A DNA stretch of 64,000 nt from Takakia lepidozioides. Taxonomy: Eukaryota > Plantae > Bryophyta. The notes beneath the pieces were generated by a model, which saw only the letters and a list, made by a program, of their open reading frames with translations, made no database searches and had not been told where the DNA came from. This document shows positions 1-64,000 of this stretch, in pieces. Where the stretch lies: NCBI GenBank assembly GCA_030704615.1, contig CM060732.1:80414001-80478000 (forward strand). The letters run 5' to 3'. The translations under genes were made by a program, and so were the position numbers. How positions within the stretch are numbered: position 1 is the first letter of the stretch; every line of letters starts with the position of its first letter.

Positions 1-2315
1 GTCCTCTTTCAAAAGCAGTTGTCACATTGTAAGTGCATGATTCAAGCAACCGTGCCTGATTCAACCCTGCCATCCTGCATGACTGAATCTTTTAGTTACA
101 ACCCTTAACACTGAAGTCCAAGCTCATATCTCATAACTCTATGTACTCCACAAAGACATCTTCATAAGGACAGGGATCTTGCTACATATTCACGGGGTTA
201 TTCTGTTGCTTACAAATCCCACATTACATTATGGAGGTGAACGCTTGCAATAATACACCAACTCAGACAGCAAGCTGTAATACCAGTGCTGCCCTTTCTA
301 TGATGAACTACCAAGAGCATCGTTCGACAACTGTGTTCATCTTTACAGACAGAAAGACTACAGCATAGAACATTTGTGTAAAACTCCCCCTTCTGGTACA
401 CTCCTATGTGACCCCAAATACAACATGTTCCAATTCTCAAAGTAACTACGCCTTCATTGAACAATGCAAAATGTTTGGAGTATACATTGGATGGCTCAAC
501 TGTCTCCCATAATGAAAGTTGAAGTGAGATACTTAGCAGATCACCTAATGCATGTTTTCGTGAAAGAAGAGCATTTTTCTGCCAACTTCTGAGGACATGA
601 CAGACCTTCACCTTATAGCCTCGATTGTCACACCCTTGAGTTGGGTTGGGAACGTATTCGCTCCAAAGCTTCCCCTCCCCAATTCTTTGGCCTAATTTCC
701 CGTGACGGAAACTTCCTTGCTGAAGGTGACAACGGTTGGACGCTGCAGTTCATTGTCTTCGCCTCCTGGTGGCCTCTTAGCTCATCCCCTTGTCCACAAA
801 CCTCGTCCTCATCTACAGATCTCCCCCAATGCACCGCAATTGGTTTCAAATTGTTCCAAACATATCTCAACGCAATGCGATTTGGAAAAGAAGCTTTAAA
901 CCCAGGGAAAGGCTTCCAAGCAGGGTAGGCTCGGGAAGGCATGTGACTGCACACGGAGACGCCTGGACCACATATGCAGAAAGCCGGCACTTCCCACACG
1001 GATGCCACACACACCATATGAGCTTCCATGACTCCTTCCAGATCTTCTGCCAAACTTACTTTCCACAGCTCTTTCAGGGTGGGTGGTTATCAAATCAGCC
1101 CGGACACCGATCAACGACACACAGTTAAAAGAAGACTGCGACTTTGCATCTATGATAGCTCAAGCACAAGCACAAGAACAATCTGAAATCTCAGTGCGTC
1201 AGTTAGAAAGGCCATATGTATGAACCCACTGCAGTCCCTCCTGGATAGGTTAAGCACAAGAGCTGCACAGGAGTACTCTGAAATCATCGTGGTGCCAGAA
1301 CCGGCCAGACAACAACACACTTTTCCACACCACCAAATCCCATAAGTTTTTCAGAAACACGCAGATCACAGTCTCGTCAAACGAACCCGACCCTAGAAGT
1401 TAGAACTCGAGTGGCACAAATCTGACCTCTCATGGCAGGATTCTTTGACTATTTTTCGAATAGTTATTTGAGTATTATAGGAGACATTATAAACCTGGAA
1501 ACTCTGGGGAGCCTTCCGGCCATCAATGGCTGCCTGATCTTAGGCTTTACAATCTGGGTATTTCTGCATCCTCAGCATGGTTTTCCTAAGTGGAAGGTAC
1601 TAAAGGTGAGGAATTGGGGTTGCACATTTGAGTCGGCCTTATTTTACGTCCTACAATCTCGTTCTTTTAGCTCGTTCGTTGCCCTCCGTGGACCTTCTGA
1701 AGTTCTTTTCTTTCTCAGACAACAACATCAACATGGTCTTCCGAGATCCAACAGAAAAAGTGGGAGCTTTGTAAATCTCTAGAAATCAACTACGGGTGGT
1801 TGCACATGCGAGCGGGCCAGATTTCAGCATTTCCGATCCCTCTATCTCTCTCACAAACTGCAATGTCGACATGGTCGTCCTCAAATTCAACAGCAAAAAA
1901 GTAGACAGTATTTGTAAAGGTACTTAAAGTGTGGAATTCAACGGCTGTGCAGTCCTTTTGAATTATCATGGACAGCGAGACATGATGTTTCGAATCTTGT
2001 TGTAGAGAATTGATTGATGGATGAAACAAGTTTATTTTCCACCAGACAGAATGTATAAAAGGGCAGTAAACAATGCAATGTCTGAAGCTCTAGCTATGTA
2101 TACACTATACACCTTCCTCCCTGGTATGCTAGTGGTGGGAATTTGTTACCCTCTCCTCCCTACAGTCTTTCTACACACGTGTATTGCTCATTGCGTAATC
2201 TCGTGCATAGTATCCTATCTCGTCTTCTAGAGAAGACCGGCTGGATCATCATCGAAGGTCCTTCCAAGGTTACCCTTACATTGTCCCGGTCGAGTACAAA
2301 AAACGTTTTGGCTCA

Positions 2316-5300
2316 TTAGGCGTTCAGACGTTTGACTTCAATGGGGAGCCCATCTTTGATATGGGGCATTGGAAGATACACATGGGTACGGTCTCCGAAC
2401 GTTTCCCAGCTGCACCCATGTCCACCACCCTCACACCCAATCACACACAACATTCCTGCCAGAAAGGAGTAATTCTGGGGACAGCTAACTTTGTAATTCA
2501 AATTCTATCTAGTTCTCTGACCACCTGCTACAGCAAGCATACAGCAAGCCAAGTCTTGTGAGTGCGACATCCATTATAAGCAGGTGAATGTTTGGAGATT
2601 GGACGTTATACCTGAATTTGGTGATGAAGTGATGCAGGAAGACGGCAACTTCCAGCCTAGCAAGGTCAGCACCTGGGCAAATCCGTGGACCATTTCCAAA
2701 ACCCATGAATGGTATCTTCCCTGCATCTGGTGCCTGATAAGAGAAATCAAGCAGTGTTCAGTTGAGGATGGAGCCCATAGATTGCTTTTTTAGGTAGTCC
2801 AGACTCTTTATCAAAACTTATTGAAACTGCACTAGAAGAAAGCCCAACAGCACTGCTCGATCTGCATCACCATGAGTAGGGATGCTTGTAGAGCTTAGGT
2901 GCAATTTACTCAGAACACAACTCCAAGCCATAAAATTGGGTTGACAGAGCTTATAATCTTTTTAGGGAGAGAGAAAGGTCTTACAGTGTAGCGGTAGGGG
3001 TTAAACTTGAAAGGCTCACGGAATCCAGAGGGATCATAATGTACTGACATCATGGATGGAAAAATCTTCCAGCCCTTTGGAATTATGTAGCCTGCATAAA
3101 CACATGGAACCATCCATAAAAAGTGTCAGTTACATCAAAGCATGTATTTTGCAGACATGAACTGACAAGATGAACTAAGTCATCTCATTTTGATTCAGTC
3201 GGAGAACCTTCAACTTTCAAGGCTGTTTCTAGGTGTATGTTTTCTGCTTAACATGGCAGCAAGACTACATGAATGTGAGATTCACACTTGTACTAACAGC
3301 ATTCTTCATGTGTGGCAAAAGGGCCATGAGACGAAAGTTCAAGGAAACTCACCATTGATTTTGACATCCTCTGTAGCTTCTCGCATGAGAAGGTTCAAGG
3401 GGGTGCTCATTCTAATTGTTTCAGTGATCACCTGTATATGCCAACCCATCCATAACACACTCTTCAACTGTCTGCAAGTGGTTCTTATTTGGTATTATGA
3501 GACTACATTGCAGGCTTCAGCAAACAGGGATCGTTAGTCCCCAAGCTAGACGCAACCTTCCACTGAAAGATGAAACATCTAGAGAACAGGCATTGAGAAC
3601 CAGGCCTCAGTGGGGATGAAACTCAGAAATGCATACACAACTTTTGCCAGCAGTGCTCACCCCTGATTACTCTAATAGATTGTACTCATAAGACATTGTT
3701 TGCCGTAGCCTTGTGGCCATTGACCCCGCGCCCAGTTTGAGCGGGAACAAAAGGGACAGAACCTACCTCTGTCAGGGGCTGACGTTGGTAGTAAGACTTA
3801 CCTCCATATAAAGAATTAATCTGGGTTTTCCAGATATCCTCTAGAAATCCCTTCACACAAGCATCAATCTGCTGTGTGTGATTTGCCCAAAAACTAGGCC
3901 TCGGGAGGGCCTGGGCTTTTGGCTCAGCCTCGAGACTTTCAAAGTTGGTAAACAGGGGTACAGGCACAATTCCCTTAATAGATTTGAAGAGAGCGTCTCT
4001 TTGGTGAGAGAACCCCGGACAGTGTATCAGAAAATGAATACTGTCTTCAGATTGCCCACACAACGGGCAATTGCACTCTCCCTTTCCTCTCTGCTTCTGT
4101 TTGCTGTTCAAAGGTAGGCTTCCTGCCCTGAGTTTAAATTTCAGTCTAGTGCCGAGAGTGGGTAGACCCTTGAGGTCATCCAAGATGTCCTCCCCCATGT
4201 CACAGACTGGAAACAAGTTCAGGGAAGTTTTCTGCCTAACTTCATTTTCATCAGACAATCTCATGGCAACAGACATGGCTGAGGACACTACAGCCTCTAA
4301 GTCAGATTTATCCAGCAGGGTCAAGACTTGCGGATCCAGGTCCAGGTCCTTGAGGATCTCTTCTACTCTCTTCTGCCAGGACTTAGCCTGTTACTCTAAT
4401 AGAGACAAAGAACAAGGATGTACGTACATGCTGCGTGAATGTCATGCTCTTATACTCATCCCATGTCAACTTCTCATCTTTTCCTTTGTTCTTGCGAATG
4501 GCGTCATGTTCTTCCTGTCAATCACGCTTGTGTCAGTGCCCACAAAAGTAACTTCAACAGTTTATCACGTCTCACCAGTCTAATGTGTCCAGGCTTTCTC
4601 CTCTACTTTCGAGGTTCTCTTCCTTCCCTCTCCCTACCAATCTTTCCACTTGCCCCAACACCTCTCTTTCTGCAAACACCTTCTCTCTCAACATCATGTG
4701 ACCACGAATCTCAGAGCTGATCTTATCCTCTGGCTATGTGTTGCTCTGATCTTCTCAGTGCTCACCTTGACTTCACGCCTAAAATTGGGATGCTCTGACA
4801 AGAACTTGATAATAAATGTGAGAGTGGTTGTTGCAGACTCATGTCCTGCAAAGAGCATGCTGTGACAATAGTCCTCTGCCATTTCCTTCAAATCTGCATC
4901 AGTCAAACTGGGATTCTCCTGTTTCTTCACTTCCTGATACTCCTTGTACTGATTGACATCGTTTTCAGTGCAGTAGGGGAGGATGTCTTTCTGGATGATT
5001 TCAAATACATTTTTTCGTGACTGCACATACAATGTTTCAAGCACATCCGTCAGCAGATTCCCATGAGGATGTCCCAATACACATCCATCTTGTGTAGATT
5101 GAGACCCCACCTTGTGACTTGCAAGGAGACACATTAGTCGATCAGGCCTTGGCTACCTCTTTTAAAAACTGTCGGGTCATTGGCATACAGAAAACTCTTT
5201 TTCCTTGAATTGCATTTACATGTGCAAACACACTGTCACGTTCTTACCTCTTCTGCTTTGCTGAATTTGGATCCATATAGTTTGATGGGTGCTGTATACA

Positions 5301-6714
5301 AGCCATCTGTGTAGGTGTACATCTCATGCTTCAATGCTTCAAGAACCTTTCCTGGTTTGAGATTGCTGAAGAGAGAATTGGCCACAATCTCAAATGTGAA
5401 CTGCAATACAATCCATGTCAACGTAATCAAACACTCAGATATAGACCCCAACAGAGAACATATGTGCCGTCTCTCTACTCCTCAACTTCAAGCAATATAA
5501 GCTGAGCCCACCTTTTCCCCCACCCTTCCCCCATCTCTCTCTGCGATTGGCCACGCAATGCGCTCTACCATACTTTGTATTTTTTGAACCTTGTCTTCAC
5601 ACGGAAAGATCGTGGAAGCCGGTTACTTACACTTCTAGCTTCATCACCCACGATCACTCGTCGGCCCTCCCAGGTGCTCAAGGTGTTGAGAGCAAACTCC
5701 TCAACTGCGTTGATGCGGTCCTTCAAAGCAAGAAAGCCAACTTTGGAGAGAGCAAATCGTCGCCACTGCTTCCACGCCTCGCCATGGAGGCTGGGAGCAC
5801 TGGTCCTGCCTGTGAGTTCTTCAGGATAGCTGGTTTTGAAAGTCTTGCCTTCTGCCTGTAAGACTAACTTGGCATCCTCAGGACCCGACGCAATGATGGT
5901 TGGCTCACCAAACAAATGCGTTGTGAATACACTTCCGAACCTGCAGGGGACACATGAACTTGTTACTTAACATTGCCATCAAGTTCTTCTTTTTCCTCTC
6001 TTTTTCTTCTAAGGGGCATTCTAAACAGCGGTTGACGTTATCTATGCGAGAACTTAATCTCCTTAAGACATCATTCACAGCTATTTACTCGGCGGCAGCA
6101 ATTTAACCAGAGCAGGCACCACATGAACTAAGTAGGTCGCGCACACACGGGCCCGCTGGCAGTCTATGACGGAATGCCTTGCGGATTGCAAAACGTCGCC
6201 CGTGTAGAACGCATTCATACAGATATGGAGATCCTCCCTGTCAGTCGCACATAAGCACAACCTCGTGTTCTTGCAGCCCAGACGATCAAGAATTCTGCGC
6301 AACCGGGGCCCAGTAATTCTCAGCAGGACCTGCCTGAACCCGCAGACTGATAATGCAGCCCAATTGGCTACCAGCCCCTCCCAATTGAGAATAGATCGGT
6401 TCTGAGGAGAATCACTCGACCCACGAAACTCAAAGAAGACTGCTAGTGCGACCATCACAGAGAGAAGTGAAGATTGTGGATTCTACGACCAACACTCGCC
6501 TTTTCTTACGTGACTCGATAAATTGGCCCTCATTGTACTTCTGAGTGAACATGAACTCCAACATCTCCCCCATGATGGGCAGCCCATATTTGCCAGGCGG
6601 CAAAGTCTTGAAGTAGGGCCCCGCCACACGCTTATAGGATGTGGCCGACCTCCATAGCCAAATCAGGAGCCCTGCAGCGCCAACCAACACTGCAGAAAGC
6701 AGTTTCATCTCCAT
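2316..6714 (-). CDS. Cytochrome P450, CYP85 clan, 9 exons, about 473 aa, apparently intact
   Basis: Exons 6714-6500, 5940-5631, 5400-5248, 5020-4766, 4514-4428, 3431-3353, 3091-2985, 2733-2612 and 2409-2316 splice in frame (1422 nt). Motifs seen: N-terminal membrane anchor, LPPGKYGLP hinge, I-helix AGHESA, ExxR (ETIR), FNPYRY and heme motif FGNGPRICPG. The exon layout is typical of the CYP85 clan. Intron 1 needs a GC donor. Confidence 0.93.
3680..4390 (-). mobile_element. 5'-truncated non-LTR retrotransposon (RTE/RTEX-like) in P450 intron 5
   Basis: ORF 4324-3686 carries a CPLCGQ..ED..HFLIHCP zinc-finger-like tail and is nearly identical to the C-terminal part of the RT-bearing LINE at 30342-31070. 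A 13-bp direct repeat TTACTCTAATAGA (3667-3679, 4391-4403) flanks it as a TSD. Confidence 0.88.
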
Positions 6715-7064
6715 CGGAGCTGCAAGTTATCTAAATCGTCTCTCTCTTCCTCTCTATCTCAACTCCTAGGCCTCTCCCCTGGCGGTATGCCTTGCCCAAC
6801 AATCTATACTTCGAGCTGAATGCAAATGAGAGATAAGCTCAAGCAGCACTCGCTTCTCACTGACTCCGGGGTGGATTCGTGAGATGCAGGCTGCTTTAGT
6901 AGTAGCTGCAAAACAACCCCACATCATATAGCATCATAACCGCAACATTTACAATCGTAGTCAACCGGGCACATGTCCTACCTTCCAAGTCAATGAACCC
7001 TGGTCAAATTGTCACTTTGTGAAACCGCCACAAAGCAATGTCACATGTTTTGCGATCCGTCACT

Positions 7065-7163
7065 AACAGTTTGATCTGTGTCTTGCACTGAGATCAGTCA
7101 AACCCCACCGCATTAAACAGTATGATCTCTGCTTTACGACTGAGATCTGTCAAAACACGCATT
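7065..7163. repeat. Two diverged ~51-bp tandem copies upstream of the P450
   Basis: AACAGTTTGATCTGTG..ACTGAGATCAGTCAAA..CGCATT versus AACAGTATGATCTCTG..ACTGAGATCTGTCAAA..CGCATT. Confidence 0.6.
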
Positions 7164-7721
7164 TGTTTTGCGCTGTCCTTCCCGATGTTGCCGATGATGC
7201 TTCTACAGTGTTGACTAAGGAGACCCAAACCCGGAAATGATTTGTTATTCCACACTGTGAGGAGATCCGGGCCCGGTCAGATCGTCAAAGCAGCCGGCAG
7301 CGACCGGGTCACATGTGCGGATGGACATCCACGTTGAAAATAAGTGCAATACTTAAAACTCCTTCAAGAATGAACTGCGTTGCCATTTGTTTTTCAGAGA
7401 AGGAGCACGTTTTCCATTCGCTGAATGAATGTACATTCGGCAGTTGGTTCTAGATGCTTCCAACTCCTTTAAGAAAAAACATTAACAAGCGGCTAGTCGC
7501 GTAATGGCTCCACCCTAAGACTCTAAGTAGAAAATTTCCTTGAAATGTTACATTGAAATAAGATAATCACATATTCAAAGTATATTTTAAACATGTTCTG
7601 TATAAGAGGAAAATATTTTTATTTATAAAATAGAAAGGCCCTGACAGAACTTTATTGATGTATGAATTATATATTAATGTACGATATTACACTGATCTTC
7701 AGACTTACAAATTATTAAAAT

Positions 7722-7850
7722 ATTGAAATGCTTGTTGAAATACTAACTGGAATACTGAAATACTTGCTTGAAATACTTGCTAAGAAACTTGCTGAAATAC
7801 TGAAATACTTGCTGAGAATCTTTTTTGAAATACTGAAATACTGAAATTTT
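7722..7850. repeat. Degenerate TGAAATAC(TTGC) minisatellite
   Basis: Repeated TGAAATAC / TGAAATACTTGC units read directly. Confidence 0.7.
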
Positions 7851-8049
7851 ATTGTACTAAAATATTGTAGCCATTTGAATCTGCTGAAATGCCTCCTTGG
7901 TTTGAAGTCTATTCCCTATATCTGACCAATTACATAGTTTCCTCACATCCCTAGAGGTGCCAGAACATTTCTTGTGGACTCCCTCTCTTGGTCCTCTGTC
8001 AAATGGATTCATCACAGTGGACGTTCCTTATTCAAACAACTGTGTGACC

Positions 8050-8730
8050 CCTTCCTCCAGTTGAGGATCTACTCTTGGAGGTTTCTTGTAACTACCCATC
8101 CACAGTGACTCGGTGGTTCTCTCGTGCTTGAAATCTGGTCCTTCAAAATGGATCTGTATCCAAGCTCTTTCAGCTGTCTATGCCTCCACAACACAAATGC
8201 CTAGAATCTGCCCCTCGTTGCAAGTAGCTAACGACGATTACTCATTATCCACACAGCTAATACCATCACCACCTACCAAAAAATAGCTCACATGCTGAAT
8301 TGCTAGTAACACTAGAAAAATGCGGGTGATGGAGAGGGAGATGACAATTTGAGACAAATTTTTCAATGCCTGTTGTTTGCTTCCGCTGTAATAGAACAGA
8401 GGCATTCACCTTTTTGCCTTGATTGTCCCACCATTGACTGGGGTCTGACAAATATTCCTTTCAAAGATTCCCCTCGTCCCTAATTGTGCTATTCAAAAAT
8501 TTGCCTACAACTACAGAAGTTGTAACATGTCAAAACATTGGTACTGTTGTGCTTGAAATCTGGTCCTCTAGGATGGATCTGCACCCACACTCCATCCCTG
8601 CCTTCTTTAGTTATTTTGTCTATAATGAAAATGCCTAGATTCCCCTCAGTGCAAGTAGCTAACAATAATAAAACCTATACACGGGACACCCCTCCTTAAC
8701 TTACCAAATACAGTTCCCATACTGAATTGG
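8050..8730 (-). pseudogene. Remnant of an OSB/PTAC9-type organellar ssDNA-binding protein gene (PDF motifs)
   Basis: An exon ending at 8410 (NL*KEYLSDPSQWWDNQGKK|GT) joins across a phase-0 intron to an exon starting at 8153 (IHFEGPDFKHERTTESLWMG) to give a full PDF motif. A second AG|IHPRGPDFKH exon starts at 8578. A TGA replaces the expected Trp and there are deletions. Confidence 0.7.
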
Positions 8731-10429
8731 TGCCAAGATAAACAAAGGTGTGTGAGAGGGAGAGAGAGAGAAGGTCATTGCCAGCAATGGCTCTAGTGTA
8801 TTCTTCCAGCACTAATCCCCACTGAATACTAAATCTGTTGTGGGGTTTTAACGACCGTGGCATGGAAAAATAGCCCAAAACATTCACATACCCATGCACA
8901 GTCAACTAAACAATCGGATAATATTATTGGCATCATGCTAGAAAGCACGGCGTTCATATGAGCACTGCTACATCAGACGGCCTCCACCTTAGATAATTGT
9001 TTTGGCTGTGGTTGCCATGTCATTTTCCTTCACTAATAAGCTTTGCCCCAGGTGAGCAATACAGATTTGCCACATGCCACCTAAAAGGCCTAGTCCCAGC
9101 ATGATTATCTTCCTTTCAGACTAACTAGGGTCTTGAACTATTTTCCAAGTTTCTATACATGTTAAGTTTTCATACAATCTTATTCTGTGGAACTGGAAGG
9201 TGGGATCAGAAGGGAAGTGAATGGCTTCACAAAAAGCTTTCATGCTGATGAGATACGAGACAGCCTGGAAGTTCCATACCAAGGCCACCTTCAACGGAAA
9301 TGAGTTTTGATCACTACATCGGCATTTCCCTCCAGAATTATTATAAATAAATTTTAGACTCAGATTTTTTTATAGTATTAATGTGATAGTGCTGTAATAA
9401 ATGTTTGAGGTGCATGCTCTGTGGGTCTGCCAAAGGGAAGAGCATTCCGGCTCTAGTACTTAGGGATGAGAGGAAGAGGTTTAAGTACATGTTGCACAAG
9501 AGCATAGGCCACGTGCCAAAAGAAAATTTAGGGGGGGCATGGAAGGACGTCCTTGGTTGTATTATATGCGTCCACGAGATGATTATCTTGAATTTGGTAT
9601 CGTGAAGTGTCGGGAATGCGAGGAGGCTAGCATGGGTGGCAGATGAGGAAGGGGAATAGGTTGCTCCAAGATACAAAGACATGCTATTGTTACTCATGAA
9701 AAGAATGAATATCATAAAATAACCCATTTGCTTTGGCAAGCTCGTCGTGATGGTCAACATGACAAGTTGAGTTTATGATTGAAAAGGAACAAAGTCAGGA
9801 TTTTAACAGTGATGAAGATAGCCTTTTTTCTAGTTTGGAATGATCGCCTTTGTTCAGAGCTATGTTGAGCAGTGTCAACTGCAAAGGCTTTTGGGTACCC
9901 CAAATATGCTAGTAAATGACGAATATTCTGCATATACGACGGTTGATGCGGCTTTGGGATTTTTGCATGAACTTTGGAGCAACATTTGATTGTTTAGAGA
10001 GAGAGAGAGAAGACGAGTCCGACCAAATTAGCCGGCGTAACTAAGAGCCACTTCGCCTCGCGGCTACTGTCCCCTTGCGGGGGTGGGCCCTATAAAGAAG
10101 CAGGCTAGGCCTGCAGGTGTCAAGGGGTATCGGGGATCAGGGAGAGGGGTACTGAAGGGAGCTGGTTGGATTCTAGTTGTCGTTTATTGGTGATAATAGC
10201 TTTGAGGGAGCGGAGTGCAGTGAGGTGGATTGCCTTGAAGCATTTATGGATATGAGAGATGAGGATATGATGATACGGAGAGAGAGAAGTTTACAGAGGA
10301 TTGGCTCGATAGATTGCTCATCAAATTATGCTTTGACAAAATATGACAAAGCAGGTGAACTTCTAGAGTTTGTGGGGACATTTATGGAGAGAATGTGAGC
10401 GGAAGTCTACATAAGATGTTTGGGCATAG

Positions 10430-10702
10430 TGTTTCGTTTCAGATGAGTTTTTTGCTGCTTGGCCTATTTTGATTAGCCTTTGGCAAAGCGTATTGATTAT
10501 TCTTGCCAGCACAGCTATTTGCGAGCGTGGGTTCTCAAAGCAAAATTGGGTGAAAAGCGACCGTAGAAATAGATTGAAGTTGAGGACTTTGGATGCATTG
10601 ATGCGAGTTTCTTTATGTTGGCTCGAAGTGGAGGCCATAGATTGGACTGTTTTGAGATTTGGAGTGGCATGCAGAATCGTGAAGCTGTTCTATTGGAAAT
10701 AG
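10430..10702 (+). mobile_element. hAT transposase C-terminal dimerisation-domain fragment
   Basis: STAICERGFSKQNWVKSDRRNRLKLRTLDALMRVSL matches the hAT C-terminal signature (SxxxERxFS..K...RnrL). No TIR or TSD resolved. Confidence 0.75.
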
Positions 10703-11442
10703 ATTCAGATTGAATCTCTCTCATAATTTTTATCATATGTGGACTTGTGGAATGTGAAAAGACTTTCATTTCATGTGTATATGTACAAAAAAATATTGTT
10801 GTTTTTTTAAAGATTATTTTTATGTTACATGCATGCTCGCCGAATGGCCGCCAAAAACAAAATGAAGGGGAGTCAAAATTACAGCCCTTCAAAATGAAGG
10901 GCAAATTTTCTGGGAAACTTGCAAATGAAAGTCTAAGGTACCCTTCAAAACCAAAGCCTGCTTGCCTCCAAACATCTTTGAGGATGAAAGAACTATTTTA
11001 GGGTAACCCCTCGCCTCGCCTCCGCGAGTGCAGATCCTGATTCTAACTTCAAAATGAGCACAGCCGGTACCATAGGAGACACCTGCAAATATGGAGGAGC
11101 CTGAATATATGAGTCAAGTTAGTCAATGACAGTCAATTGATCCATACATTATAAAGTTTCTTATTCCAGTAACCAAATAAACGTTTGTTGGCTCCTCCCT
11201 ATAAGGGAGAGACCACGCATTGGTGCCAAAAATGAGTAAGATCCTGATATACCTCCACTAGATAGTACCTACATGAAGCACATAATCCTCCCCCACTTAA
11301 ATGTTAGCTTGAATGTACCTTGATTGGATAAGACCCATAAATGAATCTTACATATGTAAATATTCATATGCTTACATAGGCTTATTTATTTATTTATACA
11401 CATTAAAATAGAAAGCAGAAACTTAGAGATCAAAAAATACTT

Positions 11443-12600
11443 ACAGTACCACTGCCAAGTTTGGGTCAACTCTGCCATCGACATTGGGAAGGTGACATGG
11501 CGCACAATTACGCACATGGTCTTTCCAAGTCATGCCATCCCGACCTCCAAGATCAGGACTCCTGAGGGCAACACCTCTCGAACCCTCAGAATAACACGCC
11601 CTGCAGTGACATCCAGGGTCGTAGGAGCAGTCTGCTGCAAATAAACATAGTCACCAGGGCTAAACCTCCGAACCCCAGGGCGATATCCTCCACTACGTAT
11701 AGTGGTATACCTCAACGTATCACGGTGTTGTGCAATGGCAAGGTTCTCAAAAGCCATGGGCATGACTTTCTTGAACAACTCTGCACGCTGACCACATGCA
11801 CGTACCTACACGTCCGGATCGTCAAGGTTAAGGACTTGAGCAATGTCCCTACGAATGGCTGCAGGCAAATCCGGCTCTCGGCCAAAGAGAAGGAAATACG
11901 GTGAGAAGGAGGCAAGTGATGTTTGCTTGCTGAACCTGTAGCCCATGGCTAACCAAGGCACCTGAAGATCCCAATCTCGTAGGTGTCCCTTCTGCAAGCC
12001 ATACTTGCGCAAACCCCTCTTCACTGTCTGAACAACTCTCTCTGCCAAGCCATCGGCCTCAAGATGATCCCGAGAAATGGTGCGGTGGTCTATCAAGGCT
12101 TTATCACACAAAGCCTGAAACTCCCCCAAGAACTCTCTCCCTTGGTCCGTGAGTACCTCAGCTGGAGCACCGAATCGGCTAAGCACACGATCCAAGAATG
12201 CATACACAGCCCCCTCACTAGCCTTGTCAGGCAATGGAATCAACTCAATCCACTTGGAGAAGCGCTCCACCATCACCAACACATATCTGTGGTGACGCAT
12301 AGTCAGTGGCAACGGTCCTGCGAAGTCGAGACTCCACCTGTAGCCCAATCCCATGATTGGTAAATGATGCAACTGTGGTGTAGGGGCATTGAATGAAGCA
12401 CGCACCCTGTCACACACCATGCACCTAGCCACGAACTGTTGCACCTCTGTATGCATACCACGCCACCAATATTGCCCCTGCAGTAAACTGTGAGTGCGTC
12501 GCACTCCAAAATGCCCCAACTCCTCATGGGCATGCCGCACTAACCGTGCACGCTGTGTTGGGTGAGGCACGATCCTCACCTAACCATCCTCCCACACTCG
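11443..12600 (-). pseudogene. Integrase of the Ty3 element
   Basis: HEELGHFG..CMVC (HHCC), WSLDFAGP, LTDQGREF and GLAERVVQTVK core. C-terminus reads KDHVRNCAPCHLPNVDGRVDPNLAVVL* across frameshifts. Confidence 0.9.
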
Positions 12601-12899
12601 AAGCAGGTGTATCCCTTCCCACTTGAATCTCTTGGCTCGTTGTAGGATCCGACCCCTCTCCTTGGCAGTCACAGTGGCTGCCGTGTCTCCCGTGCGGAGG
12701 TAATCCAACACAGCCGAATCCTCATGTATATCTCTGGCACCACCTGGCTCATCACTAGCCTCAGGGTCCTCAGACACTCCATCTATAGTCATCCCTATTG
12801 TAGGTCCAACCTGACCTCTCGATGCCAAGATACACAAAAATGCAGATGCGTGTCATCCTGACACCATCTCCTCGTCCGTCTCACCATGCCACCGAGCTC

Positions 12900-14280
12900 C
12901 AGTGTCATCCTGTTGGCTCGTGCATGGATTGCGACTCAACCCATCCGCATCCCGATTGACCAAACCCGATCGATGCACAACCTGAAAGTCATACTCCTGG
13001 AGTATGAGTGCCCACCGTGCAAGCTTCCACGTAAGCTTGTCTAACTCCATCAACCACTTGAGTGGCTGGTGATCCGTGACAAGGGTGAAGAGATTGACGT
13101 ATAGGTAGCACCTGAAGTGTGCCACGGCCCACACCGCAGCTAAGCACTCTCCCTCATATGGGCTATACTTAGCCTCTGCAGTGTTGTTCGAGCGGCTAGC
13201 ATAAGCCACTACGAACTTTCTTCCGTCATCATCCACCTGTGTGAGCACCGCTCCAAGCCCCAGCATGCTCCAATCCGTATGCAGCTGAAAGGGATGCCCC
13301 CTGATAGGTCGTCTCAGGATAGGCGCCGAGGTCAACCTCGCCTTGAGCTCTTGAAAAGCTCGTTCCTGCTAATCTTCCCACTGCCATTCCTGGTCCTTCT
13401 TGGTCAGCTTGGTTAGAGCCTTTGCAATGGCACTAAATCCCTTGACAAACCGTCTATAATAGTTTGCCAACCCCATGAAAGCTCGAACTCGGCTCACATC
13501 CGTGAATTTGTGCAATGGCCTCTACCTTAGTCTGCTGTACCCCCAATCCTCCAGGATATATCATATGACCCAGATACTCAATCTAGTTGTGGAAAAACTT
13601 GCACTTCCCCGGATGCAACTTCAATCCGTGCGCTCTCAAGCGCTCAAACACCACCTGAAGGTATCTCTCATGCTCCTCCACCGTAGCACTAAAGATGAAT
13701 CTGATGTCATCTATGTAGCACCGAGCAAAGTCCACCCCTGCTAGAATCCTATCCATGACTCTCTGAAACTCTGCAGGAGCGTTCTTAAGCCCAAATGGTA
13801 ACAACCGCCACTGATATAGGCAATCCTTGCCGTGCTTATCGATCCCCCAGAATGTCGTCTTCTGCTTGTCCGCCTCCTTGATCGACAACTGGTGATATCC
13901 GGATCGTAAATCCAAAGTGCTAAAGACCTTAACATGCCCGATGGCATCAAAGATCTCATCTGGCGTTGACATGGCATATTTATCGGACTTGGTCTAACGA
14001 TTTACAGGCCGGTAATCATCGCACATACGTCTCTTCGTCCAATTGCCATAGACATCCTTCTTGGCTGGCATCACTGTGGCTGAAGCATACTCTCCACCAG
14101 AGAGCTCCACCAAACCTGCCTCCCAGAGATCTTGAGTCCTCATCTGAATCAAAGACCTCTCCATGTCACTGTATCTATAGGGTCTCCGAAAGATTGGCGT
14201 GTCAGTGGCCAACTCAATATGGATCTCTTGACCCTTCAGTGCTCCCAAGTCCTTCAAACTGAAGACAAAGCAATTCCTGT
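12900..14280 (-). pseudogene. Reverse transcriptase and RNase H of the Ty3 element
   Basis: RT: PIFRRPYRYS, RMCDDYRPVN, LDLRSGYHQ, LPFGLKNAPAEFQ, YIDD. RNase H: LHTDWS..GLGAVL, YASRSN, TDHQPL, DADGLSR. Confidence 0.92.
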
Positions 14281-14694
14281 AAGCCCTCAGGAACCGCCGT
14301 ATACGTCGTCTCTCTCCTCCGGTGACATGGGTCCAATGTCAGGCTCCCAATTGTCCTCCGTAACTGCAACTTAAGTCCAGTGGGCTTAGAGGTAGATGAC
14401 GCGTCCAATGGTTGCTATGTTGCAACCTCTTGAGCAGTACTCCCCACCTGCTCAATCAGTGACAAGGCCTCATCCTGCCCCATCATCTCATCCTTGAGGA
14501 CTTCCTCCACCCGAGAAAATCCCCAACCTCATCCATCACCGCCACTTTGGCTGCCAACTCCCTTTGAACCTCGAGCACCTCTCACGTGTGTCATGGATGC
14601 CTACACCCCGTGGTCCTTACATGCTCGCCCCCACTCACTGCCTGTACTGTCTCGGTAGGCAGAGAGACCATTGAGGGAAGTGTACTCCGCACTC

Positions 14695-15780
14695 TGCGTT
14701 GCTCAGCCATAGCCAAGCTAATAATCCAGAGATCCATTGCTTGCCCCAACACCTGACGACGTGATGCCTCAGAAAGAGACGACACCGCCGTGGTACCAGT
14801 GGTAAAACCCATCGCCCGCTCACGCTCATCAGCATTAGGCTCCACTAACTACTGCAACTGAGCATCCCATAGGAGGCCAGGTCCACTATCCCAGAAAGTA
14901 TGCGATCCTGGGAAGCTAAGCAGTGTAGGTAATGCTGTTTGTGGTTGACCCACCCTGTTGACCACTGCCAAATGCGAACGGTCATTATGTCTCATACGCT
15001 GAGACTGCCTCCCTGTGTCCAAAATGCTATCCACTGTGAGGTGTACTGGCCACTGCCACCCATCAAATGCACGCACTTGCGGTGCCGAGTCACAACGGCC
15101 ACACATCCAACCCCGCCGCACCCCACAGCATCACATGTTTGTCCATCCCAGAGCCCGTGACCCGACCTCTGACCCCCCCCCACCCCACAGTTGCAGATCC
15201 ATTTGCACAGACTCCCCCCCCAGCTGACCCAAGCCATCCCATGACCGGACTTGAATGCACACTGGCCATCACCCTGGCCCGGAGAATCGCCCATCAGTGG
15301 CACATTCTCCAAAGCGTATGCTGGAGATACGCTTGATGAAGCTGCAAGTGGCGCAAAACCCGCACCATCTCCAAAACAAACCGGAGCTGGAGCTCGAGTC
15401 TCGCAATCCATTGTCATGTTCCGGCTGATGAATGCCCTTGGCAGGGCCAACCTGACACTACCAGATCAATGGAGCCAAACCGCTCCAAATCCTGCGCCCC
15501 CATCAACGACATGTTGCTGGCAAGGCCTGCTGGATATCCACGACACTGACCGCACCACCACGCAACACACATCAGGTCTGCTACTGCCATATCCACCCAA
15601 CTCCCAGCAGGCAACAACTAAACTACAGAGAGACCCCGGACTTGCTGCACAACTGACATTGAAACGCGTCATGCAGTCTCATCACCCCCCCACCATCATA
15701 CGGTAACCGCCGAACTTGTATACCTGTCTGTAACACAGCAGCCAATCCGAGGCGGTTGATCTGCCAGCCAAGTCCAGCCG
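14695..15780 (-). pseudogene. DNMT3-like C5-cytosine DNA methyltransferase domain embedded in retrotransposon pol (frameshifted)
   Basis: Degenerate motif I LDL-AG-ST/GLAAVLQTGIQVRR (~15777-15705). Motif IV IDLVVSGWPCQGHSSAG (PCQ at 15446-15438) followed by GLRD..GLFW/EMVRVL. Motif VI YALENVP (ENV at 15309-15301). Motif IX EPNADERERAMGFTTGTT (14845-14790). Motif X RRQVLGQAMDL (~14760-14728). Confidence 0.88.
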
Positions 15781-16519
15781 CCCAAATGCTTCATCGGATC
15801 TGCCCACATACGATGGTGTCGAGTACCCCATGGTGACCAACCTGGTGCCCCTGCTCGGTGGTCCTGGTGCCCCCCAATCCCCCACACCCTCTCTCCTCCA
15901 TCTCGGCTGCTGGTCCCCAAGCGCTCTCCCAGGTTTGTTGCCCACCCCTCGCTCCACCCCCCCTGCAAATCCCGCTGTGCCCCCAATGGCGTTGCCACCA
16001 TGGCAGGCCACCCCCGCACCACCATACATCCCTGTCCTCCTACTCCTCTGGAGGGGGTCTCCTCTGAAATGAGCTGTGCCCTCTCGCTCCTCCCGGCCCC
16101 CGCAGCCCCCCATGGTCTCCCCAGCCATTCTCATGACCTCTGCCACACGCCCTTGGCAATCTTGCAACAACACCCCCCGCAAACTCCGCCCTCCGACACG
16201 CCCCACCAAAGCACCCCACACCGTCACGCCTCCATGGCGCTGCCCGCGGCCTCACCCTCACACTGCCATGCCCCTACGCCCTCACCCCGAGCCCAAAAAG
16301 GCCCTGCCTCCCCAAACCTCCCAGGGGAAACCCACTCTGGGGTACCCCCCTGCCCCCCACCCCGGACCTGTGAGCACCCCGCCCGACCACGTCTGTCATA
16401 ACTGTCCTTGACTCGCATACTGCGCCATCTTGAGCCATCCATGTAGGGTGAAGCGGGCCGTCGTCTGATAGCCCCCAAACCAGCACCCGCCAACGAAGTC
16501 GACACGCCCATGCACCTGC

Positions 16520-16730
16520 TAAGAGTGCCTCCCCATACCCCCCGAGCCATGTTGCTCCAATCCTCCCAGAGACGTCTGTAAACTGGAAACGCAAGGCTCC
16601 ATATCCGCCTCCGTGAGGCCCAAGCCTGCAATAGCAGCTCTGCCTAGCATCAATGGCTGAGCGCCCCGAGTCCAACAATACCCGCAGATAGGCCGGTAAC
16701 TCTTTGCCTGCCGGTCCACTCAAATAGAAA
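16520..16730 (-). pseudogene. Retropepsin-type aspartic protease of the Ty3 element
   Basis: LRVLLDSG/AQPLMLGRAAIAGLGL..LQTSLGG read across a 1-nt frameshift (LLDSGA active site). Confidence 0.8.
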
Positions 16731-17849
16731 ATGAAAATGTCATCCTGGTTGTCTAACTACAACTCCCAGGTGTTCACCATGGCAGTGCTCAATGGATGGC
16801 TGCTCGGTCTAGTGGCAAGCTCCATCAAACTTGGCAGCTACAGCTTACCATTTGACCGCCGTGGCATCTTGACCCTCAAATCCGAGGATCCCTCAGGCAC
16901 TCTATAACTCCCACTATCTCCGCAAAGAAGAGTGGAAGTCCCTCACACTCACAGAGTGTACTGCCAACCTACAACACCTCAATGGTATTACCCCGGGCGT
17001 CGCAACAATCATAGTGTAGCCGACACAGAACAATGGAGCCTGACATACAAATGTGGCCGCTCCCAGCCGCACATAGCTGTCGTAGCCTTGGCAACACTAG
17101 GTAGTGGTGCTACCTGTGTAGCTCTCCCCAATGGCGCATGTAACCTCTGCCTTGGTAACAGTCGGGCAAGAACTAGGTGCCAAACGCACACTGTCTCCGC
17201 CAATGTGAATGACTGAGGAAGCCTATCCTGACGGCTTAACCTCCCTACGCTGTGGATCCAACTCCACCTCTGCCACCTCGTTGGCTCAGGAACCGTTGCG
17301 CTCCTGGTCACGGCTGCAGCAGATCCACAATGCATAGTGGTAGTGTTGCTCCGCTAGCAATGCCTCCCAATCCTCTGCTACCACCTCGTATACACTCGCC
17401 ATTGTCTTCCTATGCCTCCTCTGATCTTCCTGGAGCCCCTATAGGACTCTAAGGGTGTGCGACCATCCTGGCCCTTTGTGCCGCCGGATCTCATCACCCT
17501 ATGAGGTGACCTCCAATCCAGCAGACGAGTACATCTGAGCGTGATCCCAGGCACTTCCACGCTCTAGGAGCTGCAGCACACCGCCCTGCCACCAGCTAAC
17601 TGACTCTCTTCAGGTCAGAACCCACCCTCACGGAGACCCTCCCTTCTTCCTTGGCCATGCTGAGACTCCCTCCGCTCCTTGGGCCTTGGGCCACCCCTGG
17701 AGCCCTGGCCATGCCCTATGTCGTGCCTATCTCTAGGCTGTTCGTCCATGCCCGGAATGCCGACCAGCCCCTCTTGCGGCTCCCAACCCACCCACCGTAA
17801 AAAGTCCTCATCAATGGCCATGTGCTGCAACTCATGCCTGGAGCGGCAC

Positions 17850-19050
17850 GGCAAGATGCACCCCCATCTCACTCACTGGCAGTCCTCTCCAGAAAGCCCC
17901 GTCTGCTTGCCACAATGCTCCCAGTTGTCCAGCATACTGGTCTCACAGCTGTGCATATGCCGCCCTTTGATCTCCTCTGGCAACACCCATCTCTTGTGAT
18001 GGGTGTCAGGCTGCCCTACCTGTCTCACACACAACACCACCTCCAGCCCTTTGAGCCCACATCATGGACTGCGAACCAGTGTAGTAGCAATCCATCCGAC
18101 CATCCGGGTCCCTCTTTGTCCTTCCCTGGGCTTCACCTGGACCCCCTTGTTGCCTTGAGCACGTTGAGTAATGGTGTTTGGGAGAGCACCACTACCCCCC
18201 GTGGGTTCCTTAGCAAATCCCCAGCACCACCAGACCCACTAGTCTGTCTTTCTTCCACATGTTGAGCTCTATCCGCTCTGCCAGCCAAAATCAACAACAC
18301 TCCCCATTTGCCCGCCCTAAAGTGGGTTGGCCGCTTGTAGGAGACTTGCATCCCGCACCCTTCTCCTCAGCTCCTTGTCCAAAATCCACATACCAAGATG
18401 GGACTGCCTGAGCTTCCGTAACCCCTTGGGTTACATTTATCAAGCGCCTCATGCGAGTTGAAAGCCTCCCTCAAGGTCTCAGTAGGGCTTTCCGTTGGAA
18501 CTCTTGCAAGCTCTTGCAACTTCTCTAGTGCTGGTGCGGTGGGGGTATTAGTGGCGTGGGTCGGTCGTAGCTACTGTACCACCAGTCCCACTGCTGCTGC
18601 TGAAGCTGCCGGTTGCAGCGGCGGGTGTAGCCAATGCCCTCGTGGCTCTAGTGCCCCTAGTGATGGAGACATAGTCGGGTGACCATTACATCCTCCACTC
18701 CTCGAGTCTCAACCTCATGCCCCCGCCTGAACTCATGGTAATCATCCATAGGCGCCCTCAAGGTGCTGAAACAACCCCTTCCATGCCATGAAAGACGTAA
18801 ATAGTTGTGGATTGCGCATTTGCCTGCAAATCACACCAACTATCAACTCTTGGATAAAATCATCCATCTCGATGGTGTGCCCACCGCCCCAGGTACCTTC
18901 ATGGCCCCTTGGTAGCTCCATACATCTCCTTCATTGTGTCCCACAACAATGACAAGGAAACAACTTGCACCGCCGGTGTGAGTCCTCCGATTCACAATCC
19001 GATCAGAACTTCCGTAGAAGACACAAGAGGTGAAGGTGGCCTAAACCGCA
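17850..19050 (-). pseudogene. Degenerate gag-like region of the Ty3 element
   Basis: Fragments read across indels: DDFIQE.DSWCD..QMRNPQLFTSFMAWKGLFQHLEGA and ETLREAF..MRRLI..VTQGVTEAQAV. The assignment rests mainly on position upstream of the protease. Confidence 0.55.
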
Positions 19051-19869
19051 CACCTCTCTTGTGTACCCACTAGTATCGCTAGTGCTCGAACCGGCACTGT
19101 CCCCAGCAACTAGTGGCACCTCCGTGTTGACAAACTGTCACTCAACCGTCATGAACAGTCCCTAACCCCCTCTCCACAAGATAACCGGGTAGAGACCTTG
19201 TTGCGGCTTATGGTTTGGAATACTAGGTTTCTAACATAGCCTACACCTGCACCTGCATCCACCGAAAACACTCCTATGGTTGGCTGGTCATCACCTCCAA
19301 CCTCACACATGAGAAACAATGATGGTCTGACTGTCATCACCCCAGCCTCACCACGACAGCATGGCTCTAGGACTGGCGGTGATAAAATCCGGACCAATCA
19401 CCTATAAAAACAAGCGCCCACACAAAACTAACAGGCGCACAGTCAAGCATGCAGGTATGGAGGGGAGCCAAACACCAAGAAATCGAACGACAACTCCCCC
19501 ACATCAAAAACAACTCTACGTGTTTGCTCCTGCAGAACACCCCAGCCCAAACCCGGACTGACTCTTGCCTCCACCTACGGAAAGTCTTGGCCTAATGAGA
19601 GGGTGAAAACTACGAGGAAGAGAAGCTAAAGCAATGCCTAACCCCAACATGCCCTCATCCCAACACTCTTCCTCTCCTCTCTTCCCTCACTTGCATGACC
19701 ATTGGAATATCATGAAGATACTCCTCAAAACCGCCCTCCACGAGCGTCAAAATTCGGCCTTTAAGACCACATGCCAGTCCTTAGGCAGTCCACACATGCC
19801 TCCACGTCAGCACAGGCCGTCCACAGGTCAACACGGGCCACCACAGACCAGCACAGGCCCACACAATTC

Positions 19870-20160
19870 ACTGGTCACAGTCGTCACGCCGCACAGCCCA
19901 CAGCGCCCCAAGGCCACATGGCCACAGCCTGTCACAGCCCCTCACAACCTGTCAAAGTCTGTCACAGCCCCAGGCACAGGTCACAGCCTGTCACAGCCTG
20001 TCAACAGCCCCTCAAGCCGATCACAGCCCGTCACAGCCCCATAGGCCCCAGGGCACAGCCTGTCACAGCCTGTCACAGCCCCTCACAGCCGGTCACAGCC
20101 CCAAAGGCCACAGGCACAGCCTGTCACAGCCCTACACAGGTCACAGGGGTCACAGCCCCA
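19870..20160. repeat. Array of about 20 (TGT)CACAGCC units
   Basis: Directly visible ~10-bp repeat GTCACAGCC(T/C). Confidence 0.85.
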
Positions 20161-20639
20161 TCCATGGCTACTCATGGCCGTTTAGCATTTTCCTCCAAGG
20201 GGTTTAGCCACGCCAAGCTAGGGTTTGTGTCCTTGGACTCTAGGCTTCTTTGCACGAGCTATGGTGGCTGTGAGGAAGGAAATCAGCAAGGTATTCTTGC
20301 TCTTTATGGCTCCCATACACCACCAATAGTAGCTCTAATTCCAAAGGAAGATATTTGCAACCAAAACTAAGTGCACAAGCTTTTTTTTAACTCACAAAAA
20401 CAGTGCCATTGATCCCTATGGTGACTAACCAAACATGGCTGACTTCCAACCCTTGTAGGTACTCATTCACGCACTTTTCTTGACCATAGCATGCCCTTCA
20501 CACCTAATCCAACCCTTGCACCTGTTGCTTCAAGAGCTGTGCTCCCTTCAAGCTTGAAGTTGAAACCCAACTCACATAGGCCCTACAAGTGCTTTTATTT
20601 CACCCCAAGTGGAAACCAGCCCTAGCCCTTCCGTTCTAG

Positions 20640-21000
20640 CCTCTCTAAAGCTTGAAAACAAGAGCCTCAATGGGCTGAAGGCATGCTCCACACATGCCCC
20701 ACTCTCACATAAGAGAAATCAGCTCCTTTGCTTCATTTATTGCACCCACAAACCTGAAAATACAAGCTTCAGCGGGCTGAAACCATGCTCCACACATGCC
20801 TTACAAGAAAACCAGCCTCTTCCTTCCTTTCTTGCACTCCCAAGCCTGAAAGTACAAGCCTTCAACAGACTGAAGGCATGCTCCACACATGCATTGCCCT
20901 CACATAAGGGAAGTTAGCCTTACCCTCTTCATTGCTTGCCCTCCAAGCTTGAAGATGGAAGCTTCAATGAGCTGAATACATGCTCCACACAGCAACCCTT
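20640..21000. repeat. Four diverged ~100-bp modules sharing GCTGAA..CATGCTCCACACA
   Basis: Motif recurs near 20675, 20777, 20870 and 20971 with similar flanks. Confidence 0.65.
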
Positions 21001-22179
21001 CACACACAAGAGGTATCAGCCCCTATCTTGGCTCCTTGATGCTCTCTAAGACAAGACTAAGCCTTCCACAGCCTTTGCCAAGCTCATGAAACCCTAAGGC
21101 TTACATTTCCAGCCACAAGACACTCATCTTGTGGTGCAAGAGCTCTTGTGAATCTAGGCTTGATGTTGCTGGCTGCAGTCTGCAGCTCAGAAAATGCGGC
21201 ACGCCAACTGAAGAAAATCGCCAAGGCCGACTGCAGCAGAATTCCCAAATCTCATTTCCCCATTTTCTCGTGAACGCTCCTCCAGCACCACTGTGACCAT
21301 CAACACCACCAGCTCACGTCTCCTCATCGAAGTCCACCCCATGGTACCTGCGACGACATCAACAATCAACTGCCAAAGAACCGGATCACAACGGCTAGGA
21401 TTCCTCCTCGTTGGTCTGAACTTGAAATCCTAGGTGCACATTCCATGGTCTTGCCGCACCTCTTAGCTCATGTTCTAGCCCTGCTCTTGCCATGACAAGA
21501 GCCCTCTCAATGCTGAAGCTCGAGATTGAAACCCAATCTCAACATACTCCACAAAGTGCACTGATTTGCCCCAAGCCAAATCAGCCCTTTCGCTTGTTCT
21601 TGCAATCCTTCACACAATGAAAGCTCGCATTCCCAAGTCCAGTTCTAGCTTTGCTACCAAAACCATCTAACCTGCTCTTGACTGGTCCTCTCCCAATGTG
21701 CTTGCTCATGCAGTACACAATATGAAACCATCAAGGTGCTCTGGAATTACCTGCAGCATGGGTGTTTCATCTTGAAGCTGAAGATCGAATGCCAAGGTCT
21801 ACCACCTCGTAACCCACATCGCCTCCGCTTCTAACAACCAAGAGCTCCACGGTGCTCTTTGCATAACAACCTGGTTTCTCTCATTCTCAAGCAAAAACCA
21901 CAAGTGCTACAACTAACTCGTATCTGGCACTTACAGATACGAGCTCATCTTTCTCGACTGATAAAGAAGAAGAATACAAGCACAAGCTCATGCCATAGCT
22001 AGGCGCGGTTAGGCTCAACTCGAGAAAGATGAGCCTCCCGCGCTTGCCGTGAAGATAACCACTCCGGGGCCTAAATCTGCCTTGACCCCTGGATTGACAC
22101 TTGGGCCAATCCCAAATTCAATATGTAAAAGGTAGCTATTTCTTAGCTAGTTTCACACTAGTGGTGAAATAACTTGACA

Positions 22180-22523
22180 ACTTGTTTTTCTTCATAATGT
22201 GACCTGCTTGCACATTTTGGATTGTTGAATCTTGTGAATTCATGCTATAAATGTATGTAATACTTTGTTGGAAAGCTAGCTTGATTCCCCAACTCTAAAG
22301 TTTTGTTTCATCTCAATTTAATAGACCCACAAGAAGTTATGACTGGAACCGAGGTCCAAATTGATGAACTTGTTTTTCCTTGAAAATGACCTGCTTTCAC
22401 ATTTTGGATGTAGAACGTTGTGAATTCATGTTGTATGGGGGTGTAATGCTTGTTGCAAAGCTTGATTCCCCAGCTCTGAAGTTTTGTTTCATGTCAATTT
22501 AATAAAACCACAGGAAGTTATGA
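22180..22523. repeat. Two diverged ~190-bp tandem copies
   Basis: CTTGTTTTTC..TGACCTGCTT.CACATTTTGGAT..GTGAATTCATG..GCTTGATTCCCC..GAAGTTATGA occurs twice. Confidence 0.75.
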
Positions 22524-23349
22524 GATCAATTGACACCATAAGGAGAACAAATACTCAAAGATTTGAGCCCATCTCAATTTTTGAGCAGCTCTTGCGAAAA
22601 CATTCACTTTCTTCATTAGCTCATGGTTTCTCCGTCTTTTCAAATCATTCTCTAGGCTTCTATGCATCTCTTGTCGTCCTTAGTTATATATGTTTAGACT
22701 TAGACTGATCTTTCTTTCTTATCTTGACGTTGTTTGCATATTGGTTTTTTTTTTGTTGCTTTTCTACCTTCTTTATAAGGCCCAAAAGGATCACCTTCTA
22801 ATTCAGTGTTAGTATCGAATTTTGTTTTAGAGATTGATTAATCTAAGTATCTTCTTCTATTGTCATGGGCTTTTAAATCTCTATCAACCACTCAACGAAC
22901 AAGGCAAGCAAGATTTGGCCCAAGGGTGGGGTAGTCCCAATTTTGATTCAGTGTTGTCAAGAGAGCTCTTTCTGAAGGATCTATGACTGTCTGCGGTACT
23001 TTCAACAAGAAACCTTGAACAATGAAGGATTTGTCCACATGCAAGAGTGGATAAAGCCACATTTTAGTGTTTTGTCCGGTAACTTGACTGGAACTTACCA
23101 ATGGTGGGCAGTTATTTGATTTCTTTCATAACCTCCAGTTCCGGTTTCTTAAATCTAGGATGAAAGATCCTCCGGTTCCGTTTTTTCAGATATTTTAATG
23201 GAAAGAACCATCGGTTCCGGTTAATGATAGAACCTCAAAGAACCGGCGGTTTTCATTCAAATAACCAGGGAGTCTTTGGTGGATCTTTGACAGTTTTCAG
23301 GCTGGTAATCTGAAAACTATGTAACCGGCGGTTATTATCTTTTGCCGGT

Positions 23350-23475
23350 TCTTTAGGATGCCAGCTAGTGCAAAGTTTGTTTTCTCGGCAAGACAGAAGG
23401 CACGTCGACAAGTTCTGGCTAAACCTAATATATTTTAGCCAAAAAACACATTATTTTAGCAATAACTATATTGTT
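23350..23475 (+). repeat. Dispersed ~125-bp repeat; inverted copy at 60128-60251
   Basis: TTCTTTAGGATGCCAGCTAGTGC..CGACAAGTTCTGGCTAAACC..TAATATATTTTAGCCAAAA is matched by its reverse complement near 60.2 kb. Confidence 0.75.
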
Positions 23476-25578
23476 AATAGTTGAATTATTGAAGGGAAGA
23501 GAGAGTAAATCTCAAAGGGTGCCATACGGCCTCAACGTCAACCATGACCAAGAGAAAAACCCTAACATATTTTTATATTTTTGACTCTCTCTCCCTTCCC
23601 TCCCACACCATGCGATGAGGTGCTTGCGCTGCATATCTTTCTTTTATGATTTTTATAATCTGATCCCCCGACTTCAATTTGCAGAGGGATGGTAGACGAT
23701 CTAACTGTCTATCAGAGCGACCATCGCAATGACCCTGTCGGTTATTTTAGGTCAGTCTGACCTGTACTTTACCAGCTATATTAAGCTTTCATGTAGTAGA
23801 CGGACCATTGCTTAATCTCCTCCTCCTTGTGAGATTTGCATCCACTGTTCCCTATCTTTTCTGTCACAGGGACTCTGCAGAATCTTGTAAGTTCAGTCAA
23901 TGATGGAGGAAAACAACAGTTCGTTGAGGTAAATGCAACCCTTTACCTGTCAGTTTCATCGTAGTAGAAGTGGAATCTAAAGTAATTAAGTCGGACTCGA
24001 TTGTCGTTGGAACTAGTCAAGTTTCGAGGAAACAAACCTGGGCTGGAGCATTGCAGGCTTTAAAATCTATGATCCACGTTTACAGCCAGTTGTAGGTGTA
24101 ATAAGAATGTGAAACTTCATCTTTGATGTGTTTACTCGAGTGATCGAAGTAGTTTTTCGAAGTTCCACAACAGGCTAGGTCACTTGGTGGCTCTTCCGCA
24201 TATCAGGGTTAATCTTGCTAGTAGTCTGAGCATTAATTCAGGACAATGTTAGCAGACTTGCTCAGTAGTTGCCATCAGAAAATTTCAGCATTGCCTCTTG
24301 CACCTCGTCATGATTAAATAGTGAACTGAGGAATGTGTTCTTAATAGGCGTATCTTTACTTATAAAGAACTTGAATGCTGTGAGAACCTTACAAAGCAAG
24401 GGCTCTGTAGTATAGATGTGGAATGAGAGCTCCTTATGCCCTCATCCCAAACAGGCAAAATTTCATGTGATCTCACTGATAGGCAGCTGTGATAGCTGAC
24501 ATGATTTTGTATGTGAGATGCCGTGTGTTTCTGTTCAATACAATTCTTTACAAATTCTTTCATCCCATTATCTATTTTTTCGACCATTGCACTTATTTCT
24601 CGCTGATGTCTGTCCAAGTGCACACTTGAGATTTCCCGCCATTCAAATTTCCAAACTGCAGTTGGTGTCTCCTCTCTCATTTGGAATCTGGGACAATGGG
24701 TAATCGACATGATTGTGAACAAGAACAATAACGCCTGTTCTAGAAGCCCTTCTTTCATAAGGTGGAAGACATGGGAAAGGGGAACCCAAATTACGTTGAG
24801 CAGGAAGAACAATACACAATATACGCCTTGCAAGCAACCATGATCAACTGTGCAAAGATTTATAACATGTCTTTTGGAAGTGACAGATATAGAGTTTGCC
24901 TCCCTTGTTTTTAGCAGGAGGATAAGATTTGCTGACGATGCTGAATCACTTCTGAATAGGGGAAGGTACCAGGGGACAAGGGCACAATATCAACAGATCT
25001 GAGTAGGTTCTCATTCTCAAATTAAAAGAGTCATATGATCATCCAAACTCTGTCTATCAGTCCTTCAGTTCTTTGAATCTATTAAGAGTGTTCATCTCTC
25101 TCCCATTTCACCGGACCTTGCATCCCTCCGTTATTTCTAGACCTTTACCAAAGTTCTCTAAGTGGTCTGTGCTGCACATGGAACTTTTTTGAAGCTGTCA
25201 TCCCTCTGCCTGTCCATACATCCTGGAGGAATGTCACTGCCTCTGGACGCTCCAAGTTTTCACGCAGAGAGGTTGAAAATTTAGCTTGATTATATGTTGA
25301 ATACTTTGATTGAGCTTTGTTGAGAAGCCATACATATCTATCACACCAGGTGTAAGTTGAAGCAGCAAAAAGTATTTTACGTGGTGGAGACTCCCACCCT
25401 TACCCTGGGGCACTAGATACCCTTTCCGACATTCCCCATCTCTTTCTGGCCTTCGGTTCATCTCCCAGGTTGGCATGCTACATATGGAATATAATGACCT
25501 GAGATAGCATCTCCTGAAAGTGAGGAAAGGAGACAACATCCTGGAGATAGCAAGCCTATCAATCAAGAAGCAACAAAG

Positions 25579-28500
25579 ATGTGTCTGGCGGGGTGCTTGG
25601 TAGCAACCTGCATTTGTCAGTCATGTGTGAGGCCCAACCGCATGGTGGCGCGGTACATTTATGGCGTTCTCTTCCTCCTCACAAATATCCTTGCTTGGTT
25701 GACCCGTGATTACAGCCACAAATCTCTGGCTGCTCTTCATTGTAAGCACACTTGTCTCCCCTCCTTCCAGTGTCTCAATCAGCTCCTTGTTTGGATCTGT
25801 TTCTGTGTGTACATCTCTTATTTCTTTGCTGCAAAAGGTGGAAACCTCCCAGATCAAACCTCATAAAGCTAAAACCTTAAACACAACCTTTCACAAGGCT
25901 ATGGCAAACATACTCTCATAGAAGCTTTCAGCTTTGAGACTTGAAGCTGGCAGCTTATCTGCATGACATTTTGTCTTCTGACATTGTTTGAGGTTTTATG
26001 AAGTGGTTTCTTGTTGTTCTACTTTGTCCCATGGGCCCTCTGGCCCCAGTGTGGATGTTATAAAGTTGGAGGTAAAGATGTTTCTTACTCTCGTTTCATT
26101 TCATTCCTCATATGCTCTCGTCCTCCCATTGATGTAGTAAACCTCCTTCTCTCTTGTAATCAAGCTCTATTCTCTTTCTTTCTCTCTGAGGCAACTACTT
26201 TTGTCTTGTAGAAGCCTCTGCCTTTAGCAGAGGCCTCCCGCATTTAAGAACCAAAGTATGAGGCACGTCTTCTTTGGGGTATGTTTGGTGTTGTTTTGAT
26301 AACCCATGGGCAAACACGATGACTGACGCTTGCCCACCCTCTGTGGTACATAAGTTTTGCAGTGCCGGACCTGAATGCAGAGAGTTTTTTTGGTGTTGTG
26401 GTGGGAAGTTAACAGACAAGGGTTGTAATTGATTTGATAGCATTCCACCAGCTTATTGATGCATTTTTCACATCTACAACGTCCTGTGTCCAAAATCTAT
26501 TTTCAGAATGTTACTTTAACCAAAAAGCACAATTACATGCAAACACCAAAGTAGGGTGCTGACAACCTTGCTCCCCTGGAAAGGTTTGTCTGGAACATTA
26601 TTGGTCACTTAGTGCTGACATTTTCATTTTTTGGGTTTTTTGATAAGATGTCAACCTGTCTGTGGGACAGCTGCCAGCCTTTGTATATTGGCAGATGTGT
26701 TCATGAAAACAGCAGGCGTAACAAGCACATGATGGTTATGCAGATTTGAGGAGTTGTCGGGGTGGCCTCAACTGCTTGGGCCCTGAGGGTGTCCTCCGCA
26801 TCAGCTTGGGCTGCTTTGTATCCTCTTTCTGTGGCCATGCATATCTCAGGGCTTGCTTTCTTATTTATATCACATCATAATAGTAGTCAGAAGATTCTTC
26901 AAATCAGGCTTGTTGGTATTGCCAGCCAGGAGCCTCTGCAGCCATGTTTATTCCAACAGTCAGACCTGCACTTCATTAGCAAAACTTGGCTATTGGTGTT
27001 TCATGGACTGTATGTATTTCCTCCAATATTTGAGGTCTACAGTTGTCACCTTATCCTTGACTCATATCACAGTTTTTTTTTTTCATAATGTATCTAACGA
27101 CAGTGGGGACATCCCGAATAGACGACTGCAGAGATGCATGGCATGCAGGGTGGTGGCCCATCAAATGTCTGCTGTGGATTGTTCTCCTGGTGGTTCCCTT
27201 TTACATTCCTCCAGCTTTCATCCAGATATATGGTTAGTCCTACTGTCATAATAGAGATCCTTTTTCAAATGTGATCTTTTGCGTAGGTGCAGTATTGTGA
27301 ATAGCTCTCTCATCTGTCTGCCTGTCGTCTCCAGCCAGAGCCATTGGGAAAGATAAATCAGGGGGGCCATAAGTTTGTAAGATTGTTTTGACAGCAGTGC
27401 TTGGGTTGGTACATTCTTGACTCCCTGTGGTTACTGTGCAGGGGAAATCGCCCGATTTGGTGCGGGGTAGGTTCCCCTGATCAACCAGATACCCCTCATG
27501 GAAGTGGGTAGGGTATTAATATATTAATGCGACTAATTAGCCTTAAAATTTATGTGTTAGTTAGAAATGAGTTGGAATGACAGAATAGATAGGATGGAAT
27601 CATTTACTCTCCTATCAAAGCAGCTGTTTTTGACATTCCATTTCGAAAGAAGCTTGCAGTCCGGTTAATTGCTAATTTGCCTTAGACAAGTATCATAGAG
27701 CCGTAAGCATGACAAGTCTTAAAAACTCACACTCGTTAATTCTTTCAGGATGTGTAAAGTGTAAACCCTCTGTCAATCAGAACAGCAGCAGGGCCCCAGT
27801 ATGCCAAGTTGCATTAACTGTATCGGTTTTTTTTCCTACAGTCAGCCATACTTAATATGCCCAGTGTGTTTGTGCAGAATATTTTTGTCAATCCAGTTAG
27901 TGAGTATAGTTAACTTCATCTATTTTTGGAATGAGGAGTGGCTCATTGAGAAGAATGTGCGCCGCTGGTACTCTCTCTCCCTCTCTGCACTTTCTCCCTC
28001 TGCCTGATACAATAGTTCTCACCGGAGAGTGACTCTCTTCAGGATGTCTCCTGTTTTCTTCTGTCCCATAAGCTCTTGGAGCTTCTCATGGAAATTGTAA
28101 AGTTTCTTTCTTTTTATACCTCTCAGTTGATATAAAAAGTATTCTTATTCTCACCGGCTGCTCATCCTGGCATATGCGTACCTAGGGCTAGCAACTGATA
28201 ATGAACAGTCAGGACAATGCAACGACTGGCAATGTTAGGCAATATCTAATGAGAGCATCATGTTATTGTCTCTCTTTTTCCTCCTTTGTACATAATAAAC
28301 ATTCCTTCTGTGTTGTCCCATGGGCCCGAGTGACATGGTTCAAGACATTGTGATGGAGGAATCAAACATACACAGATTTAACTGTAGTAATGCACCAGGC
28401 ACAACCTGCTCATGAAATTAAGGCCACGCCAACATCATCATTGCATGAAAGAATAAGATCCACTTCATACCTACTGTTTACATTTGGGGCGGGGCTGCAG

Positions 28501-31500
28501 CCGACTGCCGATGGTGGTGGTCTCGATGGTTACATTTGTAGTGTCACTCTTTGCGATTGTGGTTATGTACATATGGTTTGTACCAAATGCCTCGTGCAGA
28601 CTTAACATTTTCTTCATCAGCTGGACCCTCATCCTCATCCTGGTAATGACAGCCATCTCTCTCCATTCAAAGGTAATGGCATGTTTCTCTCTTTGTTCCA
28701 TCTTTCCATATGTTCAGTTTAAGTCTCTCTCTCTCTCTCTTCCATTTTGTCCCATAAGCTCTATGAGCTTGCCGCGGACGTTATGAAGTACCATTTCAGT
28801 TCATTTCATTTCATTTCTCTTTCTTGCATAGAAAAACTCCAAAATGAAGAGGTCAAGGCTGAGTATGTCCATTGCAAGAGGCTCTCCCTCATGTTGTCCA
28901 CTCACTCCACGACCTTCAGTCTTGCTCTGGCAATGCAAGAAATGTAGTCAAAAGAGCAGTGGATTCTTGGGGAGTGTCATCTCCTCTGTGGCTGACAAGA
29001 TCATTGGGAGGAAACTAATTGTCTGCGGTAGAGCTGTTAATTGGTGGACCAATGAGATTAAACTCAATAGCTGAGATAAGTCCTCTAAAGATATCAATCA
29101 GCTTGTAAGGTCTCAGAAGGAATTACCCTGGGACAAACTATACAGTGAAATAAAGTCATACCACCATGGTGGTAATGACGTGAGATTCTGGTTGGCCCTT
29201 CAACGTTTGTACAAGCTGAAAAACTGCAGCAAGTACAAGCGCTGAGGACTACTAAGGGTGCAGTGGTGACTTCAACGGTTGACATATCCTTGGCAGAATT
29301 TCTAGGTCTAATAGTGAGGGGTCCTCTGAGGAATGGAACGCAGTTGGAAAAACTGTTCCTACGATTCAAGACAGCCCTGATGAATTGGAGTATATTTCAA
29401 AGGCCTACAATGCTCCCATTAGTTCTTCTGAGATTGTGGAAGCATTTGAGCATTTAGACGGATATAAAGCTGGTGGACCTGATTGGCATGATGGCGATCC
29501 CATGATAGAGGCCCTTGTACTTCTCTTTAACCTTATCGGAAGGACTGAAATGATCCCCTTTCGCTGGCGACATGGGGTCATTGTCAATCTATACAAGAAG
29601 GGTGACAGAGAAGAACCGGGGATCTACCGAGGCATCACGCTCCTCAATGCAGTTGGCAAGATATTTTGCAGAGTTATAAGTACTCGTCTCGAGGTTGATC
29701 TGGAATCTAGAGGTTGTTTCCACGAAGGCCAAGCTGGCTTTTGGCGAAACAGGGGCTGTGTGGATCATATCTTCACTCCAAGCCAGATTATCAAGGTAAG
29801 GAAAAAAGAAGGGAAACCCACTTTTGTTTTTTTCTTGGATGTCATAAAGGCTTATGACACAGTGTGGAGAGACGGTCTATGGCTCCGACTCTGGTCATGT
29901 GGGATCAAGGGAAAGATGTGGAGAGTTGTCCATAACTTGTATGCTCCCTTCCTACACATACCTCGGCGTTGAGTTTTCCTCGCAACTGTAATTGGGATGC
30001 ACATATTCAGGATGTTGTTCAAACTGGCAAGCACAAAGCGCTGGGTCTCCCTAAATTTTTCCGCTGCAGAGGGATCAACTCTGATGTCAAGAAAACCATG
30101 ATTTGTCACGATATTAGACCTGCCTTGAAGTACGCATCTGCTGATAACTCCAACCAGGCTACGTCTCTAGAATCCATTCAAGTGGGGGTGCTTAAGGAGT
30201 GCATGTCAGCAATGTGGCTGTTCGGAGTGAGTGTGGCATCCCTTCCTTAAGCTCCCGACGAGATGAATTCAATGTCAGATGGTGGGGTTAGCTGCAACAT
30301 ATGTCAAACATCAGATATCCTAAGTTAATCTACTCTATATCTTGGAAGCAGGATCGCCCTGTCAAACATCCTGGCGGAAGAGAGTAGAAGAGATTCTCAA
30401 GGATCTGAATCTTAGCCTGCAAGGCTTGACCCTGCTGGATAAATCTGACTTAGAGGCTGTAGTGTCGAAAGCCATGTCTGTTGCCAGGAAATTGTCTGAT
30501 GAAAATGAAGTTAGGCAGAAAACCTCCCTGACCTTGTTTCCAGTCTGTGACATGGGGAAAGACATCATGGATGACCTCAAGGGTCTACCCACTCTCGGCA
30601 CTAGGCTGAAATTTAGACTCAGGGCAGGAAGCCTACCTTTGAACAGCAAACAGAAGCAGAGAGGAAAGGGAGAGTGCAATTGCCCGTTGTGTGGGCAACC
30701 TGAAGACAATATTCATTTTCTGATTCATTATCTGGGGTTCTCTCACCAGAGAGACGCTCTCTTGAAATCTATCAAGGGAATTGTACCTCTACCTCTGTTT
30801 ACCAACTTTGAAATTCCCGAGGCTGAGCCAAAAGCCCAGGCCCTCTTGGGGCCTAGTTATTGGGCAAACCACACACAGCAGGTTGATGCTTGTGTAAAGG
30901 GATTTCTAGAGGATATCTGGAAAACCCGGAGCAATTGTTTATTCCAAGGTAAGTCTTACTACCGGCGTCAGCCCCTGACAGGTAGGTTCTGTCCCTTTGT
31001 GTTCCGCTCAAACTGGGCGTGGGGTCAATGGCCACAAGGCTACGGCAAACAATGTCTTATGAGTACATTCTCTCTCTCTCTCTCTCGTCCCTTCCCCTGT
31101 TGGGGTCTAACGTTTGGGGCTGCTCACCACAGCAGATTGATGCTTGTGTGAAGAGCATTCTAGAGGACATAAAGCCCAAACTACTTGTTTATACGTAAGT
31201 CACACTGGAGTGAGCCCCTCACAGAGGTAGTACCTATTCCCTATGTTTCTGTCCACGGGGTCTAGGGCCACAAGGCTACAGCAAACAAAGTCTTATGAGT
31301 ACATTCCTTCTCTCTCTCGCTGGAAAATTGCAAATCCTAGCAGAAGAGGAGAAGAGGCAAAAGCAAGTCATAGGCACCAAGAAAAGTGCATGAGAGGCAG
31401 CAGAGGGCTAAGACTAAAACACACAACAAACCTTGGGGAGGGGCAACCTAAACCAACACAAGAGCAACCACAGAAATAAGATGCACACACCGTGACAATG

Positions 31501-34008
31501 GCTCTATTCAGGAGGCCCACGGAAGTAACACAGTTGGTTTCATTCTCTTTTCTTTCCATCTCACGATTCCTCCTTATCCATTTTATTGTGTATGCAGGTG
31601 AATGCAGGTCTTATGACATCAGGACTAATGGCCATCTACATTGTATTCCTCTGCTGGTCTGCCATCATGAGGTGTGGACTGCCTTCCATTTTTCTCTAAA
31701 TTTTCCTTAGTGTGAAATGGTCTAATCTCCTCTGTTTAGAACTATTTGTCCAGTCCCTAGTGAGGACTCGAGACTCGCATTGTGACATATTCCTTACAGC
31801 AACTGTAGTGCAACATTTACAGGTTTGATGGCCTGAAGCAATGCTAGCACTCACCAAATTTAACACCATTCGAATTGACATCTTGTGGAAAAGTTCCAAT
31901 TGACATCTGTTGTGGAAAACCTTCCACCAAATTGCTGCAGGGGAGATATGTGTGTGCTCAATTGTGTAATCTGAAGTGCAGCCTGCGGACTTCAATAAGA
32001 TAAATTGTGGAGTATTCAACATGGATCAACCAACTCAGCTTACACCCAATGATTTGAAGGGTTTTGTACATTGTGAAGCGCAATGCTTGCTTGTTATTTC
32101 TGTAGGCAATTTCACAACTCATAACTAGTGCTTATTGAAGGATGGATTGTTATTGTGTGTGGTGAGGAGCAGTGAGCCTTTGTCCGAATCTTGCAACACA
32201 TGTCCACGTCAAACTGGCAAGGGTGACTGGCTTACCATTTTGGTAAGATCGCGTCAGTTTGTTTGTGTGCTTGTCTTTGCACGTACTTGTTGTATTCATG
32301 TGTACCTGCAGTGAATCACCATCTCATGAAAGCACTTGCACTTGCTGGCTCAGTTACAAAACACCATTAGAATTTGAACTGTTCCAATTTTTATGTGAAA
32401 AGTACGAGACCATGCAAGGGTTTGTATATAGACATTCCATACCAGGTTTCCTGCAATAGAAGATTGTCACGCAAGAGGGAGGCCAGTTGGAATCCTAGAA
32501 TCACTAAACAACTATGGTGATGCAGAGTTTTGTGATTGCATTTTGTGCCATAGTGTTGGCCACCTTCACCACTGGATTGGATGCCAAGTCATTCTCGGTA
32601 CAAATTCAGTACTCACCTTCCATGTATTCATTTCATTTCCAGTTTTATGACTTTGCACAAAAGTGGATGAAATTGCTTTCCTTGTAAGGTTTCTAACCGA
32701 TTGAAAAGCAAAGAAATATAATGCTCAAGAATGGTTATGCTGGAGGATAATATACCCTGCATCTTTCACCAAAGTAGTGAGGGCCAAACACCACCCCTTG
32801 TTACTATATCTGTTGAGGTGATCATGGGACTCAGCTGATCGCAAGGTTTTCCCAAAAATGAAAGACATCGAAATGGATTTGAGAGATTGCAGTTTAAGAA
32901 GCAGGAGGGAACTGAGATAAACAACAAGGTGCCATACAGCTACGGCTTCTTCCATATCGTCTTTGCGATGGGCGCCATGTACTCTGCCATGCTCTTTGTA
33001 GCCTGGAATTTGCACCAGACTATGCACAAGTGAGCATTGTTAGATTAGGTCCTTTTCTATACTTTTGTGTCACATCAAAGGCCCATGTGAAGGTTGGCTA
33101 TGTAGCATTCTTTGCTTCCATTTGTTGCCCTAATGAAGGCAAGAAGAACAGCTGCTTTTAAAGACATTCATTTCTGCATTGCAGGTGGACCATGGATGTA
33201 GGGTGGGCAAGTGTGTGGGTCAAAGTTGTGAATGAGTGGCTTGCTGCTGGGCTCTACAGTAAGTACTTTCTAGACCTGCTCCCTTGTTCGTGGAGAATCA
33301 GAAGATGAATCCTTCAAACCTTGCTTGCCACAGCCTTCCCATCATGGCCCAAATCAAGTCGGATTGAGCAGAAGTCTGTGAGACCCAAACGTAGGAAGGG
33401 AAGAAGATGGAGACAGGGCTCCAGTGATAGGGCTTAATCTGTCTAGAAGTAATAGAGACACCCGTAAGTGGGTGAATAGTACCTCACCAAAAGACCTGAA
33501 AAACAGTATAAGTTCTGATGAGGGACTCGTTTTTTGGTCTACGAGCTGTAACCTTCCAAGCCATAGCTTAGTGGTCACTGTGCAGCCGCAAGTAACCTGG
33601 TTGCGGTCGTGGTTCTCATTGATTATGCACCTGCTTCACCCAGTGGGCAGTGGCACTGCCTCATCAATTGGGTGGTAGGGTGGCACATAATTCTGAAGGG
33701 AAAGATAGGGCACAAAAATGTTGGGTTGCACACTGTGAGTGGTCACAATGTGCAGCTTCCAAGCAGGCCAGTAGCTGTGGGTGCAGCAGGTGCAATAACT
33801 ATGTGACGCCCAACCAGCATCTCGAATAAAAACATTACAAAGTACCCATTAGGCTCAATGGCTCTGCTTCCATGACATTCCTAGTCTTCTTCAGAGTGCG
33901 TGTTTGAACTGCAAATCCTTCTACTCCTGCTAATAGTTTATGCTTGGTTTTGTGGCAGTTTGGACAATGGTTGGACCCTTAGTGCTCAAGCACAGAGACT
34001 TCTCATGA
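25579..34008 (+). CDS. SERINC: Serine incorporator (Serinc/TMS family) membrane protein, 12 coding exons, about 386 aa
   Basis: Exons 25579-25741, 26744-26817, 27073-27232, 27442-27466, 27878-27967, 28501-28672, 31598-31671, 32173-32242, 32526-32597, 32893-33029, 33185-33258 and 33959-34008 splice in frame (1161 nt). Motifs: CLGPEGVLRISLG, RDAWHAGWW, IARFGAGIFL, YSYGFFH, GWASVWVK, RDFS*. The true start may lie in upstream exons. Confidence 0.92.
26818..27072 (+). other. U12-type (minor spliceosome) GT-AG intron
   Basis: Donor GTATCCTC, branch point ATCCTTGAC about 11 nt before the AG, no polypyrimidine tract. Confidence 0.85.
28830..31086 (+). mobile_element. RTE/RTEX-like LINE in a SERINC intron; 5'-truncated with an internal RT deletion
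   Basis: RT N-half: KAGGPD, LYKKGDREEPGIYRGITLL, QAGF..RGCVDHIF, FLDVIKAYDTVWR. It then jumps to YTYLG with no YADD segment. C-terminal CPLCGQ..HFL; the element ends TATGAGTACAT(TC)n. Confidence 0.88.
31100..31318 (+). mobile_element. Older, diverged 3' end of the same LINE family
   Basis: CACAGCAGATTGATGCTTGTGTGAAG..GGCCACAAGGCTAC.GCAAACAA.GTCTTATGAGTACATT plus a (TC)n tail, homologous to 30840-31086. Confidence 0.75.
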
Positions 34009-34641
34009 TACAGATTTTCCGTATGGTAGACAACGATCATATATGCAGAGCACTGCTAAAGACAAGCTGTTCAGCCCTGCAGCCCTGATAGTTCCTGGAA
34101 AGCTGCATGGCAGCAATTGTAAAAAGTTAATGCTTGTACAAAAGTGCATCCTTTGGGCCATCCCCATTGACACATGACTAGATACTTGTCAAGAATGGAT
34201 AGAAAATGTAAGCATTAATAGCACATACATTTTAAAGCAAGGAATCCTTGGAATCTGAGATTAACGGCTCTTGTCCAAACTCCAATGGTTGGTTTTTGGC
34301 CAAATCAGTGGTGAAAAGCATGGCTACAGCTTTTAAGCATGTCCACCACCCTCTTCTAGAGAAAAAGATTTATGCAGAAGCTGGCGTAATTTATGGTATC
34401 ACTATACCCTTGAAGGATTACTGCCTTTTGCTTGAAAGGAGGACATCTTTTAATAGCCATAACCCAGACTGGACAGTCCCAAGTATACACATTAAATACC
34501 CGGAGAATTCATATACCTCTCTTTCATATCTAGTTCGGCCATAATGACAGCAAAGATATGCCTAGGTGGTTTTGAACCCACAACCACTTGTAAGTCGGCT
34601 TGTGCCCTAATCTAATCACTTGGCCATCTATTGGATGCTTA

Positions 34642-35194
34642 GAGCATCCCCACCCTACACTGAACCCAGCAGGCCAAGGGATTATCAGGGTATACAGTTT
34701 CAAGGTGGGTGGAAAACGTCCACACCCTTACTCTGAACCCTATATCCCATGAAAATGCCCATGTCTAGCGCATGCGCGGCAACATCTTGGGAGCTGCAGC
34801 AACGCCCCTTCCTGCCAATGGGAGGTGAGGTGCGCGGATAGCATGGGCAATTCAGGGGCAAGGTGTGTGGGAGTGGGGGCTGCCTCGCCGCAGAACCCAA
34901 CAGGCCCTGAATCGATCACGTAATTTTGGCGTTACAGGCAATCTTTCGGGCTCAAGGCAGCCATTCTTTAATAATCGCCAGATTTCGACCTCGCGTAGGT
35001 CTTGGCGACAGGTGTAAAGGGAAATGAGGCTGAAAAATCATCATTTTTAGAGGGGCCGCCACAGGGAGGCACATGGCGCCATATTGAGTGAAAACAGTTT
35101 ACAACAGAGGAGCCAGATCCCACCAACCACGTGCAGGACATCGCCGCATTCCGAGTGCGCGGGAGGACGTGGAGCCAGCTATGTTGCCCATTTT

Positions 35195-35230
<36 letters not shown>

Positions 35231-36320
35231 TAAGTATAGTATAGTCTCTATAGATAGACTTTGTAATGATACATTTACAACATGTGTACGGGTAGCTTAG
35301 TGGTAGAGATTTCCCCCTTAGCCAATTGACTTGGTGTTTAATTCTTAACACTGCAACGTTTTTTGATAGCAACCTGGTTTGGATGATAAAGTTCCTAAAT
35401 ATGAAAAAGGTGGCCGCGGATGAGGGAAAAAGGGTGACTGCAGAGGACGATGATAATCAAAAGGGTGGCAGAGGGTTACAAAAATGGAATGAGAATGTCA
35501 TTTATTCATTGTTTTTGGGATGAAAGGACACATGTCAGCAAATTTAGGACCTAAGAAAAAAAAAACCTAAAACACATCTTCCTTCTTTCATTTTTTTTCC
35601 TCCCATAAAACACAAAACTAAACATAGTTAAACTAAACAAATCTTGCTACCGACGGGTGTGGTGTGGTTCCTGGGCAGTGTCCCCTCATTCGCCTCCATG
35701 GCGCATAAATGAAAGAGGTTATTTTCTCCTCTCACTACTAAGGGGCCTGATTTGTGAGCTGTCGCTCCCAGGTGTTTCCCTTTTATACTATTTAAATAAA
35801 TTTATTTAAAAAAAAAAAAACATAGTGACATATAATCTTCATTACTGTTTACAAGCTTTGTGAGCCAAGTTACTTGGTAATTTTATTTGTATTTCCAAGA
35901 GCCTTGCAAACATTAATACTTCTTATCTATGTGCCATGTAGCATTAGGCAGGGTCTTTTTGGGCCAGGGTTCAAATATGAGATTGATTGAAATGCAATAT
36001 AAGCCAATTTAAGGTTTTCTACTTATGAATGGTGGTTTAAATTTTTTTGGTGGTGTTTGGCATAATTTCTGCCTAAGTCTCCAATGATGCCTAAACCCTC
36101 CAATTTGCTACGTCAATTCTGGGTTATTCGCCTCAGCAAGTCTACTAGGTTTTAGGTTCATTCGCCCAATACCCATTCAAAATCTCATATTATCGCCAGC
36201 CATTTCCACTACGCATTCTGTACAAGCGCCATACATGCTCCTCCAAGGTTCTAATGGATGCCACTTGTGCTAAAATGTAAATACCTTAAAAGAAACGTTG
36301 GCTCAAGGGTGGGGATGCTC
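34642..36320. mobile_element. Non-autonomous PIF/Harbinger (Tourist-like) element
   Basis: 15-bp TIR GAGCATCCCCACCCT / AGGGTGGGGATGCTC, TTA TSD on both sides, no coding capacity, internal (TA)n. Confidence 0.88.
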
Positions 36321-36666
36321 TTATACCTCTCTAACAACCATAGCATCAACAAGTAAGTATAAAAGTTCTCGCCCTCAATCGGGAGTCACAGCTCGTGGGC
36401 TCTGGTTTCAGCCATAGCTAGAACCTAGGTGCCAGCCTAGGGTAGTAGCTATAGCTTTTATCTTGTGGGATGGTTCTCTCTCGTCTAAGAGCATCTCCAC
36501 AGTGAGCACGGCACGTCAAATGCTATATGCCCTGGTTACAGGGGCGACAGTAATTTTTGCAGGGACGGGTTGCACTCCACGGTTGGGACGGTAGAAGACC
36601 CTGCACAGAGAGCGCCGATCAGACCTTGGCAAGCGATCGCAGTTTCTTGAGCGTTGAAATGGATCT

Positions 36667-37275
36667 TTGGAGAGCGCAGGTGATGGCTGGGTTGGGGCAC
36701 AGCTGCATGCATACTTTGGACTTCCAGGTGGAAACAATGATCTGAATGTGCTTGACCGTTCTCCATTGATTGCTAATTTGCTACAAGGTCCGGGGCATGA
36801 CTTGCATTTCACTGTCAAAGAACAATGTATCCAAGATACTATTTGCTTGGTGGATGGAATTTCTCCGAAGTGGAGCATTTTTGTGTCCACTATTCATGAG
36901 CCACAAGGGGAGAAAAAACAACACTTTGCGCGAGCACAAGAATCTGTCAGAAAGGATGTTGAGCGGTGCTTTGGAGTGTTGCAAGCGAGATTTCACATTG
37001 TAGCAAACCCTAGCAGATTGTGGGATAGAGATGTCATTGAGGATATTTTGATGGCATGTGTAGTGCTCCACAACATGATTCTGGAAGATGAGAGCGAATT
37101 AAATCTAGAGCCAGCATACAATCCAGAAGTAGGGCAAGAACAGTACAGATGTGGGCTCACATTCGCAACATGCATGCAAGGAACAGAGGAAATTGAAAAG
37201 CAAGAGACACATTTCAATTCGAGAAGTGACATCATTGAACACTTGTGGGCACTCGAGGGGAATTCAATTGTATGA
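36667..37275 (+). pseudogene. Harbinger/Pong DDE transposase, C-terminal half
   Basis: HAYFGLPGGNNDLNVLDRSPL, LVDGI, QESVRKDVERCFGVLQARF, ACVVLHNMILED, IIEHLW. Confidence 0.88.
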
Positions 37276-37328
37276 AATAAATGTTGTTGCATTTCAAGTT
37301 GCCTATTTTTTCTCTTCTATCGGATTTG

Positions 37329-38324
37329 CTATGTCTCTTCTGCAAATTCCGAATCTACTGAATCGGCATGCTCTGAACCAGCCATAGTAGTAGCAATTTC
37401 AAATGTTGCACCCTCTGAAGTGACATTTGACACCACAGGTTGATTTACCGTGCTAGTTGCAACAGCTTGGACCCTAGCTCGAAGCTTGGCGAGCTCCTCC
37501 GATCGACGCAATCTGAAATATTCCCTTGCCTCATCTGATTGCAATTGATCATCAGGCAAAGTAAACAAAGCCATTGCTGATTGATCCTCAAGTATACATG
37601 CTTTTTTCAATGTGGCTGCAACCATGTCAGCTGTGGCACGAGCCTGGGCTCTGATTGCATAATCCCTCATTTTCTGGTCCTTTTGATCTTCCTTGGCTGC
37701 TTTGTTTCCCTGCGGACGCTTGGCAAAGCAGGTCCAGGTCCGGGTGTGGGTCCATGTGTGGCGGTACACATATTCTCAATGTCAATAAATTCTACCTCAC
37801 CGACATCATTCCCTTTCTTCTTCATGGGTGGCGTTCTCCTCACGTCTTGCTGAACTTCTCCCCAATGAGGCACGTTCTTCAGGACAAGCCAGCAATGGAT
37901 AAACGTGAACGATTGATGCTTGGGGTGTTTGCTCTTGTATAGCTCGAGGGCTTTCGTGAATGTATCCTCTGCAGTGGTTCCAGATTCATTCAAAGCAACA
38001 ACAGATTGATAAACACCTACAAATTTGGTAACATCGTGTTTAATTGTGCCCCACTTGGTCTCCAAGCTACGTGCGGGCCTTTCCGAGACACCCCCTGGTC
38101 TGTTTGCATTGTAGTGTTGCATGACCCTGTCCCAAAATGTAACCGCTCTGACCGTTGCCTGTCACTGGATCCTGCGAAATGCACAAAAACGAACAACAAA
38201 GTTGTCGCTCTTCATCATCGACGAAATTCCGGCCCTTCTTGCCTTTCACAGCTTGAACCGAAACAGCCTGTGGGGCTCTCGTAGCTTGAGTAGAAACGAT
38301 ATCTGGGTTTCCCGCCTCCGCCAT
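37329..38324 (-). pseudogene. Pong-type ORF1 (Myb/SANT-like, NAM-associated-like), frameshifted
   Basis: GRNFVDDEERQLC..ISQDPVTGNGQ, RSLETKWGTIKHDVTKF, FTFIHCWLVLKNVPHW and KRPQGNKAAK across three frames. Confidence 0.82.
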
Positions 38325-38863
38325 GGAAGAAGCGAAGCCAATATCTCCTGACAAAGACTAAAAATCTATGTACAGTGGTTGGCGGGGTCCCGGTATGCTT
38401 GGCCAAAATGCCGGGCGGGAGTCAGATTTAAGGCGGGGCCAGCAACAATTTTACCGGCCTGAGCCAACCGTGGAGCAAACTCCGTGACCCCGCGCCATTA
38501 CATTGCCGTATTTGGGCACGTGGAGTGGCACCGTGGAGATGCTCTAAGACTCTCTGGGTTTGTCCCACACCACCTAGTGTGCATGCTTTATGGCCCCTAT
38601 GGGTTTATTTTTTCCCCACACAAAAATATAGGGCTTCATCCTTTTAATAAAAAAAATAAAAAAAATTGTGATCAAAATGCCATTGATGCAATCTGTTAAG
38701 TTACCATGCTTTCCGCCCCCTGATACATCCCCACAATGCCTCTCCCGAGCACTTGGCGCGTATTCGGGAAGTCTAGCAAACACTGTACCAAAAGAGGAAC
38801 TAGGGGCGGCAGGGCTCTGAATTTGTGCAAACACAGTACCCAAAGAAGAACTAGGGGCGGCAA

Positions 38864-39333
38864 GTCTCTAAATTTTGTGTGGCCTCGTCGTAATGAGGCC
38901 ACACCGTGCAGATGGGACAAGGACTTGACAGCGGGCCCACTACATTTGAACAATCCCTATTACGTTGTTTCTCTTATATATGAAAAAAATGTCGCGCCGG
39001 TTGACATGTTGGAGGTGTGGTATGGTAGTAGGTCGATGGTGACATAGCAATGCGCGTGTGGGGTTCCATTCCCCGAATGCGGTTCCATTGGTTGGTGCTG
39101 ACTATAATTACCTCTTTGGAGGTAGTTTGTAACTATTCTCATGTAGGTAGTTCAGCCTGGTTTTTAACTACCTTCATGTAGAAAATCCTAAAATTACCTG
39201 CATGGAGGTAATTGTAAATTTTCATAAGCCAAAAAAATTTGAAGTTCTTAACGCATGAAGATAGTTTGTAGTTTGCTCCTATGTTTAATGAGACGGTGGG
39301 CCCCATCGATGAGGCCACACAAAATTCAGAGCC
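38864..39333. mobile_element. Putative MITE with ~40-bp imperfect TIRs
   Basis: CTCTAAATTTTGTGTGGCCTCGTCG..CACCGT versus ACGGTG..CGATGAGGCCACACAAAATTCAGAG. TSD not resolved. Confidence 0.55.
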
Positions 39334-40747
39334 AGGGGTAGCAGCGACGCAAAACTACGCATGTATTTTTCTTATGTCAGCGTTGTTGAAAATCAACTCC
39401 TGACCAAGTTACTATTACATAGAGTTACTGTGATGACAAGTCAAACTTCAATAATATCAGTGCTGACAAGTCACAGTTAACAAGAGATTAGCCTCAGTTA
39501 GCTAAGTTAGCTTCAGTTATTAATGATTCAAGTCAGTGTACCAGAATAGCAGGTAGAGATAACTTAAGTAAAAACATGGAGTTATGCTATAGTTATCTCA
39601 GCCGCTTCTTGGATTAGACGTTGAAGATGGGAGAGCTCGGAGGGTGGATACACAGTTTGTTGTGGTCATATGGTTGGGTGGAGAGTTCTCAGTAATCAAT
39701 TGATCTTTTATCTCTATTCTCTGTCGAATTCCAACATGGTATCAGAGCGAGGATTTGTCTAAAAGATAGAGGGAGATGAGTATTTGATTTACAACCTATA
39801 GGCTTGAGTGCTTAGTATTAGATTTGGAAGTTTGAGGGTGTTTTGTATTTGGCAAACATCAAACTATCATCATGGCATCTTTTGCTGATCATACCCGAGT
39901 GGAGGAGTTAGATAGTCACAATTTTCATACATGGTAAATTAAGATGAAGTTCATTCTTCATGAGAAAGATCTGTGGGACATCACATCAGGAAAAACGGTT
40001 GCACCAGTTCAAGCGCAGCCTGAAGATGAAGAGATCATAGGCGCAGGGATCACTCCTAAGCAATGACTTCTTGAAAAGAAAGAAAAGTTAGCTCGAGGAA
40101 CCATGTTGTTGAATGTAGCAGATTCAATACTTCATCATGTTACACATGCTAAAACTGCTAGAGAAGCATGGTTCAATCGATGTGTCAGCCAAGTTAGCTT
40201 CAAGGTGAGGACTCAACATTCAATGTACCTGATACACGCTAAGGAGGGAGGAGCACCACACATCAGTATTTATAGCTACACTTCCAGCACTCTTGCATCT
40301 TGTATTGGCAACATGGAGTTACAGGAACCAGATACATTGAAGCTGTCGCTTACCCAACTACCAGATCAGCCGTTTCGACTCTCACGACCTTCAACATCAC
40401 GCCGACGCTCTCGAGACGATGGGTCACCAATGCGACGTGTACTTCTTCGTCTGGATCCCGTGCGATGGTAATTGGAGCCTACTCGAAGTCTGATAATTCT
40501 GTTGGAGGTCGGACCCAGAGGGCAACGAAATCATGTTTGAAGGCAGCTTCGAAAATCAGAATGTTCAAATCACTCCGTGGTCCCAAGTTCAAGGTGTTGG
40601 ACACTATCGATAGTTGCATGGACCTATAAATCATTTGAGTCAAGAACGAAGAACCGAATACTTGGCAAGTACCATTCGCCGAATTTTGGATTTTCTCCAA
40701 CTCTAAGCAAGTCCAAGATTTTACCGCTCCTCGAAGAACTCGGTGCT

Positions 40748-41382
40748 AGAAGAGGGGGTTATGTCACGGACATAACCCAGAAGAACTTACCAGGAGTAAA
40801 TACCAGAAATTACCAAGTTATCATATTACCGGAAGTTACCATGACTTACCGTGATTTATCATGATCTACCATGATTTACCATTACTTACCATATTACCGG
40901 GAGTTTACCAAATTACCAAGAGTAACTTAGGAAACTGCTTAGGAAGCTTCATTTGGAGGAAACTTCTCCATCAAGATACCTCATTTGCTTAAGAAAGCTT
41001 CTCAATCAAGAATCCTTTGTTTACTTCTCCATCAAAAAACCTCCATAGGGGAAGCTTCTTAGGAAACTTCTTTGTAGCCAGTATATATAGAAGGCGAGAC
41101 TGGACACTCTTCAGTCTTGCCAACACCAGTTTAAGCTACTATTGTTTCCAGTTCCCAGTACTCTAGCCCAGTTTCCAGTATCTGGTACTCCAGTCCAGTT
41201 TCCAGCATTCCAGTATTCAAGTCGTGTTCCAATATCTTGTACTCTTGGTCATTGTTATAAAGATCGTCTTGATTCATATTTAATCATCGTGCATACGGCC
41301 ATGCCGACCTTGATTTCTTGTCTAGTCTTGTACCTCTAGTCTCATCTCTTGTTTGTGTTCAGTCATATTCTTGTCTTTGACA
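40748..41382 (+). mobile_element. Polypurine tract and 3' LTR of another LTR retrotransposon nested in the Copia
   Basis: AGAAGAGGGGG PPT followed by TGTCACGG (40762) .. TTTGACA (41382); internal TTACC, AAGCTTCT and TTCCAGT repeats; TATA-like box near 41082. Confidence 0.7.
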
Positions 41383-41749
41383 GAACGAAGAACACTAGTG
41401 TACTTGGTAGATTTGTCAAGAGCAATAGAAATTAGAACAGAATGCGATGACCCAACACTACGACATCAATCCAAGTGGATCAATGCACCATGTAATATTG
41501 TGCTTTTCGACAATTTGCTGCAGTGGCTCTGGTGGAAGCCACAACAACAAACGATCCGCACCCTCCTCTTGGGCTTACACTCTTGCTCAAGGAATAGAGA
41601 ACATTCACTCGCCACAAAAGTGTTTGCCACAAAAGAAGTGAGGGGCATTGTGACCATCTTATATACCCTCCAGTCTCAAAGCCTCATACGCTCGACGTTC
41701 CAATGCTACGACCGCTCCAGGTCGCATGTTATTTTTAAAAAAAAACTGT

Positions 41750-42102
41750 TGCGACCACCCTCATGCTAGTGGTCGCAGATACCCCCATGCTCGTGGTCAC
41801 AGATATAAAAAAACAGAAAATTGCTGCGACCACCCCCTGCTGGTGGTCGCACCTATTAAAAAAACAGAAAAATGCTGCGACCACCCCATGCTGGTGATCG
41901 CAGATATTAAAAAACAAAAAAATGTTGCGACCACCCCCCTGATGGTGGTCGCACCTATTATAAATAAAATAAAAATTGTGCGACCATCAGTAGCGGTGGT
42001 CGCAACTGTTTAAGAAAAAAAAAAATGCGACCACCCCTGCTGGTGGTCACAACTATTAAAAAATAAGATAAATTCTGCGACCACCACCATTTGGAGGTCG
42101 CA
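41750..42102. repeat. Array of seven GC palindromes TGCGACCACC-N-GGTGGTCGCA separated by A-tracts (~50-bp period)
   Basis: Units near 41750, 41825, 41876, 41926, 41980, 42026 and 42076. Confidence 0.85.
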
Positions 42103-42328
42103 TCAATTTAACAATAATGATTTAAAAATGACCTCAAATACTGGCGGATAGAGTAATTTATAAAACAATTCATTCACTTGCCAAGGTGTCGCTTGGAATA
42201 TAACGTGTTCACCTACGTGGCATATTTTTCACCTAACTCATGTTTTACTAATTTTTCGGCAAAGCTGACGTGACGTTGGTCGCGTCAGCGTCAGGTCCGA
42301 CGTGACGTCACTGACGTGTGCAACCCTG

Positions 42329-43030
42329 GTTGTCATGTCCTTCTTCCACGTGACCAGAAATCCATGCTGGGTAACCGCCAGGTCTTTTGCTTGCAAAGCA
42401 GGGGTTGGGTTCATTTGCAAGTTTTCCCAATGGGAAAATAAAATAAAAAATAAAAAATAAAAATAAAATCCCCGAATGTGCCAGATTAAGGTGTCGTCAA
42501 CAACACCTTAATCTAGCTTAATCTGGCTAGACTTCTAGTGTGCTATTTGGGGTAATGGCATTTACAAATTGCTCGAACCACATAGCTTCTGATTCGTTGT
42601 CATGTTCTTCTTCCATGTGCCCAGAAATCCATGATGGGTAAACGCCAAGTCTTTTGCTTGCAAAGCAGGGGTTGGGTTCATTTGCAAGTTTTCCAAAAAC
42701 AAATAATTTAATTTATTAATTTATTATTTTATTATTCCCCGAATGTGCTAGAGTAATTTGGCTAGTTGCTGGTGTGTTATTAGGGGTGAATGACATCTAC
42801 AAATTGTTCGGTCCACATAACTTATGATTCGTTGTAATGTCCTTCTTCCAGATGACCAGAAATCCATGCTCGGTAAACGCTAGGTCTTTTGCTTGCAAAG
42901 CAGGGGTTGGGTTCATTTGCAAGTTTTCCATAAAACAAAAAAACAAAAAATAACATTTTTATTTATTTTTTGTTTTTTTCCCTCTTGAATGTGCCAGATA
43001 AAGGTGGCGTTGACGCCAGCTTGATCTGGC
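42329..43030. repeat. Three ~250-bp tandem repeats
   Basis: CTTCTTCCA..CCAGAAATCCATG..TCTTTTGCTTGCAAAGCAGGGGTTGGGTTCATTTGCAAGTTTTCC recurs in units starting near 42330, 42596 and 42831. Confidence 0.85.
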
Positions 43031-43576
43031 TGGTCTTCTGGGCTGGAATTAAGCTTCCGCCAAATTGAAAATACATTTATGTAAACCCAACAACACATAG
43101 ATTCCCACGCACATGCTGATCGGTAAGGATACATGTTGTTGCAGTCATCCATGGTTCACTCATCTGGGCAAATTTTCATCCGACACTCATCCAATGTTCA
43201 TCCAACGTTCATCCATTCCCTTTTACGTTCATCACAGATACATTCATCCGTCAATTTTTCATCGCACATTCGTGCCATATTGTCGTCATGGAGATTGTCT
43301 ATCTTCAGTCCGATGGAGAGGAGATTGCGTCGTTGCAGTGGAGTTTGTGTCCACGGCAATAGGCCCACTTGTTCCCTCGCTTTTAGGGTTCCGCATCAAT
43401 AATCTGCTCAAGCTTACAATCTGCTCACGCTTGGGGGAATCTGCTCACAGATAAAGGAATCTGCTCACGGGTTCTGCTCACGCCTTTGCTGCCCTCACTT
43501 GAGAGAGAAGAGACTTCGGCTGATGTCATTATTAGGCACTTACACCTTGCAGCTATTGTCCTTTTGGGGAGTAGAC

Positions 43577-44636
43577 CAGTGATGGGCGGTTCTCTGGTTT
43601 TGGGTAGAACCTGCAGGGTAGGTTCTATCTTGAGGAAGGTAAATAGAGAACCTGGGGGGCGGGTTTTTAAAAATAATGAGAGTTACAGAACCTCCGGTGC
43701 AGGGTACATCCTTGAGTTATATTTTCATGGGTATGTTTTATACCGTTTTTTTAATGCATTATCCGCCAAATCCGGTGTTCGAGTATATGGGTAGAGAATC
43801 GTATAAAGAACCGAGAGATGACCCGGTTCCCTACGGTTCTCTCCGGTTCTGAATTCAAAAGTTGTTATGGGCAGAATAAATAAATAAATGTACTATGGAA
43901 TGGGCCGCAACATGCCATGATGGTGGTAAGGTGGTGGCGAGCCGGAGGGTGAGCTGCCGCCGAAACGGCCATCATGGCATGCTGCGGCCCATTCCATAAC
44001 GGAAAGGATTGCGTTTGTTGCCCTCTCATTGGCTTGCAAGTCCTAATCAAACACATTATGTTTCATAATGTGCTAGTGCAAATGGCATAATGTGCTAGTG
44101 GCATTAGGCGTAGAATTCTGCTTTTTAATCCTCCTCCAAATGTGCCATACTAGGTAGGCCTTTACGTGCATGTATGAGAAAAAATCCAACCCGGCCATAA
44201 TTGTCAATAATTAAGGTCATTCACTAATTAAGGTCAGTCATTAATTAATGTCATTTTCTAGCACTGCTAACACTGATCTTCCTCTAGATTAGCCCTGTTG
44301 GCCTGTTGGCATTCAGTTCTAGCACTGTCAGTACTCTTCTATCTTCCTCGAGGCTGCCACGTTGACCCTAGATAACCACCCTTATACCTAGGGTATGTGT
44401 CGGGTGCACTTACCCTTACCCTCCCCTCTCATTCCAACACATAGGTCAGGTTCTTATGAATAATGGATATTAGAGATTCCCCGGTTCGGTGAAGTTCACG
44501 GGTAAATAGAGTGTGGTATCTTCCGGTTCAATCTTGACTAGGGTATTTGAAATTTGTAATTCCCGAGGTTAAGTGGGTACATACCCGGGTCCGGAACCAG
44601 CGGTTCTTTCACCCAAAACCAGAGAACCGCCCAACT
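43577..44636. mobile_element. hAT-like non-autonomous element with GGTTC subterminal motifs
   Basis: 23-bp inverted repeat TGGGCGGTTCTCTGGTTTTGGGT (43583) / ACCCAAAACCAGAGAACCGCCCA (44611-44633); left end CAGTGATGGG. Confidence 0.7.
43894..43998. repeat. 105-bp hairpin (30-bp arms, 29/30 match), probable mini-MITE
   Basis: TATGGAATGGGCCGCAACATGCCATGATGG .. CCATCATGGCATGCTGCGGCCCATTCCATA. Confidence 0.8.
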
Positions 44637-46159
44637 AAAAAACACTAAAAAATCATACCTATGTGAACCCATGACCGTTTATAAAGTCTTGTGTCCTAAT
44701 TATAATCTCTGGACCAGTTGTTGAATGCTTACATTCCTGTTGTATACAATATTCATTTTGAAGTCATAACAAAGTCATATCACATTCAAATTCATACCAA
44801 ATCGGATGTATCAAATATATAAATTAATTTTCACAAAATTATTTTATGAATTTAATTTAAGAAAACTCAAACATTGTCCCATGGCATGATGTAGATAGAG
44901 CCACACACAACTTAATCCGTGGTGTACTAGTAATGGTATTTTCTCATACCACTAGTTTGTGAAGGCTCCAATTATGAGAGGGGCAGTAGAGTACTGGTAT
45001 GTACCTGGGTACAAATAGTATTCAATATAGTTATTTGACATACACAGATCCCATATATTAATAATGAAGTTTTTTGAGCAATACTTGGGGAATATGAGGC
45101 ATTATATGGTATTTCTGATGTGGTCATCAATTTCAAGTGTGCATCATACATCAAAATGAAAAGCAGCCAACAACCATTGCAATGAGAGAAGTGCTCTTTG
45201 ACAACAAACAATTCTCTGCCAGTCCCATGCACATTCAAAGAGCTGCACCACTTGTTGCCTGCCTAACAACAAAATGGAGCAACATTGTCACCAAGACCTA
45301 GGTTGCACGGAGGGCAACGCCTAGAGTAATGGTTTCGAACCATAACCTCCTCGCTTTGGTACTAGGCGGGTATAGTATTACCTTATTGGCGGTAAGTTGG
45401 CACGCAGCTAGGTCTCATAGTACATTCGTGGTATTTTTGAACATTTATGGAGGCTTTTGTTTTTTATTTTCAATAGAAATTATATATAGTAGGATTTTTT
45501 TTAGACAATTTTACTGAATTAGGCACTTTCATATTATTTTTCCAACCTTTTAGGCATAAATCTTGAAAAATCACAGATTTGCTTAGGCATTTCTTAAAAA
45601 ATTTAATTTGTGTCTAATCTGCTATGAACCTACGGTAGCCTCAGTTAGCTTCAGTTATTAGTGACTCAAGTCAGTGTACCAGAATAGCAGATGGAGATAA
45701 CTTAAGTAGAAGCATGGAGTTATGCTATAGTTATCTCAGTATTCTTGGATTAGACTTTGAGTATAAATAGGGAGAGCTCGGAGGGTGGATACACAGCTTG
45801 TTGTGGTCCTATGGTTGGGTGGAGAGTTCTCAGTAATCAATTTTCTCTTTGTCAAATTCCAACAAGCGTGAGCCTCCGTGCTCGCTTCGTTCCACGCTAC
45901 CCGGAGAGGAATGCCAAAAAACAAATGCAAGATGAAACTCGTTTTACGCTCATTTTGGTATTATTTTGAGTATATATAGGTGGAGGACTGGTATATGCAC
46001 CGGTATATTAGATACCAGACCAGTCTGGTATTATTTGGGAAAATACCAAGAAATCCAGGCTGGTATCTGTTTTCTCATACCAACCACAATACCAGTACAC
46101 CCAACAAGCCTCACCAAGAGTGGAATTTTATGTAATATTTCCACCACATATTCATGCAG

Positions 46160-49100
46160 TGTTGTGGTCCTTTGCCTTGAGGGCAGGGGGTCGGGACGCA
46201 GGAGGGGCTGCCCCTGTGGTGGGGGCAGTGGCAGCGATAGGTACGGGGAGCTGAAGCACCTTTGAGTGCCCAAGGCACTCAAGGAGGTGAAGGCACTCAC
46301 TAGGTGGAGCCCCGCACACCGGGTTGCGGTGGGGGTGGCTCCACAAGGGGTGGTGGTAGCTTAGTGGGACTTAGTGGGGGTGGCATAGGATTCACCATGG
46401 GGCGGAGACCTTGCGGTGGGAGTCGTGGGGAGTCTTGGGACTCATCACGGTCCAATGGGGCTGTGGTGGGTGGGCCAAGACTCACCGCGATTCATCACCG
46501 GGAATCGAGGGTCTTCGTGGTGGTTCACCATAAAATGACATGGTTGTTTGTGAAACCCCCGCGGACAGTCACAGAAGTATATATAGGGAGTAGTAACCCC
46601 GAGAACGGTGCAAGCCCGTTGGTGACCGAAAACTAGTGAGTAAGCGAGCGAGCCGGAAAGCGACCAAGGAGTGGGGAGCTATTCCGGACTGTCATCTACC
46701 AAAGGGAATTTCCACTAGGCCCAAATTGGTGGAGGGTCTGGTGGAAGAGTAAAGGGGGACCGTTATATCCCGGTGAGCAGCCGAAGCTCCAAAGTTGGCC
46801 CGACGGCCAGGTTGGGAGTTAGGCGCGTGCATCAAAGCGAGTAACTATGACTTGAAGGGGAACTTACCGAAGTGAGGCGCGCGATACTTGGTATCAGAGC
46901 TTAGAATTCAATACGCGATCGTCCTTGGATTTGGCCTCATCATGGGGTCGGGCAAGCCAAAGCGAAAGCAGAACGGCCCGAAAGATGATTATCCTGGTGA
47001 GCCCGATGGGGGCGACGTATCACCGAAGCGACCATTTGAGGAAGCGATGCATGCTTTTGAAAGCGAGGCCGCTCAAGAACGGGAGGAATCTGAGGAGTCG
47101 GAGCCCGAGGAATCCCTGAGAGCTCCGACAGACCAACAGATGCCTCCAATGCCAGCAGCCTTTTGGGAAGGGTTGTTGGCGCAGTTTGGCGGGACGTTGA
47201 AAGACGTGTTGAAGGCGGCTAATGCCACTTCCACTAAGGCAAAGTTTAAGGTGAAGCCTAAGGAACCCGACACCTTCGAGGGCGTCCGAAATCGGAAGAC
47301 ACTCAACACATGGCTCTTGGAGCTAGAGCAGTACTTCCAGGCGGCCAAGTTGAGTGACGAGGATCGGGTGGAAGTGGCTCCCACCTATTTAAGGGGCTAT
47401 GCTCAACAATGGTGGCAGAAACGTCTTCACGACCGAGGTCCAAACCCGGAAACCTTGAACTGGAGTGGGTTCAAGGAACTGATGAAGAGACAGTTTGTGC
47501 CCCTCAACGCTCCGAAAGGAAAATCAGGTGTGACGCCTTATGGCGGACAAAAGGCGACCTTCGATGGAGTGTGCTTTAATTGCGGGGAGCTCGGGCACAT
47601 GGCTAAGAAGTGCGCAAAGCCCCGACAATTGAACATGACTCGGGCGACCGCAGAGCTGCCGGAAGAGTCCATCAGCCGCTTGGTGGAAGCGGTGGTTGCC
47701 AAGACTTGCAAGGTAGGCAACTACTCTTGTGAGTTGTATCAGGAAACTGGCGCCCTACGTAAAGGAAGTCAGTTATTGTTCGTGGATGGGATAATTTCCG
47801 GAACTAATGTGTCGTTGTTGCTGGACACAGGAGCGTCGCACTCCTTCATGACACCGGCAACGGCACGAAAGCTGGGGCTCCGACAAGTGACGTGGGGGCC
47901 TCTATTGAGGTGCGTTCTATCAAAGGAGAACCACAATTGGCGACGAGGTTGGCGTTCGATGTTCCTCTTCAACTGGGGAGTTGGGAGAGACGTGTGAAGT
48001 TCACCATTTGCGAGATTGATGGAGTGGATCTCATTTTGGGGATGACCTTTTTGAGCAAATCCGGAGAGGTCATAGATGGCCGCAAGAGAGTAGTCACGCT
48101 ACCGTGTGGGAATGGTGGCGAAGTTTTATGAGTGTCGGAAACGCCCAAACCCATGGGAGGGCAAATAAACCTTCTGTTAGCAAGGGAGTGAGCCGTGGAA
48201 GAGCCACACGAGCCCCCAATTTTTGCTTTACGTAAGACAAGTGAAAAGAGAAGGCGATGGGGAGCGGAGCCCAGATTGGATCAAGGGAATCTTAGAGAAA
48301 TACCAGGATGTGATGCCGGAGGATTTACCAAGCGGTTTGCCACCGCGAAGGGGAGTTGACCACAAGATATGGTTCGTATGAGTTCTTGGTGAGGCCTTTT
48401 GGGCTCACCAACGCACCCGCGACCTTTAGCACGCTAATGAACAGCCTTTTCCAGGAGTGGTTGGATGATTTTGTGATCGTATACATCGACGACATACTGG
48501 TGTACTCGAAAACAAAGGAAGCACCTCAAAAAGGTGTTCCAGAAATTGCGAGAAGGGAAGCTGTATGCCAAAGCTTGAAAGTGCGAATTCGAGGTCACAA
48601 AAGTGGAGTTCCTGGGGCATGTGATTACACAGGATGGGATCAAAATTGATGACAGGAAGGTGAGAGAAATCTTGGACTGGGAGCCTCCGACTTCGGTCAC
48701 GGGAGTGCGATCCTTCCTAGGACTCGCCTCCTATTTACCGGAAGTATGTGAGAAATTTCGCCAAGATCGCGGGGCCACTGTCAGACCTTCTGTGTAAATT
48801 CAAAGTCTGGGTATGGAACACCTTTTGTCGCCAAGTTTTTGCCGAATTGAAGCAGCGGATGGCGGAAGCTCCAGAGTTTGACCGTCCATTTCAGATTCAT
48901 ACGGATGCGTCGGACTTCGCAATAGGGGGTGTACTCATGCAGGATGGACGTCCAGTGGCTTACGAAAGTAAGAAACTAAATGGAGTGGAGCGACGGTGGC
49001 CTATGCATGAGAAGGAAATGAAGGCGGTGGTGCATTGCCTTGAGCTTTGGCGCCACTATGTTGGTTCCAACCCAATGAAGGTGTTCACGGACAATGTCAC

Positions 49101-52100
49101 GGTGAAGTATTTTGCCACGCAGCCTAAGTTGTCCCCAAAACAACTTAGGTGGCAAGATACTTTGGCGGTGTTCGACGTGGATATCCAGTACAAAACAGGA
49201 CGGGACAATGTGGTGGCCGATGCTTTAAGTAGAAAGCAGCAGCTCTTGTTGGTGTACAGGGACGAGACGGCGCTACAAAGGAAGATCCGGAAGGCTTACC
49301 GGAAGGATGAGATGGCGAAGTCCGTGATGCGGGATTTGAGGATGGGGGTTAAACCGCAGTTCCACTTGCAAAATGGACTGCTCCGGTATAAGCAAAAACG
49401 TCTTTACGTGCCGAAGGGAGGGATCAGAGATAGTCTCTTGAAAGAATGCCATGATGGTCCGTTTGCGGGCCACAGCGGAGCCAAGCGCACCGCGACACTC
49501 TTGAAGAAAGAGTATTTTTGGCCCAAAATGAGGGAGGAGGCCGAGGAGTATGTCAAGACATGCACCACATGCCAACAAAACCGGAGCGAGTACAAAAAGC
49601 AAGCGAGGCTGTTACAACCCTTGCCGATTCCAGAGGGGTCTTGGGAAAGTGTCTCGATGGATTTCATGACTGCTATGCCGCTATCAAAAGGATTCGATGC
49701 AAACATGGTGGTAGTGGATAGGTTCAGTAAAATGGGTCATTTCATCCCTACCAAGGAGACGACAACGGCGCAGGAGACGGGTGACTTTACTTCGCCCACA
49801 TCTTCAAGCATCATGGACTCCCAAAGGATATTATCTCGGACCGCGATCCAAAATTTACGAGTAAATTTTGGAGGGCACTTTGGAAGAAGATGGGGACGAG
49901 GCTCAAGATGAGCACCGCCTTCCGACCTACGACGGACGACAAAACAAAAAGGGTGAATTCCGTGGTGAAGCAGATCTTGCGGAATTACGTGTCGGCAGAC
50001 CAATCAGACTGGGTAGAGCACTTGGATGCGGCAGAGTTCTATTATAATAACACAAAACCCTCCGCAACGGGAGTTTCCCCTTTCGTATTGGTCTATGGAA
50101 AAGCACCTCTGGTGCCGACAAGTTGGGCCGCCCAAGACGTTGAGGAACCGGCAGCAGCAGCGATGCTGGAAGAACGCGAGCGTTTGTTGAAGCTCGCAAA
50201 GTATAAAATTGCCAAAGCTAGGAAACGGTATGAATGGCAGGTGAATCGGAAGCGGAGGGAAGTTAAGTTTGAGGTAGGCACGGAGGTCTGGTTGAACATC
50301 AAGAATTTCCGACTACCTCCGGAAGTGAGTCCGAAGTTCGTACCTCCGTATACGGGACCCTTTCGCATCCGGAAAGTTATGAATGAAGATGTGTATGAAT
50401 TGGAGCTGCCGGCAAACAGCAAGGTGCATCCGGTATTCCACGTCTCCATTTTGAAGCCTTACTTCAAATATGAAGCACGTCCGAATCGGCATCAAATGTT
50501 GCGTCCACCACCTGTGCTGTTGGATCATGAAAATAAACCTGAGTACGAGGTGGAGGCAGTGCTTAAGTCGAGGAGGTTCAAGAATCGAGAAACGGAGTAT
50601 CTCGTGAAATGGAAGGGCTATCATCATGTGGAGACATCTTGGGTGCGTGCCTCAGAAATGGGAAACGCATCCGAGGCGGTTGCAGCTTTCGAAGGGCGAC
50701 CTCAAAAGCGGAAGAAACGTTGATGGGGACATCAACCTTGGATCGTGGTGGAGGAAATGCATGCTTAGCCCGGCTTAGCTAACTCATGAATCCGATTGCA
50801 AAAACTTGTATTGTACAAATTTTGTTATAAATAAAATGGTTTTCAAGTGTTGTGCGTCCTATTTTGTTTGGAATGGTGATACATGGTATGGTTGGCTAGT
50901 GTGTAGAATGCATGCTAGCTTACAAAAGTAGGAGAGGTAAATTGGATTAATCGTGTGTTTGCGTAGTGCCGAAATCGGGTGACGCCCATCCAAGGGGCAA
51001 TGAAACTTGCGCCTTCCTTGGGAGTTCATGTACTAGTGCGCACCTGGCGCGTGCGTGTACTATAACTGCGCTACCGAGGGGGTTGCCTTGTAGTGCGGGC
51101 TAACGCGGAAGCTACGTGCTTCCGTTCACGTACTATAATCGTGTAGCCTCGGGATGAAGTCGTAGTACGGCTTCGACGTGTTCCCGTACCTCAGGCCAAC
51201 ATTCCAAGGCGGACCCAATTGTAGTGATTGGGGCGCATGGTTAGCCCAAGGTTATCTTCCTAGTAAAAAAGGGTTCAAGGTGAACCTTTTTTCAAGGTAA
51301 TGCCAAAAGCGGCATCATGAGCGGTCGCAAGCAATGTTGTTGCGGTAAGGCGATTCGATCCTCGGGGAGGATCGTTTCTTGGCCTTGAAGTAGGCCAAGA
51401 AGAATGTACTGGGAGGAGCTTGAGAGGCTCCACCCTTGGCCGGGATTTAGAGGAAGTCGGCCGAACTAGCTAGTGGAGGGTAGAGTCAAGTGTGGGGTTG
51501 GTTCTTTGTCATGGGATGCCATGGTATGGAAACAAACTCCTTGATGTGGGACGCCACAACTTGGATGTTCGTTTCTACAAAATGGACAAGTCGCTGAGGA
51601 CATCGACTCCCTGTTGGTAGGGGTGTGTGTTGCGGCCCTTTGCTTTGAGGGCAGGGGGTCGGGACGCAGGAGGGGCTACCCCTGTGGTGGGGGCAATGGC
51701 AGCGATAGGTATGGGGGGCTGAAGCACCCTTGAGTGCCCAAGGCACTCAAGGAGGCGAAGGCGCTCACTAGGTGGAGCCCCACACACCGGGTTGCGGTGG
51801 GGGTGGCTCCACAAGGGGTGGTGGTAGCTTAGTGGGACTTAGTGGGGGTGGCATAGGATTCACCATGGGGCGGAGACCTTGCGGTGGGAGTCGTGGGGAG
51901 TCTTGGGACTTATCACGGTCCAATGGGGCCGTGGTGGGTGGGCCAAGACTCACCACGACTCATCACCGGGAATCAAGGGTCTTCGTGGTGGTTCGCCATA
52001 AAATAACATGGTTGTTTGTGAAACCCCCGCGGACAGTCACAGAAGTATATATAGGGAGTAGTAACCCCGAGAACGGTGCAAGCCCATTGGTGACCGAAAA

Positions 52101-52644
52101 CTAGTGAGTAAGCGAGCGAGCCGGAAAGCGACCAAGGAGTGGGGAGCTATTCTAGACTGCCATCTACCAAAGGGAATTTCCACTAGGCCCAAATTGGTGG
52201 AGGGTCTGGTGGAAGAGTAAAAGGGGATCGTTATGTCCCGGTGAGCAGACGAAGCTCCAAAATTGGCCCGGCGGCGAGGTTGGGAGTTAGGCGCGTGCAT
52301 AATAATTCAGGGATGCCTCGGCGTGAGCGCAACTGCGTTCACGCTCCGTCACCTTGCGCCAATGCCACATCACAGGGCTCACTCCACGTCATCACACTTG
52401 AAGACCGCGTCACCACGCGCCCAGAAAGAAGTGGAGTGTATTCCCGCGGATTGGCACCCTTTACCGCGGAAACAAGCTGGACGACATAATAAAAGGCATT
52501 GAATAAAGAATGGATGAATGTACAGTTGGATGATAAACAGATGGATGAGTGTGAAAAATGAATGTAGATGGATGAATGAGGGATGGATAAGAGTCAAAGT
52601 AACTATGACTTGAAGGGGAACTTACCGGAGTGAGGTGCGCGACA
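46160..52644 (+). mobile_element. Ty3/gypsy chromovirus, two LTRs, defective
   Basis: 5' LTR 46160-46886, PBS TGGTATCAGAGC at 46889, 3' LTR 51628-52644, TGCAG TSD. Gag with CFNCGELGHMAKKC, protease LLDTGASH, RT YIDDIL, RNase H TDASDFAIG, integrase, chromodomain YEVEAVL..YLVKWKGY. Confidence 0.95.
46942..50723 (+). pseudogene. gag-pol of the chromovirus (frameshifts; RT N-terminal deletion near 48370)
   Basis: ORFs 46888-47997, 47892-48131, 48356-48649, 48603-48797, 48748-49911 and 49890-50723 tile the polyprotein. [10 protein letters not shown] is joined directly to YGSYEF. Confidence 0.9.
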
Positions 52645-52857
52645 TGCAGCATGCGTATTCATGCAGCCGTTTAACTGATATGTATCATCTATTAATTTAT
52701 ATCTACATATGTATATACATGTATTTATTTATATTTGTTTTCACTTGATATTTGATAAACTTGTAAGTCAAGATCTTGAAACTTCCTCTGAGTCACTCTG
52801 GAAGTTTTCCCTTTCAATTATTCGGGAGATTTTCCCGTTGTGGCCACTTGATGTATT

Positions 52858-52955
52858 GGGGAAAGCCCTCATTGGAGGGCAATCCTGGATTTAAGGGCCC
52901 CAAGTCCAGGGCGGGCCCGAAAATCCAGGAATGCCCCACACGAGGTGCTTTCCCC
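52858..52955. repeat. ~100-bp imperfect hairpin, possible mini-MITE
   Basis: GGGGAAAGC..GGGCAATCCTGGATTT .. AAATCCAGGAATGCCC..GCTTTCCCC. Confidence 0.65.
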
Positions 52956-53254
52956 TATGTAAAGATAAAAGGATGCCAAACCACTTCTAGACTTAAGTGT
53001 ACTAGTTGCATATAACAATACAAAATTTAATAGTTTATCTTTATATTTTAATCATTTTTAAAGTCATTTTTAGTATTCATCTTTTTAGTCGTAACCTAAA
53101 CTTATTAGAATCATTAAAAGTTACATTACTGTACGAATTAAATCAACACGTATTTACTATTAAAAATAATTAAAAAATTATTCAAATTTTAACTGTTATA
53201 CAACCAGTCACTTGTAGCTACACAATGCTCTTAAACATGTAACAATCAAGTATG

Positions 53255-53293
<39 letters not shown>

Positions 53294-53487
53294 ACAACAT
53301 TCACCATTTTCTAAACATCTAAAGATCGGACATGTAACAATCTCATTCTAAGTATTTCAATCTATTTTCTTTTTCTTTTTACTGTAATTAATTAAGAGAG
53401 TCGGACTATAGGCAACATTGTCAAAAACTGCGGAAGATGTACAGGTATGTTGGAAGAGGCTAAGCGAGATCATGAGAGACTCGAAAA

Positions 53488-56310
53488 CTCTAAAAGAATA
53501 GAATATTTCCTAAGGGAAATAGAAAAAATATAAACTACTATAATCAATGTATCAACTTGGTCATTATATTTATGAATCATATATACTATTTATATGTACC
53601 GACAAAATTGGTAGGTTGTCATCATTTATTATAATTAAGACAAAACTTTATTTTCGATAAATGTTCATACATCATTGTAATATCATTTTTTGAAATAAGC
53701 CTTTATGTATTAGTACCTATGTTAAGAATAAAAACAATAGTAAGATATTATTTATAACTGCCCTTAGGACTCCTTAGGATTGCCCTAAGGAGTCCTAAGG
53801 GAGGGAAAATAAAAATATGTAAATTATTATTTATAACTCTAAAAGAAAAGAATATTTCCTAAGGGAAATTTAAAAAAATAAATTACTATACTAAATGTAT
53901 CAACTTTGGTCATTATATTTATGAATCACATATATTATTTATTGGTATGTACTGACAAAATTGGTAGGTTGTCATCATTTATTATAATTAAGACAAAACT
54001 TTATTTCGATAAACGTTCATATATATCCATTTGTAATACTGACATCCTTTTTTGAAATAAGCCTTTACGTGTTGGTACCTATGTTAAAAATAGAAAAATA
54101 ATAAGATATTATTTATAACTGCCCTTATGACTCCTTAGGATTGCCCTGGGGAATCCTAAGGGGGGGAAGGGAAATATATAAATTATTATTTATAATTGCC
54201 TTTAGGACTGCTTAGGGCGGCCCTAAGGAGTCCTAAGAGGAGGGAAATGAAAACATATCTATTATTATTTATAATTACCCTTAGGACTTCTTAGGACAGT
54301 CCTAAGGAGTAATAAGAGTAAAAAAATGGAAAGACATAAATATTTGCCCTTAACCCTTAAGTTCCCAAGCCCTTTTTTGACTTTTTTACCAATTTTGGGT
54401 ACCCAGCTACCCCTAGAAACCTACCAAAAATCATCCAGAGATTCCAGCCTTACAGCAATGGGCCCAGCTCATTTATGCATGACATAGCAAAAAATGAGCC
54501 AAGTCCACCGTGGAAATTATGAGATTATAGCGTTGGCCCGGACCTCAAAACTCAGGTCCCAAGGAAAAAAGTGCGAAAGAAATTGGTTTGACCAAATCAA
54601 AACCTAGCTTTATCCAATTTTGCTTGCCCCAAGACCCACCATTTCCAAATCAATAGTGGAGTGGCTATGACCCCACTAAATTGCAGGTCCAACTGATTTT
54701 TTCATCTATGCTTGCTATGCATGCAATTACATGGGGTTGAAATCTCAAAATTGACAAGAGAAAATGTGCCTCCAAATGAAGTACTTTTTTTTCTACAAAT
54801 TTTTTAAAAGCCAATGGTGGATGTGTGTATGTAATGCTCACACACCACAAGGTGAAGTGCTTTTTCCAAAATTGCTAGTTTTATGCCAAAAATGGCCTTT
54901 GGAGTGCAATCTGTTTTGGGCTTGTTTACTTGCCACGTCAGCGGTCAACAAGCCCTTTTCAGGCCCCAAAACGTAAATGAGAGTTCTAAGATATTTTTTG
55001 TAGGTTGAAGCTTTTGTTTTTTTTATAATTTTGTTTCTTGCATGTACTCTAGACAAATCCTTTGTCATTAAAGCTTCAGGAGTGGGCCCCATCATATTAG
55101 ATCTGTAAAAATTAGGTCGAACTGCAAATTCAAAGTGACCTGATTCAGGTCGCTTGGGAACTTAAGGGTTAAGACCCGTTTAGGCAGCCTAAGGGGTTAT
55201 AAGAAGGGGAGAATGGAAACATATAAATTATTATATATAATTGCCCTTAGGAGGGCGGCCCTAAGGAGTCATAAGAGGGAAAAAATGGAAAAAATATAAA
55301 TGATAGAAAAAATAAAAAATAAAAAATAAAACATTATTATTTATAATTACCCTTAGGATTTCTTAGGATAGTCCTAAAGAGTCCTAAGAGGAGAAAATAA
55401 GAAAGACATAAATAATTGCCCTTAAGACCCGTTTAGGAGCTTAAGGAGTTATAAGAAGGGGGAAATGGAACATATAATTATTATCTATAATTGTCCTTAG
55501 GGCTCCTTAGGACTGCCCTAAGGAGTTATAAGAGGGGAAAATAGAAATATATAAATTATTATTATAATTGCCTTTAGGACTCCTTAGGGTGGCCCTAAGA
55601 GTCCTAAGAGAGGAAAAAATAAAAATATATAAACTATTATTTATAATTATCCTTAGGACTCCTTAGGACAGTCCTAAGAGGAGAAAAATGGAAAGACATA
55701 AATAATTGCCCTTAAGACCCGTTTAGGCAGCCTAAGGGGTTATAAGAGGGGGAAAATAGAAACGTATAAATTATTATACTATAGATTATGATGTAACATT
55801 CAAAAGTGGTATAATCACAGTGTAATGAATTTTGATGATTTCCTGGAAATATAAGATAGTGCTTTTTAGTTATCTGATAGTGTGTCAAATATGTTAGAAG
55901 AAAACAAAACAAAACGAAATGAAACGAAAGAGAAAGAACGAAGTGAAAAAATGAAAAGAACTTAGGACTCCTTAGCACTCCTTAGGGCCGCCCTAAGGAG
56001 TCCTAATGGCAATTATAAATAACAAAATACATCTTTCCATTTTCCCCCTCTTAGGAGGCTATTATAAATAATAATTTCTTTCATTCTTTTTTCCCACTCC
56101 TATGACTTTTTAGGGGCGCCCTAAGGAGTCCTAAGGGCAATAATTTACCTCTTTCAATTTTTCCCTTCCTAAGGAGTCCTAAGGGCAATTATAGATAATA
56201 ATTTATATGTTTCTATTTTTCCCCTCTTATAAAACCTTAGGTTGCCGAAACGGGTCTTAAGGACGATTATTTATGTCTTTCCATTTTTTTCCTCTTAGGA
56301 CTGTCTTAAA
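53488..56310. repeat. Foldback-like modular array of CCTTAGG/CCTAAGG palindromes in AT-rich spacers; right portion inverted
   Basis: ~65-bp modules CCTTAGGACTCCTTAGG..CCTAAGGAGTCCTAAG. 55960-56310 is the reverse complement of modules at 55370-55790. A ~330-bp direct duplication starts at 53488 and 53838. Confidence 0.82.
54354..55168. mobile_element. Non-autonomous TTAA-specific element with CCCT termini (piggyBac-like)
   Basis: 17-bp perfect TIR CCCTTAAGTTCCCAAGC, TTAA duplicated at 54350-54353 and 55169-55172. The empty site TTGCCC-TTAA-GACCCGTTTAGG is present in sister modules near 55416 and 55706. Confidence 0.85.
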
Positions 56311-56545
56311 TAATTCCATGCATTATCATGAATCAATCATTATCAGTTACAATCATCTGTTATTTTTACTTACTACATAATTATTTATTCATATCACTTT
56401 ATATTTTATCATTATATTTTTATATTTCAAATTTAAAGTATTAGATATTTATATTATTTATATAAATGAATATACTAAACTATTTATTTAAAAGAACCAA
56501 AATTGTAATATATATATTTATTTAAATATAATGATGTATATTATC

Positions 56546-58915
56546 AACAACGGCTCCGGGGCTAATGTTTCCCGTGCCTTGGATTGCTTATCCATTTTCT
56601 ACGAAGCATCAGGTCTTGGTGTGAATTGGAGGAAATCGGTTGGTATGCTCTCGAAGCTTCGGACTGACAACTCCTCTTCTCACTGTCAACAGTGGGGTCA
56701 GGATTTCAACCTCCGTTGGCTGGATGATGGGGAGTGCCACGTTCTTTTGGGTCACCTCATTGGACATGGCCTAGATGACTCCCACAGATGTTACTCCATC
56801 TTGGCGCACCTTAAGAAGCATCTGGCCTATTGGAGCTCTTTACATGTCACCATCATTGGTCGAGCGTTAATTGCCAATCAGATTTTGCTGGGTTCTTGTT
56901 GGTTCATATCCTCCGTATGGTCCACTGGAGCTGTCTTTATCAAGAAGGTTAAAGCTCTAATCCGCAATTTCATTTGGGGAGCCACACCTTCAAGGCCAAA
57001 CTGTAGGGCTTTAGTTAGCTGGGACAAGATCGCGCAGAAAAAGAAAAACAGTGGCATGGGGATCCTCGATCCGGACACACAAATATGCACTCTACTCGCT
57101 AAGTGGGTTCCACGAATTTTTGGGAATCTCGCTCCTCTGTGGAGCATCCTGGTCAAGCAACATATTCTACGTGCCACCCCCTCCTTCTCGAACTTATGGC
57201 CTCAATCTCTAAAGTGGGTGATTCATGGCGGTTCTTTAAACGCTAAGCCAGGGGTGGGATCGTTGGCAAAGAACTATTTGGGCAGCCTGGATCAGGCTGT
57301 GCCTCCACCTCCGCCAATTGGGCCCTTCCACCCCCGAAGAGGTGTCCAGACAACCTCTTTTCGGCAACACAAATGGAGAGGCTGCTGCTCTAGTAAGATG
57401 CTCTAATCATTGGGCTCCTTGGGAGGCTACCAACATCAACCATTTCTCCCACGTTTGGGAAAATGGTGCCTTGTTACCTATGACTGAAGCTACAACCAAC
57501 TTATTTAGCAGAAGACGTATGCAGGCTGGGACCTGGTCACTAGCAATTTTCCATCTCTTTGGATTTCCCTTGCCTCCTATCCTGCAAATCTTAGAATGTT
57601 GCCTGCCTGGGTTGGCTTTGACACAGCTGAAGACAAAATTGCCTTCTTTGCCATGGCTAGATCTGACGCCTTGCTGAATGGATGGAAGTTCCAGGTTAAG
57701 CCCTCTAGCTCCCTTATCTCACCTATCCTTTGTGATCTGCCTGAACATCAATGTTATGCCATTCGTGTTTGGTGTATGGCCTCAGGGGAGACGAACCCAA
57801 AGCTGGAAAATGGTTCGTATACCAACCCTTTTCTCCATTGGTTCCTACAATCACCCATCTCCCTCCTCCAATTTGACCCGGGGGAATGGGTTTGGAAGGA
57901 CAAGAAGCATTCTCATTTCTTTAAGTACTCGGTTATGTTGGGGGCCTCCCTTCTCAAACCTGCTGTGTCCATGGATTCCAAATGGTCTGGCAAATGGGCC
58001 CACATTCTTGATTGCCCTTCATCGTGGTCCTTGGTTTGGAAAGATGTATGGCGCAAAGATAGAGCATCTAAGATTACGGGTTTCTTGTGGAAATTAGTCA
58101 ACAAGATTCTTCCTGTCCGTGTTCATTTTCAGTGGTTCTATGGAATGTGACCATTGTAATCTGCAGGCTCCTAAGACCATTGAACATTGTTTGGTCAATT
58201 GTCCCCTGGCTTCAACTGTTTGGAACCATGTCGGTGCTTTCTACAGACAGTGGCAAACTCTTACTTTTCCTTGTGTTTTCGATTCAGCTTCTTAATTTCT
58301 CTGATCAGAGCCCTTACCTTATGGCATGTTTGGAAAGCAAGATGTAAGAGAGTCTTCGGTGGGAGACCAAGTAGTGTCAGAGTCATTTTGTGCTTGATTC
58401 ATGCAGACTTAATGTCTTAAGCCCGTAAGGCTTGGCGGGTGTTGAGTGAAGCTGTTTGCAGGTGCAGCAACAGACGAAGGGACCATCTTTCTCACAGTTT
58501 GACAACTCGTGGGGCAAGAGATAGATCATCTGCTCTAGAGACTCACCCTCGGGAATTCGCTGGAACGACTCCATCCCTTCCAGCTGGGAGCTCGTTTAGT
58601 GTTCCTCCTTCTCCGGCAGATGGCGAGGAATCTGAAGTGAACTGGAGACACTGCCGCCGCTCTCTTAGAAAAACTCGATCTAGGACGCAGCTCTCCTTTC
58701 AGACATACAAAAGGAAGCGTGATAGCTACTAGGGTAATTAATTCCAAGTTGTTTAGCTTGGTCTCTCCTTGGCCAATTCGGTTGGCCCTCTTTTTTCTTT
58801 GTTCTTGGTGACGAAGCAGTGTCTTCCTGGGTCAACCTCTATGGCACCCGTTAGAGAGGTTATTTTTTCCTCGAATGTATCCCCTACACATTTTCACCCC
58901 TGCTATAAAGTAAAC
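56546..58915 (+). mobile_element. L1/Tx1-type LINE, 3' part of ORF2 (post-RT and zf-RVT), degenerate
   Basis: FYEASGLGVNWRKS, GRALIANQIL, IRNFIWG, VSWDKI..K..SGMGILD, LLAKW, WKDVW..KITGFLWK..ILPV, C..C..TIEHCL..CP. Confidence 0.85.
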
Positions 58916-59384
58916 ATATTTTCCAATATATATATATATATAATAAAAATAACTATATTATCAATTTATATCATGCTTTCAATGTCAGATTCATCATTCA
59001 AATTTAAATCTAATCAATCAAGTTATCTATCATATTACATCTCAAAAACTTCAAATATTTCAAATATAATATTTATATTAATAAATTTATTTAACGAATA
59101 ATAATAAATATATATTTAATGATATAATATGTATTAAAATACTTTAAATATAAATCAATGTATAATATATAATGTATAATACTATGGTTAATCTTTAAGG
59201 CCTTTGGCCACAATTTTGTATGCTATAATGGATAGCTATAAGGGTTCCCTATACAGATTTTATTTTTTTTATGAAAACCAGCGCTGAAACGAGTCCAATC
59301 TGATATAAGAGTTTATATTCCTATATTGTATAGTGTGTATATATCCATATGTATACATCAAATATGACATATATAATATTGATT

Positions 59385-60128
59385 ACTTAGTTCACTCAGA
59401 CATGTTGTCTGAGGCTCGCAAGGCATGGGATGTTTTGGTGGCAGCTCTTTCCAGGTGTAATAACAGAAGGAGAAACCAGCTTGTTGCAGCATTTGATAGC
59501 TCGTGGGGGAGGGAAGGGTTCTTCTGCAGACGGATTTCAGAGTCAAGAGTTCAGTGGTTCGAAGACCTCCCACCCTGCTGGCAACTCCATAGGAGCCAAA
59601 CGGCCCCTCCTCGAATCTGAAGAAGGAGAAGTGAATTGGAGGCACAAAAGAAGTCTTAGAACGGCAAAATCTAAGGCGCAGTTATCATTTGAGAATCCCA
59701 AAAGGAAGCGGGGTTCCTCTTGATTACGAGAAGGATTCTAGTTCCCTACCTTCCTTTTTGGAAGATTTGATCATTTCTTTGGTCAGTCAGGCTGGGGCCA
59801 GGATACCCCTTTCTTGATCTATGCTTCTTGCTCTCGTCCCTGCTGCTAGGGTTATTGGTTACATTTTCTTTCTTGCCATAGTTGTTTTGCTTCAATATGG
59901 TGTGTTCAGGCCCTGCTGATGGAGTGGAGCTCCCCACAGAAGTTGATGCTTGGCTCTTCTGCCATGCCTTAGCTTTGTCCACTTTATCTCCCCCCTCTCT
60001 TTAGATCTGCAGGCTCAGAGTGGTATCTCAGTTATCAGCCTTATGGCTCTCTGCAAGGTTATTTTTCCTTACCTCCTTTTTAATAAATTTACAGGGCTAC
60101 TATCCCCCTGTTCTATATATATATATAA
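59385..60128 (+). mobile_element. Second, diverged 3' fragment of the same L1-type family
   Basis: Translation (ARKAW..LSRCNNRRR..; EVNWRH..RSLR..QLSF..KRKR) parallels 58390-58732; ends in (TA)n. Confidence 0.7.
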
Positions 60129-60968
60129 ACAATATAGTTATTTGGCTAAAAATAATGTGATATTTTGGCTAAAATATATTAGGGTTTAGCCAGAACTTGT
60201 CGAAGTGGCCTTATGTAACAAAAACTTGGCACTAGCTGGCATCCTAAAGAAATGGGATGATTTCTTTTTCTTTTCATCCTTCTTTTATGCCTTTCTTCCC
60301 CCTATGGCTTCTCGTGAGAAAAGATCTTGAAGGTAAAGATAAGAAATGTCGCAGATGTGCATTACGCCCAGGGTGTAATGCAGTGGAACTCCTGGATAAT
60401 AGCCACATATTAACAAAGAGAAATCAGCCCTAGTTCTTTACGAGGGGCATCCTATACCTACTCAAGTTGTCACGCATGCATGGAAGTATTCAGCAAGGGG
60501 ATTTCATTCATTTACAAATATGGATAGAATATTCTCATTACACCTGTATCGATCAAATTCGAAACCCTTTGCCTTGTCATGCCTAGGAACGAAAGGGTAC
60601 AGTACCTGCAAAGGGAAGAGGCTCTTATTTACTCTAGCTCCGGCTGGCGTCATATATGGATATATGCCTCAGGAAGGCAAGGCCACCAAAAGTGAAAAAA
60701 GAAAAGAAAAGAAAAGAAAAAAAGCTGCAGACGATCTAAGTACAATGCTTTTGAGTGAAGGATGGGGATTTTCGCCGAATCGAGACCGTGGCGCTCATAT
60801 TGGAACCAATCTGAGCCGCTCGAAGAAAAAGATGGAAAACCTAGGTCAAAGACTAGACTCCCCTCTTTTGCCGGTTTCTCGCTATCACGGTTGCGATCGG
60901 TGGACGATCCTGGCTTGCATGCTCGCTCTCTGCGGCTTTGTTGCAGACTTGCGAGGAAGAGAGATTGC

Positions 60969-63897
60969 ATGGCAGGGACTGCACTGCTGCGTCACGCTAT
61001 TATGCCCGGCCCAATTTCACACTACAATCACCACTCTCTTGCTGTCGCAGGCCCAGCCCTTGAACTGGGGGCCGTTTTTTTGTCTCGTGTGTCTAGGGCT
61101 GGATTTTCTAGAGCCAGCGTCATCCCTTCCTCGACTTCTTTCATCTCGGGCACCAGTTTGGGAGCGTTTCGAAACCCTCCTGCGAAGGGAATTCGGATGG
61201 CGGATGCTGTGGGAGGGGGATTGGTTGAGGGAGTTCGCATGATGGGGGGAGGGCCTCGCACTTTCCCCGGTGGTGTTTCAAAGTGGCAATGGAAAAGAAT
61301 GCAAGAGAAGAAGCAGATGCAGATTGAAAAGGCCCGGCTAGTTAGGGAGAAGCAAATGTATGACGAAAGGCGACGTGCGGAATTGATGGTGGCGTCTCCG
61401 CTGCTCGAGAAACCATGGGAAAGAAATGGCCCTAATGTTAACTCTATTTTTCCTCCCTCTGGTACGGATCCAAAGGTCCGGGCTCTTGCAGACAGGTTTC
61501 GAAAGCACGGCGCTCAGGACCTTTGGACGGATGAGGATGGGCCTGAGGGAGCTGCGCGGCACGCCTCTCGTCCATCTGCCCGCTTTCTTCCCAAAGCTAC
61601 TATCCACAGCTCCGCTTTTTCTGAGAGAGGTGAATCGCATTCTTCTCAGGGTGGCCAATTTGCAGGGAGATTTGAGGATTGGGAGCATGCAAGCAACTTA
61701 GAAAATGCAGGACTTTCTTACCGCAGGTGGAGGGCCCAAAGATCTCTAGAAGAGCCTGATGGTCAAATGAGAGGTAACATAGAGATGCTATGGCGTTGCA
61801 TTAGAAAATCTGCAGAAATGGCTATTTCAGTTCAAACTGACAAACTTAGCATATTTTTTACATGCAAGTCAACCCAAATGATTAACCCGATTAAGGAATG
61901 GAGCCACGTATTTCTCTTTCCTAAGTCGGTGTCTCCTTCCCTCAGCCTGATTAGCCAATTTTGGTTGAACACATGGTTTCAGGCTATAAGTGCTGATTCT
62001 GGTACCGCTGGATTGTAGCAGGTCCGGTCAAACGTAGGATGGCTCCTCAGGCAGATCGCTTGGAGAGCGATTCAGCTCCGCCAGGAGAAGGAACCGTCCT
62101 CGTGAAGCGCAAGAAGGAGAAGGATTTTTCGGAGAGTGGTGAGGAAGGCGATGCTCTGGTGCCTGAAAGAAGAACACCTTCACACTTGTCTACTACAAGG
62201 TATGGGTTTTAGGGCTTAACATGATCTTGCTAGTATTTTGGGTCTTTTTCTGGAGGACAAAATTGTTTTAGAGGCTGATTTGGAATCCCAATCCTTGAGG
62301 TTGGTCGCACTTGGGGCTGTGTCTGTGTGTAGTAGAACTCTCTTCTATCTGTTTCTACGCAAGCTCTCCTGTTCCAGGTTACCCTCACTTCCTCAAAAAG
62401 ACTTCCCTCGTCTCTTTGTCTCTCTCTCTTTGTGTCTCTGTGTGTTGGTTTACAAGATGTGAATCCACTCGAGACTGTCCCTTCTTGATCCATGGCCAGT
62501 GTTTTTGTTTGAGGTGTACTATGGACAGACTGGAAGTGAGAAGTTTGCTTTCGCCAGGTCATTTGAGTTCGCCCTATGATCATCCGGTTTTTAGGGGCCA
62601 GGAGTTGAACTATCAATTGCCAAGTTGTGCAATATGTGGCCCTAGTCTGAACTGGTTTCACCTCTAGTTCCATGTACGTTTTGAAAACAAAGACACTGGC
62701 CATGGTGGACAGGAAGGGGAGGGGCCGGCTTTCCAATGTATTGGGAGTTAGAAGTGAGTGGGTTGGTCTTCCCCTCTTACTCTTATGGTAAGCCCTTTCC
62801 GAATATTTGGTAGCAAACATATAATGGGTTTCTTCTTGTGGAGTGGTGCCTACCAGTCTCTTGTTAAGTACTTAGTTTGTTTAATGCAAATGCCTAGAGA
62901 CTTGCAATAGGCGTTCTCAACAACTGAAGATAGCGGCACTTATTCCACAAACTTGTTTCTGGATCTCTTTACTATCCCTGTGGCTGCACTGCTTCAGCCC
63001 TCACGCAACTGTCACAAACTGATATCCTTCATCGTTCTCACTATTCTCACTAAGAGAACCTGTCCACTTGCATCAAACAGAGATGGGGGAGATACATCAC
63101 TCTAGATGTATCTCTAGAGCAAAGATTTTGGGGGTTTGACCTCACAAGGACAAAAACCCAGATTTGCAACAGCAATTTGCAAAGCCAACAACAAACCCGT
63201 GGCAGGGAATTATGCATTGTTTGATGTAAGAGCTGGCATTGCCCTTTTGCTAAAATATAGTAGGTTGATTCCAGCCCTGGTACTACCCAGGGTACACATT
63301 CTAGTCTACCTCCCCCTGCTTGAAAACAACTCAGGGAGGTTGCAAATGCAGGAACTAAACTTCTTGTCCTTGCAGCAATGAAGAGCCCTAGCGGTCATGC
63401 ACATAACTCTTGCACGTCCCAATTGCTGGCCATCCTCCCAACTGTGAGAAAAATTGTCAACCATACAGTGAAAATTGTTAACCCACAAGCATGTGTAACC
63501 ATTGTCTGTGGTGTACCCAGAAAAGCCTTTGCCATCGGTTACCATAACCATAGGCAGTGTCCTTAGGATAGTGGGTGCTTTCTGGTCTGAAATGAGCCGG
63601 AGGTATTCGCCTCAGTGGCCAAACGGAAAATATGCAAAGTGTCTTGTTTACTGTCGAATTCTTCTGGAAATTTGCATCCCCTCTCAGTTTGATTTGAGAA
63701 GGGAAGGCTGGGCACCCAAATATGAGGTTGATCTGGGTAGAGAGATGCAGGAATGACTCTTGACATAATTTTACGTGCTGGTTTCAGATTCTCTGAGTTT
63801 GACATATCTCCGCTGTCACTGAAGGCCATCCACGAGGTTATGGGATTTAAAACTATGACTGTGGTGCAAGATGCTACGCTTCCTACCATCCTCCAAG
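60969..63897 (+). CDS. DEAD-box RNA helicase of the plant RH33/RH48 type, organellar; first three exons only, gene continues past the window
   Basis: MGGGPRTFPGGVSKWQWKRM N-terminal signature after a transit-peptide-like leader. Exons 60969-61773, 62022-62199 and 63788-63897 splice in frame and give the Q motif RFSEFDISPLSLKAI..GFKTMTVVQ. Start codon inferred. Confidence 0.85.
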
Positions 63898-64000
63898 GTA
63901 CACATACCTTCTGTGTTGTTTTCAAACTTGTTCATTCATATCAGTCTCCTATGTCCTGTCCAGGAATCGGCACTTCTGAAATTTGTACTGGGTAAAATTT

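Follow-up and report, generated by a model that had tools for sequence, protein, structure and literature searches.

A DNMT3-like methyltransferase domain placed at the end of ORF1 by a conserved in-frame stop in Ty3/gypsy retrotransposons of bryophytes

What does a cytosine methyltransferase do inside a retrotransposon, and how much of it is made? The question is raised by a stretch of 64,000 nucleotides from the moss Takakia lepidozioides (contig CM060732.1, positions 80,414,001 to 80,478,000; hereafter the window). A sequence-only reading of the window had proposed that ordered C5-methyltransferase motifs lie on the pol strand between protease and reverse transcriptase (RT), and that they belong to a land-plant family of retroelements encoding a DNMT3-like enzyme within the polyprotein. 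Why a retrotransposon should keep an enzyme of host silencing is given as an open question in the discussion of PMC5890265.

The element was delineated along the minus strand. All motifs named earlier were found there, in the order given and between protease and RT, the latter from about 14329. A probable 5' non-coding part (19000..22000), whose boundary we infer, is based on a strand skew which resembles that of the coding part and persists to about 22000; it contains short tandem arrays at 19905-20113 and 20648-21024. Frameshifted gag remnants corresponding to the start of ORF1 lie at 18258..18943 (tblastn with the ORFs of Marchantia P0007 and of L025, E 1e-7 to 1e-12), and an aspartic protease remnant at 16544..16828, with LLDSG at 16664-16678; in intact relatives the Pfam domain Asp_protease_2 is weakly detected. 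The DNMT3-like C5 cytosine methyltransferase domain (DNMT) occupies 14690..15780 and is broken over three frames. Its motif I, from which the Phe of FxGxG is absent, consists of LDLAG (15763-15780) and, in a different frame, GLAAVLQTG (15722-15748). The other motifs are IV, DLVVSGWPCQG, with the catalytic PC (15435-15467); VI, ENV (15298-15315); a VIII-like motif, SRALGWTN (15137-15160); IX, ERERAMGF (14804-14827); and X, RRQVLGQAMD (14732-14761). Behind motif X, a C-terminal tail of ORF1 (14418..14689) can be aligned with the final residues of relative P0014; in most relatives ORF1 ends 70-141 residues past this motif. A conserved stop, TAG followed by CAA CCA (14409..14417), then stands between ORF1 and the part encoding RT, RNase H and integrase (RT-RH-IN). 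It is of the UAG-CAR-YYA readthrough type, and a long-loop RNA stem predicted on its 3' side (14297..14407) is suggestive. RT, with stops and frame changes, covers 13505..14329 (YIDD at 13706-13717; 66-76% identity to the pol of L047 and L059), RNase H 12856..13500 (TDWS at 13267-13278) and integrase 11446..12579 (H2C2 at 12505-12528, core at 12139-12336). The copy ends abruptly near 11446 and lacks the PHD finger and the 3' repeats that intact relatives possess. A search for a terminal repeat of the window copy identified none, and no pair of long terminal repeats (LTR) flanks it. The order GAG-PR-RT-RH-IN (PR, protease) is that of Ty3/gypsy, in agreement with Pfam on the relatives. Several frame changes and stops within the DNMT fall where sister-copy contigs vary by indels (15237-15281, 15330 and 15419-15420). 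The window element is a dead, broken copy of a Ty3/gypsy family, without its 3' end.

The identity of the domain was examined with profiles and with a structure model. The Pfam check proposed at the outset gave a divided answer: PF00145 matched one of the three window frames at E=0.021, short of the cut-off, whereas a profile built from 23 relatives matched the three frames at 3e-63, 2.6e-20 and 4.9e-4, covering successive parts of the domain. The claim that the domain is split over several frames is thereby confirmed; the pieces of motif I alone were not significant with the same profile. Among the relatives scanned, 28 of 37 match PF00145, with E up to 0.001. The likeness to DNMT3 holds in the relatives by profile and by predicted fold. 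When the family profile was matched to PDB sequences, DNMT3A/B/C took the first 29 of 49 places, with HhaI and DRM2 scoring far lower, and a fold search with a model of relative P0010, not of the window copy (pLDDT 77), returned DNMT3A as best match (E=1.8e-17, TM 0.79 by target). The motif order from I to X is unpermuted, i.e. not of the DRM type.

Sister copies were assessed as short contigs of public sequencing runs. On 14100-16900 there are 11462 and 5039 such contigs for one sample and 180 for another, and they cover much of the DNMT; on 15792-16543 no sister contig was found at 80% likeness, a gap to which we attach no weight. The datasets listed for the element included none of RNA, which has no bearing on whether it is expressed. 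With the C-terminal half of the DNMT, 65 relatives were recovered among 782 candidates (best E=3e-44), those named being from Marchantia, Calypogeia, Riccia and Sphagnum; further named relatives come from Klebsormidium, Closterium, Mesostigma and Haematococcus. When representatives clustered at 50% identity were searched with a profile, 450 matches fell below 1e-30. No named vascular plant is present among the matches listed by these word-limited searches, and 17 pattern matches in viral contigs included none confirmed as a relative. A search of prokaryote genomes gave one relative, L081, an intact 9.3-kb element contig in a cyanobacterial bin, which is probably eukaryotic contamination. These sequences indicate that the lineage spans land plants, charophytes and chlorophytes: the family is present in land plants, as had been proposed, and is not specific to them. 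The badly broken state of the window copy, in which Pfam barely detects the domain, might also be read as a fragment of a host DNMT3 gene captured once. The probability of such a capture is practically negligible and it was rejected, since contigs of sister copies extend over the domain, the same arrangement recurs in elements of liverworts, mosses and algae, and no intron-exon structure is seen.

Local profiles run on 248 proteins distinguish two architectures: RT-RH-DNMT-IN-PHD (42 complete and many partial, Haematococcus included) versus PR-DNMT before RT. The DNMT tree (188 element domains, midpoint root) splits the same two architectures. In the RT-RH tree, which comprises 42 of 126 rows and has no non-DNMT gypsy outgroup, the PR-DNMT type groups with Klebsormidium P0301 against the chlorophyte-type elements (UFBoot 99), and the window element nests among liverwort and peat-moss elements. 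Both trees contain element sequences only, without host DNMT3, and were rooted on chlorophyte-type elements or at midpoint because a chromovirus outgroup was too short and was dropped. The kinship to the Klebsormidium element that had been proposed is recovered by RT and DNMT alike, P0301 and P0188 falling in the same streptophyte group, and the DNMT domain tracks the RT tree, as in co-inheritance. The elements with DNMT between RNase H and integrase and with a C-terminal PHD finger constitute a large and diverse gypsy group, catalytically intact (e.g. P0078, P0084 and P0208), with named members from Haematococcus and no report in the literature searched. A distant relative, P0068, has a DNMT-like domain before RT with the catalytic loop SPCLH, not WPCQG.

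The expectation of a single open PR-DNMT-RT-RH-INT frame did not survive the comparison, for in the clade of the window element a conserved in-frame stop parts DNMT from RT. In the databases, many of the proteins are Gag-PR-DNMT products, 1150-1450 residues long and lacking RT; of 48 clade proteins, two include RT in their record, and these are Marchantia gene models. In the intact members of a set of 80 loci, RT-RH-IN follows ORF1 in the same frame after a single stop (in L047, 1369 codons before it and 1047 after). Both ends of the linker were present in 67 sequences, i.e. 66 loci and the window. Twelve of the 67 are of the L066 type, without such a stop; in 53 of the other 55 the stop is followed by YAR-YY, these 53 not being independent, as they represent about six families with many repeats of one, and L081 adds a further case. 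The commonest family, or Sphagnum-type (42 of the 53), has TAG or TAA and then CAA CCC, off consensus at the final base, with an ATG two codons past the stop. In its 369-nt in-frame linkers, which were found without use of the pattern, the same stop codon is present in 32 of 32 (25 TAG, 7 TAA). Exact stop-CARYYA occurs in 7 of the 53, and in L081, and these belong to five families. The contexts are TAG CAA CCA (window, L025), TAG CAA CTA (L059, L060), TAG CAG TTA (L047, L049) and TAG CAA TCA (L046, L081), all four having the type I form UAG-CAR-YYA known from tobacco mosaic virus (TMV; PMC3542737). The second codon is therefore Pro, Leu, Leu or Ser, which points to a constraint on nucleotides and not on protein; CARYYA accounts for 24 of the 5913 in-frame codon pairs of the same ORFs. 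For Marchantia, Riccia and Calypogeia, the stop context is taken from protein ends alone.

The stop is also conserved within the host. At 14409-14417 no variant reaches a 3% share of the sister-copy contigs (n=1141, 388, 23 and 1 in four runs), while the flanking positions 14407, 14408, 14420 and 14421 do vary. Across families the linkers around the stop are barely alignable, and evolution is coding-like on both sides of it (0.21-0.67 for the tail, 0.22-0.63 post-stop). The first Met past the stop is at codon 3, 5, 14, 48, 48, 117 or 117, and within RT in two loci. Stop-bearing elements form one clade (UFBoot 95 in the RT-RH tree, 0.96 in the DNMT tree), and the stop is a derived character, given that the sister group of this clade holds the single-ORF element P0092. 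Other single-ORF relatives are Klebsormidium P0301, P0077 and the 12 L066-type loci, so that DNMT at the level of Gag is not needed by the whole lineage. Within the clade, the protein record P0268 speaks against a general stop, as its frame ahead of RT stays open for 62 residues where the other members reach a stop within about 25. Loci L066, L067, L072, L074 and L075 belong to a second family of bryophyte type, in which a single open frame covers DNMT and RT; this family lies outside the stop-bearing clade and groups with a Calypogeia protein.

From the position of the conserved stop between DNMT and RT, the domain mainly ends ORF1, as Gag-PR-DNMT. Ribosomes likely read through this stop now and then to make Pol, as its sequence context suggests. 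The 3' RNA stem is predicted in most families, with arm sequences specific to each; arms of one family pair better with each other than arms combined across families, and in 4 of 4 loci the matched pairs fall within the best 0-5% of pol windows. Compared with synonymous shuffles, the stem is clearly better in one of nine loci, L081 (0/1000), the others giving 72-863/1000. Since this protein-preserving shuffle is beaten by L081 alone, the stem is kept as a lead.

The conservation of the enzyme itself was then considered over the clade. Of its 48 proteins, 46 have the catalytic PC and 47 have ENV, and motifs I, IV, VI, VIII, IX and X are each retained in 40 to 47. Between families, DNMT dN/dS is 0.07-0.25 in 13 of 15 pairs (310 codons; finite dS), dS being infinite in two pairs and saturated in many; the single unsaturated pair, L047-L049, gives 0.124 at dS 0.27. 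Among close decayed copies the DNMT value is about 0.9, as expected from decay once inserted. For RT dN/dS, L049, L017 and the pair L001-L017 were left out as distorted by frame changes. The proposed dN/dS comparison thus indicates purifying selection on the domain, which is a genuine part of this high-copy element throughout the family, and its catalytic activity is likely. CG depletion, considered as a sign of self-methylation, does not distinguish the element (0.55) from host DNA (0.49); a young chromovirus nearby stands at 0.92.

In retroelements, an in-frame stop sets the ratio of Gag to Pol. In the model that we propose, ORF1 would encode Gag, protease and DNMT and end at a leaky stop, with occasional readthrough into RT, RNase H and integrase. 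Every ORF1 product would then carry DNMT, RT and integrase being confined to readthrough products, so that Pol would be rare and DNMT made at the level of Gag. Fused to Gag, the DNMT would be packed into the particle, the site of cDNA synthesis, and would methylate the new cDNA of the element before integration. On this reasoning cDNA is the likeliest substrate; we slightly favour packaging with cDNA as the main substrate, and consider the chances of the whole model, from leaky stop to predicted cDNA methylation, to be about evenly balanced. The likely benefit, following the hypothesis of de Mendoza et al. (PMC5890265), would be that new copies come in with the marks of host repeats and evade whatever recognises unmethylated foreign DNA. 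The position of the DNMT differs between elements, being the RNase H-integrase gap in the chlorophyte type and the protease-RT gap in streptophyte elements. A broader scenario is offered tentatively, and its odds seem to us somewhat short of even: a still unnamed lineage of Ty3/gypsy elements, of the same age as the green plants, would always have carried a DNMT3-like enzyme, relocated within the element, and its land-plant branch would have gained a TMV-type leaky stop, hence a particle-borne methylase at Gag level and pre-methylated integration, with intact domains in Marchantia.

Other ways of making Pol from such a junction have to be weighed, namely splicing with the TAG as acceptor, re-initiation at a downstream ATG, or an internal promoter; taken together they are quite unlikely. 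An intron does part GAG-PROT from RT-RH-INT in Ogre (PMC6317226), but here every linker keeps the frame with a single stop and shows protein-level conservation before and after it, and splicing makes no use of the YYA pattern. Sphagnum-type linkers, T-rich before the TAG and with an ATG after it, would suit splicing or re-initiation; the other families have no pyrimidine tract, have an AG just upstream, and do not conserve the position of the ATG. One contig spans the stop without a joint, a weak argument as its run is guessed to be RNA. An internal promoter has its precedent in Candida Tca2, where one is present at the junction (PMC2194720). Readthrough is the reading that we retain for Pol. 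As to the domain, its location in a structural ORF would also suit a nucleic-acid-binding or RNA-modifying Gag module that is not a DNA methyltransferase, which we regard as very unlikely in view of the motifs kept throughout the clade and of nearest solved structures that are DNMT3A/B and not DNMT2. In favour of such a module, residues 263-305 of the modelled relative, presumably those of target recognition, do not resemble DNMT3A, and the model is poor there. Yeast assays bear on both sides: the KnitGypsy-Dnmt3 domain of Klebsormidium gave no methylation, a result that its authors call inconclusive, and the SymbioDIRS-Dnmt3 domains of Symbiodinium methylated CG de novo (PMC5890265).

A DNA methyltransferase could also find its main substrate in the chromosomes: released by the protease, the DNMT would enter the nucleus and methylate integrated copies or host DNA, damping the family or altering the methylome. 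We consider this fairly unlikely. Synthesis at Gag level would yield far more enzyme than one cDNA needs, and the family is very abundant, as seen from the 11462 contigs on 2.8 kb in one host run; there is also a precedent on plant chromatin, host DNMT3b of a moss making about 95% of CHH methylation (PMC6453930). On the other hand, no targeting domain was detected beside the DNMT by Pfam on the relatives, the methylome of Klebsormidium is described as ordinary and plant-like, and selection on each element lineage fits a benefit to its own progeny better than a diffuse one. The cDNA is therefore kept as the preferred substrate.

The ends of the element were studied in relatives of the window copy. 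Four of them (L051, L057, L062 and L065) have repeats arranged as A-coding-B-A-B, i.e. split repeats, and two ordinary full-length LTRs were not found. The ends are TG...CA; of the six loci listed, five have 4-bp target duplications, two of these five being the same insertion, and the sixth is cut short. The relatives thus appear, from these sequences, to have DIRS-like split repeats and to be inserted by a DDE integrase. A copy at L023:6065-14704 consists of A-coding-B alone and has a 4-bp target duplication, the product expected if the two B repeats had recombined.

The neighbourhood of the window copy contains several other elements. At 46159-51926 lies a young chromodomain-bearing gypsy with a 96% identical repeat pair and little CG depletion (0.92), and at 39502-45842 two older direct repeats separated by about 6.1 kb, which probably belong to a further LTR element. 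Two facing ORFs at 36658-38161 are presumably a Harbinger nuclease and its partner, and 3689-4390, 29283-31148 and 56492-58147 contain what we take to be LINE-like RT and zinc-finger fragments; the segments 3769-4381 and 30369-30981 are 91% identical and inverted. Exon-like pieces at 4697-5966 (minus strand) are assumed to be of cytochrome P450. The start of an RH33-like DEAD-box helicase gene, resembling Streptophyta clusters, is at 60759-62015 (plus strand). An AT-rich array of units of about 77-79 nt covers 53700-56330, with abundant CCTAAGG/CCTTAGG palindromes in both orientations.

A DNMT3-bearing gypsy element is known from Klebsormidium (PMC5890265), and the conserved stop which places the DNMT in ORF1 appears to be a new feature. 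In the literature searched, whose scope lay outside subscription journals, Repbase and Dfam, no report was found of a bryophyte or chlorophyte DNMT-gypsy or of its stop, nor of readthrough after a Gag-protease-accessory enzyme product. The conserved stop is a first handle on the role of the enzyme, as it predicts both its amount and its destination. As the family is present in Marchantia, a land plant for which methylation mutants, reporters and ribosome profiling are in routine use, the question can be tested there. A warning for annotation also follows: dozens of bryophyte gene models called 'DNA methyltransferase' are ORF1s of such elements, and because of the in-frame stop gene callers split the element or invent introns.

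Among known systems, the closest is KnitGypsy-Dnmt3, which according to the available text of PMC5890265 shares the Ty3/gypsy Pol order, an intronless DNMT3-like domain upstream of RT, purifying selection and DIRS-like split direct repeats, the latter found here in relatives L051, L057, L062 and L065. As in that lineage, the catalytic residues of the DNMT3-related domain are retained within a gypsy coding region. The two differ in the reading frame: in KnitGypsy-Dnmt3 one ORF contains both DNMT and RT (review file and gene model P0301, which we take from its species and domains to be one of the elements of PMC5890265), whereas in the window family ORF1 ends behind the DNMT, at the conserved in-frame stop. 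The hosts here include liverworts and peat mosses, neither of which is reported in the available part of that paper. A later text, PMC12344493, repeats the 2018 report of DNMT-gypsy and adds nothing further in the part available, and the available REXdb text mentions a methyltransferase or PHD domain 0 times. The Ogre/Tat gypsy elements also make GAG-PROT apart from RT-RH-INT; in Ogre this is done by a non-coding intron of about 274 bp (PMC6317226), while the junction described here is coding, in frame and contains one stop. In MuLV gag-pol, Candida Tca2 and soybean SIRE1 pol-env, an in-frame stop likewise sets the product ratio of one RNA (PMC2194720), but it stands between gag and protease or before env, where here protease and DNMT precede it; the local context of the Tca2 stop gave no bypass in yeast. 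Type I readthrough in tobamo-, beny- and pomoviruses (UAG-CAR-YYA) similarly separates an abundant product from a same-frame polymerase, with a possible 3' stem from about 8-15 nt downstream (PMC3542737). The present stop differs in belonging to a retrotransposon, in following Gag-protease-DNMT, in having a Sphagnum-type hexamer that ends in C and in being described from sequence. SymbioDIRS-Dnmt3, finally, has in common a retrotransposon-borne DNMT3-type domain; it is a DIRS element with a tyrosine recombinase (PMC5890265), whereas the elements described here have a DDE integrase, TG...CA ends and 4-bp target duplications.
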